Part shown: one piece after another, positions 1-64,000 of the stretch | Layout: the number at the start of each line of letters is the position of its first letter | Position numbering within the stretch: position 1 is the first letter of the stretch | From: Thermoguttaceae bacterium | GTDB lineage: Bacteria > Planctomycetota > Planctomycetia > Pirellulales > Thermoguttaceae | DNA: 64,000 nucleotides | Assembly (NCBI GenBank): GCA_045599605.1 | Contig: JAZRWE010000033.1 | Coordinates: 85,687-149,686 of the forward strand | Direction: 5' to 3' | Made by a program: the position numbers and the translations under genes | Notes under the pieces: generated by a model | Seen by the model: only the letters and a program-made list of their open reading frames with translations | The model's database searches: none | Told to the model about the DNA's origin: nothing

Positions 1-1730
1 TTGTTGAAGCGTTTGGCGAAGCTGAGACCGTTGAATTGGAAACTGAAACTTCCAACTCCGAATATGAAAGCGTCGACGATTCCGTCGAATTGGATTCGCT
101 GTTTGAAGAAGAGGCCGCCGACGAAGTCGAACTTGACGACGAGCTTGTCGGTTTTGAAGTAGTAGAAGACAAAGTTGAAGACGCCGTCGAACTTGACGAA
201 GTTTTCGAAGACGCCGAAAACGTTGAAAACGAATTAGAAGAACTTGCCGAATTGGACGCCGCTTTTGAGGAAATGGAAGCCAATGAGGAAGCTCTTGAAG
301 AAGAATATGAAGAAGTCGTAGAACTTGACGCTATTTTTGACGAAGTCGCCGACGTTGAAGAAGCTGTTGAAGAAGAAATTGAAGAAGTCGAAGAAGCGAT
401 CGACGACCTTAGCGACCTGATCGACGTTGACGAAGAACCGATCGCGGAAGAAGAAACGGAAGACGTCGCCGCGGCGATCGAAGAAGCTGTTGTTGAAGAA
501 GTCGCCGAGGAACTTGTCGACGAAGTTATTGAAGAACAAGACGACGAGATCGTCGACGAAGTTGCTGAAGAAGCCGACGTTGAAGAGTTGGTCGAGGAAG
601 TTGTTGAGGAACAAGCTGACGAAGTCGTCGACGAATTGGTTGAAGAAGCCGCCGTTGAAGAGTTGGTCGACGAAGTTATTGAAGAGCAAGCGGAAGAAGT
701 TGTTGAAGAACAAGTCGAAGAAGTCGCCGAGACTGTAGTTGAAGAAAGTTCCGACGTTGTCGAGACTGCCGACGTTGCGGAAGTTGAAGTTCAAGAATCG
801 AACGAAGTCAGTTCTATTGAAGATCTTGGTCGCGCCGTTTCGGGCAATCCTGAACCCCCGCTTGCCGAATCTGAGTGGGTCGCGGAAGAAAAGGTCGAGA
901 TCGAGAACGGCGACGTTTCCGAAGTCTCTTATCTTGAAGACCAATACTGGATCGTCATGGCGAACGGCAACGACTTCTTCTGCCAAGTTCTTGACGGCAA
1001 CGTTTGGCGTCAGGTTCCCGCGAGCGAATTTTTCGCGAGCGACAACGCCCAGCGCAGCACGATCGTTTGGGTCCACGGTTTCCAAACCGATATGTCCGGC
1101 GCGGCTCAAAGCGGTTATGTTTTGCGCAACGTCGTCGCGAACGCTCGCGCGGCTTCCGGCTCCGATCGCGCTTTCCGTCTCGTCGTCTGGAAGTGGAATT
1201 CTGAACGCAATACGATGGCGATCCGTTATGACGCGATGCAAAAAGAGCGTCTTGCCGATATCGAAGGCGTCGCGCTTGGCAGATTCGTCGGTATGATCGA
1301 CGGTTCTAACAACGTCTCGTTCATCGGCTTCAGCTTTGGCGCTCGCGTTACCGGTTCCGCTTTGCAGACCCTTGCGACTTGTCAAAGCAAATATATGAGC
1401 AATAAGACCGGCAAGATCTCGTTGGTCCTCGCTAGCGCCGCCTGCGACGCGTGGGCTTTCGACAACGGCGTTTACGCCAAGGGCGCTCGTATCCCGTCTT
1501 ATGTTTTGAACGTATACAACCCCGCCGACCGCGCGTTGCGTTTTTATCCCGCCGTTTCGGAAACGCGCTCCACCGCCCAAGGCGTTATGCCGATCTCCGG
1601 TAACGCGTTCGTCTCCGCGCAAGGTTCTACGTTCAATCTGAACGTTAGCGGTTCTCTTGGCAACGAACATTCGTTCCAACGCGAGATCCAATCGATTCCT
1701 TGCAACGTGATATTCAACGCTCTTTTCTGA
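1..1730 (+). CDS. 5'-partial protein with an extremely acidic E/V/D-rich tandem-repeat N-terminal region and a C-terminal alpha/beta-hydrolase-like domain (GxSxG nucleophile elbow GFSFG)
   Basis: The frame is open from the window edge with no stop upstream of the annotated TTG at 36, and ends at a stop at 1728-1730. Translated residues 1-260 are roughly 20-aa repeats of EELVDEV(I/V)EEQA(D/E)EVVDE. The C-terminal domain contains VWVHGF and GFSFGAR (G-x-S-x-G), which is typical of the serine hydrolase fold. Confidence 0.6.
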   Translation, partial: VEAFGEAETVELETETSNSEYESVDDSVELDSLFEEEAADEVELDDELVGFEVVEDKVEDAVELDEVFEDAENVENELEELAELDAAFEEMEANEEALEEEYEEVVELDAIFDEVADVEEAVEEEIEEVEEAIDDLSDLIDVDEEPIAEEETEDVAAAIEEAVVEEVAEELVDEVIEEQDDEIVDEVAEEADVEELVEEVVEEQADEVVDELVEEAAVEELVDEVIEEQAEEVVEEQVEEVAETVVEESSDVVETADVAEVEVQESNEVSSIEDLGRAVSGNPEPPLAESEWVAEEKVEIENGDVSEVSYLEDQYWIVMANGNDFFCQVLDGNVWRQVPASEFFASDNAQRSTIVWVHGFQTDMSGAAQSGYVLRNVVANARAASGSDRAFRLVVWKWNSERNTMAIRYDAMQKERLADIEGVALGRFVGMIDGSNNVSFIGFSFGARVTGSALQTLATCQSKYMSNKTGKISLVLASAACDAWAFDNGVYAKGARIPSYVLNVYNPADRALRFYPAVSETRSTAQGVMPISGNAFVSAQGSTFNLNVSGSLGNEHSFQREIQSIPCNVIFNALF

Positions 1731-1761
1731 GCCTTGAATAGACTCTCCTAAACTGCAAATA

Positions 1762-1812
1762 AAGAACGCCGTCGATGTTCCACGTGAAACATTGGCGGCG
1801 TTCTTTGTTTTT
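1762..1812 (+). terminator. rho-independent terminator (long imperfect hairpin AAGAACGCCG...CGGCGTTCTT followed by TGTTTTT)
   Basis: A 10-bp stem sits at 1762-1771 and 1796-1805. The loop carries an inner palindrome, and a T-run follows at 1806-1812. It lies directly after the stop of the upstream + strand CDS. Confidence 0.5.
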
Positions 1813-1889
1813 CAAGACTTGAAAAGGTGAATGTTTCACGTGAAACGTTATCGCGATTTCGAGCTAGCGGCGAGTGTTCCACGTGAAAC
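1777..1889. repeat. three copies of a 14-bp palindrome: GTTCCACGTGAAAC (1777-1790), GTTTCACGTGAAAC (1833-1846), GTTCCACGTGAAAC (1876-1889)
   Basis: Read directly from the sequence. The copies are spaced 56 and 43 bp apart in the 175-bp convergent intergenic region between the acidic-repeat hydrolase gene and the CPBP gene. The core is CACGTG. Confidence 0.8.
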
Positions 1890-1904
1890 GTATAAGGGAG
1901 GACG

Positions 1905-3212
1905 TTAGGATAACGACATGCAGAGGAATAGTAGACTTGTGAAGTTTAGTCCGACGTGCATGCCGACGACGGTGGGATAGCTGTGCGTTTTGAAAAAGAC
2001 GACGCCTTCCCATAGCGCGAAGACTAGTATCGGGACCGGGTCTACCACTACGTTGGGAAGAATGTTCTTCAACGCGTTTTGGGTGAGGTAGATCAACGGC
2101 AATGAGAAACAAAACAGGATCGCCCCGCGAGCGAATTCGCCAAGGTATTGACGGAAGCGTTCCTGAATTTTCTCGGCGAACGATCCAAAACCAAGATCTT
2201 GTTTATTGGCGCCAAGACTTCGTTTTAGTATCGCGAGGCCGATCGCGACGACAAAGATGTTGCCGATAACGCTGCTCACCGTGGTCTTGAATAACGTCGC
2301 GGACTTTTCCGGATCGTTGGGGTCTTCGGGAAGCGAGAAGTGAAGTATCGCAAAGATCAACGCCGGGGGAAGGACGACGCGGAGAAAGTTCTTGAGGTTT
2401 AAACTCAACGCCGGAAGGAGCGCGGGCTCTTGTATTTCTCCGTCGACAACGATCCTGTCTCTACCTTGGCGATCGTAAGTAAGTTTTTCAAACGCGCCTT
2501 GGAGCACGACTCGGAAGATCAATTCCTCGACGATAGGAGCAATAATGACGACCGAGAGCGTGAAGAGGATGAAAGCGATCCAGAAATACGGTTTTCCTTT
2601 CGCGCGTAGCAACATTCTCGCGAAGGGATGTTGCGTGGCTAGGTCGCGGTCTTCTTTGGATAATTCTTTGACGTCTTTCGCGTCGGCGGTAGTCGCGTTC
2701 TCTTTGGCTTCTTCTACCGCTGTTTCTTCGCTTGTCTGACGAGCGATATCTTCCGTAGAAGTTTCTTGGGCTTTGTCTTGTTCGTCGGCATTGTCGACGG
2801 TTTGTGCGATAGTTTCTTGCGCGACGCTTTCCTGCGCCTCGTTTGCCGATTCGGACGCGTCGTCGTTTTCTTGCGACTGCTCTATTTGAATTTCGTTGTT
2901 GGTTTCCGTTTGGACTACTTGCTGTTCGTGGAAGTTGGGCGTCAGGTAGCGTTCCAACGGCATAACGGCGATCACGCCGATCGTGGGGCCGACGATCGTG
3001 AAAAGTAAAAAGAATCCAAACGCGACTCCGATCGACCATGGGACGGGCTTATATAGTTGAGGTTTGGAATCGTCTTTGTGAAATATTGAGAAACCGTACC
3101 GCCAGTTGGTTACCGAGAGAAAGACGTAAGCGCATACGATCGCGGTCGGGATCAGGAACCATGGCGAGCGGGTATTGAATGAAAATTCAGCGAAGAGACA
3201 GGCGTTCAACAT
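1905..3212 (-). CDS. CPBP-family (CAAX protease-like / Abi) intramembrane metalloprotease-like membrane protein with an acidic Q/E-rich loop insertion
   Basis: It has multiple hydrophobic segments. It carries the EExxxR motif (VEELIFRV) and an FxxxH motif (FAILHF) characteristic of PF02517. The third motif, HxxxN, is not evident. Confidence 0.55.
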   Translation of the reverse strand: MLNACLFAEFSFNTRSPWFLIPTAIVCAYVFLSVTNWRYGFSIFHKDDSKPQLYKPVPWSIGVAFGFFLLFTIVGPTIGVIAVMPLERYLTPNFHEQQVVQTETNNEIQIEQSQENDDASESANEAQESVAQETIAQTVDNADEQDKAQETSTEDIARQTSEETAVEEAKENATTADAKDVKELSKEDRDLATQHPFARMLLRAKGKPYFWIAFILFTLSVVIIAPIVEELIFRVVLQGAFEKLTYDRQGRDRIVVDGEIQEPALLPALSLNLKNFLRVVLPPALIFAILHFSLPEDPNDPEKSATLFKTTVSSVIGNIFVVAIGLAILKRSLGANKQDLGFGSFAEKIQERFRQYLGEFARGAILFCFSLPLIYLTQNALKNILPNVVVDPVPILVFALWEGVVFFKTHSYPTVVGMHVGLNFTSLLFLCMSLS

Positions 3213-3310
3213 AGTTTTACAAGGAATGGTTTTGAGAAGTCTTTATAAAAACGCCGGGGTCGACATAGGCGCCTACCCCGGCGAACAGAAGAAAACGAGT
3301 TGTCGTTCGC

Positions 3311-3952
3311 TCATTTCTTATTGAGCGTCATCGCGGCGCGGATATAGACCCAGCCGGAATAGAGCGTCAAATAGACGACGACGTACAACAACAAGACGAA
3401 CGCGACTTTGAGCCAACACGGCGCGGCGTCGCCCATGATGAGAATGAGGAAGCCGAGAGGCAGGTCGACGCATTGCAACGCCGTCTTCCATTTTCCGACC
3501 CACTTCGCGGAGAAGTCGCCGCCGCTAGATTCGACCATCGAGCGGAGCATCGTGACGAACATTTCGCGCATAATGATCGCGACGACCATCCAAGTGGCGA
3601 CGCCGATAGGAATTTTGCACATCGGACAAGACCCCGTCGCGCAAGCGCTATTGAAGAGGTCGTGTAGTTCGGGCACGGCGACGAAGTAGATGAACGTGCC
3701 GCAGACGAGCGCTTTATCGGCGAACGGATCCATGATGCGTCCGAATTGCGTCTTCTGGTTGAATTTTCTCGCCCACCATCCGTCGACGTAGTCGGTCAAC
3801 GCGGCGATAACGAACAGAACGAGGCAGGTCTTATAGTAATGGAACGGGAAGATCGCAAAGAGAACGAGCGAGAGGACGATACGCGCTACAGTTAACGCGT
3901 TCGGAACATTGTACAGTTTGCTATTCGGAGAGGCTTGTTGGTTCTCGGACAT
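3311..3952 (-). CDS. pgsA: CDP-diacylglycerol--glycerol-3-phosphate 3-phosphatidyltransferase
   Basis: It carries the CDP-alcohol phosphatidyltransferase signature D-G-x2-A-R-x8-G-x3-D-x3-D (DYVDGWWARKFNQKTQFGRIMDPFADK). It is a multi-TM protein of 213 aa. Confidence 0.8.
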   Translation of the reverse strand: MSENQQASPNSKLYNVPNALTVARIVLSLVLFAIFPFHYYKTCLVLFVIAALTDYVDGWWARKFNQKTQFGRIMDPFADKALVCGTFIYFVAVPELHDLFNSACATGSCPMCKIPIGVATWMVVAIIMREMFVTMLRSMVESSGGDFSAKWVGKWKTALQCVDLPLGFLILIMGDAAPCWLKVAFVLLLYVVVYLTLYSGWVYIRAAMTLNKK

Positions 3953-4000
3953 AGTTTTCGCTCCTTGATTTTTTTATTGCTTGGTGGGTTTAAGCGAAAG

Positions 4001-4942
4001 TCATTCCATGACGATAGTCGGTTCGCCGTCTTTGAACGCGTCGATCTTATTGACGTCGGCGAGCGCTTGAACGAGCGCTTGCGTGCCCTTGCGTTTTCCG
4101 CCTTGGGCAATGAGCGCGACGTAGAGTTGTTTGACGAGCGCGAGACCGGGTAACGATAGTTGCATAGCTTGCGCGTCGTCGAGCGCGATACCCATATCTT
4201 TAACGAAGTGTTCGACGTAGAAGCCGGGCTTGAAGTCGCCGCGCAACATTCTCGGACCGTAATTGGAGAGCGACCAACTTCCCGCCGCGCCTTGGGATAC
4301 CGCCGCCATCACGTCTTCAAGATCCAAGCCCGCGCGATACGCGTACAGGAGCGCTTCGCAGACGCCGATCATACCGCCGGCAATAAGGATCTGATTCGCC
4401 ATCTTGGTGCGTTGCCCCGCGCCGGAACCGCCCATAAGACGGATGTTGGTTCCAAGGTTTTGGAGGATAGGCGTAACGCGGTCGAGCGTTTCTTTTTCAC
4501 CGCCGACCATGATGGAGAGCGTTCCGTTCTTAGCGCCGACGTCGCCGCCGGAGACGGGCGCGTCGAGAGAACGGAAACCCGCTTTGGTAGCGGCGGCGTC
4601 GATCTTCTGCGCTAGCGTCGGGGAACTGGTCGTCATATCGACGAAGATCTTAGGTCGACCGTCGGCGCAGAGCGGTTCGTCTTTCCACGCGTTAAGGACG
4701 CCGCGTTCGCCGAAGAATATCTCGTCGACGTCGTAAGGATAACCGACGGTTGAGAAAACGACGTCGCAACGTTTCGCGAGTTCGTAAGGATCTTGGCTCC
4801 ATTCGGCGCCGGCGGCGAACAGCTTTTCAGCTTTCTCGCGAGTGCGCGTATAGACGGCGACTTGGTAAGACGCGTCAAGCAATCGCGACGCGCAAGACCC
4901 GCCGATGACGCCGGTCCCGATCCAACCGATTCGAAGACTCAT
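4001..4942 (-). CDS. NAD(P)-dependent beta-hydroxyacid dehydrogenase (3-hydroxyisobutyrate dehydrogenase / 2-hydroxy-3-oxopropionate reductase family)
   Basis: It has an N-terminal Rossmann motif GWIGTGVIGG, the family signature DAPVSGG, and a length (313 aa) typical of MmsB/GarR-type enzymes. Confidence 0.8.
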   Translation of the reverse strand: MSLRIGWIGTGVIGGSCASRLLDASYQVAVYTRTREKAEKLFAAGAEWSQDPYELAKRCDVVFSTVGYPYDVDEIFFGERGVLNAWKDEPLCADGRPKIFVDMTTSSPTLAQKIDAAATKAGFRSLDAPVSGGDVGAKNGTLSIMVGGEKETLDRVTPILQNLGTNIRLMGGSGAGQRTKMANQILIAGGMIGVCEALLYAYRAGLDLEDVMAAVSQGAAGSWSLSNYGPRMLRGDFKPGFYVEHFVKDMGIALDDAQAMQLSLPGLALVKQLYVALIAQGGKRKGTQALVQALADVNKIDAFKDGEPTIVME

Positions 4943-5154
4943 AGTGGCTCCTTACATATATGGACGAGACGAAAGGTAGGGCGTCTCGAAATTTTTGATC
5001 TGAGCGTCAAACGTTTCCGGAACGCGTTTGACATTGCGTTAATAATTGTGGTCGAAAAGGGGGCGGGCGTCAAGCGTCGAAGAAGCGCGTTAGTGAAGTT
5101 TTATTCTAGAAATTGTGGATGAAAAGAAAAAAAGAAAATTTTTAAAATAACCCC

Positions 5155-5182
5155 TTGCGTTAGGGGGAAGGAGTGGTATACT
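5155..5182 (+). promoter_or_regulatory. sigma70-like promoter for the tRNA: -35 TTGCGT (5155-5160), 16-nt spacer, -10 TATACT (5177-5182)
   Basis: The hexamers and spacing were read from the sequence. The predicted TSS lies about 15 nt upstream of the tRNA 5' end. Confidence 0.4.
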
Positions 5183-5203
5183 TACTCGTGTTCTAAGCAA
5201 CGC

Positions 5204-5288
5204 GCGGGCGTGGCGGAATTGGTAGACGCGTCAGGTTGAGGGCCTGATGGGAGCTAATCCCGTGGAGGTTCGAGTCCTCTCGCCCGCA
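5204..5288 (+). tRNA. tRNA-Leu (anticodon GAG), class II with a long variable arm
   Basis: A 7-bp acceptor stem pairs GCGGGCG with CGCCCGC. The anticodon stem-loop is tCAGG-TTGAGGG-CCTGa with GAG at positions 34-36. The T-arm is GGAGG-TTCGAGT-CCTCT. Total length is about 85 nt. Confidence 0.85.
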
Positions 5289-5293
5289 CTGAG

Positions 5294-5329
5294 AAACCCG
5301 GTAACTTCGGTTGCCGGGTTTTTCTGTTT
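5294..5329 (+). terminator. rho-independent terminator after the tRNA (AACCCGGTAAC-TTCG-GTTGCCGGGTT followed by TTTTCTGTTTC)
   Basis: A perfect 11-bp stem with a tetraloop is followed by a T-rich run. Confidence 0.6.
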
Positions 5330-5633
5330 CTTGTTGGTATTCATGAGTATCTTACTGATATATCTAGTTATGATTGAATAGTGAAACTTGGAAAACTGGG
5401 AGATTTAATAGCTTTTGAGATATACGTCGAGTCGAGTTGTTGTTTCCCGTCGCGTTGTTCGATACAATCGCAACTTCTGTCATTATTGCTCTTGAAAACC
5501 TGATAACTTTTGATTAGTATTGGATTTGTTCTATTCTCTCAAGGCGGATAGTCGATTTGATGACCACGCGTCGCAGAAACGTTTTCTGTTGAGAGCGTTT
5601 TCTCCGTTGAGGAAGCGGCGCGTTTGACTTAGG

Positions 5634-5972
5634 ATGAGAATAACAATGGTAGAAAGAAATAGAGACACGAACAGATCTTCGCAAGCGCAAGATCGCCGCC
5701 AATTTTGTCGCGTTTGTTTTGCGGCGTTGGCTAGCGCGTTAGTATTGCCCGGTTGCAAAACGCTGAACGAAGATCCTAAGAACGACCGATTCTGGTTCCC
5801 GACGATCGCGCCGCCGTCAAAGAAAGAGCGCGAGTTACGAGGGCGTTACGCCGAAGGGGGCGATCCTTACGTCGACGCCAACGTCGGACCGAAATCGTTT
5901 AACACGCGTCCGAAGGGGTGTACCGACCAACGCTCGCGAACTTATTACGACGATGAGATCGGCGGTTATTAA
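5634..5972 (+). CDS. small putative lipoprotein (lipobox LPGC)
   Basis: It has a signal-peptide-like hydrophobic stretch ALASALVLPGC followed by Cys. No homology was recognised. Confidence 0.4.
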   Translation: MRITMVERNRDTNRSSQAQDRRQFCRVCFAALASALVLPGCKTLNEDPKNDRFWFPTIAPPSKKERELRGRYAEGGDPYVDANVGPKSFNTRPKGCTDQRSRTYYDDEIGGY

Positions 5973-6030
5973 GTCGCGGAAATAAAGCGTTTCGCGAGCA
6001 CGCTGAGACGCCGGTTATATAATAATGAGA

Positions 6031-6060
6031 AACGTCGCTTAATGGCGGCGTTTTTTTATT
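6031..6060 (+). terminator. putative rho-independent terminator (ACGTCGC...GCGGCGT stem with a G-U pair, then TTTTTTTATTT)
   Basis: The hairpin and T-run were read from the sequence, downstream of the small lipoprotein gene. Confidence 0.4.
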
Positions 6061-6273
6061 TAATCGAAAAAGCTTTCTTTTTTGGAAAAATAGGTAAAAA
6101 GTTTTAAATTCTCTTTTCTTTTGCATTAAAAAATGATATAATCGCGACGACTATCGCATTTATACGTAGTCAATATTAATAGTAGTCGCCAAGGGAAGGC
6201 GACTGCGAACCGTTGAGACTCCTACGGTCCCCCCTGCACTTTGAAGTAATAAACTATGAAGGAGACGGACGTT

Positions 6274-7575
6274 ATGAAACGCCTGGCTGGAACGACTTAT
6301 AATAAATCCGGTTTTACGTTGTTGGAATTGCTTATCGTATTGGCGATCTTGATCGTCATTATTGGTATTCTTGGAACGACGATCTGGGGTTCCTATAAAA
6401 AAGCGTTGATCCGCGCGGCTACGGTCCAAGTTCAGACGACGCTCCAAAACGCTTGCGAAGACTTCCATATCGAATTTCATCGTTATCCGAACCAACAAGA
6501 AGGACTTTACATTCTTGCCGACATGGATAATCCGGAAGCCCCCGCGATGAATATGATGGACGCCAATAATATGAATAATATGAACGGCGGCATGAACAAT
6601 ATGGGCATGGGCAACATGGGCATGACCGGCGATATGAACGGCAACATGGGCATGGGTAACATGGGCGCCGGCAACATGGGCATGGCCGGCGACATGAACG
6701 GCAACATGGGCATGGGCAACATGGGTATGGCCGGCGACATGAACGGCAACATGGGCATGGGCAACATGGGCATGGGCAATATGGGCATGACCGGCGACAT
6801 GAACGGTAACATGGGCATGGGCAACATGGGCATGGGGAACACCGGTATGGGCGACATGACCGGCATGAATAACAACATGACGGGCGTTTCTATGACCGGC
6901 GACATGAACAACATGAATAACATGAACAATATGCCCGGCATGAACAACATGAACAACATGAACGGCACGGCTAATTCGACTATGCCGATGAATGGTTCCA
7001 ACACGATCTACAAGCGTCCTAAGATCAGCGTCCCGCTCATCAAAGAAAAAGACCTCATCGACCCGTGGAACAATCCTTACAAGTACGAATACCCGACGAC
7101 CAAGGGTGACGGCAAGAAGCCCGCGATCTGGTCTTGCGGTCCTGACGGTATCGACGACAACGGCGACGGCGACGACGTCATCAACTGGGACGCCGAAGAT
7201 ACTACCGGTATGATGAACGCTCAGCGTCAACAAATGCAACAAAACAACATGAACAACATGAATAACATGACCGGCGACATGAACAACATGAACGGCATGA
7301 TGCAACCGAACATGACCGGCGACATGAATAACATGAACGGCATGATGCAACCGAACATGACCGGCGACATGAACAACATGAACGGCATGATGCAACCGAA
7401 CATGACCGGCGACATGAATAACATGAACGGCATGATGCAACCGAACAACATGAACGGCGGTATGGGCGGTATGAACGGCGGCATGATGCAACCGAATAAC
7501 ATGAACGGCGGCATGGGTGGTATGAACGGCGGCATGAACGGCATGGGCGGCGGTATGACCGGCGGCATGTTCTGA
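6274..7575 (+). CDS. GspG-like major pseudopilin (prepilin-type N-terminal cleavage/methylation domain) with about 250 aa of Met/Asn/Gly-rich repeat insertions
   Basis: The N-terminus reads MKRLAGTTYNKSGFTLLELLIVLAIL, the classic prepilin leader plus hydrophobic helix. The GspG core elements QQEGLY and DPWNNPYKYEYP...GKKPAIWSCGPDGIDDNGDGDDVINWD are present. A perfect SD (AAGGAG, 6259-6264) precedes the ATG at 6274. The ORF track's ATG at 6256 lies inside that SD. Confidence 0.75.
   Translation: MKRLAGTTYNKSGFTLLELLIVLAILIVIIGILGTTIWGSYKKALIRAATVQVQTTLQNACEDFHIEFHRYPNQQEGLYILADMDNPEAPAMNMMDANNMNNMNGGMNNMGMGNMGMTGDMNGNMGMGNMGAGNMGMAGDMNGNMGMGNMGMAGDMNGNMGMGNMGMGNMGMTGDMNGNMGMGNMGMGNTGMGDMTGMNNNMTGVSMTGDMNNMNNMNNMPGMNNMNNMNGTANSTMPMNGSNTIYKRPKISVPLIKEKDLIDPWNNPYKYEYPTTKGDGKKPAIWSCGPDGIDDNGDGDDVINWDAEDTTGMMNAQRQQMQQNNMNNMNNMTGDMNNMNGMMQPNMTGDMNNMNGMMQPNMTGDMNNMNGMMQPNMTGDMNNMNGMMQPNNMNGGMGGMNGGMMQPNNMNGGMGGMNGGMNGMGGGMTGGMF
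6590..7446 (+). repeat. in-frame tandem DNA repeats inside the GspG-like gene: about 42-bp units (GDMNGNMGMGNMGM) across 6590-6960, and four near-perfect 45-bp units (MTGDMNNMNGMMQPN) at 7267-7446
   Basis: Direct reading shows ATGACCGGCGACATGAA(C/T)AACATGAACGGCATGATGCAACCGAAC repeated four times head-to-tail at 7267-7446. Upstream, GGCAACATGGGCATG...GGCGACATGAACGGCAACATGGGCATGGGCAACATGGGCATG recurs several times. Confidence 0.85.
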
Positions 7576-7758
7576 TCGTGAGCTCAGGTTGTTGTTTTGA
7601 TTTGACGCCGCTTCGAGAGCGAGGCGGCGCGTAAAGATATGACGCGATACGGTCGTTTGGCCGAATCGCGCCTTTTTCTGTTTCTAAGGCGAGCGCGACG
7701 GAGCCCCCTTTTGCCGATCGCGCGACATTCGTAGATATAGCTTCACGGCGAGGTTGGA

Positions 7759-9867
7759 ATGAGAAGAACCGCGTTCACGCTGCTTGAACTCTTGTTAGTT
7801 TTGGCGATCATCATCGCGATCGCCGGAATGGGAGTTATGGGGTACCAGCGTCAATACGCTCGTTCTCAATTCAAGAGCGGCGTGATACAGTTGCAGGTCG
7901 ATCTGACTTGCGCGCGCGTCTTGGCCATGCAGTCGGGCAACGCTTACGTCTTTCGCTATGTTCCCGGTTCTAACGTCTATGAGATCGCGCCTCTGAAAAC
8001 TCTGCAAGAAACTCTCTATCGCGTTAACGGCGATCTTGCCCAAGCGGACGGTTACGACTCTCTCGGAGGTTCGCTTACGACTTCCGTAGGTCCGACGCCT
8101 TCGCTCGGCGTTTCCGCGTTAGGCGCGAATCCTCTCGGTATGGATCTTCTAGGCGCGAACTCGTTGAACATGGGCGCGGGGACGACTTCTATCGGATTCG
8201 ATACCTCGGCGCTCGGCGCGTTGACCGGAACCGACCCCGCCGCCGCGATGATGGGGGCGATGATGGGCGTCAATATGGGATCGGGCGCCGCGACCGCGTA
8301 TACCGACGACCTTTTCTCGCCGGAGAATATTGCCGCCGATATGGCGGAGGCGATGAAAGCCAACGAACGCGACGCGCGCTTGGGCGCAACTAACGTCGAT
8401 CTGACCGGCGGTCTTGGCGGGAGTTTGAATTCGATAGCAGGCGTGCCCGCGCTTGCCTCTAATAATATGACGCCCGGACTTGGCGGTTCCGCGCTTGGCG
8501 GGACGGCGCTTGGCGGCGCCGCGATGATGAATGGCGCCGCGACTTCGGGCGTTGCGAGTCCTTACGGTTACGCGACCGATTACTCCGGTATGGGAGGCGA
8601 ATTTGGACTTGATGCGACGGGTATGACGACCGGACAAGTTCCGTCGGCGATACAGACGCTGCGCGATCTCAACGGTACCGAGAAATTACTTGCCGACGAA
8701 CACACGCTAATGTCGCGAGTCAATCTCGACGGTCTTATCATTCGTAAACAGATCGCCGGCGACGTCGTTTTCACTTTCATGCGCGTCTCCGATTCGACCT
8801 CGTCGCCGTTGCGCGCTCGACGTCCCGGCGCAGCGAAAAACGATTCGGCTAGTCCGATCACAGGCGCGAGCGAAGGCGAAGACCTCGGTTCCGCGCTCGG
8901 CGGATCGTTGCGCAGTATCCCAGTCGCTTCTAATAACGACGCCTTGGGCGGCGCGTTGAGCGCGATACCGGGAACGGATCCGACCGGTATGACCGACGCC
9001 GAGTCTTATGAGGAAGATCCGCTTGCGACGAGCATGTGGTCGGAACCGCTCGTGTTCTTTCCCAACGGTAAGACGTCGAGCGCCGTTCTCGGCTTCGCGA
9101 GTATGAACGAGTACTCGTTCTATTCCGAGATCTCGTTGCGCGGTATGACCGGCGTTTCGCGTATCTCCGCGATCTCCGCGGTTCCGCCGGAATACGACCC
9201 CGCGTCGACCGCGTTGACGCAAGAACAGCTCTTCCGACTCTATAATCCCGGCGTCGCGTATTCAGGAAACGACCCCGCAAACGCAAGCGCGACAGGCGGC
9301 GCGCTAAACTCGACGACTCCAAACGCCGCGCTTGGCGTGGACGCGCCCGACGTCGCGACGACGTCCGGATCGCTCGATACGCTTGGCGGACTTGGCGCGA
9401 GCGACTTGTCCGCTCCTTCTGTGAACTATGGTCGAGCGGGCGGAGGCGGTTACGGCTCTACGGAACGTCGCTCGGGCTACAGCTTCAACGCGACCGGCGG
9501 TCGCAACGGCGGCGCGCAAGGCATGCCCGACGCCGGCGGACTTGGCGTCGCGAACGGCGGTATGGACCAAGGCGCGTTAGGCGGAATGAACAACGCGAAC
9601 GGCGCTCTTGGCGGCATGAACGATCCGACAGGCGGAATGAACAACGCGACGGCCGGAGGCGGACTTGGCGGTTTGGGCGGCGCTAATAACGGCGCGCTTG
9701 GCGGTAACGACGATCCGTTTGGAGCAGTCGACGCGGCTATGGGCGGTCTTGGAAACGACGGCGGCGGTCTTGGCGGTAACGCGAACAACGCCGGCGGCGC
9801 GCTTGGCGGCGGCGAAAACGATCGCAACGACAGAAACGAACAAGATATTATGGGAGGCGGACTGTGA
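7759..9867 (+). CDS. GspH/FimT-like minor pseudopilin (prepilin N-terminus) with a long G/A/S/L/M/N-rich low-complexity C-terminal extension
   Basis: The N-terminus is MRRTAFTLLELLLVLAIIIAIAG. A GspH-like segment (GVIQLQVDLTCARVLAMQSGNAYVF) follows. The 702-aa protein is dominated by LGG/ALGG repeats, and an SD (GAGGT) precedes the ATG. Confidence 0.6.
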   Translation: MRRTAFTLLELLLVLAIIIAIAGMGVMGYQRQYARSQFKSGVIQLQVDLTCARVLAMQSGNAYVFRYVPGSNVYEIAPLKTLQETLYRVNGDLAQADGYDSLGGSLTTSVGPTPSLGVSALGANPLGMDLLGANSLNMGAGTTSIGFDTSALGALTGTDPAAAMMGAMMGVNMGSGAATAYTDDLFSPENIAADMAEAMKANERDARLGATNVDLTGGLGGSLNSIAGVPALASNNMTPGLGGSALGGTALGGAAMMNGAATSGVASPYGYATDYSGMGGEFGLDATGMTTGQVPSAIQTLRDLNGTEKLLADEHTLMSRVNLDGLIIRKQIAGDVVFTFMRVSDSTSSPLRARRPGAAKNDSASPITGASEGEDLGSALGGSLRSIPVASNNDALGGALSAIPGTDPTGMTDAESYEEDPLATSMWSEPLVFFPNGKTSSAVLGFASMNEYSFYSEISLRGMTGVSRISAISAVPPEYDPASTALTQEQLFRLYNPGVAYSGNDPANASATGGALNSTTPNAALGVDAPDVATTSGSLDTLGGLGASDLSAPSVNYGRAGGGGYGSTERRSGYSFNATGGRNGGAQGMPDAGGLGVANGGMDQGALGGMNNANGALGGMNDPTGGMNNATAGGGLGGLGGANNGALGGNDDPFGAVDAAMGGLGNDGGGLGGNANNAGGALGGGENDRNDRNEQDIMGGGL

Positions 9868-10652
9868 TCGTCAAACGAAGTTCCGGACTCTTGCGCCGCG
9901 AGCGCGAACGCGTTGCGGCGACACGTCGCGCGTTTACGTTGTTGGAGATCCTTGTCGTGCTCGCCGTCCTCGGCATGGGTATGGGGCTCATCACGCAGAT
10001 GACGCTCGTCGCGTCGCGTCACTCCGAACGCGTTGAAGAAGACACGTTCGTTCAACTTGCTTGCGAGAACATGATGAGTTCGATCCTTGCGGGGAACATG
10101 ACCGCGACGGTCGGCGTCTCTACTCCGATCCCCGACGCGCCAAATTGGGAAACGACGATCGAATTGCTCGACGGCCCGATCGAGAAACTTGTCGCGATAC
10201 GCATCACCGCGCAGCGATACGCGATCGAAGAGTACCCGTCGCAAGACGGTTCCGGGTTCCCTATTAGCGTGCGCGAACCGGAAGACGGTCGACGCTTCGT
10301 GATCAAGGAATACGCGCGTCGCGCCGACATAAAAACGCGCGTCGTCCAGACGAACGCTCAAGGCGAAATGACGGCGACCGACGGGACCGGCGAAACGTTC
10401 GCAAACGATCTCTTGGGTCAACAAAACGCGATGGGCGGCGGACTCGGTATGGACGCGCTCGACCCGTTTGCGGCGGTAGATCGCGGCATGGCGGCGACTA
10501 ACGGCGGTAATAATAACGTCGGCGGCGGTCTAGGCGGCGGAGTCGGCGGTCTAGGCGGCATGACCGGCGGCTTTGGCGGCGATAATATCAACGTCGGCGG
10601 CGGTCTTGGCGGCGGTAATCTCGATCGGGGATTCGGAAACCTTGGTTTCTGA
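9864..10652 (+). CDS. GspI-like minor pseudopilin (prepilin N-terminus), GTG start overlapping the upstream stop
   Basis: The sequence contains RRAFTLLEILVVLAVLGMG. A GTGA start/stop overlap with the previous gene is preceded by a GGGAGG SD. The C-terminus is G-rich GGGLGG repeats. Confidence 0.5.
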   Translation: MIVKRSSGLLRRERERVAATRRAFTLLEILVVLAVLGMGMGLITQMTLVASRHSERVEEDTFVQLACENMMSSILAGNMTATVGVSTPIPDAPNWETTIELLDGPIEKLVAIRITAQRYAIEEYPSQDGSGFPISVREPEDGRRFVIKEYARRADIKTRVVQTNAQGEMTATDGTGETFANDLLGQQNAMGGGLGMDALDPFAAVDRGMAATNGGNNNVGGGLGGGVGGLGGMTGGFGGDNINVGGGLGGGNLDRGFGNLGF

Positions 10653-10693
10653 TCGTAACACAAAAATGAAGCGCGAGTTTCGCGTTATACGAT

Positions 10694-13261
10694 ATGAAAA
10701 AGCAAGAAGACGATACGATGAGAACGAAATTGCGAGTCGAACGCGGCGCGGATCCAACGCGTCGTGGGTTTACTTTGCTTGAAATTCTCCTCGTCTTGGT
10801 GTTGATAGTCGTTCTACTTGGCGGTCTTGCTTCGTTAATACGCGTATTCACCAATAGTTATTTCTCAAATGAACGTCGCGTCGGTAGAGCGCAACTTGCG
10901 CGTTCGATATCGCAGATGCTTGAAGACGATCTTGGCGCCGCGATACAGGATCCAATACAAGCGGTCGCCGAAGACGCTAACCGCCAATTTATCCGCCACT
11001 TCGGACTTCGCGGGGACGCGCGGTCGTTACAGATCGACGTCGTGCAACCTAGCCTGTTTGCGAAGACGGCCACCGTCGACGAGAATATCCGCGTTCAATC
11101 CGGCGGGGATAAATCCGCAGCGTCGCGACAAGCGCCGGAATTGAAAACGATCTTCTACGAATTTGTTCCGATCAACGCAAGCGAAGTTATTGAAGGACAA
11201 CAAAATACGACAAACGGAACCGTCGCCGCGCAAGGCGAGGATCTTGGTTCTTCGCTGACCGGCTCGCTTTCCTCGACTTCGCCCGACTCGGCGTTGTCTA
11301 ACGTTAACGGTGACGTTCTCGCCGACTCGTCTTCTTTCCGCGATCCAACGCTTCCGCTCGCGCAGAAATACGGCTTGTCGCGTCGCGAACTCGATTTTGA
11401 GACGCCGGAAGAAGATACGGAAGAAACGGACCAACTAAGCGCGTACGATCTTGGCGCCTCTATCGATCCTGAGACGGGGGCGGCGACCTCGACGTTGAGC
11501 GGTTCGCTGACGTCCGCGCCGACGACTCAGAACTCTACGCTGACGTCGACCGATCCTAGCGTCAACGCCGCGCTCGGTATCGTCGACGCGACGCAATACG
11601 TTTACAAAGAACCGCTTACCGCCGTACAGATCGCGATGGATTCAGACGACGGCACGACGTGGGCGCCGGAAGTGCTCGATTGCCGTTTCAGCTACTTTGA
11701 CGGCGAAAAATGGCGCGATTCGTGGGATAGTATTCAAGATAAAGGACTTCCGATCGCGATCAAGGTCGAATTGAAGATGGCGCCGCTCGACGACGTCGAT
11801 CTCTATCGCAGCGCGCCGATCTTCGCGATGTTGCCCGTAGCGCCCGACCTTGAAACGCTTTCAAAACTAGCGACCGCGGGAGACCAACTTGTCGATACCG
11901 ACGAAGTTAACGTAAGTCGTTTGGCAGGCTCGCTTACTCGTACCGCGAAAGAAAAAGGCGAACCCGTCGACGTGTTCAATTCGTATCGGCCTCTTGCCGC
12001 TATTCGCGCCGCGATGGAAGGCGTGGTCACCAATCGCGACGGCGCTTCGACGTTCGCGGAAGTCGCCGCGTCCGCTATGCTGTTGCGTGCCAATGAGTTA
12101 GAAACGCAAAACGCGAGTTCGCCCGGCGATATGGAAGGCGGTCTGGCGTTCAGTAGCGGACTTGGCGGTTCGCTCAACGGTTCTTCTACGTCGACGGACG
12201 GCGCGTTAGGGGGCGGCTTGACTTCCGGAACCGCTAATACCGCCAACGTCAATACGGGCGACCCGAGTCTGGACCCGTCGATCGCGATCGTGCAGGAAAT
12301 GATGGCGAACGGCGCCGTATTTAACGAGGCGGGTATCTGCGTCGACTTCTCTAACGACGGTTCTTATGTAACGCTCGAACAGATCGCCGAGGAGATCGGC
12401 GTGACGGAACCCAATGTTTACGAAGTGATCGTCTATCTCCCGACGACTCCGCTCAGCCGCGCGACGACGGTCCAACGCCGCGTCGCGACGACGGTGCGCC
12501 AAGGCAATGTCTCGCAACGACGTAATACGAACGCCGCCGGCGGAAATAGTCGCGATCGTCGCGCGCAAGGTCAGAATCCTTACGCCACCGGTAGAGCGCG
12601 ACAATCGCAACCTCGTGAAAGAACGGAACGCACAAGAAACGAGCGCACGGCGCAAGATCGTCAACGCGCGGATCGGCAGACGGCGGAACGCGGACGCGCC
12701 GATCGTCAAGCGGTCGACCGCGGCGGCCCCGTCGAGCGACAAGCAAATAATCGTCAAGTTAACGAACGCCAAGGAGGCGAAGCGCGAACCGCAAATACGC
12801 GCGAAACGCGAGAACGCGTCGGACGCAACGGCGGTTGGACCGACGATAGCCCCAATACGGTCAACTACGGGAATCGTAACGCGAATAATAGAGCGCAAGT
12901 AGGAGATACTAACGGCGTCGGCGGTTTCGGTAACGCCGCCGCGGATCTCGGCGGTCTTGGCGATCGTAACGCGGTAACGCCGTCTCTTGGTCAAGGGGGC
13001 GGGCTCGCGGGCGGACTTGCCGGCAACGGCGGCGCCACGCAGATTCAGACCGATCCGTTTGCTATCGTCGACCAACAGATGAACGCCGCCTCGTCTGCGC
13101 CGTTTGCGTCGCAAAACGCTGATATGGATATTTTTGGCGGAATGACTACGCCGGGGTTGATCGAGACGCCTAACGGAACGAACACGGTCGCTTCTCCGAC
13201 CGCGCCCGCCGCGCCGCAACGCCAAGGTCAGCAACAAACGTGGATCCGCGGTAAGAAATAA
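10694..13261 (+). CDS. GspJ-like minor pseudopilin (prepilin N-terminus) with large S/T/G-rich and Arg/Gln/Glu-rich low-complexity regions
   Basis: The sequence contains RRGFTLLEILLVLVLIVVLLGG followed by a GspJ-like helix region. The protein is 855 aa, far larger than canonical GspJ. An alternative start is at 10718. Confidence 0.5.
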   Translation: MKKQEDDTMRTKLRVERGADPTRRGFTLLEILLVLVLIVVLLGGLASLIRVFTNSYFSNERRVGRAQLARSISQMLEDDLGAAIQDPIQAVAEDANRQFIRHFGLRGDARSLQIDVVQPSLFAKTATVDENIRVQSGGDKSAASRQAPELKTIFYEFVPINASEVIEGQQNTTNGTVAAQGEDLGSSLTGSLSSTSPDSALSNVNGDVLADSSSFRDPTLPLAQKYGLSRRELDFETPEEDTEETDQLSAYDLGASIDPETGAATSTLSGSLTSAPTTQNSTLTSTDPSVNAALGIVDATQYVYKEPLTAVQIAMDSDDGTTWAPEVLDCRFSYFDGEKWRDSWDSIQDKGLPIAIKVELKMAPLDDVDLYRSAPIFAMLPVAPDLETLSKLATAGDQLVDTDEVNVSRLAGSLTRTAKEKGEPVDVFNSYRPLAAIRAAMEGVVTNRDGASTFAEVAASAMLLRANELETQNASSPGDMEGGLAFSSGLGGSLNGSSTSTDGALGGGLTSGTANTANVNTGDPSLDPSIAIVQEMMANGAVFNEAGICVDFSNDGSYVTLEQIAEEIGVTEPNVYEVIVYLPTTPLSRATTVQRRVATTVRQGNVSQRRNTNAAGGNSRDRRAQGQNPYATGRARQSQPRERTERTRNERTAQDRQRADRQTAERGRADRQAVDRGGPVERQANNRQVNERQGGEARTANTRETRERVGRNGGWTDDSPNTVNYGNRNANNRAQVGDTNGVGGFGNAAADLGGLGDRNAVTPSLGQGGGLAGGLAGNGGATQIQTDPFAIVDQQMNAASSAPFASQNADMDIFGGMTTPGLIETPNGTNTVASPTAPAAPQRQGQQQTWIRGKK

Positions 13262-13307
13262 CGCTTGTTAACGCGGTAATTACGATAGTTCGGATGTGAG
13301 GAACGCT

Positions 13308-15224
13308 ATGGAAAACGACGCTTTAAATACGCAGACTGCCGCGAACGACAACGGCGCCGACTACGACGCCGCGGAACGCGAAGCGAAACGCGTGCGCCGC
13401 GCGATATATAATCTCTTGATATTCGTAGCGTTAGGCGTCGGTTTTGGTAAGATCGCCTCCGTCGATTCCGTTTACGATCGCGCTATTCAGAATTTCCGCT
13501 TGCAACAGATCCCGAAGACGTTGGAAGCTAAGGATAAAGAATTGCAAGACAAAGGCGTCGAACCGGAACGTCGACAAGCGGAATTAGAACGCGTCTACAA
13601 CTCTTTACTAGCCGACGCAAATAAAGCGCGTCCAACGCTTTGCGCTAACGACCGTAGTCGTTGGGCGACGATCCGCGCGCTCGTTGAACCGGATATGCGC
13701 GTCTATCGCTACACGCCTGTGTTCTCCGACGAACAAAAAGCCGATCGTATCTCGGAGCTGTCGATGCGAGAACCGAACAGCGCGAAGAAGATACGCTTTA
13801 AGTTCTACGATAACGAGATCTTACGAAATTGCGCGTCCGATTGCTCCGAACAATTTTCCAAAGAACACGCCGTCGCGAAGCGTTACACGCGAAAGCTAGT
13901 TCCTTACGCCGTCGACAAAGTCTGGGAAACGCCGGGTTGGGATTCTATCGACGTTGTCAAACATGGACTTAAAGACGAAGTTTACGTTCCTGAGAACCCG
14001 TCGTCAGGTTATATCTATTCCAGCAAACCGACCCTATTGCCGACGCTGATGGCGGCCCCGTATTGGGTCTTGTATCATTGCTGCGGATTGTCGCTCTCCA
14101 AAAATCCGTTTGAAGGCGTGAAGATACTACTTGTTTTCTATAACCTTATTCCGTTGGGACTTGCGTTCCTTTGCCTGACGTCGTTAATCGACTCTGTTGG
14201 GAAGACGACGTGGGGGCGGTTGTTCGCGGTCGCAACGCTGCTGTTCGCGTCTTTCGCGTTGACCTTTGTAGCGACGTTAAATAACCATATACCGGGTTTT
14301 GTGGCGATATCGATCTCGCTTTGGGCGGGGATGAAGATCTTACGCGACGGCAAAGATTCATGGATATACTACGCGTTAGCCGGGTTCTTTGGTGCGTTTG
14401 CCGTCGTCTGCGAGTTGCCCGCGCTGGCGTTTGCAGGAACGTTGTTCTTGTGCCTCGTTATAAGTAAAGCCAAGAAAACGCTTGGCGTTTCCGTCCCGTT
14501 TGGACTCGTCGTCGCCGTCGCGTTTGTTTCGACCGACATGATCGCGCATCAATCGCTCAAACCGGCGTATTCTCATAAACGCGATCATATGGCGTTGGCG
14601 GAACAAGCGAAAGCCGCTACGGATGAGACGGCGAAGAACGCCGACGGCGCGCCGTTATTTGAATTCGATCCTAACGACTGGTATTACTACGTTTATTATC
14701 CCGCGGGGAAGACTCGCGAGATGAAGAACGCGCGTATTAGCCACTGGGCTTATCGCACCGGTATCGATCGCGGGGAACCGTCGATCGCGCGTTACGCGTT
14801 CCATTCGACGATCGGCAGTCGCGGGGTATTCTCGCTTGCTCCGGTCTGGATATTCAGTATCTTTGGCGCGATCGCGTTCGCGTTGACAAAAGGAAAGACC
14901 GATCCCGGAAAACGCGCGCTCGGCGTAATGACGCTGGTGTTGACGGTCGTATTTTTTGCGTTCTTCCTGACGCGCGATCAAGGGGACCGCAATTACGGCG
15001 GGGTATGTTGTTACCCGCGTTGGTTCTTCCCGTTGATACCGTTGTTTGCGCCCGCGCTTACGCCGGCCGCCGACGCGTTGTCGAAACGAGCGTTCGGACG
15101 ATGGATCGCGTATTTGGCGTTATTTATCGCGGCGGCTTCCGCGTCCTATCCGACGTGGTCGCCGTGGGTCTCGCCGTGGTTCTATCAATTCGCCGTCGAT
15201 TGGAATTGGATGGAGCCGTATTGA
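13308..15224 (+). CDS. polytopic inner-membrane protein of unknown function (about 230-aa soluble N-terminal domain plus about 10 predicted TM helices)
   Basis: This is a long ORF with many hydrophobic helices. The ATG at 13308 has an SD (GAGGA) 5 nt upstream, whereas the ORF-track start at 13296 is GTG. It lies 35 bp downstream of the pseudopilin genes on the same strand. No recognisable family motif was found. Confidence 0.6.
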   Translation: MENDALNTQTAANDNGADYDAAEREAKRVRRAIYNLLIFVALGVGFGKIASVDSVYDRAIQNFRLQQIPKTLEAKDKELQDKGVEPERRQAELERVYNSLLADANKARPTLCANDRSRWATIRALVEPDMRVYRYTPVFSDEQKADRISELSMREPNSAKKIRFKFYDNEILRNCASDCSEQFSKEHAVAKRYTRKLVPYAVDKVWETPGWDSIDVVKHGLKDEVYVPENPSSGYIYSSKPTLLPTLMAAPYWVLYHCCGLSLSKNPFEGVKILLVFYNLIPLGLAFLCLTSLIDSVGKTTWGRLFAVATLLFASFALTFVATLNNHIPGFVAISISLWAGMKILRDGKDSWIYYALAGFFGAFAVVCELPALAFAGTLFLCLVISKAKKTLGVSVPFGLVVAVAFVSTDMIAHQSLKPAYSHKRDHMALAEQAKAATDETAKNADGAPLFEFDPNDWYYYVYYPAGKTREMKNARISHWAYRTGIDRGEPSIARYAFHSTIGSRGVFSLAPVWIFSIFGAIAFALTKGKTDPGKRALGVMTLVLTVVFFAFFLTRDQGDRNYGGVCCYPRWFFPLIPLFAPALTPAADALSKRAFGRWIAYLALFIAAASASYPTWSPWVSPWFYQFAVDWNWMEPY

Positions 15225-15246
15225 TTTCTTAAAATAATGGTATAAT
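15215..15246 (+). promoter_or_regulatory. possible extended -10 promoter (TGGTATAAT at 15238-15246) upstream of smpB
   Basis: A TGnTATAAT element sits 78 bp upstream of the smpB ATG. Only a weak -35 (TTGATT with a short spacer) is present. Confidence 0.3.
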
Positions 15247-15323
15247 AAAAGAAGCAGACGGCGCGACGCCGTACCGGGTCGAGCGATCCGAGACAATAGA
15301 TACAAATATAGAAGAAAGTCCCC

Positions 15324-15815
15324 ATGGCGGATAAAAATAAGAATAAGAAGAAGGAAGACGACGGTATCGAGCGCGTCGTCAGCGAGAATCGTAAAGCGCG
15401 TCACGATTACGATATTCTCGAAACGCTCGAATGCGGTATCGCGCTTGTCGGTAGCGAGGTCAAGAGCCTTCGCAGCGGCACGGTCTCGTTGTCGGAATCC
15501 TATGCGCGCGTTCGTGATAACGAAGTATTTTGGGTCAATAGCGACATTCCGGAATACATCGACGCCAATCGTTTCAATCATAAGCGTAAGCGCGATCGTA
15601 AGTTGTTGATGCATAAACGCGAAGTGCAGCGTTTCGCGAAACGCGCTATGGAAAAAGGGTTGACGCTCGTGCCGTTGAAACTCTATTTCCGCGGCGGACG
15701 CGCGAAGTTGCTCCTTGGACTCTGTAAAGGCAAGCAAGATTACGATAAGCGTCAAACGCTGAAAAAACAAGACGTTGAACGCGGTCTTCGCCAGATGAAG
15801 ATGTTCCGTAGATGA
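15324..15815 (+). CDS. smpB: SsrA-binding protein
   Basis: It carries conserved SmpB motifs NRKARHDYDIL, GIALVGSEVKSLR and FWV. The C-terminal tail is basic. Confidence 0.9.
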   Translation: MADKNKNKKKEDDGIERVVSENRKARHDYDILETLECGIALVGSEVKSLRSGTVSLSESYARVRDNEVFWVNSDIPEYIDANRFNHKRKRDRKLLMHKREVQRFAKRAMEKGLTLVPLKLYFRGGRAKLLLGLCKGKQDYDKRQTLKKQDVERGLRQMKMFRR

Positions 15816-17131
15816 GTCGCGATATCGATAATGCGTCGTTCGATAACGCAAGCGCTCGCAAGGCGTTATTGGCGTGGTTTGAAAGTTGTGGAAGAAAATT
15901 TCCATGGCGCGACGACCCTACGCCTTATCGCGTCTGGATCAGCGAGATAATGTTGCAACAGACGACGACGCAGACGGTTATCGGGTATTTCGAGCGATTC
16001 GTTACGCGTTTTCCCGATGTCGCGACCTTGGCGGCGGCGTCGGAAGAGGAAACGTTAAAATATTGGGAAGGCTTAGGTTATTATCGTCGCGCGAGAGCGT
16101 TGCGCGCGGCGGCGATCGAGATCGTAGAACGCTTTAACGGCGTCTTTCCCTCTGATTACGACGACGTTCTATCTCTTCCCGGCATAGGACGTTACGCGGT
16201 CGGCGCGATACTTTCTTTCGGTTTCGATAAGCGCGCCGCTATTCTTGAAGCGAACACGACGCGACTCCACGCGCGGTTGTTGGGCTTGCGAGAAGAGACG
16301 ACGCTCGCTGATTCTCAGAAAACGCTATGGCGTTTCGCGGAAGAATGGTTGCCCGAAGAATCTAAACGCCGCGAGTCTGGCGTTTATCGTAATATCAACG
16401 CGGCGTTGACCGATCTTGGGAGAATGGTCTGCTCCCCTAGTTCGCCTAATTGCGGCGCGTGTCCTTTGGCGCGGTTTTGCGAATCGAATCGGCTCGGGAT
16501 ACAAGACGTCGTGCCGGTCTTGAAGAAGAAACAAGAGACTATCCCGCGCGTCGACGTCGACGTATGGATAACGCGACAAGAACTTAGCGACGCGAAGAAT
16601 GTGAAAGACGACCCCGGGATTACAGCCGGACTCTTGGAACCGAAGCCGACGGACGTTTTACTTGTTCTGCGTCGACAAGGCGTTCTTTGGGCGGGGCTCT
16701 GGGAGTTTCCTCGTTTTGAGGCGGCGCAAGGTCGGAAATATTCGCTAGACGAGTTGCCGCGAGACGTGTATCTCAAAGACAGATTGCAATATTTTTTAGA
16801 AGAGGAAGTCGGCGCGACCTCGGGCGATCGCGGACTGACGCCGGCGGAAAAAACGATACGGCATAGCGTAACGCGTTACCGCGTCGAACTTGCGTTATGC
16901 AGATCGACCGCGGAAGGCGTTAGCGTGGACGAGCGACAAAACACGCTCTTCGAATTGGAACCGCGAGCGGAAAACACGAGTCGAGCCGAGGATACGAAGC
17001 CGGCGTTTTGCGCGCGTCAGGCGGAAGAATTGCGCTGGGTCCCGGTAGAGAAATTGGCGGAATATCCGTTGAGTTCGCCGGGTCGACGACTTGCGGACTA
17101 TATCGTGAAGAAGTCGCAAAAAAATAACTAG
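15812..17131 (+). CDS. mutY: A/G-specific adenine DNA glycosylase (with C-terminal NUDIX-like domain)
   Basis: It carries LLAWFESCGRKFPWR, the HhH-GPD motifs VWISEIMLQQTTTQTV and LPGIGRYAVGAI, and the 4-Cys cluster CxxxxxxCxxCxxxxxC (CSPSSPNCGACPLARFC). An ATGA overlap with smpB is present. Confidence 0.85.
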   Translation: MSRDIDNASFDNASARKALLAWFESCGRKFPWRDDPTPYRVWISEIMLQQTTTQTVIGYFERFVTRFPDVATLAAASEEETLKYWEGLGYYRRARALRAAAIEIVERFNGVFPSDYDDVLSLPGIGRYAVGAILSFGFDKRAAILEANTTRLHARLLGLREETTLADSQKTLWRFAEEWLPEESKRRESGVYRNINAALTDLGRMVCSPSSPNCGACPLARFCESNRLGIQDVVPVLKKKQETIPRVDVDVWITRQELSDAKNVKDDPGITAGLLEPKPTDVLLVLRRQGVLWAGLWEFPRFEAAQGRKYSLDELPRDVYLKDRLQYFLEEEVGATSGDRGLTPAEKTIRHSVTRYRVELALCRSTAEGVSVDERQNTLFELEPRAENTSRAEDTKPAFCARQAEELRWVPVEKLAEYPLSSPGRRLADYIVKKSQKNN

Positions 17132-17282
17132 TCAACAGTATAATAATTTTAAATTATTTGTGGATTTTTAATTCTAGCGCTTTGCGTAAATTCGTAAATT
17201 TGGTAGAATAGCATAGAAAATTGGCGCGTGTCGCCCTGACTCGCGCGTTTGGTAAATAGTCTATTTTGAAAGGACTTTAATT

Positions 17283-18638
17283 ATGAAGTTTTGGGCTACT
17301 TTAGCCGCCGTCGCTCTTATGTGCGGTTCCGTCGCTTTCGCTCAACAACCCGGTCAAGCTCCTCGTGGCGGCATGATGCGCGCCCCGATGATGATGGGTA
17401 TGACCCAACCCGAACCGCTCTTCGGTGAAAATCTCGAAAACGGCGATTTCCCGGAAGGCGTTTGGTACCTCGACGAAGACGGTTGCCTCTGCGCGAAGAA
17501 AGACAACGTCATTTGGACGAAACAAAAGTACTCCGCTTACGTCTGCTCGTTCGAATTCAATCTTTCCGAACACACCAACGGCGGTTTCCTCATCCAATGC
17601 TCCGATAAGGACAACTGGATCCCCAATACGATCGAGATCCAACTTCTCGACGATTTCGGTCAAGAACCGGATTACCACACCTGCGGTTCTATCTACGGTT
17701 TCCAAGCTCCTCGCGAAAACGCGACGAAGAAGCCCGGCGAATGGAACAAGATGGTCGTAATGGTCAATGGTCGCGATATCACCGTCGTCCTCAACGACAA
17801 GTTCGTCAACCACATCAATACCGCTGAATGGACCGACAACGCTAAGAGCCCGGCCGGCACCGATATTGAAGAAAAATTCCATGGCCGCACCCTCGCGTCC
17901 TTCGAACCTTACGGCTACATCGGCTTCCAAGGTCTGCACGGCAACTCCCCGATGAAGATCCGCAACGCGGTCATCTCCCCCATCAAGAATGCCGATACCT
18001 CTCGCGAAGGTTGGGTCTCCCTCCTCGGCGATAAGCTCGAAAACGCTGAATTCGATCCCGAAGTTTGGTCTATCGACGACGAAGGCGTCCTCCACGCCAC
18101 CAAAGACGAAGTCATTTGGGCGAAAGATAAGTATGAAAACTTCTCTCTCGACTTCGAATACCAAGTTACCGAAAAGGCTAACTCCGGTATCGTTATCCAA
18201 TGCACCGACAAGGCCAACTGGATCCCCAACTCCTTCGAAGTCCAGATCTTCGATTCCTATGGTCGCGACGTCGATATGAGCGACTGCGGCGCTATCTATG
18301 GCCGTTGCGCTCCCGAATTCAACGCCTGCAAACCGGCCGGCGAATGGAACCACATGACCATCAACGTCATGGGTCCTCGTATCTCCGTCATCCTTAACGA
18401 CCAACTCACCACCGTTATGGATAAGCGCCAATGGACCGAAAAGGATAAGAATCCTGACGGTACCGAACCTTACGGCTGGCTCATCAACAAGGCCCCGGCT
18501 GAAACCGAAAACGCCGGTTTCATCGGTCTCCAAGGCCTCCACGCCGGTCAACCCGTTGTCTATCGCAACGTCAAGATCCGCAAGTTCGAATTCCCGCAAC
18601 GCGGTCAAGGCCAACGCGGCCAACGTCGCGGCAACTGA
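17283..18638 (+). CDS. secreted protein with two tandem DUF1080 (3-keto-disaccharide hydrolase / LamG-like) domains
   Basis: A signal peptide (MKFWATLAAVALMCGSVAFAQQ) leads the protein. Two internally repeated domains of about 200 aa each end with GFIGLQGLH...(V/I)xYRNVKI, which matches the DUF1080 C-terminal signature. Confidence 0.7.
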   Translation: MKFWATLAAVALMCGSVAFAQQPGQAPRGGMMRAPMMMGMTQPEPLFGENLENGDFPEGVWYLDEDGCLCAKKDNVIWTKQKYSAYVCSFEFNLSEHTNGGFLIQCSDKDNWIPNTIEIQLLDDFGQEPDYHTCGSIYGFQAPRENATKKPGEWNKMVVMVNGRDITVVLNDKFVNHINTAEWTDNAKSPAGTDIEEKFHGRTLASFEPYGYIGFQGLHGNSPMKIRNAVISPIKNADTSREGWVSLLGDKLENAEFDPEVWSIDDEGVLHATKDEVIWAKDKYENFSLDFEYQVTEKANSGIVIQCTDKANWIPNSFEVQIFDSYGRDVDMSDCGAIYGRCAPEFNACKPAGEWNHMTINVMGPRISVILNDQLTTVMDKRQWTEKDKNPDGTEPYGWLINKAPAETENAGFIGLQGLHAGQPVVYRNVKIRKFEFPQRGQGQRGQRRGN

Positions 18639-18689
18639 GTCCAACTCAGTTTAACGTCTTTCTCTGAACGACGTTAGATAAGAACAAAT

Positions 18690-18726
18690 GCGCGCTTCTT
18701 CGTCATCGAGGAAGCGCGTTTTTTTA
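18690..18726 (+). terminator. rho-independent terminator (CGCGCTTCTTCG-TCAT-CGAGGAAGCGCG followed by TTTTTTTA)
   Basis: A 12-bp stem containing one G-U pair is followed by a 7-T run, 52 bp after the DUF1080 gene stop. Confidence 0.65.
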
Positions 18727-18949
18727 TGTCTACATAAGTAGTTTATCGTAAGATAAGTCGTTTGCCGCAATGCTTTTATACGCGTTCAGAACTTTCGCGA
18801 GATCGAAGGCGTTGAGGACGCGTAAAGCGTGTTGAGGTATGCGTTAACGCGCTAACGCAATAAGCGCGGTTCGCGTTCCGTTTTGGAACAACGAGCGAGC
18901 GCAGAATATTTTTATATGCGTAAAGTAATGAAGCGAGCGTTCAAGAAAT

Positions 18950-18983
18950 GAAAAACCCGTGAAACTCTAACGAGCGTCACGGG
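18950..18983 (-). terminator. rho-independent terminator on the minus strand (CCCGTGA...TCACGGG hairpin; A-run on the + strand equals a U-run in the minus transcript)
   Basis: The hairpin spans 18956-18983 and the A-run spans 18950-18955. It lies downstream of the small minus-strand lipoprotein gene. Confidence 0.5.
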
Positions 18984-19039
18984 CCTCAATATGATCATCA
19001 GCCTAGAAAACTAGGCCGGCTAATCGACTTGCGTCAATC

Positions 19040-19273
19040 TCATTCAGCAGCGGCTTCAACTTCGACTTCAGCGTCGGCTTCAACAGCGTCGGCGTCGGCG
19101 GCAGCTTCTTCGGTAGCGGCGGCTTCGTCAGCGGCGGCTTCTTCGGTGGTGGCTTCTTCGGTAGCGGTAGCTTCAGCAGCGGGTTGATCGGCAGCTTTGT
19201 CGGCGGGTTTGCAGCCGAAAGAGCAGAACGTGGCGCAAGCGGCGACGAGCATCAAAGCGATGAACTTTTTCAT
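19040..19273 (-). CDS. small acidic Ala/Glu/Thr-rich lipoprotein (lipobox SFGC)
   Basis: The N-terminus MKKFIALMLVAACATFCSFGC is a lipoprotein signal. An SD (AAGGAAA) lies 8 nt upstream. The remainder of the protein is low complexity. Confidence 0.45.
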   Translation of the reverse strand: MKKFIALMLVAACATFCSFGCKPADKAADQPAAEATATEEATTEEAAADEAAATEEAAADADAVEADAEVEVEAAAE

Positions 19274-19572
19274 TTTAATTTCCTTTTAAAGCGCTTTGAA
19301 AATTGTGTCAGAACGAAATGTCCTGACGTAAATTCATATACTATATGATAAATCGAACTATTTTTTATTCAATACCTAGCGCTGTGTTTTTTCCCATTTT
19401 TTCCGATTATGCTCATTAAATCGCAGTCTGTTTAACGACTAGGCAAAATAAAGAAAATGCAAGAGTTACGCTTTGTCTTGTATCGTTTTATTGAGACAAA
19501 CGGTCTTCCGGCGCCACTTGTAAGTCTAGTATTTAGGCTAATATCGCGTTACTGCCGTCGCGTCGACGCGTT

Positions 19573-20448
19573 TTAATGTCGCTTGAACGGTAGGGATAGC
19601 GCGTAGAAGAGCGCGACGACGAGAATGATGACCGGACCGGTCGAGCAGTTGAGTTTCATGCTGAGCCAGATACCAAGCCAAGAACCGACGAAACATACGG
19701 CGATCGAAGCAAGGACCATCGAGCTAAGTCTTTTCGTGAACCTACTTGCCGTAGCGGCGGGCAACGTCAGTAACGCGACGATCATCGCCATACCGACTAG
19801 ACGCAGCATCAAGACGACCGCGATCGCCGTTAAGACGAGTAATAAGCGGTTTTGTCTGCCAACGTCGATACCGCGTAGGCCCGCAAATTCCTCGTCAAAA
19901 CAGACTGCTTCTAACTTCTTGAAATTCCCAAAGATCAACGCGACGATCAACGCGCCGAAAACACCCGCCATTACGACGTCGAAAGACGTTACAAGTAATA
20001 TCTCTCCAAAGAGATAGGTCGACGCCGAAGACGCGTTGCCGCTGACGCGCTCCAAAAAGAGTAGACCGAGCGCCATCCCGATGGCCCAGATCGCGCCTAA
20101 GAGCGTTTCTTCGCGTTCTTTAGCGTGTCGGCGTATCCAGTCGACGAGTAACGCCGCGAGTATGGCGAAGACCATGGCCGCCGCGACAGGATCGATCCAG
20201 CCGCTAATGCGTTGACATACGGCGAGTTCTTTGCCTTCTTCGGTAAAGAGCCCGATCAACCCCGCGCCAAATCCGGCTCTTATCAGTTGTTGTAACCATA
20301 ATCCAAAACCGACTCCGCCAAACGCGCAGTGCGAGACCGCGCCGGTGAGGTACCCAATGCGGCGAGCGACGACAAACGCGCCGATAGCTCCAAATGTTAC
20401 GCTAGCGACGGCGCTTAGAAGATATACGTTTTTCAAGAACTCGGGCAT
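19573..20448 (-). CDS. ABC-3 family metal (Zn/Mn) ABC transporter permease, ZnuB/MntB-like; the likely true start is the internal Met
   Basis: From MPEFLKNVYLLSAV onward the protein is typical of ZnuB/TroC permeases (GAIGAFVVARRIGYLTGAVSHCAFGGVG). The upstream 60 codons of the 351-aa ORF look non-coding. No cognate ATPase or substrate-binding protein gene is adjacent. Confidence 0.7.
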   Translation of the reverse strand: MPEFLKNVYLLSAVASVTFGAIGAFVVARRIGYLTGAVSHCAFGGVGFGLWLQQLIRAGFGAGLIGLFTEEGKELAVCQRISGWIDPVAAAMVFAILAALLVDWIRRHAKEREETLLGAIWAIGMALGLLFLERVSGNASSASTYLFGEILLVTSFDVVMAGVFGALIVALIFGNFKKLEAVCFDEEFAGLRGIDVGRQNRLLLVLTAIAVVLMLRLVGMAMIVALLTLPAATASRFTKRLSSMVLASIAVCFVGSWLGIWLSMKLNCSTGPVIILVVALFYALSLPFKRH

Positions 20449-20736
20449 TGCGGAACCGTTGATAAGTGAAGAGTGATTGCAAGCGTTTCGATAAGTTATG
20501 CGACGTCGATCGTTACGCGTCGGCAAAGACGCGGTTCGGCTTTGTACGCGAGAACTTGACGACGCAAATATTAACGCGACGACATAAATAGATATCGCGC
20601 GGTCATAAATCAAAAAAACGGGAGCCAACGATTGCGACGTAGCGCAACGGACTCCCGTTTCTTATTTCAACACGAACACTCGTAAAGCGTTACGGCGTTA
20701 CGAATATTCGATTCGGCGAATCTGATCGCCGTTTGA

Positions 20737-21753
20737 TCACATATTGCCCATACGATAGATGAGGTCCGCGGCGCGGTTGGAGTAACCCATTTCGTTGTCG
20801 TACCAGGACAGGATCTTGACGAGGTTGCCGCCGATGACCATGGTCCATTCGGGAACGAAGATGGAGGAGTAGGTTTGGCCGACGATGTCAGCGAGGACGA
20901 TCGGGTCTTCGCAGTAATCCAAGATGCCCTTCATCTTGTCGGATTGAGAAGCGGCCTTGACGGCGGCGTTGACTTCTTCAACGGTGACGTCTTTGGCGAG
21001 TTCGGCGACGAGGTCGACGATGGAGCCGGTCGGGGTCGGGACGCGGAGGGAGATACCGGTCAACTTACCATTGACGGACGGGATGACAAGGCCGACAGCC
21101 TTGGCGGCGCCGGTGGTCGTCGGGATGATGTTGACGGAAGCGGCGCGACCGCGGTAGATGTTCTTGTAGGGGCGGTCAAGCGTGACTTGGTCGTTCGTGA
21201 AGGAGTGGACCGTGGTCATCAAACCCTTGACGATACCGAAGTTGTCGTTGAGGACCTTGGCGACCGGCGCGAGGCAGTTGGTCGTGCAGGAAGCGTTGGA
21301 GACGTATTTCTTGTCGGCGGTGAGTTCTTCGTCGTTGACGCCGAGAACGCACGTGAAGACGTCGTCGCCCTTAGCGGGAGCGGAGATGACGACCTTGTCG
21401 ACATTGTGGCTGTCATAGCCTTCTTTGTCTTCGGTGGAGTGAGCGGTGAAGAAACCGGTGGATTCGAGGACGATCTTGGCGCCGAGTTCTTTCCACGGGA
21501 TGCAGGACGGGTTTCTTTCAGCGGTGACCGGGATGGTCTTGCCGTTGACGATGAGGTTCTTTTCATCGTAATCGACGGTGCCGTCGAAGCGACCTTGCGA
21601 AGAGTCGTACTTGAGAAGGAGAGCCAACGTTTTCGTATCGGTCAAGTCGTTGATACCGACGACGTTGTACTTTTCCGGAGCCTTCGCCATTTGACGGAAG
21701 ACGATACGACCAATACGACCGAAACCATTAATACCAACATTAACAGCAGCCAC
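20737..21753 (-). CDS. gap: glyceraldehyde-3-phosphate dehydrogenase
   Basis: It carries NGFGRIGR, the active-site SCTTNCLAP, and full-length conservation over 338 aa. Confidence 0.95.
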
Positions 21754-22044
21754 AGTAAACTCCTTGATTGGTTAAAATAACCTTTTATATGAATCGTCTT
21801 CCATTTTTAGCGCGGAAAACCAGGACGCTTCCGGCTTGTGAAAAGACGGAACAATTATCGTGATCGCTCGCGGAGAGGCCTATCGGCTCTTTCCGCCCGA
21901 TTAGATAAAATCGTTCTCATTATAGGCGTCCGCGCCCCTTCTTCAAGCCCTAGGAACGCTGTTTTAGAATAAAATCTCAAAATTTTCAATTTTTTGCAAA
22001 TATTGAAATTGTTTGAATTACCTATTTTAACTAGTGTGAAAACG

Positions 22045-22093
22045 AAGAACGCCGAGCGCTCGTAGGAGACTCGGCGTGTTCTTGTGTTTTCTT
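22045..22093 (-). terminator. hairpin terminator downstream of the Nif3-like gene (AAGAACGCCGAG...CTCGGCGTGTTCTT), possibly bidirectional
   Basis: A stem of about 12 bp spans 22045-22083. It is flanked by an A-rich run on the left and a T-rich run (GTGTTTTCTT) on the right. Confidence 0.4.
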
Positions 22094-22161
22094 ATTGAGA
22101 AATTACGTTTTGCGTCTACGTTTTTGAAGTATTGCGCGCGCGAAACGTTCTTTTCCAACTT

Positions 22162-23049
22162 TCATACGACGCGGATGGGGTCGCTTTCTTTTTCGCTAGC
22201 GCAAACTTTGAGGCCGGGGAACTTGCGCGCGATACGATCCGCCATGATGCACATGGAGAAGCGTTCGGTGGCGTAGTGCCCGGCGAGGACCATGCCGAGA
22301 CCGCGAGCGCGACCTTCGAGACACGCGTGGAAGCGAGATTCGCCTAAGAGCAGCGCGTCGGCGCCTTCTTTCGCGGCTTGTTCCACAAATTCGTCGGCGG
22401 CGCCGCAACCGATGGCGACTTTACGAACGACGCGATTGTCGTCCCCTTCGACGAGGAGGCGTTCGATCTGGAGCATATCTTTGATCTGCGCGACAAGTTC
22501 CGAGAATTTCTTCGGTTTGGCGAAACGTCCAACGCGGCCCGTACCGAGAATCGACGCTTGTTTGTTCGCGTCTTTCTTGTCGTTGGCGGCGTACAGTTCG
22601 CGTTCCATCTCCGCGGCGTCGACGGGGTCGAGACCGTCGAGCATCTCTCTTGTCGCGGCGATCTTGCCGGGATAGAGCGGCTTCACGTCGATGAGACCGA
22701 GCCCTTCCGCAAGTTGGCGATTGACGCCGAAGAACGCGGAATCATGCGCGGTGTGAGGGCTATAGACGGCGATCTTCGCGCCGGCGAGTTTGAGCAACAG
22801 TTCGCCGTCGGGCGTGTCGGTCGTCCATTTTTTAGCGGCGTGGAACGGGAAGGGGTGATGCGAGACGATGCAGTCGACTTTCTTCTCGATCGCTTCTTCG
22901 ACGACGGCGCGATCGATCGTCAAGCAGGTCATGACGGAACCGACCTCTTGATTGCGATCCCCGAGAGACAATCCGACGTTGTCCCAATCCTCGGCGAGTT
23001 CTAGCGGACAGATTTTTTCAAGGTATTCGATCAGCGATTGCAGCTGCAT
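22162..23049 (-). CDS. Nif3-family dinuclear metal center protein (YbgI/YqfO-like)
   Basis: It carries DWDNVGLSLG, VSHHP, and GHYATER near the C-terminus. The length (295 aa) is typical of the Nif3/YbgI family. Confidence 0.85.
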   Translation of the reverse strand: MQLQSLIEYLEKICPLELAEDWDNVGLSLGDRNQEVGSVMTCLTIDRAVVEEAIEKKVDCIVSHHPFPFHAAKKWTTDTPDGELLLKLAGAKIAVYSPHTAHDSAFFGVNRQLAEGLGLIDVKPLYPGKIAATREMLDGLDPVDAAEMERELYAANDKKDANKQASILGTGRVGRFAKPKKFSELVAQIKDMLQIERLLVEGDDNRVVRKVAIGCGAADEFVEQAAKEGADALLLGESRFHACLEGRARGLGMVLAGHYATERFSMCIMADRIARKFPGLKVCASEKESDPIRVV

Positions 23050-23220
23050 GACGGGGTCCTTAGATTATGACCGGATATGATAAATAATAACATAATAAAA
23101 CGATAAGGCGGGAAAACGCGTCCCCTTTACAATCGTTTCTCGCGCCATTATACTAAATGATAATGATTTTTACTAGTAGCGCGCGGCTTTTTTCATAAAG
23201 ACGCCGATCGACCCGCGCGC

Positions 23221-24297
23221 TTGACGTCGATCCAACCATTTTTTAGAGAGCTCGCCGCCATGACGTCCAAAGACACGACGATCGCCTCTCGCGTTCCCGG
23301 GCGCGCCGCGTTATTCAGCTTCGCGGCGTTCGTCTTGTCGTTATGCGCGCTCTCGGTCTTGGAATCCGCTTATTGGAACGATCGACTCTCGCCCGAGGCG
23401 TTTGAACGCGCCTCCGCTCGATATCTCGTTTCCGGCGAACTTGCGTCGCGCGTTTCATGCGACGACGCTATCTTACCCGCCGCTCTTGACGACCGACTTC
23501 TCGATTCCGCGTCGAAGTACGCGCGTTTTCACGGCTCCGACGCGACGACGTTGCAAACGATCGCCGTCGGACTCGCGCGTTGGGGCGTCGACTCCGAGAA
23601 AACGCGCGACGCGTTAGGCGCTCCTACGGCGGAGACCGACTGCGCGAGATACGATTTCGTCGAAGCGCGATTCCGCGATTCGTTGGCCTCGCTTGACGCG
23701 AAAGACGCGCTGAACGCTATGGAGTCCGTCGATTCCCTCAACGACGCCAATCTGGCTGCCGCGCTCGATTTTCTTAACGCGTTAGACCCTTCGTCAGACG
23801 AATATCATAACGAATATGAAAACGAAAATCATAACGGAAATGATAATGGTTATGATAATAGATATGGTTATGAATATCGATATCGTTTTCATAATGAAAA
23901 CGGAAACGATAACGCAAGAGTCTATCTGTCGACCGCGGCGGTCGAGGGGAGCGATCCTATCGATTCCGTCCTCGTCGTATCTTCCGACGATATAATACCT
24001 TGTGAATACGCGATCTACGCGCGTCGCGCCTGCGAGGCGTCTTCGCGACTCTTCTTCTTACTTGCGTTGGGAACGTTGTTCTATCTCCCTGCCGCGTCGA
24101 GAATTAGCGATTCAGCGTTCGGCGTCGTTTACGGCGTCGCGAGTATCGTTCGCGCGATCGAGGAATACTTGAAACGTCTTAACGAGGCGTCGACGCGATT
24201 TCTCGCGATGATTCGCGTCTATCTTGTTGCCAATACTCGTCTTTTGAAAAACTCAAACGCTTTGGACGCGCTTGAGTCCGTACGTCTTTTGATCTGA
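23221..24297 (+). CDS. hypothetical protein with an N-terminal TM segment and an internal Asn/Tyr/Glu-rich low-complexity stretch
   Basis: The ORF is 358 aa with GC-typical codon usage. One hydrophobic segment (LFSFAAFVLSLCALSVL) is present. The low-complexity run is YHNEYENENHNGNDNGYDNRYGYEYRYRFHNENGNDN. The start is uncertain. Confidence 0.4.
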   Translation: MTSIQPFFRELAAMTSKDTTIASRVPGRAALFSFAAFVLSLCALSVLESAYWNDRLSPEAFERASARYLVSGELASRVSCDDAILPAALDDRLLDSASKYARFHGSDATTLQTIAVGLARWGVDSEKTRDALGAPTAETDCARYDFVEARFRDSLASLDAKDALNAMESVDSLNDANLAAALDFLNALDPSSDEYHNEYENENHNGNDNGYDNRYGYEYRYRFHNENGNDNARVYLSTAAVEGSDPIDSVLVVSSDDIIPCEYAIYARRACEASSRLFFLLALGTLFYLPAASRISDSAFGVVYGVASIVRAIEEYLKRLNEASTRFLAMIRVYLVANTRLLKNSNALDALESVRLLI

Positions 24298-24438
24298 TCG
24301 TCGACAGCTTGGATCGACGTCAAATTCTTCGTTTTTTTGTTCCAAATTTTTCTGTTCCAAAATGGAACGCAAAATGCGGATCTTGTCTTTAGTATTTATT
24401 TATTAATTAATAAACAAATTAATTAAACAAACAAACAA

Positions 24439-25446
24439 ATGAAAGATCGTTTTGGTTTTACTTTGGTAGAACTTTTAGTCGTTATCGCGATAATCGGAAT
24501 TCTGATCGGCTTGCTGTTGCCCGCCGTTCAAGCCGCTCGCGAAGCCGCTAGGAGGATGCAATGCCAAAACAACGTTAAGCAGTGGTGCTTAGCGTTGACG
24601 AATTACGCAGACGCGACGCTCGCGTTTCCGACGTTCACGAGCTGGGGAAACAGCGTAAGCGCGGGAACGACCGGACTCAATACCGGTTTTTCGATCCATG
24701 CGCGCATCTTGCCGTACATCGAGCAAGGTTCGTTTATGCTCGGGATAGATTTCGGCGACTACGACAAGTATCGCCTCTGGGCCAATCAGTCCGCGATCAA
24801 TTCCGCGCTCTTTGAGAAATGCGATTTCCCTTGCGCGACGCTGTGGTGTCCTAGCGAAGACCAGGAAAAAAAGGCGTTGCAACCGCGCAACGACAACTTG
24901 TACTGCAATAACGTGAACTACGTGTTCTGTTCCGGAACAAGCGTAGGGCGCGCGAACAACCTTGACGGGCTCATGAACGACGGGACGTTTCGTTACGCGC
25001 AGACGACGTTTGCGACGCTCGTCGACGGGACCTCGAACACGATGGTCGTCTCGGAAGCGCGTATGCAGCTTGCCGCGTTTTCCGACGCCGAGAAGACTAT
25101 GGATCGCATGAGCGTTTTAGGCGAGGGGACTTGCGAGTCGTATATCGACCCCGACTTGACGGCGATGCGTTCTCAAGCGTCGTTGACGCACCGCGGTTCG
25201 CCGTGGCTTGCGGGCAGACATTACGCGACCGGGTATTCCGCGTACTCCGCGCCTAACGCGAAAGTTCCGGGGATATGGCTGCGCGGATCGGAATTGCTGT
25301 TCGAGGGCGCGGCGTCGAATCATCCGGGCATAGTCGTCGTGGGATACGCCGACGGCAGCGCGCATATCGTCTCCGAGACGATCGCGCTAGACGTTTGGCG
25401 CGCCGCCGCGACCGCCGCGGGGGGAGAGACCGTCTCCGCGCTGTGA
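24439..25446 (+). CDS. DUF1559 (H-X9-DG) domain protein with prepilin-type N-terminal cleavage/methylation motif
   Basis: The N-terminus is MKDRFGFTLVELLVVIAIIGILIGLLLPAVQAAREAARRMQCQNN, which matches the stereotyped start of the large Planctomycete DUF1559 family. An HxxxxxxxxxDG-like element lies near the C-terminus (YADGSAH). Confidence 0.85.
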   Translation: MKDRFGFTLVELLVVIAIIGILIGLLLPAVQAAREAARRMQCQNNVKQWCLALTNYADATLAFPTFTSWGNSVSAGTTGLNTGFSIHARILPYIEQGSFMLGIDFGDYDKYRLWANQSAINSALFEKCDFPCATLWCPSEDQEKKALQPRNDNLYCNNVNYVFCSGTSVGRANNLDGLMNDGTFRYAQTTFATLVDGTSNTMVVSEARMQLAAFSDAEKTMDRMSVLGEGTCESYIDPDLTAMRSQASLTHRGSPWLAGRHYATGYSAYSAPNAKVPGIWLRGSELLFEGAASNHPGIVVVGYADGSAHIVSETIALDVWRAAATAAGGETVSAL

Positions 25447-25496
25447 GCTCGTCTCCGGTATTTTTTTAAGAAATTTTTTTAGAAATCACGAATGAA

Positions 25497-27101
25497 ATGA
25501 AAAATATTTACAATCTTTTACTTGTTGCCGGCGCTTGCGCGTCGTTATGCGTTCCCGCCGTTTACGCTCAGAAGCCGAGCGACGCCGAGAAGCCCGCGAA
25601 GAGGTCGTTCTTCTCGTTCGACACGATGGTCGACGCGTTTCGCACCAAAGACGGCAAGATCGACGTTTCCAACCTCCCCGAGTTCTTTATGCCGGAACGC
25701 GTGGTGACGGCGATCAAAAAAGCGGATAAAGACAAAAACGGACTCATCGACGCCGAAGAAGAAAAAGTCTTGCGCGCGCTCTTCCAAGACGAAAAGAAAG
25801 CCGCCGGTTCCGAGACTCGACCCGCGACTACGTCTAACGCCCAAAGTAACTCCCAAACTAACGCGCGCGGAGGTCGGCCCGCTAGCGCGGCGGGACAAAG
25901 CGGCGGCGCCGGACAAGGCGCGAACGGTCGCGGAGGCATGGGCGGCCCCGGCGGTCCGGGTATGGGCGGTCGCGGAGGTAACGGCGGCCCCGGCGCGTCC
26001 GCGCAAGTATCGCCCGCAAAGAAGATGCGCAGCGAGTTGAGCAAGGAAGAGAAAGCCGACCTCGAAGCGTTGCGCGTGAAGATGATCGACGACGGCGTGA
26101 AGCGGCTTGCCAAGTCGCAGGGCGAAAACGGTTCGTTCTCTGCGTCTCCTCGCGCCGGTATCGGTCCTACGCTCATCGACGCCATCGGGCTATTGCGCGT
26201 CGGCGTGAAGTTGGACGAGCCCGTCTTGGCCAACGCGATGAAATTCCTGGAAGCGTCGGTCCACGACGACGGCGGCGTCTATTCCGAGGGGATGCATCTT
26301 TCGTCGTACGAATCCTGCTTGGGTCTTGTGTGCTTCATGCTCGCCAACGAGCAAGCCGGCGACGGGCGTTACGACGAGGTCGTGAAGAACGCGGAACGTT
26401 TTGTTCGCGGGTCGCAGTACAACGAGTCGACCGGCGTTTCTCGCGAAGACGAGTATTTTGGCGGGGTAGGTTACGGCGCGGATAGTTCGTCGCGTCCCGA
26501 CCTCTCCAACACGCAGTTCTTTATCGAAGCGTTGCGCGAGATCGGCGTCGAGGAAGACGACCAAGCGATCCAAGACGCGCTCGTCTTCGTTTCGCGTTGC
26601 CAGAACCTCGAATCGGAACACAACGCTAGCGGGCAAGTCAAGACGAACGACGGCGGATTTATCTACACGTTCGTCGACGGCGAAGAGAACCCCGCCGGAC
26701 AGGAAGTCAGCGGCGGGCTGCGAAGCTACGGCAGCATCACCTACGCCGGACTCAAAAGCCTGATCTACGCCGGCTTGAAAGCCGACGACCCGCGCGTTGA
26801 CGCCGCGACGGGATGGATCAAAGAAAATTATTCGATGGAACAGAATCCCGGGTTGGGAAAACGCGGTCTGTATTACTATTATCATACGTTGTCGAAGTGC
26901 TTTAAAGTCATCGGCGACGAGACGATCGTCGACGCGAAAGGCGTCGAACATAACTGGCGTTCGGAGTTGATCGAGACGCTTGCGCTCGCGGAAAACGCGG
27001 ACGGTTCTTGGGTCAACGAGGATCGCATGTGGATGGAGACGGACGCTAATCTTGTCACGGGCTACGTCTTGATCGTTTTATCTTATTGCTCTAAAGAATG
27101 A
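25497..27101 (+). CDS. secreted protein with an N-terminal EF-hand calcium-binding loop, a Gly/Arg-rich linker and a prenyltransferase/squalene-oxidase-like alpha/alpha-toroid repeat domain
   Basis: A signal peptide is present (LLLVAGACASLCVPAVYAQ). A canonical EF-hand loop follows (DKDKNGLIDAEE). Recurring Q/W-type motifs (SQGENGSF, SQYNESTGV, CQNLESEHNASG, ENADGSWVNE) are spaced as in terpene-cyclase/prenyltransferase beta-subunit repeats. Confidence 0.5.
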   Translation: MKNIYNLLLVAGACASLCVPAVYAQKPSDAEKPAKRSFFSFDTMVDAFRTKDGKIDVSNLPEFFMPERVVTAIKKADKDKNGLIDAEEEKVLRALFQDEKKAAGSETRPATTSNAQSNSQTNARGGRPASAAGQSGGAGQGANGRGGMGGPGGPGMGGRGGNGGPGASAQVSPAKKMRSELSKEEKADLEALRVKMIDDGVKRLAKSQGENGSFSASPRAGIGPTLIDAIGLLRVGVKLDEPVLANAMKFLEASVHDDGGVYSEGMHLSSYESCLGLVCFMLANEQAGDGRYDEVVKNAERFVRGSQYNESTGVSREDEYFGGVGYGADSSSRPDLSNTQFFIEALREIGVEEDDQAIQDALVFVSRCQNLESEHNASGQVKTNDGGFIYTFVDGEENPAGQEVSGGLRSYGSITYAGLKSLIYAGLKADDPRVDAATGWIKENYSMEQNPGLGKRGLYYYYHTLSKCFKVIGDETIVDAKGVEHNWRSELIETLALAENADGSWVNEDRMWMETDANLVTGYVLIVLSYCSKE

Positions 27102-27120
27102 TATTTACGAAAGGTCTTTA

Positions 27121-27891
27121 ATGGAAGATATCAAAGCGCCGGCCGTTCAGACGATCGGCTTGACAAAGCGATATCCGCGCGGCGACGCGGAGTTTGACGC
27201 GGTCTCGAATCTCGATCTTACGGTCGAACAAGGCGATTTCGTCGCGATCATGGGAGCGAGCGGCTCGGGTAAGAGCACGGCGATGCACCTTATCGCGGGC
27301 TTAACGCGTCCCACCTCGGGCGAGGTCAGGATCGAAGGTGAGACTATCTCGAAGATGAGCGATCGCGCGTTGACGATCTTTCGTCGACGACGTATGGGGA
27401 TCGTTTTTCAGAGCTATAATCTCATTCCGCACTTGACCGCGGAAGAGAATATCTTGTTCCCATTACGCGCCGATCGTCGCAAGATCGATTCGACCACGAT
27501 GGATAAACTCCGCGCGTTTTGGGAAGAACTCGATATCGTTAAACAGCTTGGGCAATACCCCGACGCGTTGAGCGGCGGACAACAACAACGCGTCGCGCTG
27601 GCGAGAGCGTTGGCGACGGAACCGGCCGCGCTGCTTGCCGACGAGCCGACCGGCAACCTCGACTGGACGAGCAGTCAGAATATCTGTCGATTCTTCGATA
27701 AGTTGAATCGCGAAGAATCGCGGACGATCGTGCTTGTTACGCATGAGCCCGCCGTCGCTATTTGGGCGAAGCGCGTGGTCGTTTTGCGCGACGGCAAGAT
27801 CGCGATGGATTATCAGACCTCTCAATTCTCCGACGCGGCGGAATTGGCGGCGACGTATCAAAGCATAGCGCGCCGCGCCGACGAATGTTGA
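27121..27891 (+). CDS. ABC transporter ATP-binding protein (MacB/LolD/FtsE-like)
   Basis: It carries Walker A GASGSGKST, the ABC signature LSGGQQQRVALARAL, and Walker B LLADEPTGNLD. It lies 19 bp downstream of the preceding gene. Confidence 0.85.
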   Translation: MEDIKAPAVQTIGLTKRYPRGDAEFDAVSNLDLTVEQGDFVAIMGASGSGKSTAMHLIAGLTRPTSGEVRIEGETISKMSDRALTIFRRRRMGIVFQSYNLIPHLTAEENILFPLRADRRKIDSTTMDKLRAFWEELDIVKQLGQYPDALSGGQQQRVALARALATEPAALLADEPTGNLDWTSSQNICRFFDKLNREESRTIVLVTHEPAVAIWAKRVVVLRDGKIAMDYQTSQFSDAAELAATYQSIARRADEC

Positions 27892-27906
27892 CGAAGGGAG
27901 ACGCGT

Positions 27907-30900
27907 ATGAATTTCATCTGGAAACTCACGCTGTCGCGGATGTTGCGGCAGAAGGTGCGGCTCTTGTTCGTCTTGCTCGCGATCGCGGCTTCGTCGTGTT
28001 TAGTCGTCTGGACGATCGGCGGATTCCAAGCGCTCTTTATTGACGCGACGACCGGCGACGTCGACCACCTCGGCAATTACGACCTCCGCGTCGCCGCGGC
28101 GTTGCCTACCTCTATGCCCGACTTGCAAGCGCAAAACGCGCAAGGAGGCAAGGGAAACGAACGCGCTTTTAAAAGTCCGTTGGCGCGACCCGACGACAAG
28201 CAAAAACAGAACGCCGAAAAAGACGCTAAGAAGCCCGTTGCGGAAGAAAAAAATGAAGAGAGCGTAAATGAGCGTTCCGAATCGGAAAACGCTAGCGGCG
28301 AGCCTCAAAACGGCGCCAATGGGCGTTCTGAGAACGCGAACAAGCCTCGCGGAGGCCCTCGCGGCGGTTTCGGAGGACGGATGTTCGGCATGGGCGCGCC
28401 CGCGCTCGAGATACCCGAGACGCTAGCGGCCGAGATGCGCGCCGACGACGCCGTCGCGATCTGCGACGAAGTCTCGACGTTGAGGATGTACGTCTATTCC
28501 CCGGGCGTTGAGACGTCGATCTTAGAAGATTCCGACGGGGTCGACGAGGGCTTGAAACCGACGCTGAAACGCGCGTTGTCGATCACCGACGAAGAACTAG
28601 CGGCGGTAGGCGAAGCGCCGAAAGGCGTCGATCCGGAACTGCATCGCAAGGCGTTGGCGGCGTATCGCGCGACGATGGGAACGCCGTTGGGCAAAGGTTC
28701 GACTTTCCAAGCGACTACCGCCGGAAACTCGCCTTACGAGATACAAGAAGGGCGATGGTTTGAAAGTAAAGCCGCCGACGGAACCGTTCCTTTTGAAGCC
28801 GTTTTGACGACGAAGGGCGTCGCGAAATTTAACGCGAAAGTCGGCGATACGATCTTATTGCTCGACAACTCCTCGCAGCTGGGGATCTCCGCGGAATATC
28901 AGTTGAGCGTCGTCGGGATCGTCGACGACGTCGAGACCGATAGCTTTTACGTCTCGCGAGAATTGGCGAACGCGATATCCAAGTCGCCGGTCAAGACGAA
29001 CTCGTTGTATGTGAAGTTACGCGGCGACGTCAACGAATTTCGCGATCGTTGGAACGCGAGATTTGAGAAGGAACTGCCCGGCGCCAAGGCGGTGACGAAG
29101 GAAGAGATCAAAGAGGCGATCGCGAACGCGATGCGCGATAATCAGGCGTTCAAGTACCAATTTGCGAGCGGGACGTTGCTTGCGGCGTTGGCGGCGTTAT
29201 TGATAGTCTTCACGGCGTTGAATATGAGCGTCGACGAGGAAAAGCGTCTTATCGCGTTCTATCGTCTTGCGGGTCTAACGCGTTCTCAAGTCGGGCGATC
29301 GATCTTGATCGAAGCGACGATCTTGGCGTTGCCGGGTTGGGTCGCGGGGATGCTCAGCGGTTGGGCGTTAGTCTCGATCAACGCGGGCAAGGTCACGGGG
29401 CTCAATCCTCAAACGGTCGGGTATTCGTTCGTTTGCACGTTCATCGGCGGCGTGCTCGCGGCAATGTACCCGATATTCCGCAGCGCGAGAGTTAGACCGC
29501 TCGACGCGATCGGCGCGCCGGAGAAGAAATACGATACCGCGAAGACTCGCCGTCGTCAGAATATCAACTGCTGTATCGCGACGGCGATCGGCGTGTTGGC
29601 GATAGCCGCCGACTTGTATTTGGTCCACCATTTACCCGGCGATAGTTTGAAACGCGCGGCGCTCCATTCCGGCTACGGCGTGGCGCTCCTCGCCGTCGGA
29701 GTCGTCTGCATGTTGCCGCTGACGATACGCTTAGCGGAAATGCTCTTATTGCCGATACTCGCGTGGATATTCCGTTTTGACGCGAAAGTCTTGCGTCGCG
29801 AATTGTCGGGCAACGCGAGTCGCGTTATCGCCGTTTCCGTGGCGCTTAGCGTCGGCGGCGGTTTATTCTGCACGATGCAGATCTGGGGATATTCGATGCT
29901 CGATCCGTTCCTGCCGGGTAGACGCACGCCCGACGCGTTCGCGGCGTTCTTGCCTAACGGCTTGCGACCCGAGATCGTCGACGAGTTGAAGAAGATTCCA
30001 AATATCGATATGGAACGGTTTATACCCGTCGCCGTCGAACAAGCCGCGTTTACCGCCGATCTGATCCCCGACGACGAGAGGAAAAAGGAATTCGCCAACG
30101 TCGTCTTTTTTGGCGTCGACGTTGAAAAAGCGTTTCTGGGAAGATCGCCGCTCGTCGGGATGCGGTTCCGTCAAGGCTCCGTAAAAGACGCCGTTAAAGC
30201 GATGAAAGACGGACGAGGCGTTATCGTGACCGATTCGCTGCCGGGCGATTATAACTTGAAACTGGGAGACACGCTGAAAGTCATACATCCTCGCGATCCA
30301 GAGAAAGTATTGGAGTACCCGATCGTCGGGGTCGTGTCTTTCCCGGGATGGCAATGGTTGTCGAAGACGGGCGGCGTGCGACGTAATTTCGGCCGATCCG
30401 GCGGCGTGGTCTTCGCTCGCGAGGATATTATCGCTAGCGACTACGATATCGAGCGCAGGTCGTATTTCTGGTTCGACTCCAAAGACGGCAAGATCGATTA
30501 CGCGTCGACGGAATTTGCTTGCGACTACTTAGCGCGTAAGAACTTAGCCGCCGACGTCGCCGACGGGACTATCGATATCGCCGACGTGTTCTCGCAGACC
30601 GCTTACGTCAAGTTGTCGACGCGAGAATCGTTGACCGAGTCGATCTCGAGTCGCGCGGATTCCGTGATCTGGGCGTTGTCCAAGACGCCGCTCACGACGC
30701 TGATCATCTCCGCGATCGCGGTCGTCGGCGCGATCGCCAACTCGGTGCGCGCAAGACGCTGGGTCTACGGCGTGATGCGCGCCGTCGGGATGACGCGTTG
30801 GGCGATAATTCGCGCTATCCTTGTGGAGGCGATATTGATCGGGGTCGTCGCTTCGATCGCGAGTTTTTCTTTCGGGTTCCTAGCCGCGCACGGCGTGTTG

Positions 30901-31080
30901 AAACTCGGACAGAGCATGTTCGGGTCGTTCGATCCTCCGCTCGTCTTGCCGTTCAAGGGGTTGGCGTTAGGTTTCGGCTTGACGCTCGCGCTGTGCATGG
31001 CGGCGGCTATTTATCCCGCGATCAAGACCGGTAGAACGGAAACGCTCAAACTCTTGCAAGGCGGAAGATCCGTCGAGTAA
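27907..31080 (+). CDS. ABC transporter permease with two FtsX-like domains (MacB/LolE-like, duplicated) and large extracytoplasmic domains
   Basis: The protein is 1057 aa. Two 4-TM FtsX-type modules are present (around LAGLTRSQVGRSILIEATILALPGW and VGMTRWAIIRAILVEAILIGVV). It lies immediately downstream of the ABC ATPase. Confidence 0.75.
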   Translation: MNFIWKLTLSRMLRQKVRLLFVLLAIAASSCLVVWTIGGFQALFIDATTGDVDHLGNYDLRVAAALPTSMPDLQAQNAQGGKGNERAFKSPLARPDDKQKQNAEKDAKKPVAEEKNEESVNERSESENASGEPQNGANGRSENANKPRGGPRGGFGGRMFGMGAPALEIPETLAAEMRADDAVAICDEVSTLRMYVYSPGVETSILEDSDGVDEGLKPTLKRALSITDEELAAVGEAPKGVDPELHRKALAAYRATMGTPLGKGSTFQATTAGNSPYEIQEGRWFESKAADGTVPFEAVLTTKGVAKFNAKVGDTILLLDNSSQLGISAEYQLSVVGIVDDVETDSFYVSRELANAISKSPVKTNSLYVKLRGDVNEFRDRWNARFEKELPGAKAVTKEEIKEAIANAMRDNQAFKYQFASGTLLAALAALLIVFTALNMSVDEEKRLIAFYRLAGLTRSQVGRSILIEATILALPGWVAGMLSGWALVSINAGKVTGLNPQTVGYSFVCTFIGGVLAAMYPIFRSARVRPLDAIGAPEKKYDTAKTRRRQNINCCIATAIGVLAIAADLYLVHHLPGDSLKRAALHSGYGVALLAVGVVCMLPLTIRLAEMLLLPILAWIFRFDAKVLRRELSGNASRVIAVSVALSVGGGLFCTMQIWGYSMLDPFLPGRRTPDAFAAFLPNGLRPEIVDELKKIPNIDMERFIPVAVEQAAFTADLIPDDERKKEFANVVFFGVDVEKAFLGRSPLVGMRFRQGSVKDAVKAMKDGRGVIVTDSLPGDYNLKLGDTLKVIHPRDPEKVLEYPIVGVVSFPGWQWLSKTGGVRRNFGRSGGVVFAREDIIASDYDIERRSYFWFDSKDGKIDYASTEFACDYLARKNLAADVADGTIDIADVFSQTAYVKLSTRESLTESISSRADSVIWALSKTPLTTLIISAIAVVGAIANSVRARRWVYGVMRAVGMTRWAIIRAILVEAILIGVVASIASFSFGFLAAHGVLKLGQSMFGSFDPPLVLPFKGLALGFGLTLALCMAAAIYPAIKTGRTETLKLLQGGRSVE

Positions 31081-31105
31081 CGTCTAGCCGTTTACGGTAA
31101 TGAAA

Positions 31106-31151
31106 GAAGCCTTAGACCGAACGTAGAGTCGATCTAAGGCTTCTGTTATTT
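31106..31151. terminator. bidirectional rho-independent terminator between convergent genes (GAAGCCTTAGA...TCTAAGGCTTC, then TGTTATTT)
   Basis: An 11-bp perfect stem spans 31106-31143. It is flanked by an A-rich run on the left and a T-rich run on the right. Confidence 0.6.
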
Positions 31152-31168
31152 AACGAACGACGTTAACG

Positions 31169-32833
31169 TCATTCCGCTACTTTCATATCCGGCTCGACGG
31201 CTTCCGCGTCGACGACCGGCGCTTTTTCAACGGCTTGTTCCGTGCCCGCGAGCTTCGCGAAAACGTCCGGGAACTCGACGCCGCCGACTTCCTTCATGAC
31301 TTCGAGCATCGGCGGCAGCGTCTTCGCCATATTGCGCAACCAACTCGACGTGGCGGTCTCGCCGTTGGCGCCGCCGTTAGCGCCGTCCCAGACGACGACT
31401 TTATCGAATTTGATCGAGGAGATCGCTTGCGCGGACGCGGCGACGAGTTCGTCGAAGTGATCGAGCATGAGCATTTGGAACGCTTCTTTGGCGCCGCCGC
31501 ACGCTTCGACGATAGCCGCGAGACCTTCGCCCTTCTTCTTCAAGATCTCAAATTGACCGCGCGCCTCGGCTTCGAGCTTGGCGTAGATAGCCGCCGCTTC
31601 GCCTTCCGCCTCGATGCGTTTTTGTTCCGCCGCGGCTTCCGCCTCGACGATGATGCGCGCTTTTTCAGCCTTAGCCGGCGCTTCCAATTCTGCGCGGCGT
31701 TCCGCTTCGACGCGTTCCGCTTTCGCGGTCGCGGCGACGGCTTGCGCTTTGTGCTCGGCTTCCGCGACGGACGCTTCAGCTTGACGTTTGCGCGTTTCGG
31801 AGAGTTGGAACGCTTCCGCTTTCTTGATCGCGAGTTCCGCGGTGGAGTTGACGACGACGGCTTGCGCGACGTTTTCGCCCTTGACCGCTTCCGCGTTGGC
31901 GTTAGCGAGTCGTACGCGCATTTCGCGTTCCGCGTCTTTGATCTGAGCGTCTTTTTCAAATTCCGCGGATTGTTGACCAACGAGCTTGACGCGTTCGAGG
32001 TCGGCGAGGCGCACCGCTTGTTCTTGGTCGATCTCGGCGGTCTTGACGATCTGTTCGCGGTCCGCTTCTCTCGTACCGATGACTTGGTCTTTCTTCGCGT
32101 TCGCTACTTGGATCGCCTTTTCTTTTTCGGCGTCGGCGACGCGGATCTCGCCCATACGTTCGTTGTCGGCGACGTCGCCGCGCGCTTTTTGGATCGCTTC
32201 GGAAGCCGCTTTACGCCCGATCGCTTCGATATAGCCGGATTCGTCGGTGATGTCCGTCACGTTGACGTTGATGAGAACGAGACCGAGCTTCTTGAGTTCC
32301 GGTTCCAAAGACGCTTGGATGTTGGACAGGAACGCGTCGCGGTCGCGGTTGATCTCGTCGATCTTCATCGACGCGATAACTTGACGCAGTTGCCCGAAGA
32401 TGACGTCTTCCGCTTGTTTCGCAACCGCTTGTTTCGGCATGCCGAGCAAACGAATAGCGGCGTTTTGCATAAGTTCCGGGGTCGTGCCGATAGCGATCGA
32501 GAAGACGCTAGGGACGTTGACGCGGATGTTTTCCATCGAGAGCGCGCCGCGCAGCGGGATCTCGATCTGCATCGGTTCCAAGCTCAGGAACGCGTAGTCT
32601 TGGAACAACGGGACAATGAATTTCGCGCCGCCGTGGATGCACATCGCGGAGGATTTGCTCGACGAACGACCGAAAATGACCATGATCTTGTTACTGGGGC
32701 ATCTCTTGTAGCGCGTGCTGAAGAGAATGAGCGTGCCGAAGACCAGGAACGCGGCAAGAACCGCGCCGCTCGCAATGACGCCGGCGGCTCCAAGCAACGG
32801 CGTCGAAACGAAGGATAAAGCTGAAAGCGTCAT
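31169..32833 (-). CDS. flotillin-like SPFH/Band-7 family protein (YqiK/FloT-like)
   Basis: An N-terminal TM segment is followed by an SPFH domain and a long Ala/Glu-rich coiled-coil (EAEAAAEQKRIEAEGEAAAIYAKLEAEA). The length (554 aa) is typical of bacterial flotillins. Confidence 0.85.
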   Translation of the reverse strand: MTLSALSFVSTPLLGAAGVIASGAVLAAFLVFGTLILFSTRYKRCPSNKIMVIFGRSSSKSSAMCIHGGAKFIVPLFQDYAFLSLEPMQIEIPLRGALSMENIRVNVPSVFSIAIGTTPELMQNAAIRLLGMPKQAVAKQAEDVIFGQLRQVIASMKIDEINRDRDAFLSNIQASLEPELKKLGLVLINVNVTDITDESGYIEAIGRKAASEAIQKARGDVADNERMGEIRVADAEKEKAIQVANAKKDQVIGTREADREQIVKTAEIDQEQAVRLADLERVKLVGQQSAEFEKDAQIKDAEREMRVRLANANAEAVKGENVAQAVVVNSTAELAIKKAEAFQLSETRKRQAEASVAEAEHKAQAVAATAKAERVEAERRAELEAPAKAEKARIIVEAEAAAEQKRIEAEGEAAAIYAKLEAEARGQFEILKKKGEGLAAIVEACGGAKEAFQMLMLDHFDELVAASAQAISSIKFDKVVVWDGANGGANGETATSSWLRNMAKTLPPMLEVMKEVGGVEFPDVFAKLAGTEQAVEKAPVVDAEAVEPDMKVAE

Positions 32834-33250
32834 CTGAATGTCCTTGTTTGTAAAAAAATATTGGATCTGGCGGATAATTCTTTCGATCGGGAACGCGACG
32901 TCGTATAAAGACGGTATCGCGCTTATGAATGATATCTGCTAAAATAGTTAAAATAAAAAGCGAAGAAAAAATATTGCAAGATTGTTTGATTGTATCAGTT
33001 TTGTCGGAAAAGCGTGTCTCGGATTTTTCTCGAAAGATTGAAAATCAGGGCGAAGTCGTATCTTCTATCCTCGTAGAACTCCTAGCGCTTTACGCGTTTT
33101 ATGTAAGACGGAGAAAAATTTTTAGGAAATTTATAAAATTGATATTTATCATAACAGTAATAATCGCTATTATCGCGAAGCTATTTAGGTAATGCGGCGG
33201 AGTCTGCGCGCGAGGGTGCGACGCGGAAAGCCGCGGAATGGAGTGCTCAC

Positions 33251-33421
33251 ATGGTATTGATCGTACTTGCGTTGATCGTCGTCGCCCTTGTCGCGTTGAA
33301 CTGCTTTTATGACGTTTCCGGTCTGCTTTGTTATGTCGCCGGAGTCAAAGGACCCGCTTACGACGACTTCGCGCGTCGTCGTGAAGAAGTCAAACCGTTT
33401 AGCGATTCTGATTTCAATTGA
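33251..33421 (+). CDS. possible small membrane protein (56 aa, one TM)
   Basis: The ORF encodes MVLIVLALIVVALVALNCFYDVSGLLCYVAGVKGPAYDDFARRREEVKPFSDSDFN. An SD-like GGAGTG lies 7 nt upstream. It is shorter than the ORF-track cutoff. Confidence 0.25.
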   Translation: MVLIVLALIVVALVALNCFYDVSGLLCYVAGVKGPAYDDFARRREEVKPFSDSDFN

Positions 33422-33646
33422 TCGTTATCGCTTGTATCGACGGTAATATCGTCGCCTAGAATACTGACCTCGTCGCGCTCGTATTGAGTACGACGAGGTC
33501 TTTTCATATCGTTTTCAGTTCGTTTTCCACGGATTTTTGTTGCGCGACCCTGTTTTTGCGCTTACTATATTAGTATAATATTCGTAAAGTCTCGACGAAA
33601 TTACGTCGAACGACGCCGCTATCCATATTTACGAAAGGTAAGATTG

Positions 33647-34273
33647 ATGGAAAAACTCTTTTTCTTTTGCGCGATCTTTGGTTCCGTGTTTGTCGTCTTG
33701 CAGTTCGTAATGTCGTTGTTTGGCATGGATGGAAACGTCGACGCGGACGGCTCTTTTGACGACGGCGCGTTGGGCGACGTCGACGGCGACGGTTTCGCCG
33801 ACGCGCAACACCACGTCGATTCCAACGGTTCGCTCTTCTTGCGCGCGTTTACGTTCAAGACGGTGACCGCCGGCGTCGCGTTCTTTGGACTCGCCGGGAT
33901 GGCTTGCCGTAGCGCCGGATGGAGCGTCTCGGCTCAGTTGGGCGCCGCTTCCGCATGCGGTCTCGTCGCCGTCTACGCGGTCTATTTCATGATCCGCGCT
34001 CTCTCCTCGTTCAATCATAACGGTTCGATCAAGACTGCTTCCGCGGTCGGCGCGACCGGCAGCGTTTACCTCACGATCCCCGGCGCTCGTCAAGGTCGAG
34101 GGAAAGTTACGATCGTCCAACAGGAACGCTCTATGGAGTACGACGCCGTTACCGACGCGAAAGAACCGCTGCAAAACGGCGCGCCTATCGTCGTACTCGA
34201 AGTTCTGAACGATTCGCTTCTACTTGTCGCGTCGTGTAATAATGGCGTCGCCGCGCCTTCACTCGATAAATGA
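33647..34273 (+). CDS. NfeD-like membrane protein (YqiJ-like; TM segments plus C-terminal OB-fold), the usual partner of flotillin
   Basis: An N-terminal hydrophobic segment is followed by an Asp/Gly-rich linker, two TM helices and a C-terminal beta-rich domain (GSVYLTIPGARQGRGKVTIVQQERSMEYDAV...APIVVLEV), as in the NfeD short form. The ATG at 33647 lies just after the ORF-track TTG. Confidence 0.6.
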   Translation: MEKLFFFCAIFGSVFVVLQFVMSLFGMDGNVDADGSFDDGALGDVDGDGFADAQHHVDSNGSLFLRAFTFKTVTAGVAFFGLAGMACRSAGWSVSAQLGAASACGLVAVYAVYFMIRALSSFNHNGSIKTASAVGATGSVYLTIPGARQGRGKVTIVQQERSMEYDAVTDAKEPLQNGAPIVVLEVLNDSLLLVASCNNGVAAPSLDK

Positions 34274-34500
34274 GCGTCGAGTTAACGCGTTGAAAAAGAT
34301 CGCCATATCAAGACCGCCGCGCCGTTGTTGGTTCGACGGTCTTTTGATTTGGGACGTTTCATCGGAGCGTCGAATTTCTTTTCTTCATTTTTTGAATTTC
34401 GTTGTTGCTTTTTTCCTCGAACCGCTTACTAATGACTAGACGACGCGAACGACGTCGGTTCCACTAACTTGCGTAAATGCAAAACATAAGGAGAATGAAG

Positions 34501-34629
34501 ATGAATATCATTTTTGGAGCCGTTAATGTTATGGGGATGAATTGCTGGGTCGCCGCGGCCGCTATCGTCGCGATCTTTGGCGGAGCTTATTGCGTTTTCG
34601 ATCGAATGGAACGCGAACAAAGCAAATGA
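34501..34629 (+). CDS. possible small hydrophobic peptide (42 aa)
   Basis: The ORF encodes MNIIFGAVNVMGMNCWVAAAAIVAIFGGAYCVFDRMEREQSK. It is preceded by a perfect SD (AAGGAG, 34488-34493) at 7-nt spacing. Confidence 0.25.
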   Translation: MNIIFGAVNVMGMNCWVAAAAIVAIFGGAYCVFDRMEREQSK

Positions 34630-35016
34630 GGGACGCAACGAGCTGTCGGATAGACGACGCCGACGAAAGGGAATCGGTATAAGGAGCAGATAGTGAGAAC
34701 TTCATCAACGCGCGACGCTTTGAACGCGTCTTAGACCGCCGGTCTTCAATAAGATCGGCGGTTTTTTATTATCTTACGCGGACGTTGCGACCTCGAATTT
34801 CCGCGAGCGCGTTAGACCTTAACGTCTATGTTGAACTATTGATTATTACGGTTGTCTTTTCTTTTGAAAAATTGTGAAAATTCCTTCTCGGCGCTTGCAT
34901 AGAGATTGATAATTTAGTATCATTGACTATCGAGCGAGGTTGCGTCGGCCTTGCTTTTGCGGAGGCGCGGGCTTTGCGTTTTCGCTAAATGTTTTTAAAA
35001 GGTCTGCGGCAATACG

Positions 35017-36666
35017 ATGAGCGATAATTTGAACGAGTCTCGACTTGAAAGCGCGCAAGACGACGGAGCGAAAAGCGCGCCCGTTCGCGAGCAACAAGGT
35101 CTATTAAAGTATGCGGTCATCTTGGCTTCGATGGTCGTGATCTTGGCCGGCATACACTTCGCTCGCGGGGTGCTTGGTCCTTTCTTTCTTGCGACGTTCT
35201 TCGCAGTATTGCTGACGTCCCCTATCAACTGGCTGAAATCCAAAGGCTTGCCATCGTGGTGCGCGTTGACCGTCGCGGTCGTCGGCGTTGCGATCGTCGG
35301 TCTTGGCACGATGACGGTAGTCGGCGCGCAACTTGCGCAATTTGCCGTCAATATCCCGACGTATCGCGATCGTTTTAACGCGACGTTGGAGAGTTACGAC
35401 CTCGATATCGGCGAATTTATTCCGCTCTTGAAATCAGATAAAGCGAAAGAAGAAGGCGAAGAGGTCGAGGAAGAGACTCCCGAGGAAGAAGCGTATCTCG
35501 AGGAACTGCGTTTACGCGCCGAATACGCGAAAGATCCGGTTGCAGGAAAAGACGCCGCGGTCGAGAAGGAAACGGTCGAGACAAATAAGCCGGAGCCCGT
35601 TAAACAGACCGCCTATTTGAGCGATCCCGTTACGCCCGTCGCGCCTGTCGCGCTACAAAACGAGCTGCCCCACGAACTTGCCGCGGACGCGGAGCCCGTC
35701 GTCGCGACTCCGACCAACGAGGCGATCGATAGCGACTTGCTGAGCGGCGGTCTTACGCCGATGAATCCGCCGGAGTATTTCTCTCATCCCGACGCGATGA
35801 CGCAACATATCGACACGACGATCGCCAACGCGCTTGCCGGCGAATCCGAGCCGAACGCCGAAAAAGAGAACGGCGAAGCCGCGAGCGCAGCCTCCGACGC
35901 CGACAACGATTACGAAGAATACCTCCGCGCGTTGCGCGAGCGTAAAGATAAAGTCAAGGTGAGCGCGGTCAACGCGAGCTCGCAAGAATTGTTCCGCTTC
36001 TTACGCGGTCTTGTCGGCGAACTGAGCTATCTCGGTTCCAACGCGTTTTTGGTCACGCTGCTCGTTATCTTCATGCTGTGCGAAACGGCTAAGATACCTC
36101 AGAAACTTGTCGCCGCGTTAGGCAAACGCCGTTTCACGAACACGCATATTGAAGGCGTTATCGCCGATATCCGCAACTATATGGTCATCAAGACGCTGAT
36201 GAGCGTTTTGGTCGGTATGCTCGTCGCGGTCTTATGCGTCGTGTCCAACGTCCAGTACCCCGTATTGTGGGGACTCGTCGCGTTCTTGCTGAACTATATT
36301 CCGAATATCGGCTCCGTCGCCGCCGCGATCCCGCCGATCGTTTTGGCGACCGTCGATCACGGTCTGATGGTAGGTTGCGTCGACGCGATCTGTCTCGCGG
36401 CGATCAACTGCTTCGTCGGTTACGGCTTGGAACCGCGGCTCCTTGGAGACGGCTTGGACCTGTCGCCGTTGATCGTTTTGATCTCGTTGATCTTCTTTGG
36501 CTGGCTCCTCGGCCCCGTCGGGATGTTCCTTTCCCCGCCGCTAGCCGTCGTTATGAAGATCATTTTCCAATCCTTCCCGGAAACGAAATGGATCGCGGCT
36601 TTGATGGCGTTGAGACCGCCGAAGGTCGCCGTCGACGACGAAGAAGTCGCGGAAGCCGCCGCGTGA
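35017..36666 (+). CDS. AI-2E family transporter (PerM/YhhT, UPF0118) with an acidic insertion of about 200 aa
   Basis: Conserved TM regions of the AI-2E family are present at both ends (e.g. LLNYIPNIGSVAAAIPPIVLA...GWLLGPVGMFLSPPLAVVMKIIF). The central region (residues about 130-330) is E/D/A-rich low complexity. Confidence 0.8.
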   Translation: MSDNLNESRLESAQDDGAKSAPVREQQGLLKYAVILASMVVILAGIHFARGVLGPFFLATFFAVLLTSPINWLKSKGLPSWCALTVAVVGVAIVGLGTMTVVGAQLAQFAVNIPTYRDRFNATLESYDLDIGEFIPLLKSDKAKEEGEEVEEETPEEEAYLEELRLRAEYAKDPVAGKDAAVEKETVETNKPEPVKQTAYLSDPVTPVAPVALQNELPHELAADAEPVVATPTNEAIDSDLLSGGLTPMNPPEYFSHPDAMTQHIDTTIANALAGESEPNAEKENGEAASAASDADNDYEEYLRALRERKDKVKVSAVNASSQELFRFLRGLVGELSYLGSNAFLVTLLVIFMLCETAKIPQKLVAALGKRRFTNTHIEGVIADIRNYMVIKTLMSVLVGMLVAVLCVVSNVQYPVLWGLVAFLLNYIPNIGSVAAAIPPIVLATVDHGLMVGCVDAICLAAINCFVGYGLEPRLLGDGLDLSPLIVLISLIFFGWLLGPVGMFLSPPLAVVMKIIFQSFPETKWIAALMALRPPKVAVDDEEVAEAAA

Positions 36667-36757
36667 AAGATACTAGAGTTTTAAGAAAAGCTCGAAAGAT
36701 AAATAAAAAAAGGCGCGTTCCGAGCGAACGCGCCGCGCATGCCGAGATGACGAACGT

Positions 36758-36961
36758 TTACCACTTAGGTTTATCGGCTTGAAGGAAATCGTCGACCGTT
36801 TTGTCGTTTTTAGCGCTCTTGGTCGATTGGCATCCGACGCAACAAGCTCCGAGGAGAACGAGACACGCGAGCGACGCGAAACGTTTAATGGTTCTGCGTT
36901 TAGCTTCGTCGACGCGATCGTTCGAGTCAATATTTTGCGTATCGTTGTTATGAACGCGCAT
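36758..36961 (-). CDS. small putative lipoprotein (lipobox-like LLGACCVGC) with an unusually long charged n-region
   Basis: From the ATG at 36961 it reads MRVHNNDTQNIDSNDRVDEAKRRTIKRFASLACLVLLGACCVGCQS. An SD (AAAGGA) lies 8 nt upstream. A minus-strand terminator hairpin lies downstream at about 36700-36730. Confidence 0.35.
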   Translation of the reverse strand: MRVHNNDTQNIDSNDRVDEAKRRTIKRFASLACLVLLGACCVGCQSTKSAKNDKTVDDFLQADKPKW

Positions 36962-37266
36962 TTTCAAGTCCTTTTCGATCGATGAGGGGTTGAAACGTGA
37001 TCGGACGTTATAACCTGTTTAATAACGATTATACGTAAAAATCGTTCTTTAAGAAATATCGGATTTTTTATTCCATTTCTTAACGAGCGTCTCGTGATTT
37101 GTTGCGAATACTACGAAATTATCGTCGAAATACAGTCGCAAAAGCGCGCCTTCTCGCGTCGAGGTTCTTTTTTACCGGCCTCGTTTCGCTGAGTATCGCA
37201 ACCGTGCTTAGCGCAACCTACGGCGCCTGGTGCGCTTGGAATTTTATTATAGGAGTTTTGTTTAAG

Positions 37267-38526
37267 ATGAGTAAAGTTGAACAAGCGTTTGCTCTGGCTA
37301 AAGAACGTTATGCCGAACTTGGAGTCGACGTTGACGCCGCTATCGCGAAAATTGAAAACACGGCGATCTCGCTGCACTGCTGGCAAGGCGACGACGTTGG
37401 CGGTTTCGAAGCTGCCGGCGAAGCGTTGAGCGGCGGTATCCTCTCCACGGGCAACTATCCGGGCAAAGCTCGCACTCCGGACGAACTTCGTCAAGACGCT
37501 GAAAAGGCGATGTCGTTGATCCCGGGTAAACTTCGTTTCAACCTTCACGCGATCTATCTTGAAAACGGCGGCAAGAAAGTCGACCGCGACGAGATCGAAC
37601 CTTGCCATTTCCAAGGCTGGGTCGACTGGGCTAAGAAACAAGGCATTGGTCTTGATTTCAACCCGACGTTCTTCTCTCACCCGAAGGCCGCCGACGGCTT
37701 GACTCTTTCTCACCCGAGCAAAGAGATCCGCGACTTCTGGATCCAACACGACAAGCAATGCCGTAAGATCGCCAACTATTTCGGCGAACAACTCGGTACC
37801 GAATGCGTTGTCAATCACTGGACTCCGGACGGTATCAAAGACACGCCGGTCGATCGTCTTGCCCCGCGTCAACGCTTGGCCGAATCCTACGACGAGATCT
37901 TCTCCGTCAAGTACGATCCCAAGAACATCCGCGACGGCGTTGAAAGCAAGTTGTTCGGTATCGGCGCTGAAAGCTACACCGTCGGCAGTCACGAATGGTG
38001 CATGGGTTACGCGGTCAAGAACAACCTTATCGCGACGCTCGACGCGGGCCACTTCCATCCGACCGAATGCATCAGCGACAAGTTGACCTCGATCTCGATG
38101 TTCACCGAAAAGCTCTTGCTGCACGTCTCTCGCGGCGTTCGTTGGGACTCCGACCACGTCGTTATCTATAACGACCAAATGCGCGCTATCGCCGAAGAAT
38201 TGGTCCGCAACGACCTGCTTCCGAGAACCTATATCGCGCTCGACTTCTTCGACGGCTCGATCAACCGTATCGCCGCGTGGACCGTCGGTACTCGCGCCGC
38301 GTTCAAAGCGCTCCTTATTGCCGCGCTCGAACCGACCGCCGAACTTCGCAAGCTCGAAAACGAATTTAACTACTCCAAGCGCTTGGCTCTTCTCGAAGAA
38401 CTCAAGTCCGCGCCGTTCGCCGCCGTTTGGGATTACTACTGCGAAAAGAACAACGCCCCCGTCGGCGCCAACTGGATCGCCGATTGCGAACAATACGAAA
38501 AAGACGTCCTCAGCAAGCGCTGCTGA
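37267..38526 (+). CDS. rhaA: L-rhamnose isomerase
   Basis: It aligns in my recollection nearly end-to-end with E. coli RhaA ([45 protein letters not shown]). An SD (AGGAG) lies before the ATG at 37267, and the upstream 56 codons of the ORF track are not RhaA-like. Confidence 0.9.
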
Positions 38527-38559
38527 ATCTAGCGTCGTCGCGTGTTGAGCGCGACTAGG

Positions 38560-38609
38560 AAATAAGAAACGACCTTGCGTTCTCGTTGACGCAAGGTCGT
38601 TTTTGTTTT
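38560..38609. terminator. bidirectional rho-independent terminator between rhaA and hemD (AAACGACCTTGCG...CGCAAGGTCGTTT, then TTTGTTTT)
   Basis: A 13-bp perfect stem is flanked by an A-rich run on the left and a T-rich run on the right. Confidence 0.6.
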
Positions 38610-38633
38610 AGCTCGTTTTACTTCGACGCTTTA

Positions 38634-39422
38634 TTATTTATCGTTTTGCAAGCGTTTATGTAACGCCGCGACGGTCTCGACTAAGCTCTCGATAGTCGCT
38701 TCTTCCGCGATCGCGTCGACTTCGACGCCTTCTTTACGCATCGCGTCCGCCGTTAACGCGCTTAACGCGACCCAGCGCGTCTTCTTTACGTTTTCGCCTA
38801 AGAGGTTGACGAGCGCTTTGGCCGTCGCGGAACTCATGACGGTCGCGTAGTCGATCTTGCCGGCTTCCAACGCGCTCACGACTTCGGGCAAGGGCGTCGT
38901 CGCGTCGACGCTGCGATACGTTTCGACTTCGCGTATCTCGGCGCCTAGCGCGGTAAGTCGGTCGCGTAACGTCTTGCGCCCGCGGTTGGCGCGAAAAGAT
39001 ACGAATCGTTGTCGCGCGATATCGTCCGCGTGGAGCGCGACAAGCGCGTCGACGATCCCGTCGGCGTCAAATTTTGCGGGGACAAGATCGCATTGCAGTC
39101 CGGATCCCGCCAACGCGTCGCGCGTGCCCGAGCCTACCGCCGCTATCTTCACGTTATCGAACGCGACGACGTTTAACGCGTTTGCGCGTTCGAGCGCGTA
39201 TTTGACGCCGTTCGCGCTGGAAAATATCGCCCACTCGTATTCTCCGCGCGCGAGTCGAAACAGCTCGTCGTCAAGATCGGCGTAGTCGTTGGGCGGAAGT
39301 ATCTCGATACCCGGCTGCACTAGCGTTGAACCGCCGTACGACGCGACGAGGTCTTGAAGGTCTTGAGCTTGTTCTTTTGCGCGAGTGATCAGCGTGACGG
39401 TTCCGAGTAGTTCTGACGACAT
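38634..39422 (-). CDS. hemD: uroporphyrinogen-III synthase
   Basis: It has a HemD-like fold pattern (VTLITRAKEQAQDLQDLVASYGGSTLVQPGIEILPP ... WAIFSSANGVKY). The length (262 aa) fits HemD. Confidence 0.6.
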   Translation of the reverse strand: MSSELLGTVTLITRAKEQAQDLQDLVASYGGSTLVQPGIEILPPNDYADLDDELFRLARGEYEWAIFSSANGVKYALERANALNVVAFDNVKIAAVGSGTRDALAGSGLQCDLVPAKFDADGIVDALVALHADDIARQRFVSFRANRGRKTLRDRLTALGAEIREVETYRSVDATTPLPEVVSALEAGKIDYATVMSSATAKALVNLLGENVKKTRWVALSALTADAMRKEGVEVDAIAEEATIESLVETVAALHKRLQNDK

Positions 39423-39697
39423 AGCGTGCTTTCTATTTTTTTTGCAAAGAGCGCGTCAAGCAAGCGTATTGCTCTTGACGCTACGATCGATATTTTATCA
39501 AATAAAGATAACAAAAGAATGACCCAAACGGCGTAAGACGCATAAAAACGCGGATAGTTCGACAAAGAAAAATTTTTCCAACTGCTGTTGACGAAGTTTG
39601 TGAAAATGTTCACAATACGCAAAGTTTTACGGAAACAATTTTTCAAGCGTCGGCGTACCTGATTCGCGGCGTTTTGACTGATAAGGGATCATTTCAC

Positions 39698-40315
39698 ATG
39701 ACGAGATCGTTTCGACTTTGCTTTGCGTTGGCTGTGGCGTTGTCGCTGCCGTTGACGGGTTGCGGCAAAGGTAAGGCGACGGTAGGGCCAAGCGTAAGCA
39801 ACGAAGCCGTTGAAGTTAGCGACGAAAAAACAGAAGCCGTTCCCTTGGACGCTCCTGAACTCGACGAAACGCCTCTCGATTCGGAGAATCCCGACACGCC
39901 CGAAGGCGTTGTCAATATGTTCTTTAAGACGTTTTTCAGCGGAGACGACGACGGCGCGTTCGCCTTGTTGACTTCTCGAGCACAACGCGCGAAGCGTGAA
40001 CACTTTAACGCGCAAGAGAGCGACACCGTTCGTTGGCGTATCACGAAGAAGATGAAGCCCGTGCGCGGAAGAGTCTTGGTGCAAGTCGAAGTTGAAGACT
40101 ATACCGAGACCGGCGCGATCCAATTGGACGAATTGACGTTCGTGCTCACCAACGACGATTACGTCTGGCGTATCGCGGGTTTCAGCGTCGGCGAACTGGC
40201 GATCAATTTTGAAGAACAAGCCTCCGACGACGAAGAGTATTACGTCAAAGACGACGAGGATTCCGCGCCCGCGAGAACGGCGCGTGCGATCGAATCGAGC
40301 GTTCTCGTTCGATGA
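39698..40315 (+). CDS. lipoprotein of unknown function (lipobox LTGC), DUF4878-like
   Basis: The ATG at 39698 has an SD (AAGGGA) upstream. A signal peptide plus LPLTGCGKG follows. The mature part resembles small SnoaL/DUF4878-type lipoproteins (MFFKTFFSGDDDGAFALLTS). Confidence 0.5.
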   Translation: MTRSFRLCFALAVALSLPLTGCGKGKATVGPSVSNEAVEVSDEKTEAVPLDAPELDETPLDSENPDTPEGVVNMFFKTFFSGDDDGAFALLTSRAQRAKREHFNAQESDTVRWRITKKMKPVRGRVLVQVEVEDYTETGAIQLDELTFVLTNDDYVWRIAGFSVGELAINFEEQASDDEEYYVKDDEDSAPARTARAIESSVLVR

Positions 40316-40754
40316 GCCGATCAAAGAAACACTAACGCTGCGAGCAAGGATGCTCAATGACATGGACGTCGAAAGCGTTTTATTACCCAGCGGTACGCAA
40401 GGATGCGATCTAAGCAAGGATGCTTTTCCGCCGGGTTTTTTGTATTAACGTTAGTCCGCGTTTGCAAGCGCGGCGCGTTCCGAGACTTGGGAAACGGTTT
40501 CCCGGTTTTGTTCTATAAAGCGTCGATAACCTCGGCGCTTTTTTTTATTGCGTATAAGATCGGATATCTTTCGCGGTCGAGCGTCGTAGCGATAGAAATG
40601 CGGCGCAGGCGGCGATTAGATACCGGCGGGCAGATCGGCGACTTGTTAGAAGGAACCGTCGGAACCGGCGCAAGCTCTACGCCGTAAGAACGACGGCGAA
40701 GGGTAGGCGACTCTTCGACGCTTTGACACATTTCCTTCACGCGCTCGCGTCGAC

Positions 40755-40803
40755 AATAAAAAAGCCGGAAGACCTGTGAAGATCTTCCGGCGTATTTTAT
40801 TTA
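40755..40803. terminator. bidirectional rho-independent terminator (GCCGGAAGA...TCTTCCGGC flanked by AATAAAAAA and TATTTTATTT)
   Basis: A 9-bp stem spans 40764-40791. It lies 55 bp downstream of the minus-strand poly-Asn protein gene. Confidence 0.55.
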
Positions 40804-40845
40804 CGATAGTCGAACGCTAAGCGTTTATCTATCGAGCGTTGGAAC

Positions 40846-42375
40846 TCAGTCCCACCACCAAGCGGTAACGTCGTTGTTTTCAGCTTGGGCGCGTTTGGCT
40901 TCGACCGTACCTTTTTCGTCGTACTTCATGTGTTCTTGATCGAGCGCGACTTGGGGTTCGATGGAGACGCCGCCGCCGGTCGGGTAGGAGACCATGTTGT
41001 TACTACGACGAACGGTGTTGACCGCGGTTTGCGCGAATTCAACGGCGTTGAGGTTTTCAGTTTGGTATTGCGCTTCGTCGGCGAAGAATTCGGCGTTCCA
41101 GTTGGTCTTGCCGTAAACGTTTTCCTTTTGGAGGTAAGCGGCGACGATGGACATATCGATCAAGTTACGGAGGTTAGCGTAGACCGGAACTTGGTCGGCG
41201 ATCTTTTCGAATTTTTGCGTGAAGCTCTTAGCGTAAGCGCGAGTCGCGGGGTTGCCCTTGCCCTTGTTGGCGGAACGAGTACCGTCGGCGGCGACGAGTT
41301 CGTCTTCGCCAAGGAGGTTGACGCCGTTGCCAACGAGTTGCATCGCGTTGCCGTCTTCGGTCTCAACGACGCAATCGTAGTTGGGTTGGAAGTACCAACG
41401 AACGAGGGCGTTGGAAGCGTTGTTGCGCGGGTTAGATTTATCGACGTAGGTAACGAGCTTGACGGGGGATTCTTCAAGACCGATACCGATGAGTTTCATA
41501 CGATAGTCGGCGGCGACGAGGGTCACGGCGAAGTTGGTCTTGGGGGAGACGCCCCAGACGGTGACGTTTTGGAGCCCGAGCGCTTCGCGGATACCGGCGG
41601 CGTATTCGACGCAGTCGGCGTCGTTAGCGACGTTCGGTTGAGCGGCGGTGTTCAAGTAGGATTGCATCGAGCGGAGACCTTCTTCGGTCGGGTCGATGGA
41701 GCAGCCGACTAAGCTCGCGCCTTTGCCGTTGGCGGGATAAGCGCGCATGGCGACGACGAGGTCTTCAAGGCGAAGAGTCGGACGACCGCTCTTCATACCG
41801 ACGGTGGCGCCTTCAGCGCCGACGGTCCAACCTTCCGCGGGACCGGCGATAACGACGTCGCCCGTTTCGGGATAAACGAAGACGTTTTCAATACGAGTAA
41901 GACCGGCAAGATTCGCCATTTCGTCGGAAACGACGCCGTTGTTGGCTTGGATCGCGGCTTCAAGGCGATTCAAGGAAACTTTACGCATCTTGCTGACGGC
42001 GCGCATTTCGCTCGGGACGCTGCGATAGGCTTCTTCGCGGATCGAAGCGAGAAGACCGTCGTCCATGGAGACGCGTTGCAAAACGCCGTTAGGATCGACG
42101 ACGACGCCGGAACCGTAGGAGGAACCGTTGCCGCTGTTACCGCCGTTGTTGTTATTGTTATTATTGTTGTTGTTACGGCCGCCGTTGTTATTGTTGTTAT
42201 TATTGTTGTTGTTGTTGTTACGGCCGCCGTTATTATTATTATTATTATTATTATTATTGTTGTTGTAGTTCTGTCCGAAAGCCGTCGACATAGGCGAATT
42301 CGACATAGGCGCGGAAAAGAGAACGATCAGCGCCAGGATCGCGCTTAAACGAAGGACGAAATTACTCCGACTCAT
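40846..42375 (-). CDS. secreted protein of unknown function with an N-terminal poly-Asn/GGR tract
   Basis: A signal peptide (LSAILALIVLFSAPMSNSPMSTAFGQ) is followed by N14-GGR-N14-GGR-N10-GGN and then a 400-aa globular region. No family was recognised. Confidence 0.7.
   Translation of the reverse strand: MSRSNFVLRLSAILALIVLFSAPMSNSPMSTAFGQNYNNNNNNNNNNNNGGRNNNNNNNNNNNNGGRNNNNNNNNNNGGNSGNGSSYGSGVVVDPNGVLQRVSMDDGLLASIREEAYRSVPSEMRAVSKMRKVSLNRLEAAIQANNGVVSDEMANLAGLTRIENVFVYPETGDVVIAGPAEGWTVGAEGATVGMKSGRPTLRLEDLVVAMRAYPANGKGASLVGCSIDPTEEGLRSMQSYLNTAAQPNVANDADCVEYAAGIREALGLQNVTVWGVSPKTNFAVTLVAADYRMKLIGIGLEESPVKLVTYVDKSNPRNNASNALVRWYFQPNYDCVVETEDGNAMQLVGNGVNLLGEDELVAADGTRSANKGKGNPATRAYAKSFTQKFEKIADQVPVYANLRNLIDMSIVAAYLQKENVYGKTNWNAEFFADEAQYQTENLNAVEFAQTAVNTVRRSNNMVSYPTGGGVSIEPQVALDQEHMKYDEKGTVEAKRAQAENNDVTAWWWD
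42146..42266. repeat. trinucleotide microsatellite (GTT/ATT on the + strand, equal to AAC/AAT codons on the coding strand), about 120 bp, interrupted twice by ACGGCCGCC
   Basis: Read directly from the sequence (gttgttgttattgttattattgttgttgtt ACGGCC gccgttgttattgttgttattattgttgttgttgttgtt ACGGCCGCC gttattattattattattattattattattgttgttgta). It encodes the poly-Asn tract. Confidence 0.85.
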
Positions 42376-43109
42376 GAATATCTCCTAAATCAACTTAGGC
42401 TTTTGACGGTGATGATCTATCTAAATAACGGACGTTAAACCGTCCTCTCGTTCGCGCCGACGCGGAGTCGAAACGATCGATCGATCCGCATTGCGCTGCC
42501 GGACATAAAGTCGGCGTCCGATCGACGAGCGAACCGGCGGCATTTTTGCCGCGCGTGTTTTCCTATACCGGACCGCGCGTCGTCAACTTGAGACTACGGC
42601 GCCACAATCCTACTTTATAATGATAATTTGAGCGCGCCTTTTCTACAAGTATTAAGTTATGAAAATCCTTTTTTTTTGCTGAAAATTTTTCAAAGTAAGA
42701 TTGAAGTATCGATTTTAACGGCTGGTTAAGTAAAAGGGAATAGCGTGTTGTGTTTGTTAGGGTAAGTGAGGTTGATTTTACGCGACGCTTTATTATCTTG
42801 TTTTGTTTATTGAATTCGTTCTATCTTACCGCTTTTAAACAATAGGATTAAAACTCTTTTATATTTTTGTCGTTAAGCGAAAAGTAAGTCTGAAGTATTT
42901 TGTAAAAGACGACGAAAAAGAGAAATGAATTTATGTCGAGAAGTCTGTCGCGTAGACGGCTTCTTGAATTTGCTCGAGAGATTCGAGCTATCCGGTTCAA
43001 GACGAGACGCGCTTTGTTTCGTCGCCCGCGCCTTGTTATTGGCGCAGATCGATCGCGGCCGCGTTCCTGTAGACGGAATGATAAGTAGTCCGCGTATATA
43101 AAACGGAAT

Positions 43110-46013
43110 ATGGATATGACCTTTATTACCAAACTCACGACGTTCCGAGCGACTCCCGCTGTTTTGGCTTCGCTTGTCGCTCTTTTTTTGAGCTCCGCAG
43201 CCACCGCGCAAGACCCCGTCGGCGCGAACGCTCAGCAGAACGTTGTTAAAGTCGCTCAACGAGGAGTCGTTCGTTCTTTATTAGGCGTGCGCGATAACGA
43301 AGCCGGGACGCGCGACGCGCGCCTTGCGCCCTCTTATAACGCGAGCGCTAATAACGCCAATACGACGGAACGTCAATCTGCGCGCGCGACGCGTCGCAAT
43401 TCCGACGCGATTCCTCAAGGCACGGTTCGTATGCGTTCTAATAACGCGGAACAACAAGCGAAGGATACCGCTCCCGCGTTTACGCCCGTCTCGATGACGC
43501 GAACTGCGGACGCGCAAGACGAACCGCTTCCGACGCTCGATATAGTCGAAGAACCCGCCGTTGTTGAAGAGCAACAAGTTCCCGGCGACGGCGAAGACGA
43601 TCGCGTTTTAGAAGAAATGCAACAAGCGGCGGCAGAAGCGCAAGGCGCGGACGTACCCGCGGAAGTCAAGACGCGCGCGTTGGCTAACGTCGACGAAGAC
43701 GCGCCCGACGCCAAAGTGCGTTTGACCGATCTCGACGTTACAGAAGAAGCTATTGCCGAACATACGCAAGACGAACCTCAAACGGCGGTTGAGATCCCGG
43801 AACCGAAGACGATCGCTTCTAACGCGCCTCGTCAGACGAAGCCGGTTCTCGGTTTTGCGGATTCCGCGCGCGCCGTTCGTGATATGAGTTCCGACCTCGT
43901 CGAACAACTCAAGGCGCACGGCGGTTCCGAATTATACGCTCGTTGGCGCGCGTATAACGCGAGTATTCGTAGTCGTACCAATAGTTTGCAGACCGGCAAC
44001 GAGTTGAACAACCGCGCTCGTTTACAATGGTATGAGAAGTTGTATCAAGACCCGTTGAATTCCGTTAACGAAGCGGAAGCCGTTTCTCGCGCGTGGGCGG
44101 AAGAATTTATGGGGTCCGCCGACGACGTAATCGAAGGCGTTCGCAACGCTCGCGCGCATATGGGCGTTTCCGTTCGCGGTGAACGTCCGAAGCGTAAGGC
44201 CGTCGCTTCTTCTAACGACGCGCTCGATCAACTCAAGGCGGTATTGGTCGAAGCGGCTTCTTTACACGCCAAGGCAGTCGCGCCTTGCAGTAAGAACGAT
44301 CTTGCCGCCGTTATGAACGAAGCGTATTCGATCTTCTGCGGTCAAGTTCAAAGCGGTCACACGATCCCGAGTCGCGGTCGCGGTCAATACTTGATCGACG
44401 CGATGGAGAAGATGAACAAGGCCGCGTTGTACGAAGCGGGCGAAGCCGTCTTGTCGTTGATCGACGAAGATATGAAAGCCGCGTTGGCTAATATCGATTT
44501 CAATAGCTTAGAGAAAACGAAGATCGGCGACAACCAGATCGTCGGCCTTATTTCTACGGAAGCCGGCGATATCCTTATCGGCGATTCCAATCGCACGGTC
44601 TGGGATCTGGATAAATACCCGAAAGCTTGCTGCATTATCGATCTTGGCGGCAACGACGTCTATCGCGAAGGCGCTTGCGTTTTGGCGCGTCCTCTGCTCG
44701 TCGTTATCGACCTTGGTAAAGGCAACGACGAATATACCGGTAAGAATTACGCGATCCAAGCTGGAACCGTTCTCGGCGTCACGATGTGGTACGACGACGG
44801 CGGCAACGACTACTATCTCGCGAAAGATATTTGCCAAGGTTCCGCGATCGGCGGTTTCGCCGCGTTGATCAACGAAGAAGGCAACGATCGTTACGTCGGT
44901 TTCCGTCGCGCCCAAGGCGCCGCGCTTGGCGGTTTCGGCTTGTTGCTCGACCGCGCCGGTAAAGACGATTACCGCGCCGCGTTGCTCGCGCAAGGTTTTG
45001 GCGCGCCCGGCGGTTTCGGCGCTATCGTCGATAAGTCCGGCGACGACCACTACTATGTCGGCGGTTACTTCTTCGATTCTTATCCTGAACATCCCGGCTA
45101 CGACGGTTGGGGCCAAGGTATTGGCGCGGGCATCCGTCGTTGCGCTTGCGGCGGTATCGGGGTTCTTCTTGACGGCGCCGGCGACGACGCTTACGAATGC
45201 GACTATTTCGGCCATGGCGGCGGTTACTGGATGGGCGTCGGTATCGCTCGCGACTTTGGCGGCAACGATATGCGTTACTCCGCGACCTCGACGATGTACG
45301 ACGGTTCTCGCCGTCGCGAACAACGTTGGACGCGTTTCACTAACGGCTTTGGTTGCCATTACGCGGTCGGGTACTGCTTCGACGACCTCGGCGACGACGT
45401 CTACGGCGGCACGATCATGGGACTTGGCATGGGCTGGGACCTCGGTTCCGGTTTCCTCGTCGACTTCGACGGCAACGACTCGTTCGAAGCGACCGGCGGT
45501 CTGACGCAAGGCGCGGGCGGCGAAGGTAGTATCGGCGTCATCATGAACTATCGCGGCAACGACACGTACTTGGGCAACTACCAAGGCTACGCCAGCGGTC
45601 AGCTCTCCTATCACGCTCCTTCGAACTGCGGCGCGAACTTCAGCTTCGTCGTCGACCACGGCGGTAAGGACGTCTACGGCGGCGTCGGCAACGATCGTCG
45701 TCCGATCCAAAACAACGCGATCACCGTTCGCGGGTATTCCACCGGTCTCGTGATCGATCGTCCGTCCCCGACGGAAGAAAAAGATACGGCGAACGCCGCC
45801 GCGGCGACCGGTAAAGCGCAGATCGCTTCGTCCGGCATGTCCGCGAAGGAAGGTCAGGTCCGTACGATGGTCGAACCTCCGCCGCTCTACGACACTAACC
45901 CGCATCCGACGAGCAGCGGCACTAACGCGTTTAATCCTCAACCTGAATCCGGCGGTTTCGGCGGAGGTTGGGGCAACGGCGGCGGCCTCTTTGGTCGCGG
46001 CGGATTATTCTAA
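43110..46013 (+). CDS. large secreted repeat protein: N-terminal domain of about 470 aa plus about 12 degenerate repeats of 22-30 aa with a conserved (D)xGG(N/D)DxY core, and a Gly-rich C-terminus
   Basis: A signal peptide is present (ASLVALFLSSAATAQD). The repeats are DLGGNDVY, GKGNDEY, DGGNDYY, EEGNDRY, RAGKDDY, KSGDDHY, GAGDDAY, FGGNDMRY, LGDDVY, DGNDSF, YRGNDTY and HGGKDVY, each followed by Gly-rich hydrophobic strands. Confidence 0.7.
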   Translation: MDMTFITKLTTFRATPAVLASLVALFLSSAATAQDPVGANAQQNVVKVAQRGVVRSLLGVRDNEAGTRDARLAPSYNASANNANTTERQSARATRRNSDAIPQGTVRMRSNNAEQQAKDTAPAFTPVSMTRTADAQDEPLPTLDIVEEPAVVEEQQVPGDGEDDRVLEEMQQAAAEAQGADVPAEVKTRALANVDEDAPDAKVRLTDLDVTEEAIAEHTQDEPQTAVEIPEPKTIASNAPRQTKPVLGFADSARAVRDMSSDLVEQLKAHGGSELYARWRAYNASIRSRTNSLQTGNELNNRARLQWYEKLYQDPLNSVNEAEAVSRAWAEEFMGSADDVIEGVRNARAHMGVSVRGERPKRKAVASSNDALDQLKAVLVEAASLHAKAVAPCSKNDLAAVMNEAYSIFCGQVQSGHTIPSRGRGQYLIDAMEKMNKAALYEAGEAVLSLIDEDMKAALANIDFNSLEKTKIGDNQIVGLISTEAGDILIGDSNRTVWDLDKYPKACCIIDLGGNDVYREGACVLARPLLVVIDLGKGNDEYTGKNYAIQAGTVLGVTMWYDDGGNDYYLAKDICQGSAIGGFAALINEEGNDRYVGFRRAQGAALGGFGLLLDRAGKDDYRAALLAQGFGAPGGFGAIVDKSGDDHYYVGGYFFDSYPEHPGYDGWGQGIGAGIRRCACGGIGVLLDGAGDDAYECDYFGHGGGYWMGVGIARDFGGNDMRYSATSTMYDGSRRREQRWTRFTNGFGCHYAVGYCFDDLGDDVYGGTIMGLGMGWDLGSGFLVDFDGNDSFEATGGLTQGAGGEGSIGVIMNYRGNDTYLGNYQGYASGQLSYHAPSNCGANFSFVVDHGGKDVYGGVGNDRRPIQNNAITVRGYSTGLVIDRPSPTEEKDTANAAAATGKAQIASSGMSAKEGQVRTMVEPPPLYDTNPHPTSSGTNAFNPQPESGGFGGGWGNGGGLFGRGGLF

Positions 46014-46271
46014 GATCTAGCGCCTGGTCTTATGAGAGCGCGGCAAACGTTTTCGAGCGTTTGCCGTGTTTTTTTTATTTTCGTTTTGACGCCGCGTCCG
46101 GATCGCTTGAAAGCCAAGTTCCTTTTTGTAAAATATTGACGCGAGTTTGGACCGGTTAAGAAACTGACGAAACTTAGTCCTCCTTCATGATCAGAAAGCA
46201 ATACATTTTTTAGAACGATCGTAAGTATTCGGAGCAACGATCTTGCGCCGACCGGTCGTTCCGCCGTTCCT

Positions 46272-47117
46272 ATGATCGAAAAAGACGTTGAAGTATCCGA
46301 TTACGTGTCGCCGTCGAAGTTGTGCAATTACACGATCAATCCGTATGTCGGTTGTCCGCATGCTTGTCGGTACTGTTACGCGTCGTTTATGAAGCGTTTC
46401 ACGGAACATGAAGAACCTTGGGGGGAGTTCCTTGACGTCAAGCGTTGTTCTAAGCCGTTAGGCGCGAAGCGATTGACGGGCAAGACCGTCTTTATGTCGT
46501 CGGTCACGGATTGTTATAATCCTTGGGAGGCGAAGTACGGAATAACGCGTAGGATCTTGGAGGAGTTGGCGCCGATCGAATGCGAGCTGTCGATCACGAC
46601 GAAGTCCGATCTCTTGTTGCGCGACCTCGATCTGCTGAAAGCGCGAACGGAGTTGTTTCGACGTCCTAAGACATTATTTGACTTTGCCGAGCCCGACGAG
46701 CGTTGCGGGATACGCGTTCTCGCGTCGGTCAACACGCTCGACGAAGGATTCAGAACGGATATGGATCGCGCTTCCCCGATCGCGAAGCGGTTGGAGATGT
46801 TGAAGGTCTGTCACGCGGCGGGTATTCCGACGCTGTTGTTCATGTCGCCGATATTTCCGCATATCACCGACTTTCGCGCGATCGTCGACGCCGCGGCTTC
46901 TTATGTCGACGCGTTTTGGTTCGAGAACCTGAATCTTCGCCCTGATTTTGAAGACGCGATATTGTTTTATATTCGCGAACGTTATCCGCAATATTTTGAA
47001 ACGTATCTCGATATTTATCGTCGCGGCGATCTGTCGTATTGGCGCGCGCTAAAAGAAGAGATCAAAGAGTATTGCGAACATAAAGGCGTCGCGTTTCAAT
47101 TATGTTTTCACTATTGA
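46272..47117 (+). CDS. radical SAM protein, SPL (spore-photoproduct-lyase-like / DNA repair photolyase COG1533) family
   Basis: The N-terminal INPYVGCPHACRYCYASF contains the C-x3-C-x2-C radical SAM cluster motif in the exact context typical of the SPL family. Confidence 0.75.
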   Translation: MIEKDVEVSDYVSPSKLCNYTINPYVGCPHACRYCYASFMKRFTEHEEPWGEFLDVKRCSKPLGAKRLTGKTVFMSSVTDCYNPWEAKYGITRRILEELAPIECELSITTKSDLLLRDLDLLKARTELFRRPKTLFDFAEPDERCGIRVLASVNTLDEGFRTDMDRASPIAKRLEMLKVCHAAGIPTLLFMSPIFPHITDFRAIVDAAASYVDAFWFENLNLRPDFEDAILFYIRERYPQYFETYLDIYRRGDLSYWRALKEEIKEYCEHKGVAFQLCFHY

Positions 47118-47247
47118 CCCAACCCCTTAAAAAAAAGATACTGTTAGTTATAATATAGGGACGCTCTGTCGCGAGTACGCGCGCGTTAGCGAGGCGACGG
47201 AGAACGCTGTACGTTAAAAGAATCACTCAGGGTGGAGGAAAGCCCAA

Positions 47248-49011
47248 ATGAAATGGTCGCAAACGCTTATTCCGACGATGAAAGAAACTCCGAATGGAGC
47301 GGAAATTCCTAGTCATATCTTTATGCTCCGAGCCGGTATGATCTCTCAAGTAATGGCCGGCGCGTACGCTTATCTCCCGCTTGGATGGCGTTGTCTGCAT
47401 AAAGCGACGAATATCGTTCGCGACGAAATGAATAAGGCCGGCGCGGTCGAATTGTTCATGACGGCGCTTTGTCCTCAATCCCTTTACGAACAAACGAACC
47501 GCGTCGAAGCGTTCGGCAACGTTCTCGTCAAGACCGCGTTGGTACGCGGCGGCACGAAGACCCCCGTCGTCTTCTGCCCGACGCACGAAGAAGAGATCAC
47601 GAGCCTCGTTTCGCAATACGTTTCCAGCTATCGTCAACTCCCGTTGCTGCTTTATCAGATCCAAACGAAGTTCCGTAACGAAGAACGCCCGAAGTTCGGC
47701 GTTTTGCGTACGAGCGAATTCCTGATGAAAGACGCGTACAGCTTCCACACCGACCTTGAAACGCTCGACGCGACGTACAAGAAGATGTACAACGCGTATT
47801 GCAAGATCTTCTCGCGTTGCGGTCTGCCTTATCTGCCGGTCGAAGCGGAATCCGGCCCGATCGGCGGCGACGGTTCTCACGAATTCATGATCCCGTCTCC
47901 GAACGGCGAAGACGACGTCGTTTTCTGCCCGAGCTGCAAATACGCCGCCAACGTCGAAAAGGCCGAGATCGGCGCCGTCGATTACGCGCGTCCCGCCGAC
48001 GCCGTCCTCAAAGAAGTCGCCGAATTGGCCACGCCCGGCGCGCATACGATCGAACAAGTCTGCGCGTTCTTGAAGGCTAAGCCGAAGAAGGTCGTCAAGA
48101 CGCTCATTTACAGCGTCGACGGAACCCCCGTCGCCGTCCTCGTTCGCGGCGATTGCGACGTTAATGAAAACAAGCTCCGCCGCTTGCTCAAGGCGGAGAA
48201 AGTCGAACTTGCCGACGAAGCGACGATCCAACGCGTCACCGGCGCTCCTGTCGGTTTTGCGGGCCCCGTCGGACTCAAAGAGAAAGTCAAGATCGTCGCC
48301 GACCCGACGATCAAAGAGATGGTCAACGTCATCGTCGGCGCGAACAAGGCGGAAGCGCATTTGGTCAACGTCAACTTGGATCGCGATTTCACGGTCGACC
48401 TCTTTGGCGACGTCCGTAACGCGATCGTCGGCGACGCTTGCCCGCACTGCGGTCAACCGCTCACGATGGAAAACGCGATCGAAGTCGGTCACGTCTTCAA
48501 GCTCGGCACGAAGTACACCGACGCGTTGAACGCGAAGTATCTCGACGAAAACGGCACGTTGCAAACGATCATCATGGGTTGCTACGGCATCGGCGTCAGC
48601 CGCATCATCGCGGGTCTCGCGGAAACGAGCCACGACGACTCCGGTATCATTTGGCCTGTCGCGCTCGCGCCTTACGAAGTTTGCGTTTGCCCTGTCAAGG
48701 CGAGCGATCCCGTCGCGATGGAAGCTGCGGAAAAGATTACGGCGGGTCTCGAAGCGGCGGGTTGCGACGTCATTCTCGACGACCGCGACGAACGTCCCGG
48801 CGTGAAATTCAAGGACGCCGACCTCATCGGTTTCCCGTGCCGCGTTACGATCGGCAAGGGCTTGGCGGACGGCAAAGTCGAAGTCAAATGGCGTTGGGAT
48901 TCCGAATCGACGCTTATGTCTGTCGACGAAGTCGTCGAAACGCTCGCCGCTCAAGTCAAAGAAGAACGCGAGACCTCCGCGCGCTTCAACGCGGCGAAGA
49001 AGGCGAACTGA
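47248..49011 (+). CDS. proS: proline--tRNA ligase (bacterial type with editing domain)
   Basis: It carries class II aaRS motifs (FMLRAGMISQ, RxE, FRNEERPKFGVLRTSEFLMKDAYSFH), an insertion/editing domain and a C-terminal anticodon-binding domain. An SD (GGAGGA) precedes the start. Confidence 0.95.
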   Translation: MKWSQTLIPTMKETPNGAEIPSHIFMLRAGMISQVMAGAYAYLPLGWRCLHKATNIVRDEMNKAGAVELFMTALCPQSLYEQTNRVEAFGNVLVKTALVRGGTKTPVVFCPTHEEEITSLVSQYVSSYRQLPLLLYQIQTKFRNEERPKFGVLRTSEFLMKDAYSFHTDLETLDATYKKMYNAYCKIFSRCGLPYLPVEAESGPIGGDGSHEFMIPSPNGEDDVVFCPSCKYAANVEKAEIGAVDYARPADAVLKEVAELATPGAHTIEQVCAFLKAKPKKVVKTLIYSVDGTPVAVLVRGDCDVNENKLRRLLKAEKVELADEATIQRVTGAPVGFAGPVGLKEKVKIVADPTIKEMVNVIVGANKAEAHLVNVNLDRDFTVDLFGDVRNAIVGDACPHCGQPLTMENAIEVGHVFKLGTKYTDALNAKYLDENGTLQTIIMGCYGIGVSRIIAGLAETSHDDSGIIWPVALAPYEVCVCPVKASDPVAMEAAEKITAGLEAAGCDVILDDRDERPGVKFKDADLIGFPCRVTIGKGLADGKVEVKWRWDSESTLMSVDEVVETLAAQVKEERETSARFNAAKKAN

Positions 49012-49102
49012 CGCAACATATTCTCGTATAAGATTTTTCCGCGCGGACGCGCCTTGCGTCCGCGTTCCATATATAGCATAAAGCCAATAAAAAACGAATA
49101 AA

Positions 49103-51727
49103 ATGTTTACGACTAACGAAATTCGTGAAATGTATTTGACGTTCTTCGAATCGAAGGGCTGCGTTCGCCGACCTAGCGACGTGTTGGTTCCGTATTGGGA
49201 TCCTTCCGTCTTGTTCACGCCGGCGGGTATGAACCAGTTCAAGGACCACTTCCTTGGGCGTTGCAAATTGGATTTCACGCGCGCGACCACTTGCCAAAAG
49301 TGCTTGCGTACGGGCGACATCGACAACGTCGGTCGCACGGCGTTCCACCACACGTTCTTCGAAATGCTCGGTAACTTCAGTTTTGGCGACTACTTCAAGC
49401 GCGAAGCTATCCACTGGGCTTGGGAATTCCTGACGAGCAAGCAATGGCTCGGCATCGACCCCGCGATGTTGTCCGCGACCGTCTATAAAGACGACCACGA
49501 AGCCGCGAAGATCTGGCTTGAAGAGATCAAGCTGCCCGCCGAAAAGCTCCAATACCTTGACGAAGACGAAAACTTCTGGCCTTCTTCCGCCCCGAGCCAA
49601 GGTCCCGACGGCGTTTGCGGTCCGTGTTCCGAGATCTATCACAAGACCCCGCAAGGCGAAGTCGAGATCTGGAACCTCGTTTTCACGCAATTCAATCGCG
49701 TTGGCAACCCGCCTAACAACCTCCGCCCGCTCCCGAGCAAGAACATCGACACCGGTATGGGCTTGGAACGCGTCACCTCCGTTCTCCAAGGCGTTGAAAC
49801 GAACTTCCATATCGATTCTCTCCGTCCGCTCGTCGAAGCCGCCGCAGAGATCTGCTCGCAAAAATACGACGACGTCGATCTTACGAACGAAAACGGCCGT
49901 CGTCTGCGCCGTATCGCCGACCATGTCCGCGCTTGCACGTTCGCGATCCACGAAAACGTCTATCCGGGTCCGAAAGAAGAGAAGTACGTCATCCGTCGTT
50001 TGCTTCGTCGCGCGGTCCTCGACGGCGTCCAAATGGGCATGAAGAAGCCGTTCCTGCACCAACTCGTCCCGGTCGTCGCCGACCTCATGAAGGTCCCGTA
50101 TCCGGAACTTGGCGAAACCATCGAACGCGTTCAAGGCGTTATCTCCGCTGAAGAAGAACGCTTCATGAGCAGCATCGACGGCGGTCTTCGTCGTCTGGAC
50201 CACGTCTTCAAGACGATGGAAGAAGAAAAGCGCGCGACCGTCGCCGGCGCCGATGCTTTCGAAATGTATCAAACGTACGGTTTCCCGCCGGAATTGTTTG
50301 AAACGCTTGCCGGCGAACGCAACTACGGGTTCGACTGGGACGGTTTCGGCAAAGAGATGGAACGCCACGGCGAACTCTCCGGTCTGACCGAAAAGAACTT
50401 GCTCTTCAAACGTGACCCGTTGGAAGGCATTAAGAAGACGACGAATCCGCCGGAATTCCTTGGTTACGCGACCACCGAAACGACCGACGCTTCCGTCCTC
50501 GCTATCCTTGACGGCGAAACGCTCGTCGACTCCATCGAAGCCGACGCCGCTAAGAAGATCCGCATCGTCTTGAACAAGACCCCGTTCTATGGCGAAAAGG
50601 GCGGTCAAGTTGGCGATTCCGGCGTTATCACCGCCGGCAACGCGGTCTTCAACGTCGAATCCGCGCAATACGACGGCGAATTCATCGTCCACGTCGGCAC
50701 GCTCGTCGAAGGCACGCTCAGCGTCGGCTCCAACGCCGTCGCTAAGGTCGATTCCGCTCGTCGCGCGGCTATTTCTCGCGCGCACACCGCGACGCACTTG
50801 CTGCACTGCGCGTTGCACAAGCTTCTTGGCGAACACGCGAACCAACAAGGTTCGAAGGTCGACGCCGATATCTTGCGTTTCGACTTCACGCACCACAAGG
50901 GCTTGGATCGCGAAACGTTGATCCAACTTGAAGCGGACGTCAACGCGATGATCTTGGAATCCTTCCCGGTCTGCTGCGAAGAGATGCCGAAAGAAGAAGC
51001 GTGCAAGCTCGGCGCGATGATGTTGTTCGGCGAAAAGTATCCCGACGTCGTTCGCGTCGTCAAGATGGGTCCGTCCCTCGAATTCTGCGGCGGCACGCAC
51101 CTTAAGTGCGTCTCGCAAGTCGGTTTCTGCAAGATCGTCGCTGAAGAAAGCGTTAGCGCGGGCACGCGTCGTATCACTGCGTTGACCGGTCTTGAAGCGC
51201 TGAAGAAGATCCAAGCGGCGGACGAAGTCGAAACGGCTTTGGCCGGCGTTTTGCGCGTTCCGGCCGCCGATATCGTCTCTCGCGTCGAAAAGCTCGCCGC
51301 GGAAAACAAGAAGCTCCGCAAGGATCTTGAAGCCGCTTCTAAGAAAGAAGCCGTCGACGTCGACGCTCTTATCGCGAAGGCTGAAGAAGTCGCCGGCGCT
51401 AAGTTTGTCGCGTTCACTTGCAACGACGTCGACGCCAACGCGTTGCGCGAAGCGATCGACCAGATCCGTCGCAAGACTGAAAACGCCGCGATCTTCATCG
51501 CTAATATCGACACGAAGGCCGGTAAGGTCGCTCTCATGACCGCCGCGACTCGCAACCTCGTTGAAAAGAAATTCAGCGCGGTCGAATGGGTCAAGGCTGT
51601 CGCGTCCCTCGTCAAGGGCGGCGGCGGTGGTCGTCCCGATATGGCGCAAGCCGGCGGTAAAGACCCCGCGGGCGTTCCCGCCGCGATCGAAGCCGCGAAG
51701 AAGTTCCTCGCCGAAAAACTCGCGTGA
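49103..51727 (+). CDS. alaS: alanine--tRNA ligase
   Basis: The N-terminus (IREMYLTFFESKGCVRRPSDVLVPYWDPSVLFTPAGMNQFKDHFLG) is canonical AlaRS. An editing-domain HxxxH/CxxxH zinc site is present (HTATHLLHCAL...C), and the length is 874 aa. Confidence 0.95.
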   Translation: MFTTNEIREMYLTFFESKGCVRRPSDVLVPYWDPSVLFTPAGMNQFKDHFLGRCKLDFTRATTCQKCLRTGDIDNVGRTAFHHTFFEMLGNFSFGDYFKREAIHWAWEFLTSKQWLGIDPAMLSATVYKDDHEAAKIWLEEIKLPAEKLQYLDEDENFWPSSAPSQGPDGVCGPCSEIYHKTPQGEVEIWNLVFTQFNRVGNPPNNLRPLPSKNIDTGMGLERVTSVLQGVETNFHIDSLRPLVEAAAEICSQKYDDVDLTNENGRRLRRIADHVRACTFAIHENVYPGPKEEKYVIRRLLRRAVLDGVQMGMKKPFLHQLVPVVADLMKVPYPELGETIERVQGVISAEEERFMSSIDGGLRRLDHVFKTMEEEKRATVAGADAFEMYQTYGFPPELFETLAGERNYGFDWDGFGKEMERHGELSGLTEKNLLFKRDPLEGIKKTTNPPEFLGYATTETTDASVLAILDGETLVDSIEADAAKKIRIVLNKTPFYGEKGGQVGDSGVITAGNAVFNVESAQYDGEFIVHVGTLVEGTLSVGSNAVAKVDSARRAAISRAHTATHLLHCALHKLLGEHANQQGSKVDADILRFDFTHHKGLDRETLIQLEADVNAMILESFPVCCEEMPKEEACKLGAMMLFGEKYPDVVRVVKMGPSLEFCGGTHLKCVSQVGFCKIVAEESVSAGTRRITALTGLEALKKIQAADEVETALAGVLRVPAADIVSRVEKLAAENKKLRKDLEAASKKEAVDVDALIAKAEEVAGAKFVAFTCNDVDANALREAIDQIRRKTENAAIFIANIDTKAGKVALMTAATRNLVEKKFSAVEWVKAVASLVKGGGGGRPDMAQAGGKDPAGVPAAIEAAKKFLAEKLA

Positions 51728-51764
51728 GTTGCAAGATAACTTCTTGTTGAAGTGAAATAAAATA

Positions 51765-51804
51765 AGGACGTTTGGATCTTTGGTTCAAACGTCCTTTTTG
51801 TTTG
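51765..51804 (+). terminator. rho-independent terminator after alaS (AGGACGTTTG...CAAACGTCCT, then TTTTGTTTGG), plausibly bidirectional
   Basis: A 10-bp stem spans 51765-51795 and is followed by a T-run. Confidence 0.6.
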
Positions 51805-51904
51805 GTTAGGATATTGGCGCGGCTAGAAAAAAGTCGCGCCGTCGTTATCGACGAATCTTGATAGAAATTTCTTTCGCTTTTATCGTCTCGATACTAAAAG
51901 GGGA

Positions 51905-54900
51905 TCACGGTTCCGTTCGCGCGTTTCTGAAACCCGGTCTATCGGCTTCGGGGCGTTTGTCGGCGAGGGCTTTTCCTTTAAGTATAGCGTTGTACAGCGC
52001 TTGCCATTGCGCGTCGTCTTTTGACTCGAACACGAGCGCGGGCGAATCTTCCGGCGCGTTCTTATCGGTGGAGAGTCCGCGTCCGCCTGCGGCTTTGGCT
52101 AAGTGCGCGTTGAGTAGCGCGCTCTTTTCAGGTCGCGTGAGGTCGATCCAGCCGAAACGTCCTATCCAGTCGGTGTTCGGACCTTCAAAGACTTCGGAAC
52201 GATCGCGATTTTCGCCCGTAAGACGTTTATGGCAGTCCGCGCATTTCTCGGCGTAGATCGGCGCGAGTTCTTTACTGAACCAGTCTGCGAGTCCGGCTTT
52301 ATCGAGCGGCGCCCAGCGGTCGCGTCTGCCCGCGGATAGCGGCCGCGCGTTGGCGTAGGTCCCTTGATAGATCGCGTTAGAATCGAGCCAGAAATAGACG
52401 CGGCGCAGCGAGACGTCGTCGACTTCTTGACCGCAATGCTCTTTCGTGAAATATTCAGGCAAACGACTAGCGAGCGCGCCCGTCGTGTACGGCATATTGA
52501 CCGCGGAAGTCGTCCATAACAGCCAATAGAATTGCACTAACGGCTTGCCGAGCGCTTGTTGGTCTTCCGGCATTTCCCCGGTAAGCATATCCGCTTGACG
52601 ATACGAACGACTCTTTAATAACAACGATTCGTAACTTGCGCTGAAATAACGAGTAGCGTCGCCGCTGAGATCGTATCCGCCCGTCGGGTCGGCGCCGTCG
52701 TGACAGGAAACGCAGTAGCGATCCAGTACCGGTTGCATCAGCGACGGATAATCGACTACGCCGGCGTCGAGCGAGAGATTGCCGTCGTGCGATTGGCGGT
52801 ATTCGTACGCGTCGTAGATAAAATCAGGCAATACGGGCATATCGGGACTACGCAGCGCGGCGGTCGGGCGACGGCTCTCGTCTTGCGCGGTCGCGGGTAT
52901 CGAGTCGCGATCTTCGTGACAGCCGACGCAGCCGATCGATTCTCCGGGCATGAATTGCGCGGCGCTCGTCATGCGCTGTATCTCGCGTCCTTCCGCGTCT
53001 AGCGCTTGGAAATAGATCTCGCGCAACGCCGGGACGTAGAAATTCGCGCTGCCGTCTTCGTCGACCGGGACTTCGCCCCAGCAACGCTTGGCGTAATACG
53101 TCGCCACGCCCATCGACGGCGATTGGTCGAACGAACGGTCATACAGTTCTTCCGATTTGCGTATCTGTTCCATAATGCGCAGCTTCTTGACTTCGCCGCG
53201 CTTCACGATCGGTTCGAGCCCTTGATAGACGTCCGCGAGAACGACCTGTCCGACGGGGTCGCCTTCAAGCAGATCCATGCGTTCGGGGATCCCCCATTCG
53301 CCGACGGCAACGGCGGCGCCGTCGATCTCGCATTGCGATTCGTGCGAGACGTTATAGTATTCCGCGAGCTTGGAGTACTCGTTGCACGCTTCTACGCCGT
53401 CAGTCTTGCGCAAGCCGCTAAATACTTCCGCGGGTTTGAGTTCCGGACGGAGTTTCGCTTTCATGTCTTTCTCGACGATACGCGTAGGCAGCACGGGCGG
53501 TCGCGGCGTCTCTTCCACCGCGATCGGGCAAAACGCGTCGAATTCCGGGTCTTCCCAGAGGAGTCGCTTCTCGCCGTCGCAGTCGAGCAACCAGATGCGA
53601 TAGCGTTGCGTTTCCGCGTCGTTTTCGTCGATACGCGTCGCGCCGCCGTAAGCGCATAACGCGCGTTCCTCGTCTAGCGGGAACGGGTCGCGATACGCGT
53701 AGTCTCGCGAGACGTCCACGACCGTCGGGAACTCTTTCGTCCAGTACTTGTAGCCGCCCTTATCCGCGCCGGCTTCCACCCCCATCGCGCGGTCTACGAC
53801 GCCGATCGCGCCGTGAGGATAGCCATGGTGAGGCGTGAAGGTCGCAAGGACTCGCGACGACGGCGCGCCGGGAATAGGACGCGCTTGTAGGATCGAACCG
53901 AAGTCGCGCAACGTGTTGCCGTAATAGAGTTGGTAGAGCGTTCCCTCGGGATTCTGCGTCCATAGCGATTGTCGGTACGTCAGGTCGCGGTCGACGTATT
54001 CCCAACGCGTGAAGATAACGCGTCCGTCCGCAAGGACTTGCGGGTTAAAATCGGAGAGCGTGTTCATACTGACGCATTGGATATCGTCGCCGTTCTTGTC
54101 CATGCGGAAGAGGTTAGAGGCGGGACCGGGTTGACAAACGGTGCGTCCGAAACGTCGCGAGGAGACGAAGACGATACCGCCGTCGGGTAATTCCGCGGGC
54201 GAAACGTCGAAGAACGGGCCGTTGGTCAGTTGTCTTAACCCTTTACCGTCGACGCCGACGCTCCAGATGTTCCAGTAGGAGTTGTTCTTAGGGCGGTACG
54301 AGAAGTAGACGGTCTTCGCGTCGTACGACAAGTTCATATCGTATATCGAGCCGTCGGGGTCTTCAAATATCGTCTTGACTTCCGCGGTCGGGTCGGCGGG
54401 ATCGACCATGCGTATCGCGCAACCCGGCGTTTGCGGCGTCGCTTGCCAGAAGTCGTTGCCAACGGAATTAGGACGTCCGCGCATCGCTCTCGCGACGTAG
54501 ATGAACGGCGGTAAGTCGTCCGTAGCTAGCGTTTCCGGATAATCGCTCGACTCTTCTTCCGGCTTAACTAAGTCGACGGCGGTGAAGGGCGCGTCGACGA
54601 AACCGTCGGTCGTGGCGTCAAGACGAACGCGGAGATCGCGATACTCGACGTCGTTTTGCCAAGAACGGAACGTGAATGTGCCCGCGCGTAATGGATCGGT
54701 CGCTTTCAGTTCCGCCTCGTGGTATTCGCCTTTATAAACGCCGTCGAGATAGAACGCGAATCCTGTTTCGTCGAACTCGACGCGTAACGTGAAGTATTCG
54801 CCGACGGGCACGTCGTACGGCACGCGCGTTATCGCGGTATAGTTTTGGCGATGCGCGCCGACATTGACGTGTTTCTCGGCGGGATTGAATCCCAACTCGT

Positions 54901-55267
54901 AGCCGTTGAACGCGTCGGCGCCGATCCCGGAACCGCTTATCTTGAAACATATCCCGGAGTACCCCGGCGTCGCGGCGTTGAAACGCAGGTCTACTTCGAT
55001 CGCGCCGCGCGTCGCGTTAGCCCATTCCTGCGCGTCGTAAGTCAGTCGCGAGCCGGAATCGCCCTTGCATAAGAGAACGCCGTCGTTAAGCGTCCAAGAA
55101 CCGCCGTACGCCTCGAAACCTTCCAACGGTCTTGCGGGGCCGCTCGGCGTAAACGGCATAGCGAGTATGCGTTCAAGTCGAGTAGATTCCGCGGCTTGTA
55201 ACATAGCGCTCGGCGAAGCGACGAAGACGAGAACGAGTAATATATAGCGTAGGCGTTTCAAGTTCAT
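51905..55267 (-). CDS. large secreted multidomain protein: N-terminal LamG/DUF1080-like domain, central TolB-like beta-propeller region, and a C-terminal region with three CxxCH heme-binding motifs (Planctomycete cytochrome-c-domain-like)
   Basis: A signal peptide is present (ILLVLVFVASPSAMLQAAE). The N-terminal domain ends with the DUF1080-like FTFRSWQNDVEYRDLRV. The CxxCH motifs are CVGCHED, CVSCHDG and CADCHKR. The length is 1120 aa. Confidence 0.75.
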   Translation of the reverse strand: MNLKRLRYILLVLVFVASPSAMLQAAESTRLERILAMPFTPSGPARPLEGFEAYGGSWTLNDGVLLCKGDSGSRLTYDAQEWANATRGAIEVDLRFNAATPGYSGICFKISGSGIGADAFNGYELGFNPAEKHVNVGAHRQNYTAITRVPYDVPVGEYFTLRVEFDETGFAFYLDGVYKGEYHEAELKATDPLRAGTFTFRSWQNDVEYRDLRVRLDATTDGFVDAPFTAVDLVKPEEESSDYPETLATDDLPPFIYVARAMRGRPNSVGNDFWQATPQTPGCAIRMVDPADPTAEVKTIFEDPDGSIYDMNLSYDAKTVYFSYRPKNNSYWNIWSVGVDGKGLRQLTNGPFFDVSPAELPDGGIVFVSSRRFGRTVCQPGPASNLFRMDKNGDDIQCVSMNTLSDFNPQVLADGRVIFTRWEYVDRDLTYRQSLWTQNPEGTLYQLYYGNTLRDFGSILQARPIPGAPSSRVLATFTPHHGYPHGAIGVVDRAMGVEAGADKGGYKYWTKEFPTVVDVSRDYAYRDPFPLDEERALCAYGGATRIDENDAETQRYRIWLLDCDGEKRLLWEDPEFDAFCPIAVEETPRPPVLPTRIVEKDMKAKLRPELKPAEVFSGLRKTDGVEACNEYSKLAEYYNVSHESQCEIDGAAVAVGEWGIPERMDLLEGDPVGQVVLADVYQGLEPIVKRGEVKKLRIMEQIRKSEELYDRSFDQSPSMGVATYYAKRCWGEVPVDEDGSANFYVPALREIYFQALDAEGREIQRMTSAAQFMPGESIGCVGCHEDRDSIPATAQDESRRPTAALRSPDMPVLPDFIYDAYEYRQSHDGNLSLDAGVVDYPSLMQPVLDRYCVSCHDGADPTGGYDLSGDATRYFSASYESLLLKSRSYRQADMLTGEMPEDQQALGKPLVQFYWLLWTTSAVNMPYTTGALASRLPEYFTKEHCGQEVDDVSLRRVYFWLDSNAIYQGTYANARPLSAGRRDRWAPLDKAGLADWFSKELAPIYAEKCADCHKRLTGENRDRSEVFEGPNTDWIGRFGWIDLTRPEKSALLNAHLAKAAGGRGLSTDKNAPEDSPALVFESKDDAQWQALYNAILKGKALADKRPEADRPGFRNARTEP

Positions 55268-55523
55268 TTTTGGAACCTATATTAGCGGCGTCGAATAAAA
55301 TGCGACAGTTTAACTCTAACGCCTAATTATAACTTGCTAACGCGTAATATTCAAGAAAAAATAGTCGGGTCTTTATGTTCTGGCGCGGAAGAAATTATTT
55401 GACTTTCTAACGTCGTCGGTATACAATAACGTGGAAAATTTTGAACTGAACGTTCCCGTCGGAGCGTCGAATTATATTGGGATCAAGTCCCCCCGCCTCA
55501 ATGATAAGTAAAGGAATAGACTC

Positions 55524-56795
55524 GTGAAACGGTCGACTTCTATATGTGTTCTAACGCTATTGTTGACTATTGTCGTTTCCGGTTGCGCGCCCAAACAAGA
55601 CGCGGACGATAAGAAGAAAGAAGAAGGTCCGGTTCCCGCGCACGTCGTTCCGGTCGTGACTCGCAACGTCGTCGAGTACGCCGAGTTGACCGGTCGCACG
55701 GCCGCCGTCGAATCTGTCGAAGTACGCGCTCAAGTCTCCGGATATCTTGAATCGATCGACTTCAAGCCCGGCTCGATGGTGCGTAAAGGCGACGTGTTGT
55801 TCAAGTTAGATTCGCGCGTTTATAAGGCGGTATTCGATCAACGCCAAAGCGACGTCGACGCGAAAGAGGCGGAATTGAAACAACTTGCGTCCGACCTCAA
55901 ACGCCAAGAGACGCTCGATACGCGCAACGCGACCTCGAAACAACAAGTGGAACAAGCGCAGACGAATTACAACACCTGTCTCGCGCAACTTGAAGCCGCT
56001 CGCGCTAATCTCGAACGCGCTCGTATCGACCTCGATTACGCGACGATCGTTTCTCCTATCGACGGCGAAGTTAGCCGCGAACAGATCACCGTCGGGAACC
56101 TGGTCTCCTCCGGTACGACGCTGCTGACGAGAGTCGTAGCGGTCGACCCCGTGTATATCTTCTTTGACGTCGACGAACGCTCGTTACTACGGTTCCGCGA
56201 AGAATCTAAAGAGCTTGCCGCCGATGAAACGCTCACCGTGAAATTCGCGATCGGCGACGGCGCGTTTGACCGCGAAGCCGCGATCGATTTCTCGGAACCG
56301 CGTCTCAATGAAACGACCGGCACGCTCGAATTTCGCGCCGTCGTCGACAATAAGCCTAATGAAAAAGGGCGTCGCGACCTCATTCCCGGCTTGCGTCTGC
56401 GCGTTTTGTTCCCGGTCTCGCCGGAGTATGAGGCGACGGTCGTGCCCGAGGAAGCGATCGTGACCGACCAGAACGTCAAGCGCGTCTGGGTCTTGGGGCC
56501 CGACAACGGCGTTATCTCTACCCCGATCGAATTAGGACCGTTGCAAGACGACAATATGCGCGTCGTCAAGATGGGCTTGAAGCCGGGCGATAAAGTCATT
56601 GTCGACAACTTGTTGAAGATCCGTCCTAACTCTACGATCGACCCGACGGAAGCGCCCGCCGCGTCTACCACGCGCGTCGTTCGCGAAGACGGCACGATCG
56701 TTAATCCCGACGGCACGATAGAATACGACGGTATTTATGAATGGTCGCTAGAACGCGGCAAGGAGAAAGATCCTTCCGATTCCGACGACGCTTGA
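55524..56795 (+). CDS. RND efflux membrane fusion protein (periplasmic adaptor, HlyD/AcrA family), lipoprotein
   Basis: A GTG start has an SD (AAAGGA). The lipobox is VVSGC. Lipoyl/beta-barrel adaptor motifs are present (VEVRAQVSGYLESIDFKPGSMVRKGDVLFKLD) along with a coiled-coil hairpin. Confidence 0.8.
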   Translation: MKRSTSICVLTLLLTIVVSGCAPKQDADDKKKEEGPVPAHVVPVVTRNVVEYAELTGRTAAVESVEVRAQVSGYLESIDFKPGSMVRKGDVLFKLDSRVYKAVFDQRQSDVDAKEAELKQLASDLKRQETLDTRNATSKQQVEQAQTNYNTCLAQLEAARANLERARIDLDYATIVSPIDGEVSREQITVGNLVSSGTTLLTRVVAVDPVYIFFDVDERSLLRFREESKELAADETLTVKFAIGDGAFDREAAIDFSEPRLNETTGTLEFRAVVDNKPNEKGRRDLIPGLRLRVLFPVSPEYEATVVPEEAIVTDQNVKRVWVLGPDNGVISTPIELGPLQDDNMRVVKMGLKPGDKVIVDNLLKIRPNSTIDPTEAPAASTTRVVREDGTIVNPDGTIEYDGIYEWSLERGKEKDPSDSDDA

Positions 56796-56854
56796 AGCGT
56801 TTCGGTATTGGATCTCTCGCGAATAACCAAAATTGCAGATAAAGGGTCGTTCTC

Positions 56855-59800
56855 TTGGCACGTTTTTTTATCGATAGACCGATTTTTGCGAGCGTGCTCT
56901 CGATCTTGATCGTCTTGATCGGGGCGCTCGCGTATTTTAAACTCCCGCTAGCGCAGTATCCTAACGTGGCGCCGCCGACGATCAACGTCAGCGCGTCGTA
57001 CACCGGCGCGAACGCTCGCGCAGTCGCGGACTCTGTTACGACGCTTGTTGAAGAGCAGATCAACGGCGTCGAAGGGATGCTCTATATGGAGTCTAACAGC
57101 TCCAACGACGGGCGTATGAGCATCAATATCACGTTCGAGACGGGTACAAATCTCGACGACGCGTTAGTTCTTGTGCAGAACCGCGTTTCACTTGCGACGG
57201 CGAAGTTGCCCGAGCAGGTCAAGAAGAGCGGCGTCACCGTGCGTAAACGTTCCCCGACGAACTTGATGATGATCAACTTCATCTCGCCGGATAAGAAATT
57301 CAATCAGGTTTACCTCAGCAACTACGTCTCTTTACGCGTCAGAGACGCGTTGTCGCGCGTCGAAGGCGTCGGCGATATCTCCATCTTTGGCGAAAAAGCG
57401 TATAGTATGCGCGTCTGGCTCGACCCCGCCGCTATTGCAGCAAGACATATGAACGCGTCGCAAGTCGTCGCGGCGATCAAAGAGCAGAACAAGCAGGTCT
57501 CGGCGGGCACGCTCGGCGATCCTCCGATCGACAAACCGATCGTCTTTCAGATCCCGACGAACGTTCGCGGACGTCTTACCGAACCTGAGGATTTCGAGCA
57601 GATCGTCGTCAAGACGGACGACGCGGGGCGCGTCACGCTTCTTAAAGACGTCGCGCGCGTCGAGTTGGCGGCGTTGAGCACGACGATCACCTCCGCGTTT
57701 AACGGTCTTCCCACCGTCACGCTCTCCATCTACCAGTTGCCCGACGCGAACGCCGTCGCGACCGCTAAGCGCGTGCGTAAGACGCTTGCGGAACTCTCGA
57801 AGAGCTTCCCCGACGGACTCGTTTACGACGTTTCGTTTGACACGACCCCTTATGTCGAAGAATCTATCCGCGAAGTGAAGAAGACGTTTATCGAAGCGAT
57901 CGTTCTCGTCGCGATCGTCGTTATTCTGTTTTTACAGAGCTGGCGCGCCGCGGTCATTCCGTTGCTTGCCGTTCCGATCTCTTTGATCGGGACCTGCGCG
58001 GCGATGTACGCGTTAGGGTTCAGTTTGAACAACTTATCGCTCTTCGGACTTGTGCTCGCGATCGGTATCGTCGTCGACGACGCGATCGTCGTAGTTGAAA
58101 ACGTCGAACGGCATATGGCTAAGGGGCTTTCTCCGAAAGACGCGGCGTATGTCGCGATGAAAGAAGTATCCGGCGCGTTGGTGGCGATCGCGCTCGTCTT
58201 GGCGTCGGTATTTGTGCCCGCGTCTTGCGTTCCCGGTATCGTCGGGATGTTCTATCGCGAATTCGCGTTGACTATCGCCGTTTCGACGCTCATCTCGTGC
58301 TTCGTCTCGTTGACGCTTAGCCCCGCGTTGTGCGCCGTCTTCTTGCTTCCGAAAGGCGCGAGACGCGATCCTATCACGTTCCTCGTCGACGTTTGCTTCG
58401 GTTGGCTGTTCAAATTATTCAACGGCGTTTTCAATATCACGACGGCGGTCTATGTCGGGATCGTGCGCTGCTTATTGCGCGTCTCGTTGTTGGTATTGAT
58501 CGTTTACGGCGGCTTGATCTACCTTACCGCGCAAGAATTTACGAACACGCGCACGGGCTTCATACCCCAACAGGATAAAGGCATCATGCGCGGGGCCGTG
58601 CAGCTTCCCGACTCCGCGTCGTTGTTCCGCACGCGCGAGATGATGCGCAAGGCGTATCGCTTGGCGTTGGAAACCGAGGGCGTTAAGAACGTCATTGGAT
58701 TTGAGGGACGCAGTAATCTCGTCGACAGCGCCGCGTCTAACGTCGGCTCGCTGATGTTCATTCTCGCACCGTTTGAAGAACGCGCGAAGAGCGGACGCAC
58801 CGACGTCGTCATTCAAGAAGAATTGTTGAAGAAGTTTTCGCAACTTCAAGAAGGAAAAGCGTTTGTTTTCCGCTCTCCGCCGGTCGACGGCGTCGGACTT
58901 GGCGGGTTCAAAGTCCAGCTCCAAGACAAGAGCGGCTCCAAAGACCTTTCCAATTTGCAAGCGGTCGGCGATATGATCGTGGACGAGGGAACGCAGGTCC
59001 CCGAGATCTTCTCGCTGCAAAACGCGTTTCGCGGGGCAACTCCGCAGCTCTTTATCGACGTCGATCGTAAGAAGCTCAAGTCGATGAACGTCTCGCTCGA
59101 CGACGTATTCGACACGTTAAATATCTATCTTGGCTCCGATTACGTCAACGATATCACGTTCCTTGAACGCAGCTTCCGCGTCACCGCGCAAGCCGATTGG
59201 AGTCGCCGTTCTTGCGCCGACGATATCTATCGTCTCTATGTCCAGAACAAGAAGGGCGAGTCGGTACCGCTAGGCTCGTTATTGACGGCTCGCGATATCA
59301 CCGGCCCTATGGCGATCAAGCGATTTAATATGTTCCCGTCGTCGGCGATCAGCGGTCAGACCGCTCCCGGCTATTCTTCCGGCGAAGCGATGAAGGCGAT
59401 GGAACGATTGCTAGACGAGAAGTTGCCCGACAGCATGGGGTACGAATGGACGGAATTAGCGCTCCTGGAAAAGCGCGCGGGCAACACCGCGATCTACGTC
59501 TTCGCGCTCGCCGTCGTCCTCGTTTTCCTGCTTCTCGCGGCGTTGTACGAGAGTTGGTCGTTGCCTTTCGCGATCGTCTTAGTCGTGCCAATGTGCTTGT
59601 TATGCTCGCTCGTTGGCGTGAATATCGCGCAATCCGATATGAACGTGTTTACCCAGATCGGGTTCTTCGTCTTGATCGGACTGGCGTGTAAGAACGCGAT
59701 CCTTATCGTGGAATTCGCAAAAGACTTGCAAGAACAAGAAGATATGTCGAGCTTCGACGCGACGCTGCGCGCTTGTCGACTGCGCTTGCGTCCTATCGTG

Positions 59801-60001
59801 ATGACGTCGCTCGCTTTCATCTTGGGCGTCGCGCCCTTGATGTACGGTATGGGCGCGGGACACGAGATGCGCTTTGCGCTCGGCGTCGCCGTATTCTCCG
59901 GGATGATCGGCGTTACTGTTTTCGGCGTCTTCTTGACCCCGGTGTTCTACTACGTCATCAGAAAGTTTTCGTGGAAGAAACGCCGCGAAAGCGTGAAATG
60001 A
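56855..60001 (+). CDS. RND family efflux transporter (HAE1/AcrB-like), TTG start
   Basis: The N-terminus is (M)ARFFIDRPIFASVLSILIVLIGALAYFKLPLAQYPNVAPPTI, the canonical AcrB start. It has 12 TM helices and two large periplasmic loops over 1048 aa. An SD (AAAGGG) lies 8 nt upstream of the TTG. Confidence 0.9.
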   Translation: MARFFIDRPIFASVLSILIVLIGALAYFKLPLAQYPNVAPPTINVSASYTGANARAVADSVTTLVEEQINGVEGMLYMESNSSNDGRMSINITFETGTNLDDALVLVQNRVSLATAKLPEQVKKSGVTVRKRSPTNLMMINFISPDKKFNQVYLSNYVSLRVRDALSRVEGVGDISIFGEKAYSMRVWLDPAAIAARHMNASQVVAAIKEQNKQVSAGTLGDPPIDKPIVFQIPTNVRGRLTEPEDFEQIVVKTDDAGRVTLLKDVARVELAALSTTITSAFNGLPTVTLSIYQLPDANAVATAKRVRKTLAELSKSFPDGLVYDVSFDTTPYVEESIREVKKTFIEAIVLVAIVVILFLQSWRAAVIPLLAVPISLIGTCAAMYALGFSLNNLSLFGLVLAIGIVVDDAIVVVENVERHMAKGLSPKDAAYVAMKEVSGALVAIALVLASVFVPASCVPGIVGMFYREFALTIAVSTLISCFVSLTLSPALCAVFLLPKGARRDPITFLVDVCFGWLFKLFNGVFNITTAVYVGIVRCLLRVSLLVLIVYGGLIYLTAQEFTNTRTGFIPQQDKGIMRGAVQLPDSASLFRTREMMRKAYRLALETEGVKNVIGFEGRSNLVDSAASNVGSLMFILAPFEERAKSGRTDVVIQEELLKKFSQLQEGKAFVFRSPPVDGVGLGGFKVQLQDKSGSKDLSNLQAVGDMIVDEGTQVPEIFSLQNAFRGATPQLFIDVDRKKLKSMNVSLDDVFDTLNIYLGSDYVNDITFLERSFRVTAQADWSRRSCADDIYRLYVQNKKGESVPLGSLLTARDITGPMAIKRFNMFPSSAISGQTAPGYSSGEAMKAMERLLDEKLPDSMGYEWTELALLEKRAGNTAIYVFALAVVLVFLLLAALYESWSLPFAIVLVVPMCLLCSLVGVNIAQSDMNVFTQIGFFVLIGLACKNAILIVEFAKDLQEQEDMSSFDATLRACRLRLRPIVMTSLAFILGVAPLMYGMGAGHEMRFALGVAVFSGMIGVTVFGVFLTPVFYYVIRKFSWKKRRESVK

Positions 60002-60046
60002 CAATAGCGTAGACCTTGGAATCTGCTAGTCGCGCTTTAATGATAA

Positions 60047-60089
60047 AAGGCGTCGCGTATTTTGCTCGCGGCGCCTTATTTTATTTCTT
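60047..60089 (+). terminator. rho-independent terminator after the RND pump gene (AAGGCGTCGCG...CGCGGCGCCTT, then ATTTTATTTCTT)
   Basis: An 11-bp stem containing one G-U pair is followed by a T-rich run. Confidence 0.55.
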
Positions 60090-60518
60090 GCAAGACAAGA
60101 CGAAATGAAGAACGTTGGCTCGCCGAGGGTTCCGCATAACGTGTCGAGTTCTCGTGAAGAGTAGGGCGCGACGAAGAAACGCCGCCGTCTATGCGTCTAA
60201 GAACGTTGGTAAAGAAACGCGTAATTCAGCCGCAAGAAACAAAAAATCGGCGCGGTATCAAATGAAACGCACGCCGATTTTCAGAATACTATATATTGCT
60301 TATCTGGACTCTCTCGTAACAAAGAAGACGCGGAAGCGTCGTCTTTGTTCGATATTACGCCAAAATGGGTAAACACCCTAATAAGACGCTAATTCTCAAA
60401 GAATCAGCGTAACGATCAACGTATCGTTCGACGCTCGCATAAAGCGAGGATTGAGGCGCGACAGGACTAGGTCCTATCGCACGTGTGAAAGCGAAGGCGC
60501 GAGCTAACGCGCAACGAC

Positions 60519-60695
60519 TCATTCTTCGTCGGCGTCGTCTTGGTCGATATCACGACCGGGGTCGTATTCAGGACGAAGGAGAGCGGACTTGTCTTTATCA
60601 AGTTCTTGGTAGTCGTTGACGTTTTCTTTGGCTTCGAAAGACAAAACGGTGCAGACGGGCGCGGCGTACTTTTCGCGGTTGGCAAATTTCATCAT
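60519..60695 (-). CDS. small acidic protein (58 aa) of unknown function; candidate substrate peptide of the adjacent RRE/kinase/nucleotidyltransferase/peptidase operon
   Basis: The ORF encodes MMKFANREKYAAPVCTVLSFEAKENVNDYQELDKDKSALLRPEYDPGRDIDQDDADEE. An SD (AAAGGA) lies 6 nt upstream of the first ATG (60695). Upstream of it is a 275-bp AT-rich region, and a hairpin lies downstream at 60494-60510. Confidence 0.4.
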   Translation of the reverse strand: MMKFANREKYAAPVCTVLSFEAKENVNDYQELDKDKSALLRPEYDPGRDIDQDDADEE

Positions 60696-60991
60696 AGTGT
60701 TCCTTTTTATAAGCAATATTGTCGACGTAACAGCAAAAGCTGATCCCCACGTCGGCTGTTAAGGAGAAAGTCTCCTGTAATAGCCAAGCCTATTTCTCAA
60801 GACTATACGCCTTTGTATTGTATTATCTTTTTGGATAATGGCAAGGGCGCAGAAAGACTTTTTATAGAGTTTTGTTTTTTCTTTTTTTAGAATACAGTAA
60901 ACAGTTTACGATTATGTGATTTCTGTAATATATTGATTTTGGGTAATTTGTTAATGTGTTGATAAAATACGGCGTCTAGGAAATGTTTTTG

Positions 60992-61534
60992 TTATCTTTT
61001 AACTCTCGGAATAGGCGCTTTTTTACCGAATACGCTTCTTTTTATAGCCCCGAGTTTACGCCGAAAGAACTTCAGAGTTCGTTTTATCATCCGCCGCGTT
61101 TCCCTTTGCGCGTATAGTATTCGCGAATAGAGTTTGTAAGCGCGTGAACGTTCGCAATCTATGCGTAGCTTACCGCGTTCGATCGCGTAGACCTTGGCGT
61201 AGATATCTTCTTTATTTACCGGCGGTTCCGGATTCACGAACGCGTCGCCGCGAAAGATAGCGTCGCCGTTCTTTAATACGGCGACGACGCGATGGAGGTT
61301 GTATTTGCCGTTGGCGGCGCGATAGAGCGCGATATCGTATTTCTCGATCTTGTCGCATAAGCCAAGATAGACGACGTCTTTACGGTCGCGCAACGTCGGC
61401 TTCATACTTGTTCCGCCGGGACAAAACGCGACGCGCTTCTCCTTATCGCCGTCGAGCGTTTCTAGCAATAGCTTGAAATACTCTTCTGCGGGAAGCGTTA
61501 GATTCTCGCGTTCTTCGGCGTTATGGGCGTTCAT
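60992..61534 (-). CDS. soluble S26/S24-family signal-peptidase-like serine protease (SMxPTL catalytic-Ser motif; Ser/His-type)
   Basis: The segment VAFCPGGTSMKPTLRDRKDVVYL matches the signal peptidase I box B (G-x-S-M-x-P-T-L). Downstream, YNLHRVVAVLKNGDAIFRGD resembles box D (KRVIGLPGD), with His in place of the catalytic Lys as in ER/archaeal/SipW-type enzymes. No TM segment is present. A 4-bp ATGA overlap links it to the upstream PqqD-like gene. Confidence 0.6.
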   Translation of the reverse strand: MNAHNAEERENLTLPAEEYFKLLLETLDGDKEKRVAFCPGGTSMKPTLRDRKDVVYLGLCDKIEKYDIALYRAANGKYNLHRVVAVLKNGDAIFRGDAFVNPEPPVNKEDIYAKVYAIERGKLRIDCERSRAYKLYSRILYAQRETRRMIKRTLKFFRRKLGAIKRSVFGKKAPIPRVKR

Positions 61535-61797
61535 TCGCTCAGCGCTCCATTTTCACGCAGCTGAGTCAGGAACGTTTCGACGTCGCGCGCGGCGGTATCG
61601 TTATCGATCTCAAAGCGTTCGACGACGGCTTCGACGATAGCTTCCGCCGTCGTTTCTTCTTGCAGTTTCTCCGCGATGAACGCGCCGACTTTATTGAGCG
61701 TCAGCATTCCGTTGAATTTGATCATCTTCTTACCAAACGGCACGAGGACGGCGGAATCGACGACGCGGCGAAGTACGAAATCTGAACTGAGTTTCAC
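61531..61797 (-). CDS. PqqD-family protein (RiPP precursor recognition element, lasso B1-like)
   Basis: The 88-aa protein reads VLRRVVDSAVLVPFGKKMIKFNGMLTLNKVGAFIAEKL...AEAIVEAVVERFEID...AARDVETFLTQLRENGAL, which is the PqqD/RRE pattern (beta-strands followed by a winged helix-turn-helix). A GTG start has an SD. Confidence 0.75.
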   Translation of the reverse strand: MKLSSDFVLRRVVDSAVLVPFGKKMIKFNGMLTLNKVGAFIAEKLQEETTAEAIVEAVVERFEIDNDTAARDVETFLTQLRENGALSE

Positions 61798-61832
61798 GTT
61801 GCTGCCTTATTGATCGAAGTGTGAAGTTGGAG

Positions 61833-62546
61833 TTATTGGACGTTAGGAAAACGCATAGCGCGATAAGACGCTTGCGCGGCGTTTGGCGTGTTTGTGCAGC
61901 CGACGCGGTAGACGGGCACGGTCGTCAAGAGGTCGACGATCAGATCGAGCGCCTGTTCTAAAACGCGATGCTTCAACGGCGACATCGATTGCTTCATGAA
62001 TAGCCCGATCGCTTCGTCGGCGCCGATACGCGCGACGCTATCGACTTTGGCGCGTTCCAGGAAGCCTATGCCTTGTAACGGTACTTGTTTATTGACGTTG
62101 ATGAACGTCGAACCAGCCCACGGCGTACCGCAAGCGCGCCAGACGCCGTCGAATTTCCTGAGCGCCGGAGCGTCGTCGTTCAAAATATACGCGCCGTTTG
62201 CGCCGAAGTTTTGTAGCCAGTACCGCGTGTGCGTCGATTTGCCTACCCCGCTGTCCGCGGAGAAAAGATACGCGCGATCCTCGTAAACTACCGACGAGGA
62301 ATGGAGCACAAGCGTTCCGAAGCGCGTCGACTCGCGGTGGAATAGGTAACGCATGAACGCGTATTCCGCAAAATCCGGTTCGTTGCCGCTATACTTCAAC
62401 GCGTAGGCGATATCGTCGTCGGTCACCTTGAAGACGACGTCGGGCGCGAGACTGTCGTCGACTCGATACGGTTCCGCCTGTTTCAGCGATAATTCGTATC
62501 GCGCGTCGAACGCGACGGTTATGCCCGCCACTTGGTAATTGCGCAT
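61833..62546 (-). CDS. HPr kinase/phosphorylase C-terminal-domain-like P-loop serine kinase (lasso-peptide-kinase-like)
   Basis: The segment LHSSSVVYEDRAYLFSADSGVGKSTHTRYWLQNFGANGAYILNDDAP matches the HprK core (LHG..V..G.GVL..G.SG.GKSE....L...G..LV.DD). An ATGA start/stop overlap links it to the upstream gene. Confidence 0.75.
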   Translation of the reverse strand: MRNYQVAGITVAFDARYELSLKQAEPYRVDDSLAPDVVFKVTDDDIAYALKYSGNEPDFAEYAFMRYLFHRESTRFGTLVLHSSSVVYEDRAYLFSADSGVGKSTHTRYWLQNFGANGAYILNDDAPALRKFDGVWRACGTPWAGSTFINVNKQVPLQGIGFLERAKVDSVARIGADEAIGLFMKQSMSPLKHRVLEQALDLIVDLLTTVPVYRVGCTNTPNAAQASYRAMRFPNVQ

Positions 62547-63808
62547 CAGTCGTCTTCCTTCCAGTCTTGGGCGTTGAATCGGCTAGGATCTAACCCCGCG
62601 CGACGTTGGAACGCCGCCGCCGCGGAGACTTGCTTCTCGTTCGCGCTTAGGAACGTGCGGAGATTGCGATAGAAGTTCTTGCGCGTCAGGCGCGTATGCC
62701 AGAACTTAAAGAACAACTTCGTCGCGACCCAGGGCTTTTTCCACGTCGGGACGCCGCGCAGACGATGCACGACCTCGTAATTGACGCGTTGCGGGAAGAT
62801 CGTTAATAGATGCCGTATGCGCGCGAAACGTTTTTTCTTCCCGTCCGTCGCGGAACTCGCGAGATACGAGGAGTAACAGCAGACGGCGCCTTCTTCGTCG
62901 GAAGTCGCGTTCGTCTCGTGACGGAAGAACTGGTAGAGCGTCATCTCCGTCAATACCGCGTCGAGCGGCTTGTGTCCAAACCAAGCGTCGACAAGACGTT
63001 CGATATTTTTTTCGAATTCAAGCGTTCCCGCGGAGTCGAGATCCGCGTCGAGCTTCTTGCGATCGAGAGTCGCGCCGCGAGCGCGGAGATAGAGCGCGAC
63101 GTCGAGATAGTCGCGCAACGCCGTTTGGCTCTGGATCCAGTGCTTGAGTAGGTGTTCCAGCATATAGCGATAGAAGTCTTCGTCGGTGAAGCGGTATTCC
63201 GTCGACTCATACGCGACGAGCCGTTTCCACGAGACGCTTCTCCCGCGCTCGAACGCCCCGGAAGCGTTGAAGAGCTTGTAGTGCTGTTCGACCATGAATC
63301 GTCCGGCTTTGAGGAAGACGTCGTGATGCTCGTCTCCTTTGACGTATTCGTAGCCTTGGCGTTCAAGCGCTTCTCGCGCTTTATCAAAATCCTCCGGCCG
63401 AACTAACACGTCGTAGTCGGACATCGTCCTCAGATACGCTTCCGGATAAAGGTCTCTCATCAAGAACCCTTTGAGCGGCATATAGCAGACTCCGGCGTCG
63501 CGAAACGCTTGATTCAGCGCGTTGAATTCTTGTGTTTGCAGCGCTTCGTCTTCGACGGCGGCGTTGAGCGTGGAACCGCATTTCGCCAAGATCGCCGGGG
63601 TCGACGCGTTAGGCGCCGACAGCGAGACATACGCAAGCAGCGGCGCGACTTTTTGACGTTTCGCAAGTTGCGTCAACGCCTCTACGTCGAGTTCGTCGGG
63701 GGGATCGGGCGCCGCCTCGTTATTGAAAAACGCCGCCAACACGTCCAAGAGGTATCGCTCTTCGACGCGTAACGACGCGGAGCCGTATTGTTCGGTGACT
63801 TGCGGCAT
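62546..63808 (-). CDS. uncharacterised nucleotidyltransferase family protein (PF14907-like), first gene of the operon
   Basis: The 420-aa protein contains CYMPLKGFLMRDLYPEAYLRTMSDYDVLVRPEDFDKAREALERQGYEY, the GS/hG[SG]...D.D signature region of this nucleotidyltransferase family. A perfect SD (AAGGAG) lies 7 nt before the ATG, with an intergenic region of at least 190 bp upstream. Confidence 0.65.
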   Translation of the reverse strand: MPQVTEQYGSASLRVEERYLLDVLAAFFNNEAAPDPPDELDVEALTQLAKRQKVAPLLAYVSLSAPNASTPAILAKCGSTLNAAVEDEALQTQEFNALNQAFRDAGVCYMPLKGFLMRDLYPEAYLRTMSDYDVLVRPEDFDKAREALERQGYEYVKGDEHHDVFLKAGRFMVEQHYKLFNASGAFERGRSVSWKRLVAYESTEYRFTDEDFYRYMLEHLLKHWIQSQTALRDYLDVALYLRARGATLDRKKLDADLDSAGTLEFEKNIERLVDAWFGHKPLDAVLTEMTLYQFFRHETNATSDEEGAVCCYSSYLASSATDGKKKRFARIRHLLTIFPQRVNYEVVHRLRGVPTWKKPWVATKLFFKFWHTRLTRKNFYRNLRTFLSANEKQVSAAAAFQRRAGLDPSRFNAQDWKEDD

Positions 63809-64000
63809 AGGATCTCCTTAGGTTAGTCTTGCGCTACTCGGTAATTTTAACAATACGCATAAGAAAGTCAACGCGCAACCGGCCCCGAAACGTTGGCGTT
63901 TGGACCGCGATTTACGGCGTCGCGACTTCGGCTAATCGTTGACGTCGAAACGCTTCTTCGCTATAATCAACGCGATAACGCGCGGGTAGGGCTTGCGCGG

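Follow-up and report, generated by a model that had tools for sequence, protein, structure and literature searches.

Background

That the signal-peptidase fold can be used for a cytoplasmic leader peptidase guided by an RRE is known from one Paenibacillus cluster, through the work of Popov et al. on the 'linear polyphosphorylated peptide' (LPP) of Paenibacillus alginolyticus (Nat Commun, May 2026; PMC13381572). In this pathway LppS, a SipW-like peptidase with a Ser/His/Asp active site, requires the RRE LppB to cut the leader of the precursor LppA; the substitutions S29A, H68A and D93A in LppS abolish cleavage and deletion of lppS blocks processing in vivo (PMC13381572). The LPP clusters also encode an HprK-like kinase, an uncharacterised NTP transferase (LppN) and an ABC exporter. 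LppA follows the consensus YxxPxVLxHQxIxFETxxS, in which the conserved leader extends to FET and a variable core follows, and the Ser at core position 3 is polyphosphorylated, with the kinase LppK accepting neither Thr nor Tyr at that position (PMC13381572). LPPs were described as restricted to the Bacillota, while a supplementary table of the same study lists RRE-linked SpI homologues outside this phylum, including the Planctomycetota (PMC13381572). The nearest named relatives of the peptidase discussed here are RRE-linked SpI homologues that the study assigns to its SSN clusters 4 and 9 (Dehalobacter, Anaerocolumna, Ruminococcus). They are listed only, with precursor, kinase and products marked ND (PMC13381572), and public records of Clostridia MAGs name them 'S24/S26 family peptidase'.

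At the level of the enzyme, the comparable group is MEROPS S26B, which includes SEC11, archaeal SPase I and Bacillus SipW. The present peptidase shares with this group the Ser of the SM-P motif, a His-Arg pair replacing Lys-Arg, a GD(N) box with an acidic residue six positions on, and the beta-barrel fold. At the level of the pathway, lasso peptide clusters with B1/B2 proteins (paeninodin-type) share with the present locus a discrete PqqD-type RRE, a [Y/W]xxP leader motif and the NTP transferase family, and probably also the HprK-like kinase family and the handing over of the precursor to a leader peptidase. The locus described below carries the design of the Paenibacillus cluster in a gut planctomycete of the Thermoguttaceae (Planctomycetota), whereas the host of LppS belongs to the Bacillota.

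The peptidase and its probable role

The window, that is the whole stretch of DNA analysed, comprises 64,000 nucleotides. The gene under study (60992..61534, minus strand) starts with ATG and encodes an anchorless, LppS-like serine peptidase of 180 aa, of the S26B-like (SipW/SEC11) type. A sequence-only reading of the window had reported this open reading frame with the motifs GTSMKPTL and HRVVAVLKNGD, and both are found in its translation, at residues 41-48 and 81-91, respectively. The gene is real, as relatives at 49-63% identity keep the same gene order on other metagenomic contigs and the family profile is a large one.

The peptidase is soluble and of the archaeal/ER type (S26B-like), and within a small RiPP operon it most likely removes the leader with the help of the RRE. 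Its conserved catalytic residues, the match of the family profile to LppS, the residues of the adjacent RRE, the gene set, a conserved YxxP precursor and the absence of a membrane span together lead to this reading. Comparison of the family profile with LppS by hhalign gave a probability of 98.8% (E 1.1e-16, 115 columns), with S29, H68, D87 and D93 of LppS mapping onto S43, H81, D97 and E103 of the peptidase. BLASTP of the window peptidase against LppS returned no alignment, so that the link between the two rests on profiles and gene context. Like the present enzyme, LppS is small (151 aa), anchorless and SipW-like, carries its Ser and His motifs in the same places and is encoded right after a discrete RRE. 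The two differ in sequence (about 17% identity on the profile alignment), in having Asp93 in LppS but Glu103 in the window peptidase, and in a basic tail that takes up residues 129-180, with 20 Lys or Arg among its 52 residues, and is present in the window peptidase and not in LppS.

The sequence-only reading had proposed a leader peptidase embedded in a PqqD/kinase operon, a role that gains support from the LppS profile match and from neighbours that correspond to the LPP gene set. Its further suggestion of a protease of a novel kind is not supported, since an RRE-dependent, SpI/SipW-like leader peptidase with a Ser/His/Asp triad has already been published (PMC13381572). The locus is a divergent planctomycete version of the known LPP-type design and not a new kind of enzyme.

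Operon organisation

The genes follow one another on the minus strand in the order NTP transferase, HprK/ScmC-like kinase, PqqD-type RRE, peptidase and a 58-aa precursor, which in the lettering of the LPP genes is N-K-B-S-A, as against A-K-B-S-D-N in the LPP cluster. The PF14907-type NTP transferase is common to both, and the putative HprK-like kinase and putative YxxP precursor of the window have counterparts in the LPP cluster. A promoter-like site upstream of the first gene (63844..63871, minus strand) agrees with a sigma-70-type consensus at 10 of 12 positions and has a TG extension, although planctomycete promoters may differ from this consensus.

The first gene (62546..63808, minus strand) encodes an LppN-like nucleotidyltransferase of 420 aa with a full-length match to PF14907 (NTP_transf_5, E 6.4e-47), and it holds the same position in three related loci (L001, L002 and L006). 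Further upstream, locus L002 has a divergent gene next to the NTP transferase and L001 has unrelated secreted-protein paralogues. The end of the nucleotidyltransferase gene overlaps by 1 bp the start of a gene for a putative LppK-like kinase of 237 aa (61833..62546, minus strand). The assignment of the latter as an HprK-like/ScmC-like P-loop kinase draws on matches to TIGR04249 (ScmC, E 3.4e-7) and TIGR04352 (HprK_rel_A, E 0.026), both below the curated cut-offs, and on a P-loop with the Walker A motif DSGVGKST. Homologues of the kinase bear a precomputed PF27840 (ScmC) match, and a search of its sequence against the PDB gave only chance matches to nanobodies.

The third gene (61531..61797, minus strand) encodes a discrete, LppB-like RRE of 88 aa belonging to the PqqD family (PF05402, E 2.3e-18). 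Its best NCBIfam matches are lasso PqqD chaperones, and among PDB sequences it matches LppB (9x8z) as well as TbiB1 and TfuB1, two RREs of lasso systems. Identity with LppB is 36% over 47 aa, and the leader-binding residues N33, V35, D70 and F74 of LppB are conserved as N35, V37, D72 and F76 in an ungapped alignment. The TGA of the RRE gene and the ATG of the peptidase gene share 4 bp (ATGA), which, with the kinase and PF14907 genes preceding them, agrees with the operon context given in the sequence-only reading. Every independent locus in which the upstream side is visible has the two genes linked, and in each of them except L012 the RRE gene immediately precedes that of the peptidase; in L012 it lies 1.3 kb upstream. 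The linkage is seen in planctomycete-like as well as in Clostridia contigs.

The LPP cluster includes the exporter LppD, whereas no gene for an ABC (MsbA-like) exporter lies in or next to the operon of the window, nor is there one at the syntenic locus L001. The ScmC-PqqD-peptidase cassette recurs in Clostridia contigs. There an ABC exporter gene comes after it, and the cassette is often part of a capsule locus, neither of which applies to the window.

A lasso peptide cluster was also considered for the locus. The lasso leader peptidase B2 is a transglutaminase-like Cys protease whereas the window encodes a serine peptidase, and a lasso cyclase (C) gene is found neither in nor beside the operon; this assignment was rejected for want of a cyclase and a B2 gene.

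The putative precursor and the modification chemistry

The peptidase gene is followed by an AT-rich intergenic spacer (60696..60991, minus strand; GC about 0.44-0.46 against 0.55-0.60 in the flanks). It contains two promoter-like sites on the minus strand (60954..60927 and 60844..60817), identified by consensus match, from which planctomycete promoters may differ, and a ribosome-binding site, AAAGGA, 5 nt upstream of the precursor ATG, with AAAGGG and AAAGGAG as its equivalents in loci L001 and L003. A separate promoter for the precursor gene is proposed on the basis of these sites.

The putative precursor (60519..60695, minus strand) is encoded by a small ORF conserved in position and has 58 aa, consisting of MMKFANREKYAAPVCTVLSFEAKENVN followed by an acidic and variable C-terminal part. 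Just after its stop codon lies a terminator-like hairpin (60497..60512, minus strand) with a 5-bp all-GC stem and a T-rich tract, a kind of site that occurs here at the frequency expected from shuffled sequence. Loci L001 and L003 have counterparts of 49 aa and 55 aa, respectively, at the corresponding place, and the three peptides share RE(K/E)Y(A/V)APxCxV(L/V)SFExxENVN before they diverge. In the shared part there are 11-14 differences at third codon positions against 2-6 at positions 1 and 2, a bias that indicates a coding pattern of substitution. The YAAP of the window precursor, running from Y10 to P13, fits the YxxP RRE-binding motif of LPP and lasso leaders, and is followed by a hydrophobic stretch and then by FE.

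The precursor departs from LppA in several respects. The leader is shorter or altered: if FE is aligned, the spacing from the Pro to FE is 3 residues shorter than in the LppA consensus. The HQ motif is missing, and position -1, a T in LppA, is occupied by A or P. Core position 3 has no Ser in the window, L001 or L003, being Asn in the gapped register or D, G or R in the ungapped one. Owing to the altered spacing, the -1 residue and the missing Ser3, the cleavage site is not predictable, and both FEA|KEN and EN|VN would fit the proposed role. Among the Clostridia loci L008, L010 and L012, a pattern search for a YxxP precursor ORF gave a convincing candidate in L012 alone.

These features bear on the alternative that the peptidase is an active leader peptidase in a pathway chemically unlike that of LPP, in which another residue is phosphorylated or the peptide is nucleotidylated or glycosylated without polyphosphate. 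Such a pathway would accommodate the Asn found at +3 after FE[A/P] in all three planctomycete-clade precursors (or D, G or R, ungapped), given that LppK took neither Thr nor Tyr at position 3 (PMC13381572), and it would also suit a core that is acidic where that of LppA is Gly/Asn/Lys-rich, a kinase that fits ScmC better than HprK_rel_A and an operon with no exporter gene. Against it, the operon does not otherwise differ from LPP clusters in its set of genes, other Ser residues are present in each of the three cores, and the L012 precursor has a Ser aligned with S3, from which it appears that the wider family probably uses LPP chemistry. A chemistry different from that of the LPPs is possible but unlikely.

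Fold and active site

The sequence-only reading had made its assignment depend on the S24/S26 fold, and this is the fold adopted by the AlphaFold2 model of the peptidase (alignment of 63 sequences, pLDDT 91.5, replacing an earlier model from 5 sequences with pLDDT 71.7). The model consists of an N-terminal helix (residues 16-27), a beta-barrel (34-126) and a basic C-terminal helix (131-169).

The same reading had placed a His at the position of the general base, and the family profile agrees. In it LHRV of the peptidase lines up with the segment IVHRV in human SEC11A and the segment AKR/VKR in bacterial SPases, so that His81 falls on the His that is catalytic in SEC11A and on the catalytic Lys of the bacterial enzymes. 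Asp97 falls on the Asp of the SEC11A GDN box, and Glu103 aligns with LppS Asp93 and with Asp122 of SEC11A, the second Asp of its DD pair. From these alignments Ser43, His81 and Glu103 are proposed as catalytic residues, together with Asp97 in the GD box; their codons, checked by hand on the sequence, are 61406-61408 (AGT), 61292-61294 (CAT), 61226-61228 (GAA) and 61244-61246 (GAC), respectively. A Ser/His dyad had been suggested previously, and Ser43 and His81 fit that description, but a triad, with Glu103 as its probable third member, describes the centre better. An alignment of 56 relatives shows no variation at G41, S43, M44, P46, D53, H81, R82, G96 and D97, and at least 90% conservation at E103; in the set of 63 sequences E103 is invariant, and the catalytic Ser and His are invariant in both sets.

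The conservation argues against the view that the protein is a non-catalytic adaptor of the S26 fold, comparable to Streptococcus pyogenes SipA, which would keep the RRE-precursor complex in place for the kinase or transferase and leave the cleavage to some other protease. Despite the great diversity of the family, there is little or no variation at Ser43, His81, Arg82, Gly96, Asp97 and Glu103, as expected of an active enzyme and not of a pseudo-enzyme, and the equivalent residues of LppS are essential for cleavage (PMC13381572). An adaptor role is therefore very unlikely.

Still less probable is a secretory type I signal peptidase of the SipW/SEC11 kind, housekeeping or specialised, that cuts the N-terminal signal peptides of exported proteins at the membrane. 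The fold and the Ser/His motifs are the same as in SEC11A and SipW, and family members are publicly named 'S24/S26 family peptidase' or 'signal peptidase I'. However, the window peptidase has no transmembrane segment, as the sequence-only reading had also stated: its highest 19-residue Kyte-Doolittle mean is 0.68 as compared to about 1.6 for a membrane span, an amphipathic helix and the basic tail replace the anchor that in S26B signal peptidases puts the active site on the trans side of the membrane, and a candidate span occurs in just 1 of the 56 relatives. The gene is, moreover, translationally coupled to that of a cytoplasmic RRE, with the pair adjacent in nearly every locus examined, and the characterised relative LppS cuts a leader peptide and not a signal peptide (PMC13381572). 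With respect to S26B, the window peptidase thus differs in lacking the N-terminal membrane anchor and probably, by analogy with LppS, in depending on an RRE and not acting on signal peptides.

A regulatory, self-cleaving S24 domain of the LexA/UmuD/cI kind, to which LexA, lambda cI and UmuD' among the top structural matches and the Pfam Peptidase_S24 matches of 21 of the 56 relatives would point, is scarcely credible for a protein without a DNA-binding (HTH) domain or an N-terminal cleavage-site region, with His and not Lys at the general-base position, with an RRE and a precursor peptide constantly linked to it, and with relatives that are matched in larger number and with better E-values by archaeal-type SPase models than by LexA/UmuD models. 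Proteins of the LexA/UmuD type use a Ser/Lys dyad, cut themselves at an internal Ala-Gly or Cys-Gly site and usually carry a DNA-binding domain.

Family distribution

The archaeal-type SPase model TIGR02228 matches 46 of the 56 relatives and SipW matches 24. The window peptidase itself does not reach the curated cut-offs of TIGR02228 and NF046067: NCBIfam signal-peptidase models match it weakly (E 0.003, far below cut-off), with 12.6 bits for SipW (NF046067; cut-off 190) and 17.5 bits for TIGR02227 (cut-off 47), while TIGR02228 gives no match at E <= 1. Neither a Pfam scan, S24 included, nor a phmmer search against PDB sequences returned a match. A SodX-like maturation protease was rejected as a candidate, as 9 of the 56 relatives match SodX weakly and sodN is not found nearby.

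At E <= 1e-3, a profile built from five sequences finds 5192 cluster representatives (50% identity); among the 150 listed, almost every one has 130-190 aa. The named members of the subfamily are almost all from Clostridia. The peptidase shows 43% identity over 87 aa (E 2e-17) with Ruminococcus SCH01704.1, and the RRE shows 35% identity over its full length with the RRE listed with that protein. No relative was found with the five-sequence alignment in the contigs of the GTDB species representatives, indicating that the clade is rare or absent there. Given the size of the subfamily and its linkage to an RRE, it may serve as a handle for genome mining of an under-explored RiPP class.

Proposed mechanism

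By homology with the LppS-LppB-LppA system, the Y-A-A-P segment in the leader of the precursor would join the RRE as an additional beta-strand. As in LppS, whose N-terminal helix contacts the RRE-leader sheet, helix 16-27 of the peptidase would dock on this sheet, with Glu18 and Leu22 corresponding to Glu6 and Ile10 of LppS, and the SFE-x-x-ENVN stretch would enter the active site. There Ser43 (GTSMKP) may attack the scissile bond, with His81 (LHRV) acting as the general base and oriented by Glu103, and Asp97, in the GD box, is likely to have a structural role. Modification by the kinase and the nucleotidyltransferase probably takes place either ahead of cleavage or at about the same time, as in the LPP and paeninodin pathways. 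The activity of the peptidase, the cleavage site, the order of the steps and the chemistry of modification are all drawn from this homology. The Ser/His/Glu arrangement and the anchorless architecture amount to small variations on the S26B peptidases.

Implications for the product

A more far-reaching, and rather unlikely, reading is that the product of the operon is chemically distinct from the LPPs, being linear and strongly acidic and having no Ser3 site, with the basic tail of the peptidase holding the core and export taking place without a dedicated ABC pump. Were this so, the residue targeted by the ScmC/HprK-like enzyme and the PF14907 transferase, or the group that they attach, would be a different one, the 52-residue poly-basic tail would help to hold an acidic or phosphorylated core, and export could proceed, for example, through the adjacent RND system of the diderm host. 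The group of more than 5000 representatives of 'S24/S26 family peptidase' in Clostridia and planctomycetes would then mark a RiPP class broader than the LPPs of Bacilli and partly different from them. The acidic cores of the planctomycete precursors and their lack of Ser3 suggest a chemistry that varies within the class. The RND efflux genes are a convergent pair downstream of the operon, with a possible connection to it.

Peptidase gene and operon organisation

The open reading frame at 60992..61534 on the minus strand begins with ATG and encodes a protein of 180 residues, in which the motifs GTSMKPTL (residues 41-48) and HRVVAVLKNGD (residues 81-91) are found exactly as given in the sequence-only reading; the codons for Ser43, His81, Asp97 and Glu103 were confirmed in the raw sequence. 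The reported absence of a membrane anchor was also borne out, the maximum Kyte-Doolittle mean over 19 residues being 0.68, with no hydrophobic stretch. Of the C-terminal 52 residues, 20 are Lys/Arg and one is acidic; a single long amphipathic helix is predicted for this tail.

The gene lies, as had been proposed, in a PqqD/kinase operon on the minus strand, in which a PF14907 nucleotidyltransferase (62546..63808), a P-loop ScmC/HprK-like protein (61833..62546) and a PqqD-family RiPP recognition element (RRE; 61531..61797) precede the peptidase; the PqqD stop and the peptidase start overlap as ATGA. GC contents of the operon genes (0.52-0.58) are near those of the flanks, the AT-rich part being limited to the spacer and the precursor region.

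Clostridia contigs carry a cassette of ScmC, PqqD, peptidase and ABC exporter, sometimes with PF14907 and often within capsule loci, whereas no exporter gene was found in or beside the operon in the window or in the syntenic metagenomic locus L001. An RND efflux pair convergent to the operon, comprising a membrane-fusion protein (55524..56795, plus strand) and a 1048-residue ACR_tran pump (56855..60001, plus strand), is conserved in its arrangement in L001 and might stand in for the missing ABC exporter. At 4844..5584 of another metagenomic contig, L096, whose cassette is PqqD-peptidase-ABC-PF14907, the kinase is reduced to a 99-residue C-terminal remnant ORF (5259..5558); AgrB and a histidine kinase are also present on this contig.

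Peptidase family, fold and active site

A word-indexed search recovered only four close relatives of the peptidase (49-99% identity), all with the same gene order. An exhaustive HMMER search seeded with the profile of the close relatives identified 5192 cluster representatives with E-values no higher than 1e-3; for 1136 of these the E-value was 1e-10 or lower. Among the 150 matches listed, nearly all are 130-190 residues long. Family members that carry a name in public sources are called 'S24/S26 family peptidase' and belong to MAGs of Clostridia or Oscillospiraceae. G41, S43, M44, P46, D53, H81, R82, G96 and D97 are invariant in 56 diverse family members; E103 is conserved in at least 90% of these and is invariant in a second set of 63.

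The window protein alone matched no model in a Pfam scan and gave weak matches to the signal-peptidase NCBIfam models. The family-level signal was clear: within the 56-member set, TIGR02228 (archaeal-type signal peptidase I) was matched by 46 members (best E 2e-11), the SipW model by 24, Pfam Peptidase_S24 by 21 and the bacterial signal peptidase model by 20. An AlphaFold2 model built from five sequences was mediocre (pLDDT 71.7); with 63 sequences the model improved to pLDDT 91.5 (pTM 0.80), and S24/S26 proteins make up all of its first ~29 Foldseek matches. In the family-profile alignment with human SEC11A, the Ser of the family SM-P motif aligns with that of GSMEP, LHRV with IVHRV, GD with GDN and the conserved Glu with the second Asp of the DD pair; the Lys of AKR/VKR in the bacterial signal peptidases aligns with the family His. 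The sequence-only reading had named a different fold, or a Lys at the general-base position, as grounds for its own rejection; an S24/S26 fold and a His were found, and the assignment therefore stands on both points. The proposed Ser/His chemistry is retained with one refinement, the acidic Glu103 being probably the third member of a catalytic triad with Ser43 and His81.

Relationship to the LppS leader peptidases

The core genes of the linear polyphosphorylated peptide (LPP) system, characterised in Paenibacillus alginolyticus, encode LppA (precursor, consensus YxxPxVLxHQxIxFETxxS), LppK (HprK-like kinase), LppB (discrete RRE), LppS (SpI-like peptidase), LppD (MsbA-like exporter) and LppN (NTP transferase) (Popov et al., Nat Commun 2026; PMC13381572). 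Deletion of lppS abolishes processing, LppS cleaves only together with LppB, its mutants S29A, H68A and D93A are inactive, and Ser3 of the core receives several phosphates from LppK (PMC13381572). An AlphaFold3 model with supporting mutagenesis docks the N-terminal helix of LppS on the LppB-leader sheet, and the LPPs were termed restricted to Bacillota (PMC13381572).

LppS, LppB and LppA sequences for comparison were taken from Supplementary Data 1 of that study. BLASTP produced no alignment between the window protein and LppS, whereas a match to LppS was obtained with the family profile (98.8% probability, E 1.1e-16); its 115 columns extend from the N-terminal helix through the barrel's end. 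LppS S29, H68, D87 and D93 correspond in this alignment to S43, H81, D97 and E103 of the window peptidase, and E6 and I10 of the RRE-contact helix to E18 and L22. Over 47 residues, LppB and the window RRE share 36% identity. In the crystal structure of LppB, the leader Tyr and Pro are held by N33, V35, D70 and F74, all retained in the window RRE (N35, V37, D72 and F76), whose PDB sequence matches comprise LppB along with the lasso RREs TbiB1 and TfuB1.

Further RRE-linked SpI homologues are tabulated in the supplement of the same paper, where they were left without further study: SSN clusters 4 (Dehalobacter, Anaerocolumna), 6 (Brocadia, Kuenenia), 7 (Acidobacteria), 8 (Bacteroidota fusions) and 9 (Ruminococcus) (PMC13381572). 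Cluster 9 is closest to the window peptidase (43% identity, E 2e-17), and the RRE listed with its Ruminococcus protein is 35% identical to the window RRE over the full length; the Brocadia protein is more distant (26% identity).

Given the LppS profile match and the RRE/operon context, the leader-peptidase role suggested earlier is judged right by homology, and the window protein is most likely an RRE-dependent leader peptidase; its activity, cleavage site and modification chemistry are what we infer from homology and context. The claim of a novel kind of protease has been overtaken by the LppS study (PMC13381572). The newness is modest and consists of the same design in Planctomycetota, a very large, untested peptidase subfamily that BLAST does not link to LppS, and a window clade with an acidic core and a long basic peptidase tail, without the exporter and the Ser3 acceptor.

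Putative precursor

A putative precursor ORF of 58 residues, MMKFANREKYAAPVCTVLSFEAKENVNDYQELDKDKSALLRPEYDPGRDIDQDDADEE, is located at 60519..60695 on the minus strand, ~300 bp downstream of the peptidase gene, and the spacer between them is AT-rich and contains promoter-like sites. Beyond the stop codon of the ORF there is a weak terminator-like hairpin. The ORFs at the same place in L001 (5493..5642) and in a further metagenomic locus, L003 (2773..2940), share RE(K/E)Y(A/V)APxCxV(L/V)SFExxENVN with it and then diverge. The shared part shows 11-14 differences at third codon positions against 2-6 at first or second positions, and each of the three ORFs is preceded by an AAAGG(A/G) ribosome-binding site. 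As judged from these sequences, the putative precursors show the usual pattern of conserved leader and variable core.

The YxxP motif bound by LppB and the lasso RREs is also present in the window leader. A gapped register against the LppA consensus places FE on FE, with candidate cleavage at FE[A/P]|xEN and a P-to-FE distance shorter by 3 residues, while the ungapped register keeps Tyr at -16 and Glu at -2, with candidate cleavage at EN|VN; Ser at core position 3 is absent in both. The likely precursor of the Clostridia relative L012 (MKKYEEPVVEVVIVEDVVSDDE...), in contrast, has Ser at this position in the gapped register. This candidate of the same class is a 36-residue ORF, MKKYEEPVVEVVIVEDVVSDDEIGGVSGGGGFIPIG, immediately 5' of the ScmC-like gene on the contig (5113..5223), its Ser being aligned with Ser3 of LppA. 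The LppA core is Gly/Asn/Lys-rich, whereas those of the window, L001 and L003 are strongly acidic. Towards the C-terminus, the window and L001 cores have another conserved block in common, RPEY(D/N)xGxD(I/V)(D/E)QDDx(D/I)E; that of L003, which is Pro/Asp/Asn-rich, bears no relation to these cores.

Host and neighbouring genes

The window was assigned to gut Thermoguttaceae through its alaS gene (49103..51727, plus strand; TIGR00344, E 8e-246). The nine proteins that match its AlaS best, at 81-83% identity, belong to Thermoguttaceae or other planctomycete MAGs, mostly from ruminant and human guts, and the host accordingly belongs to a gut lineage of planctomycetes. A mutY-like glycosylase (15812..17131, plus strand) is a further housekeeping gene. 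Long ORFs overlap on opposite strands at many places in the region 1..52000 (such as 6160..7491/6256..7575 and 17283..18638/17301..18644); the overlaps are mechanical ORF calls, expected from the GC-rich composition, and give no evidence of antisense genes.

A secreted-looking protein of 1120 residues with three CxxCH haem-binding motifs is encoded at 51905..55267 on the minus strand. For its syntenic counterpart in L001 (10994..14365; 1123 residues), the recorded matches are to DUF1080 (3keto-disac_hyd), to HZS_alpha and, faintly, to cytochrome c, an architecture common in planctomycetes. Upstream of the operon, L001 also encodes two paralogous proteins of ~250 residues (36..800 and 1490..2248), the equivalent position in the window falling past coordinate 64000. 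The paralogues share a C-terminal ...FASDDLF(D/L)EYFV; an upstream LEERQLL motif, typical of planctomycete secreted proteins, occurs in one of them.
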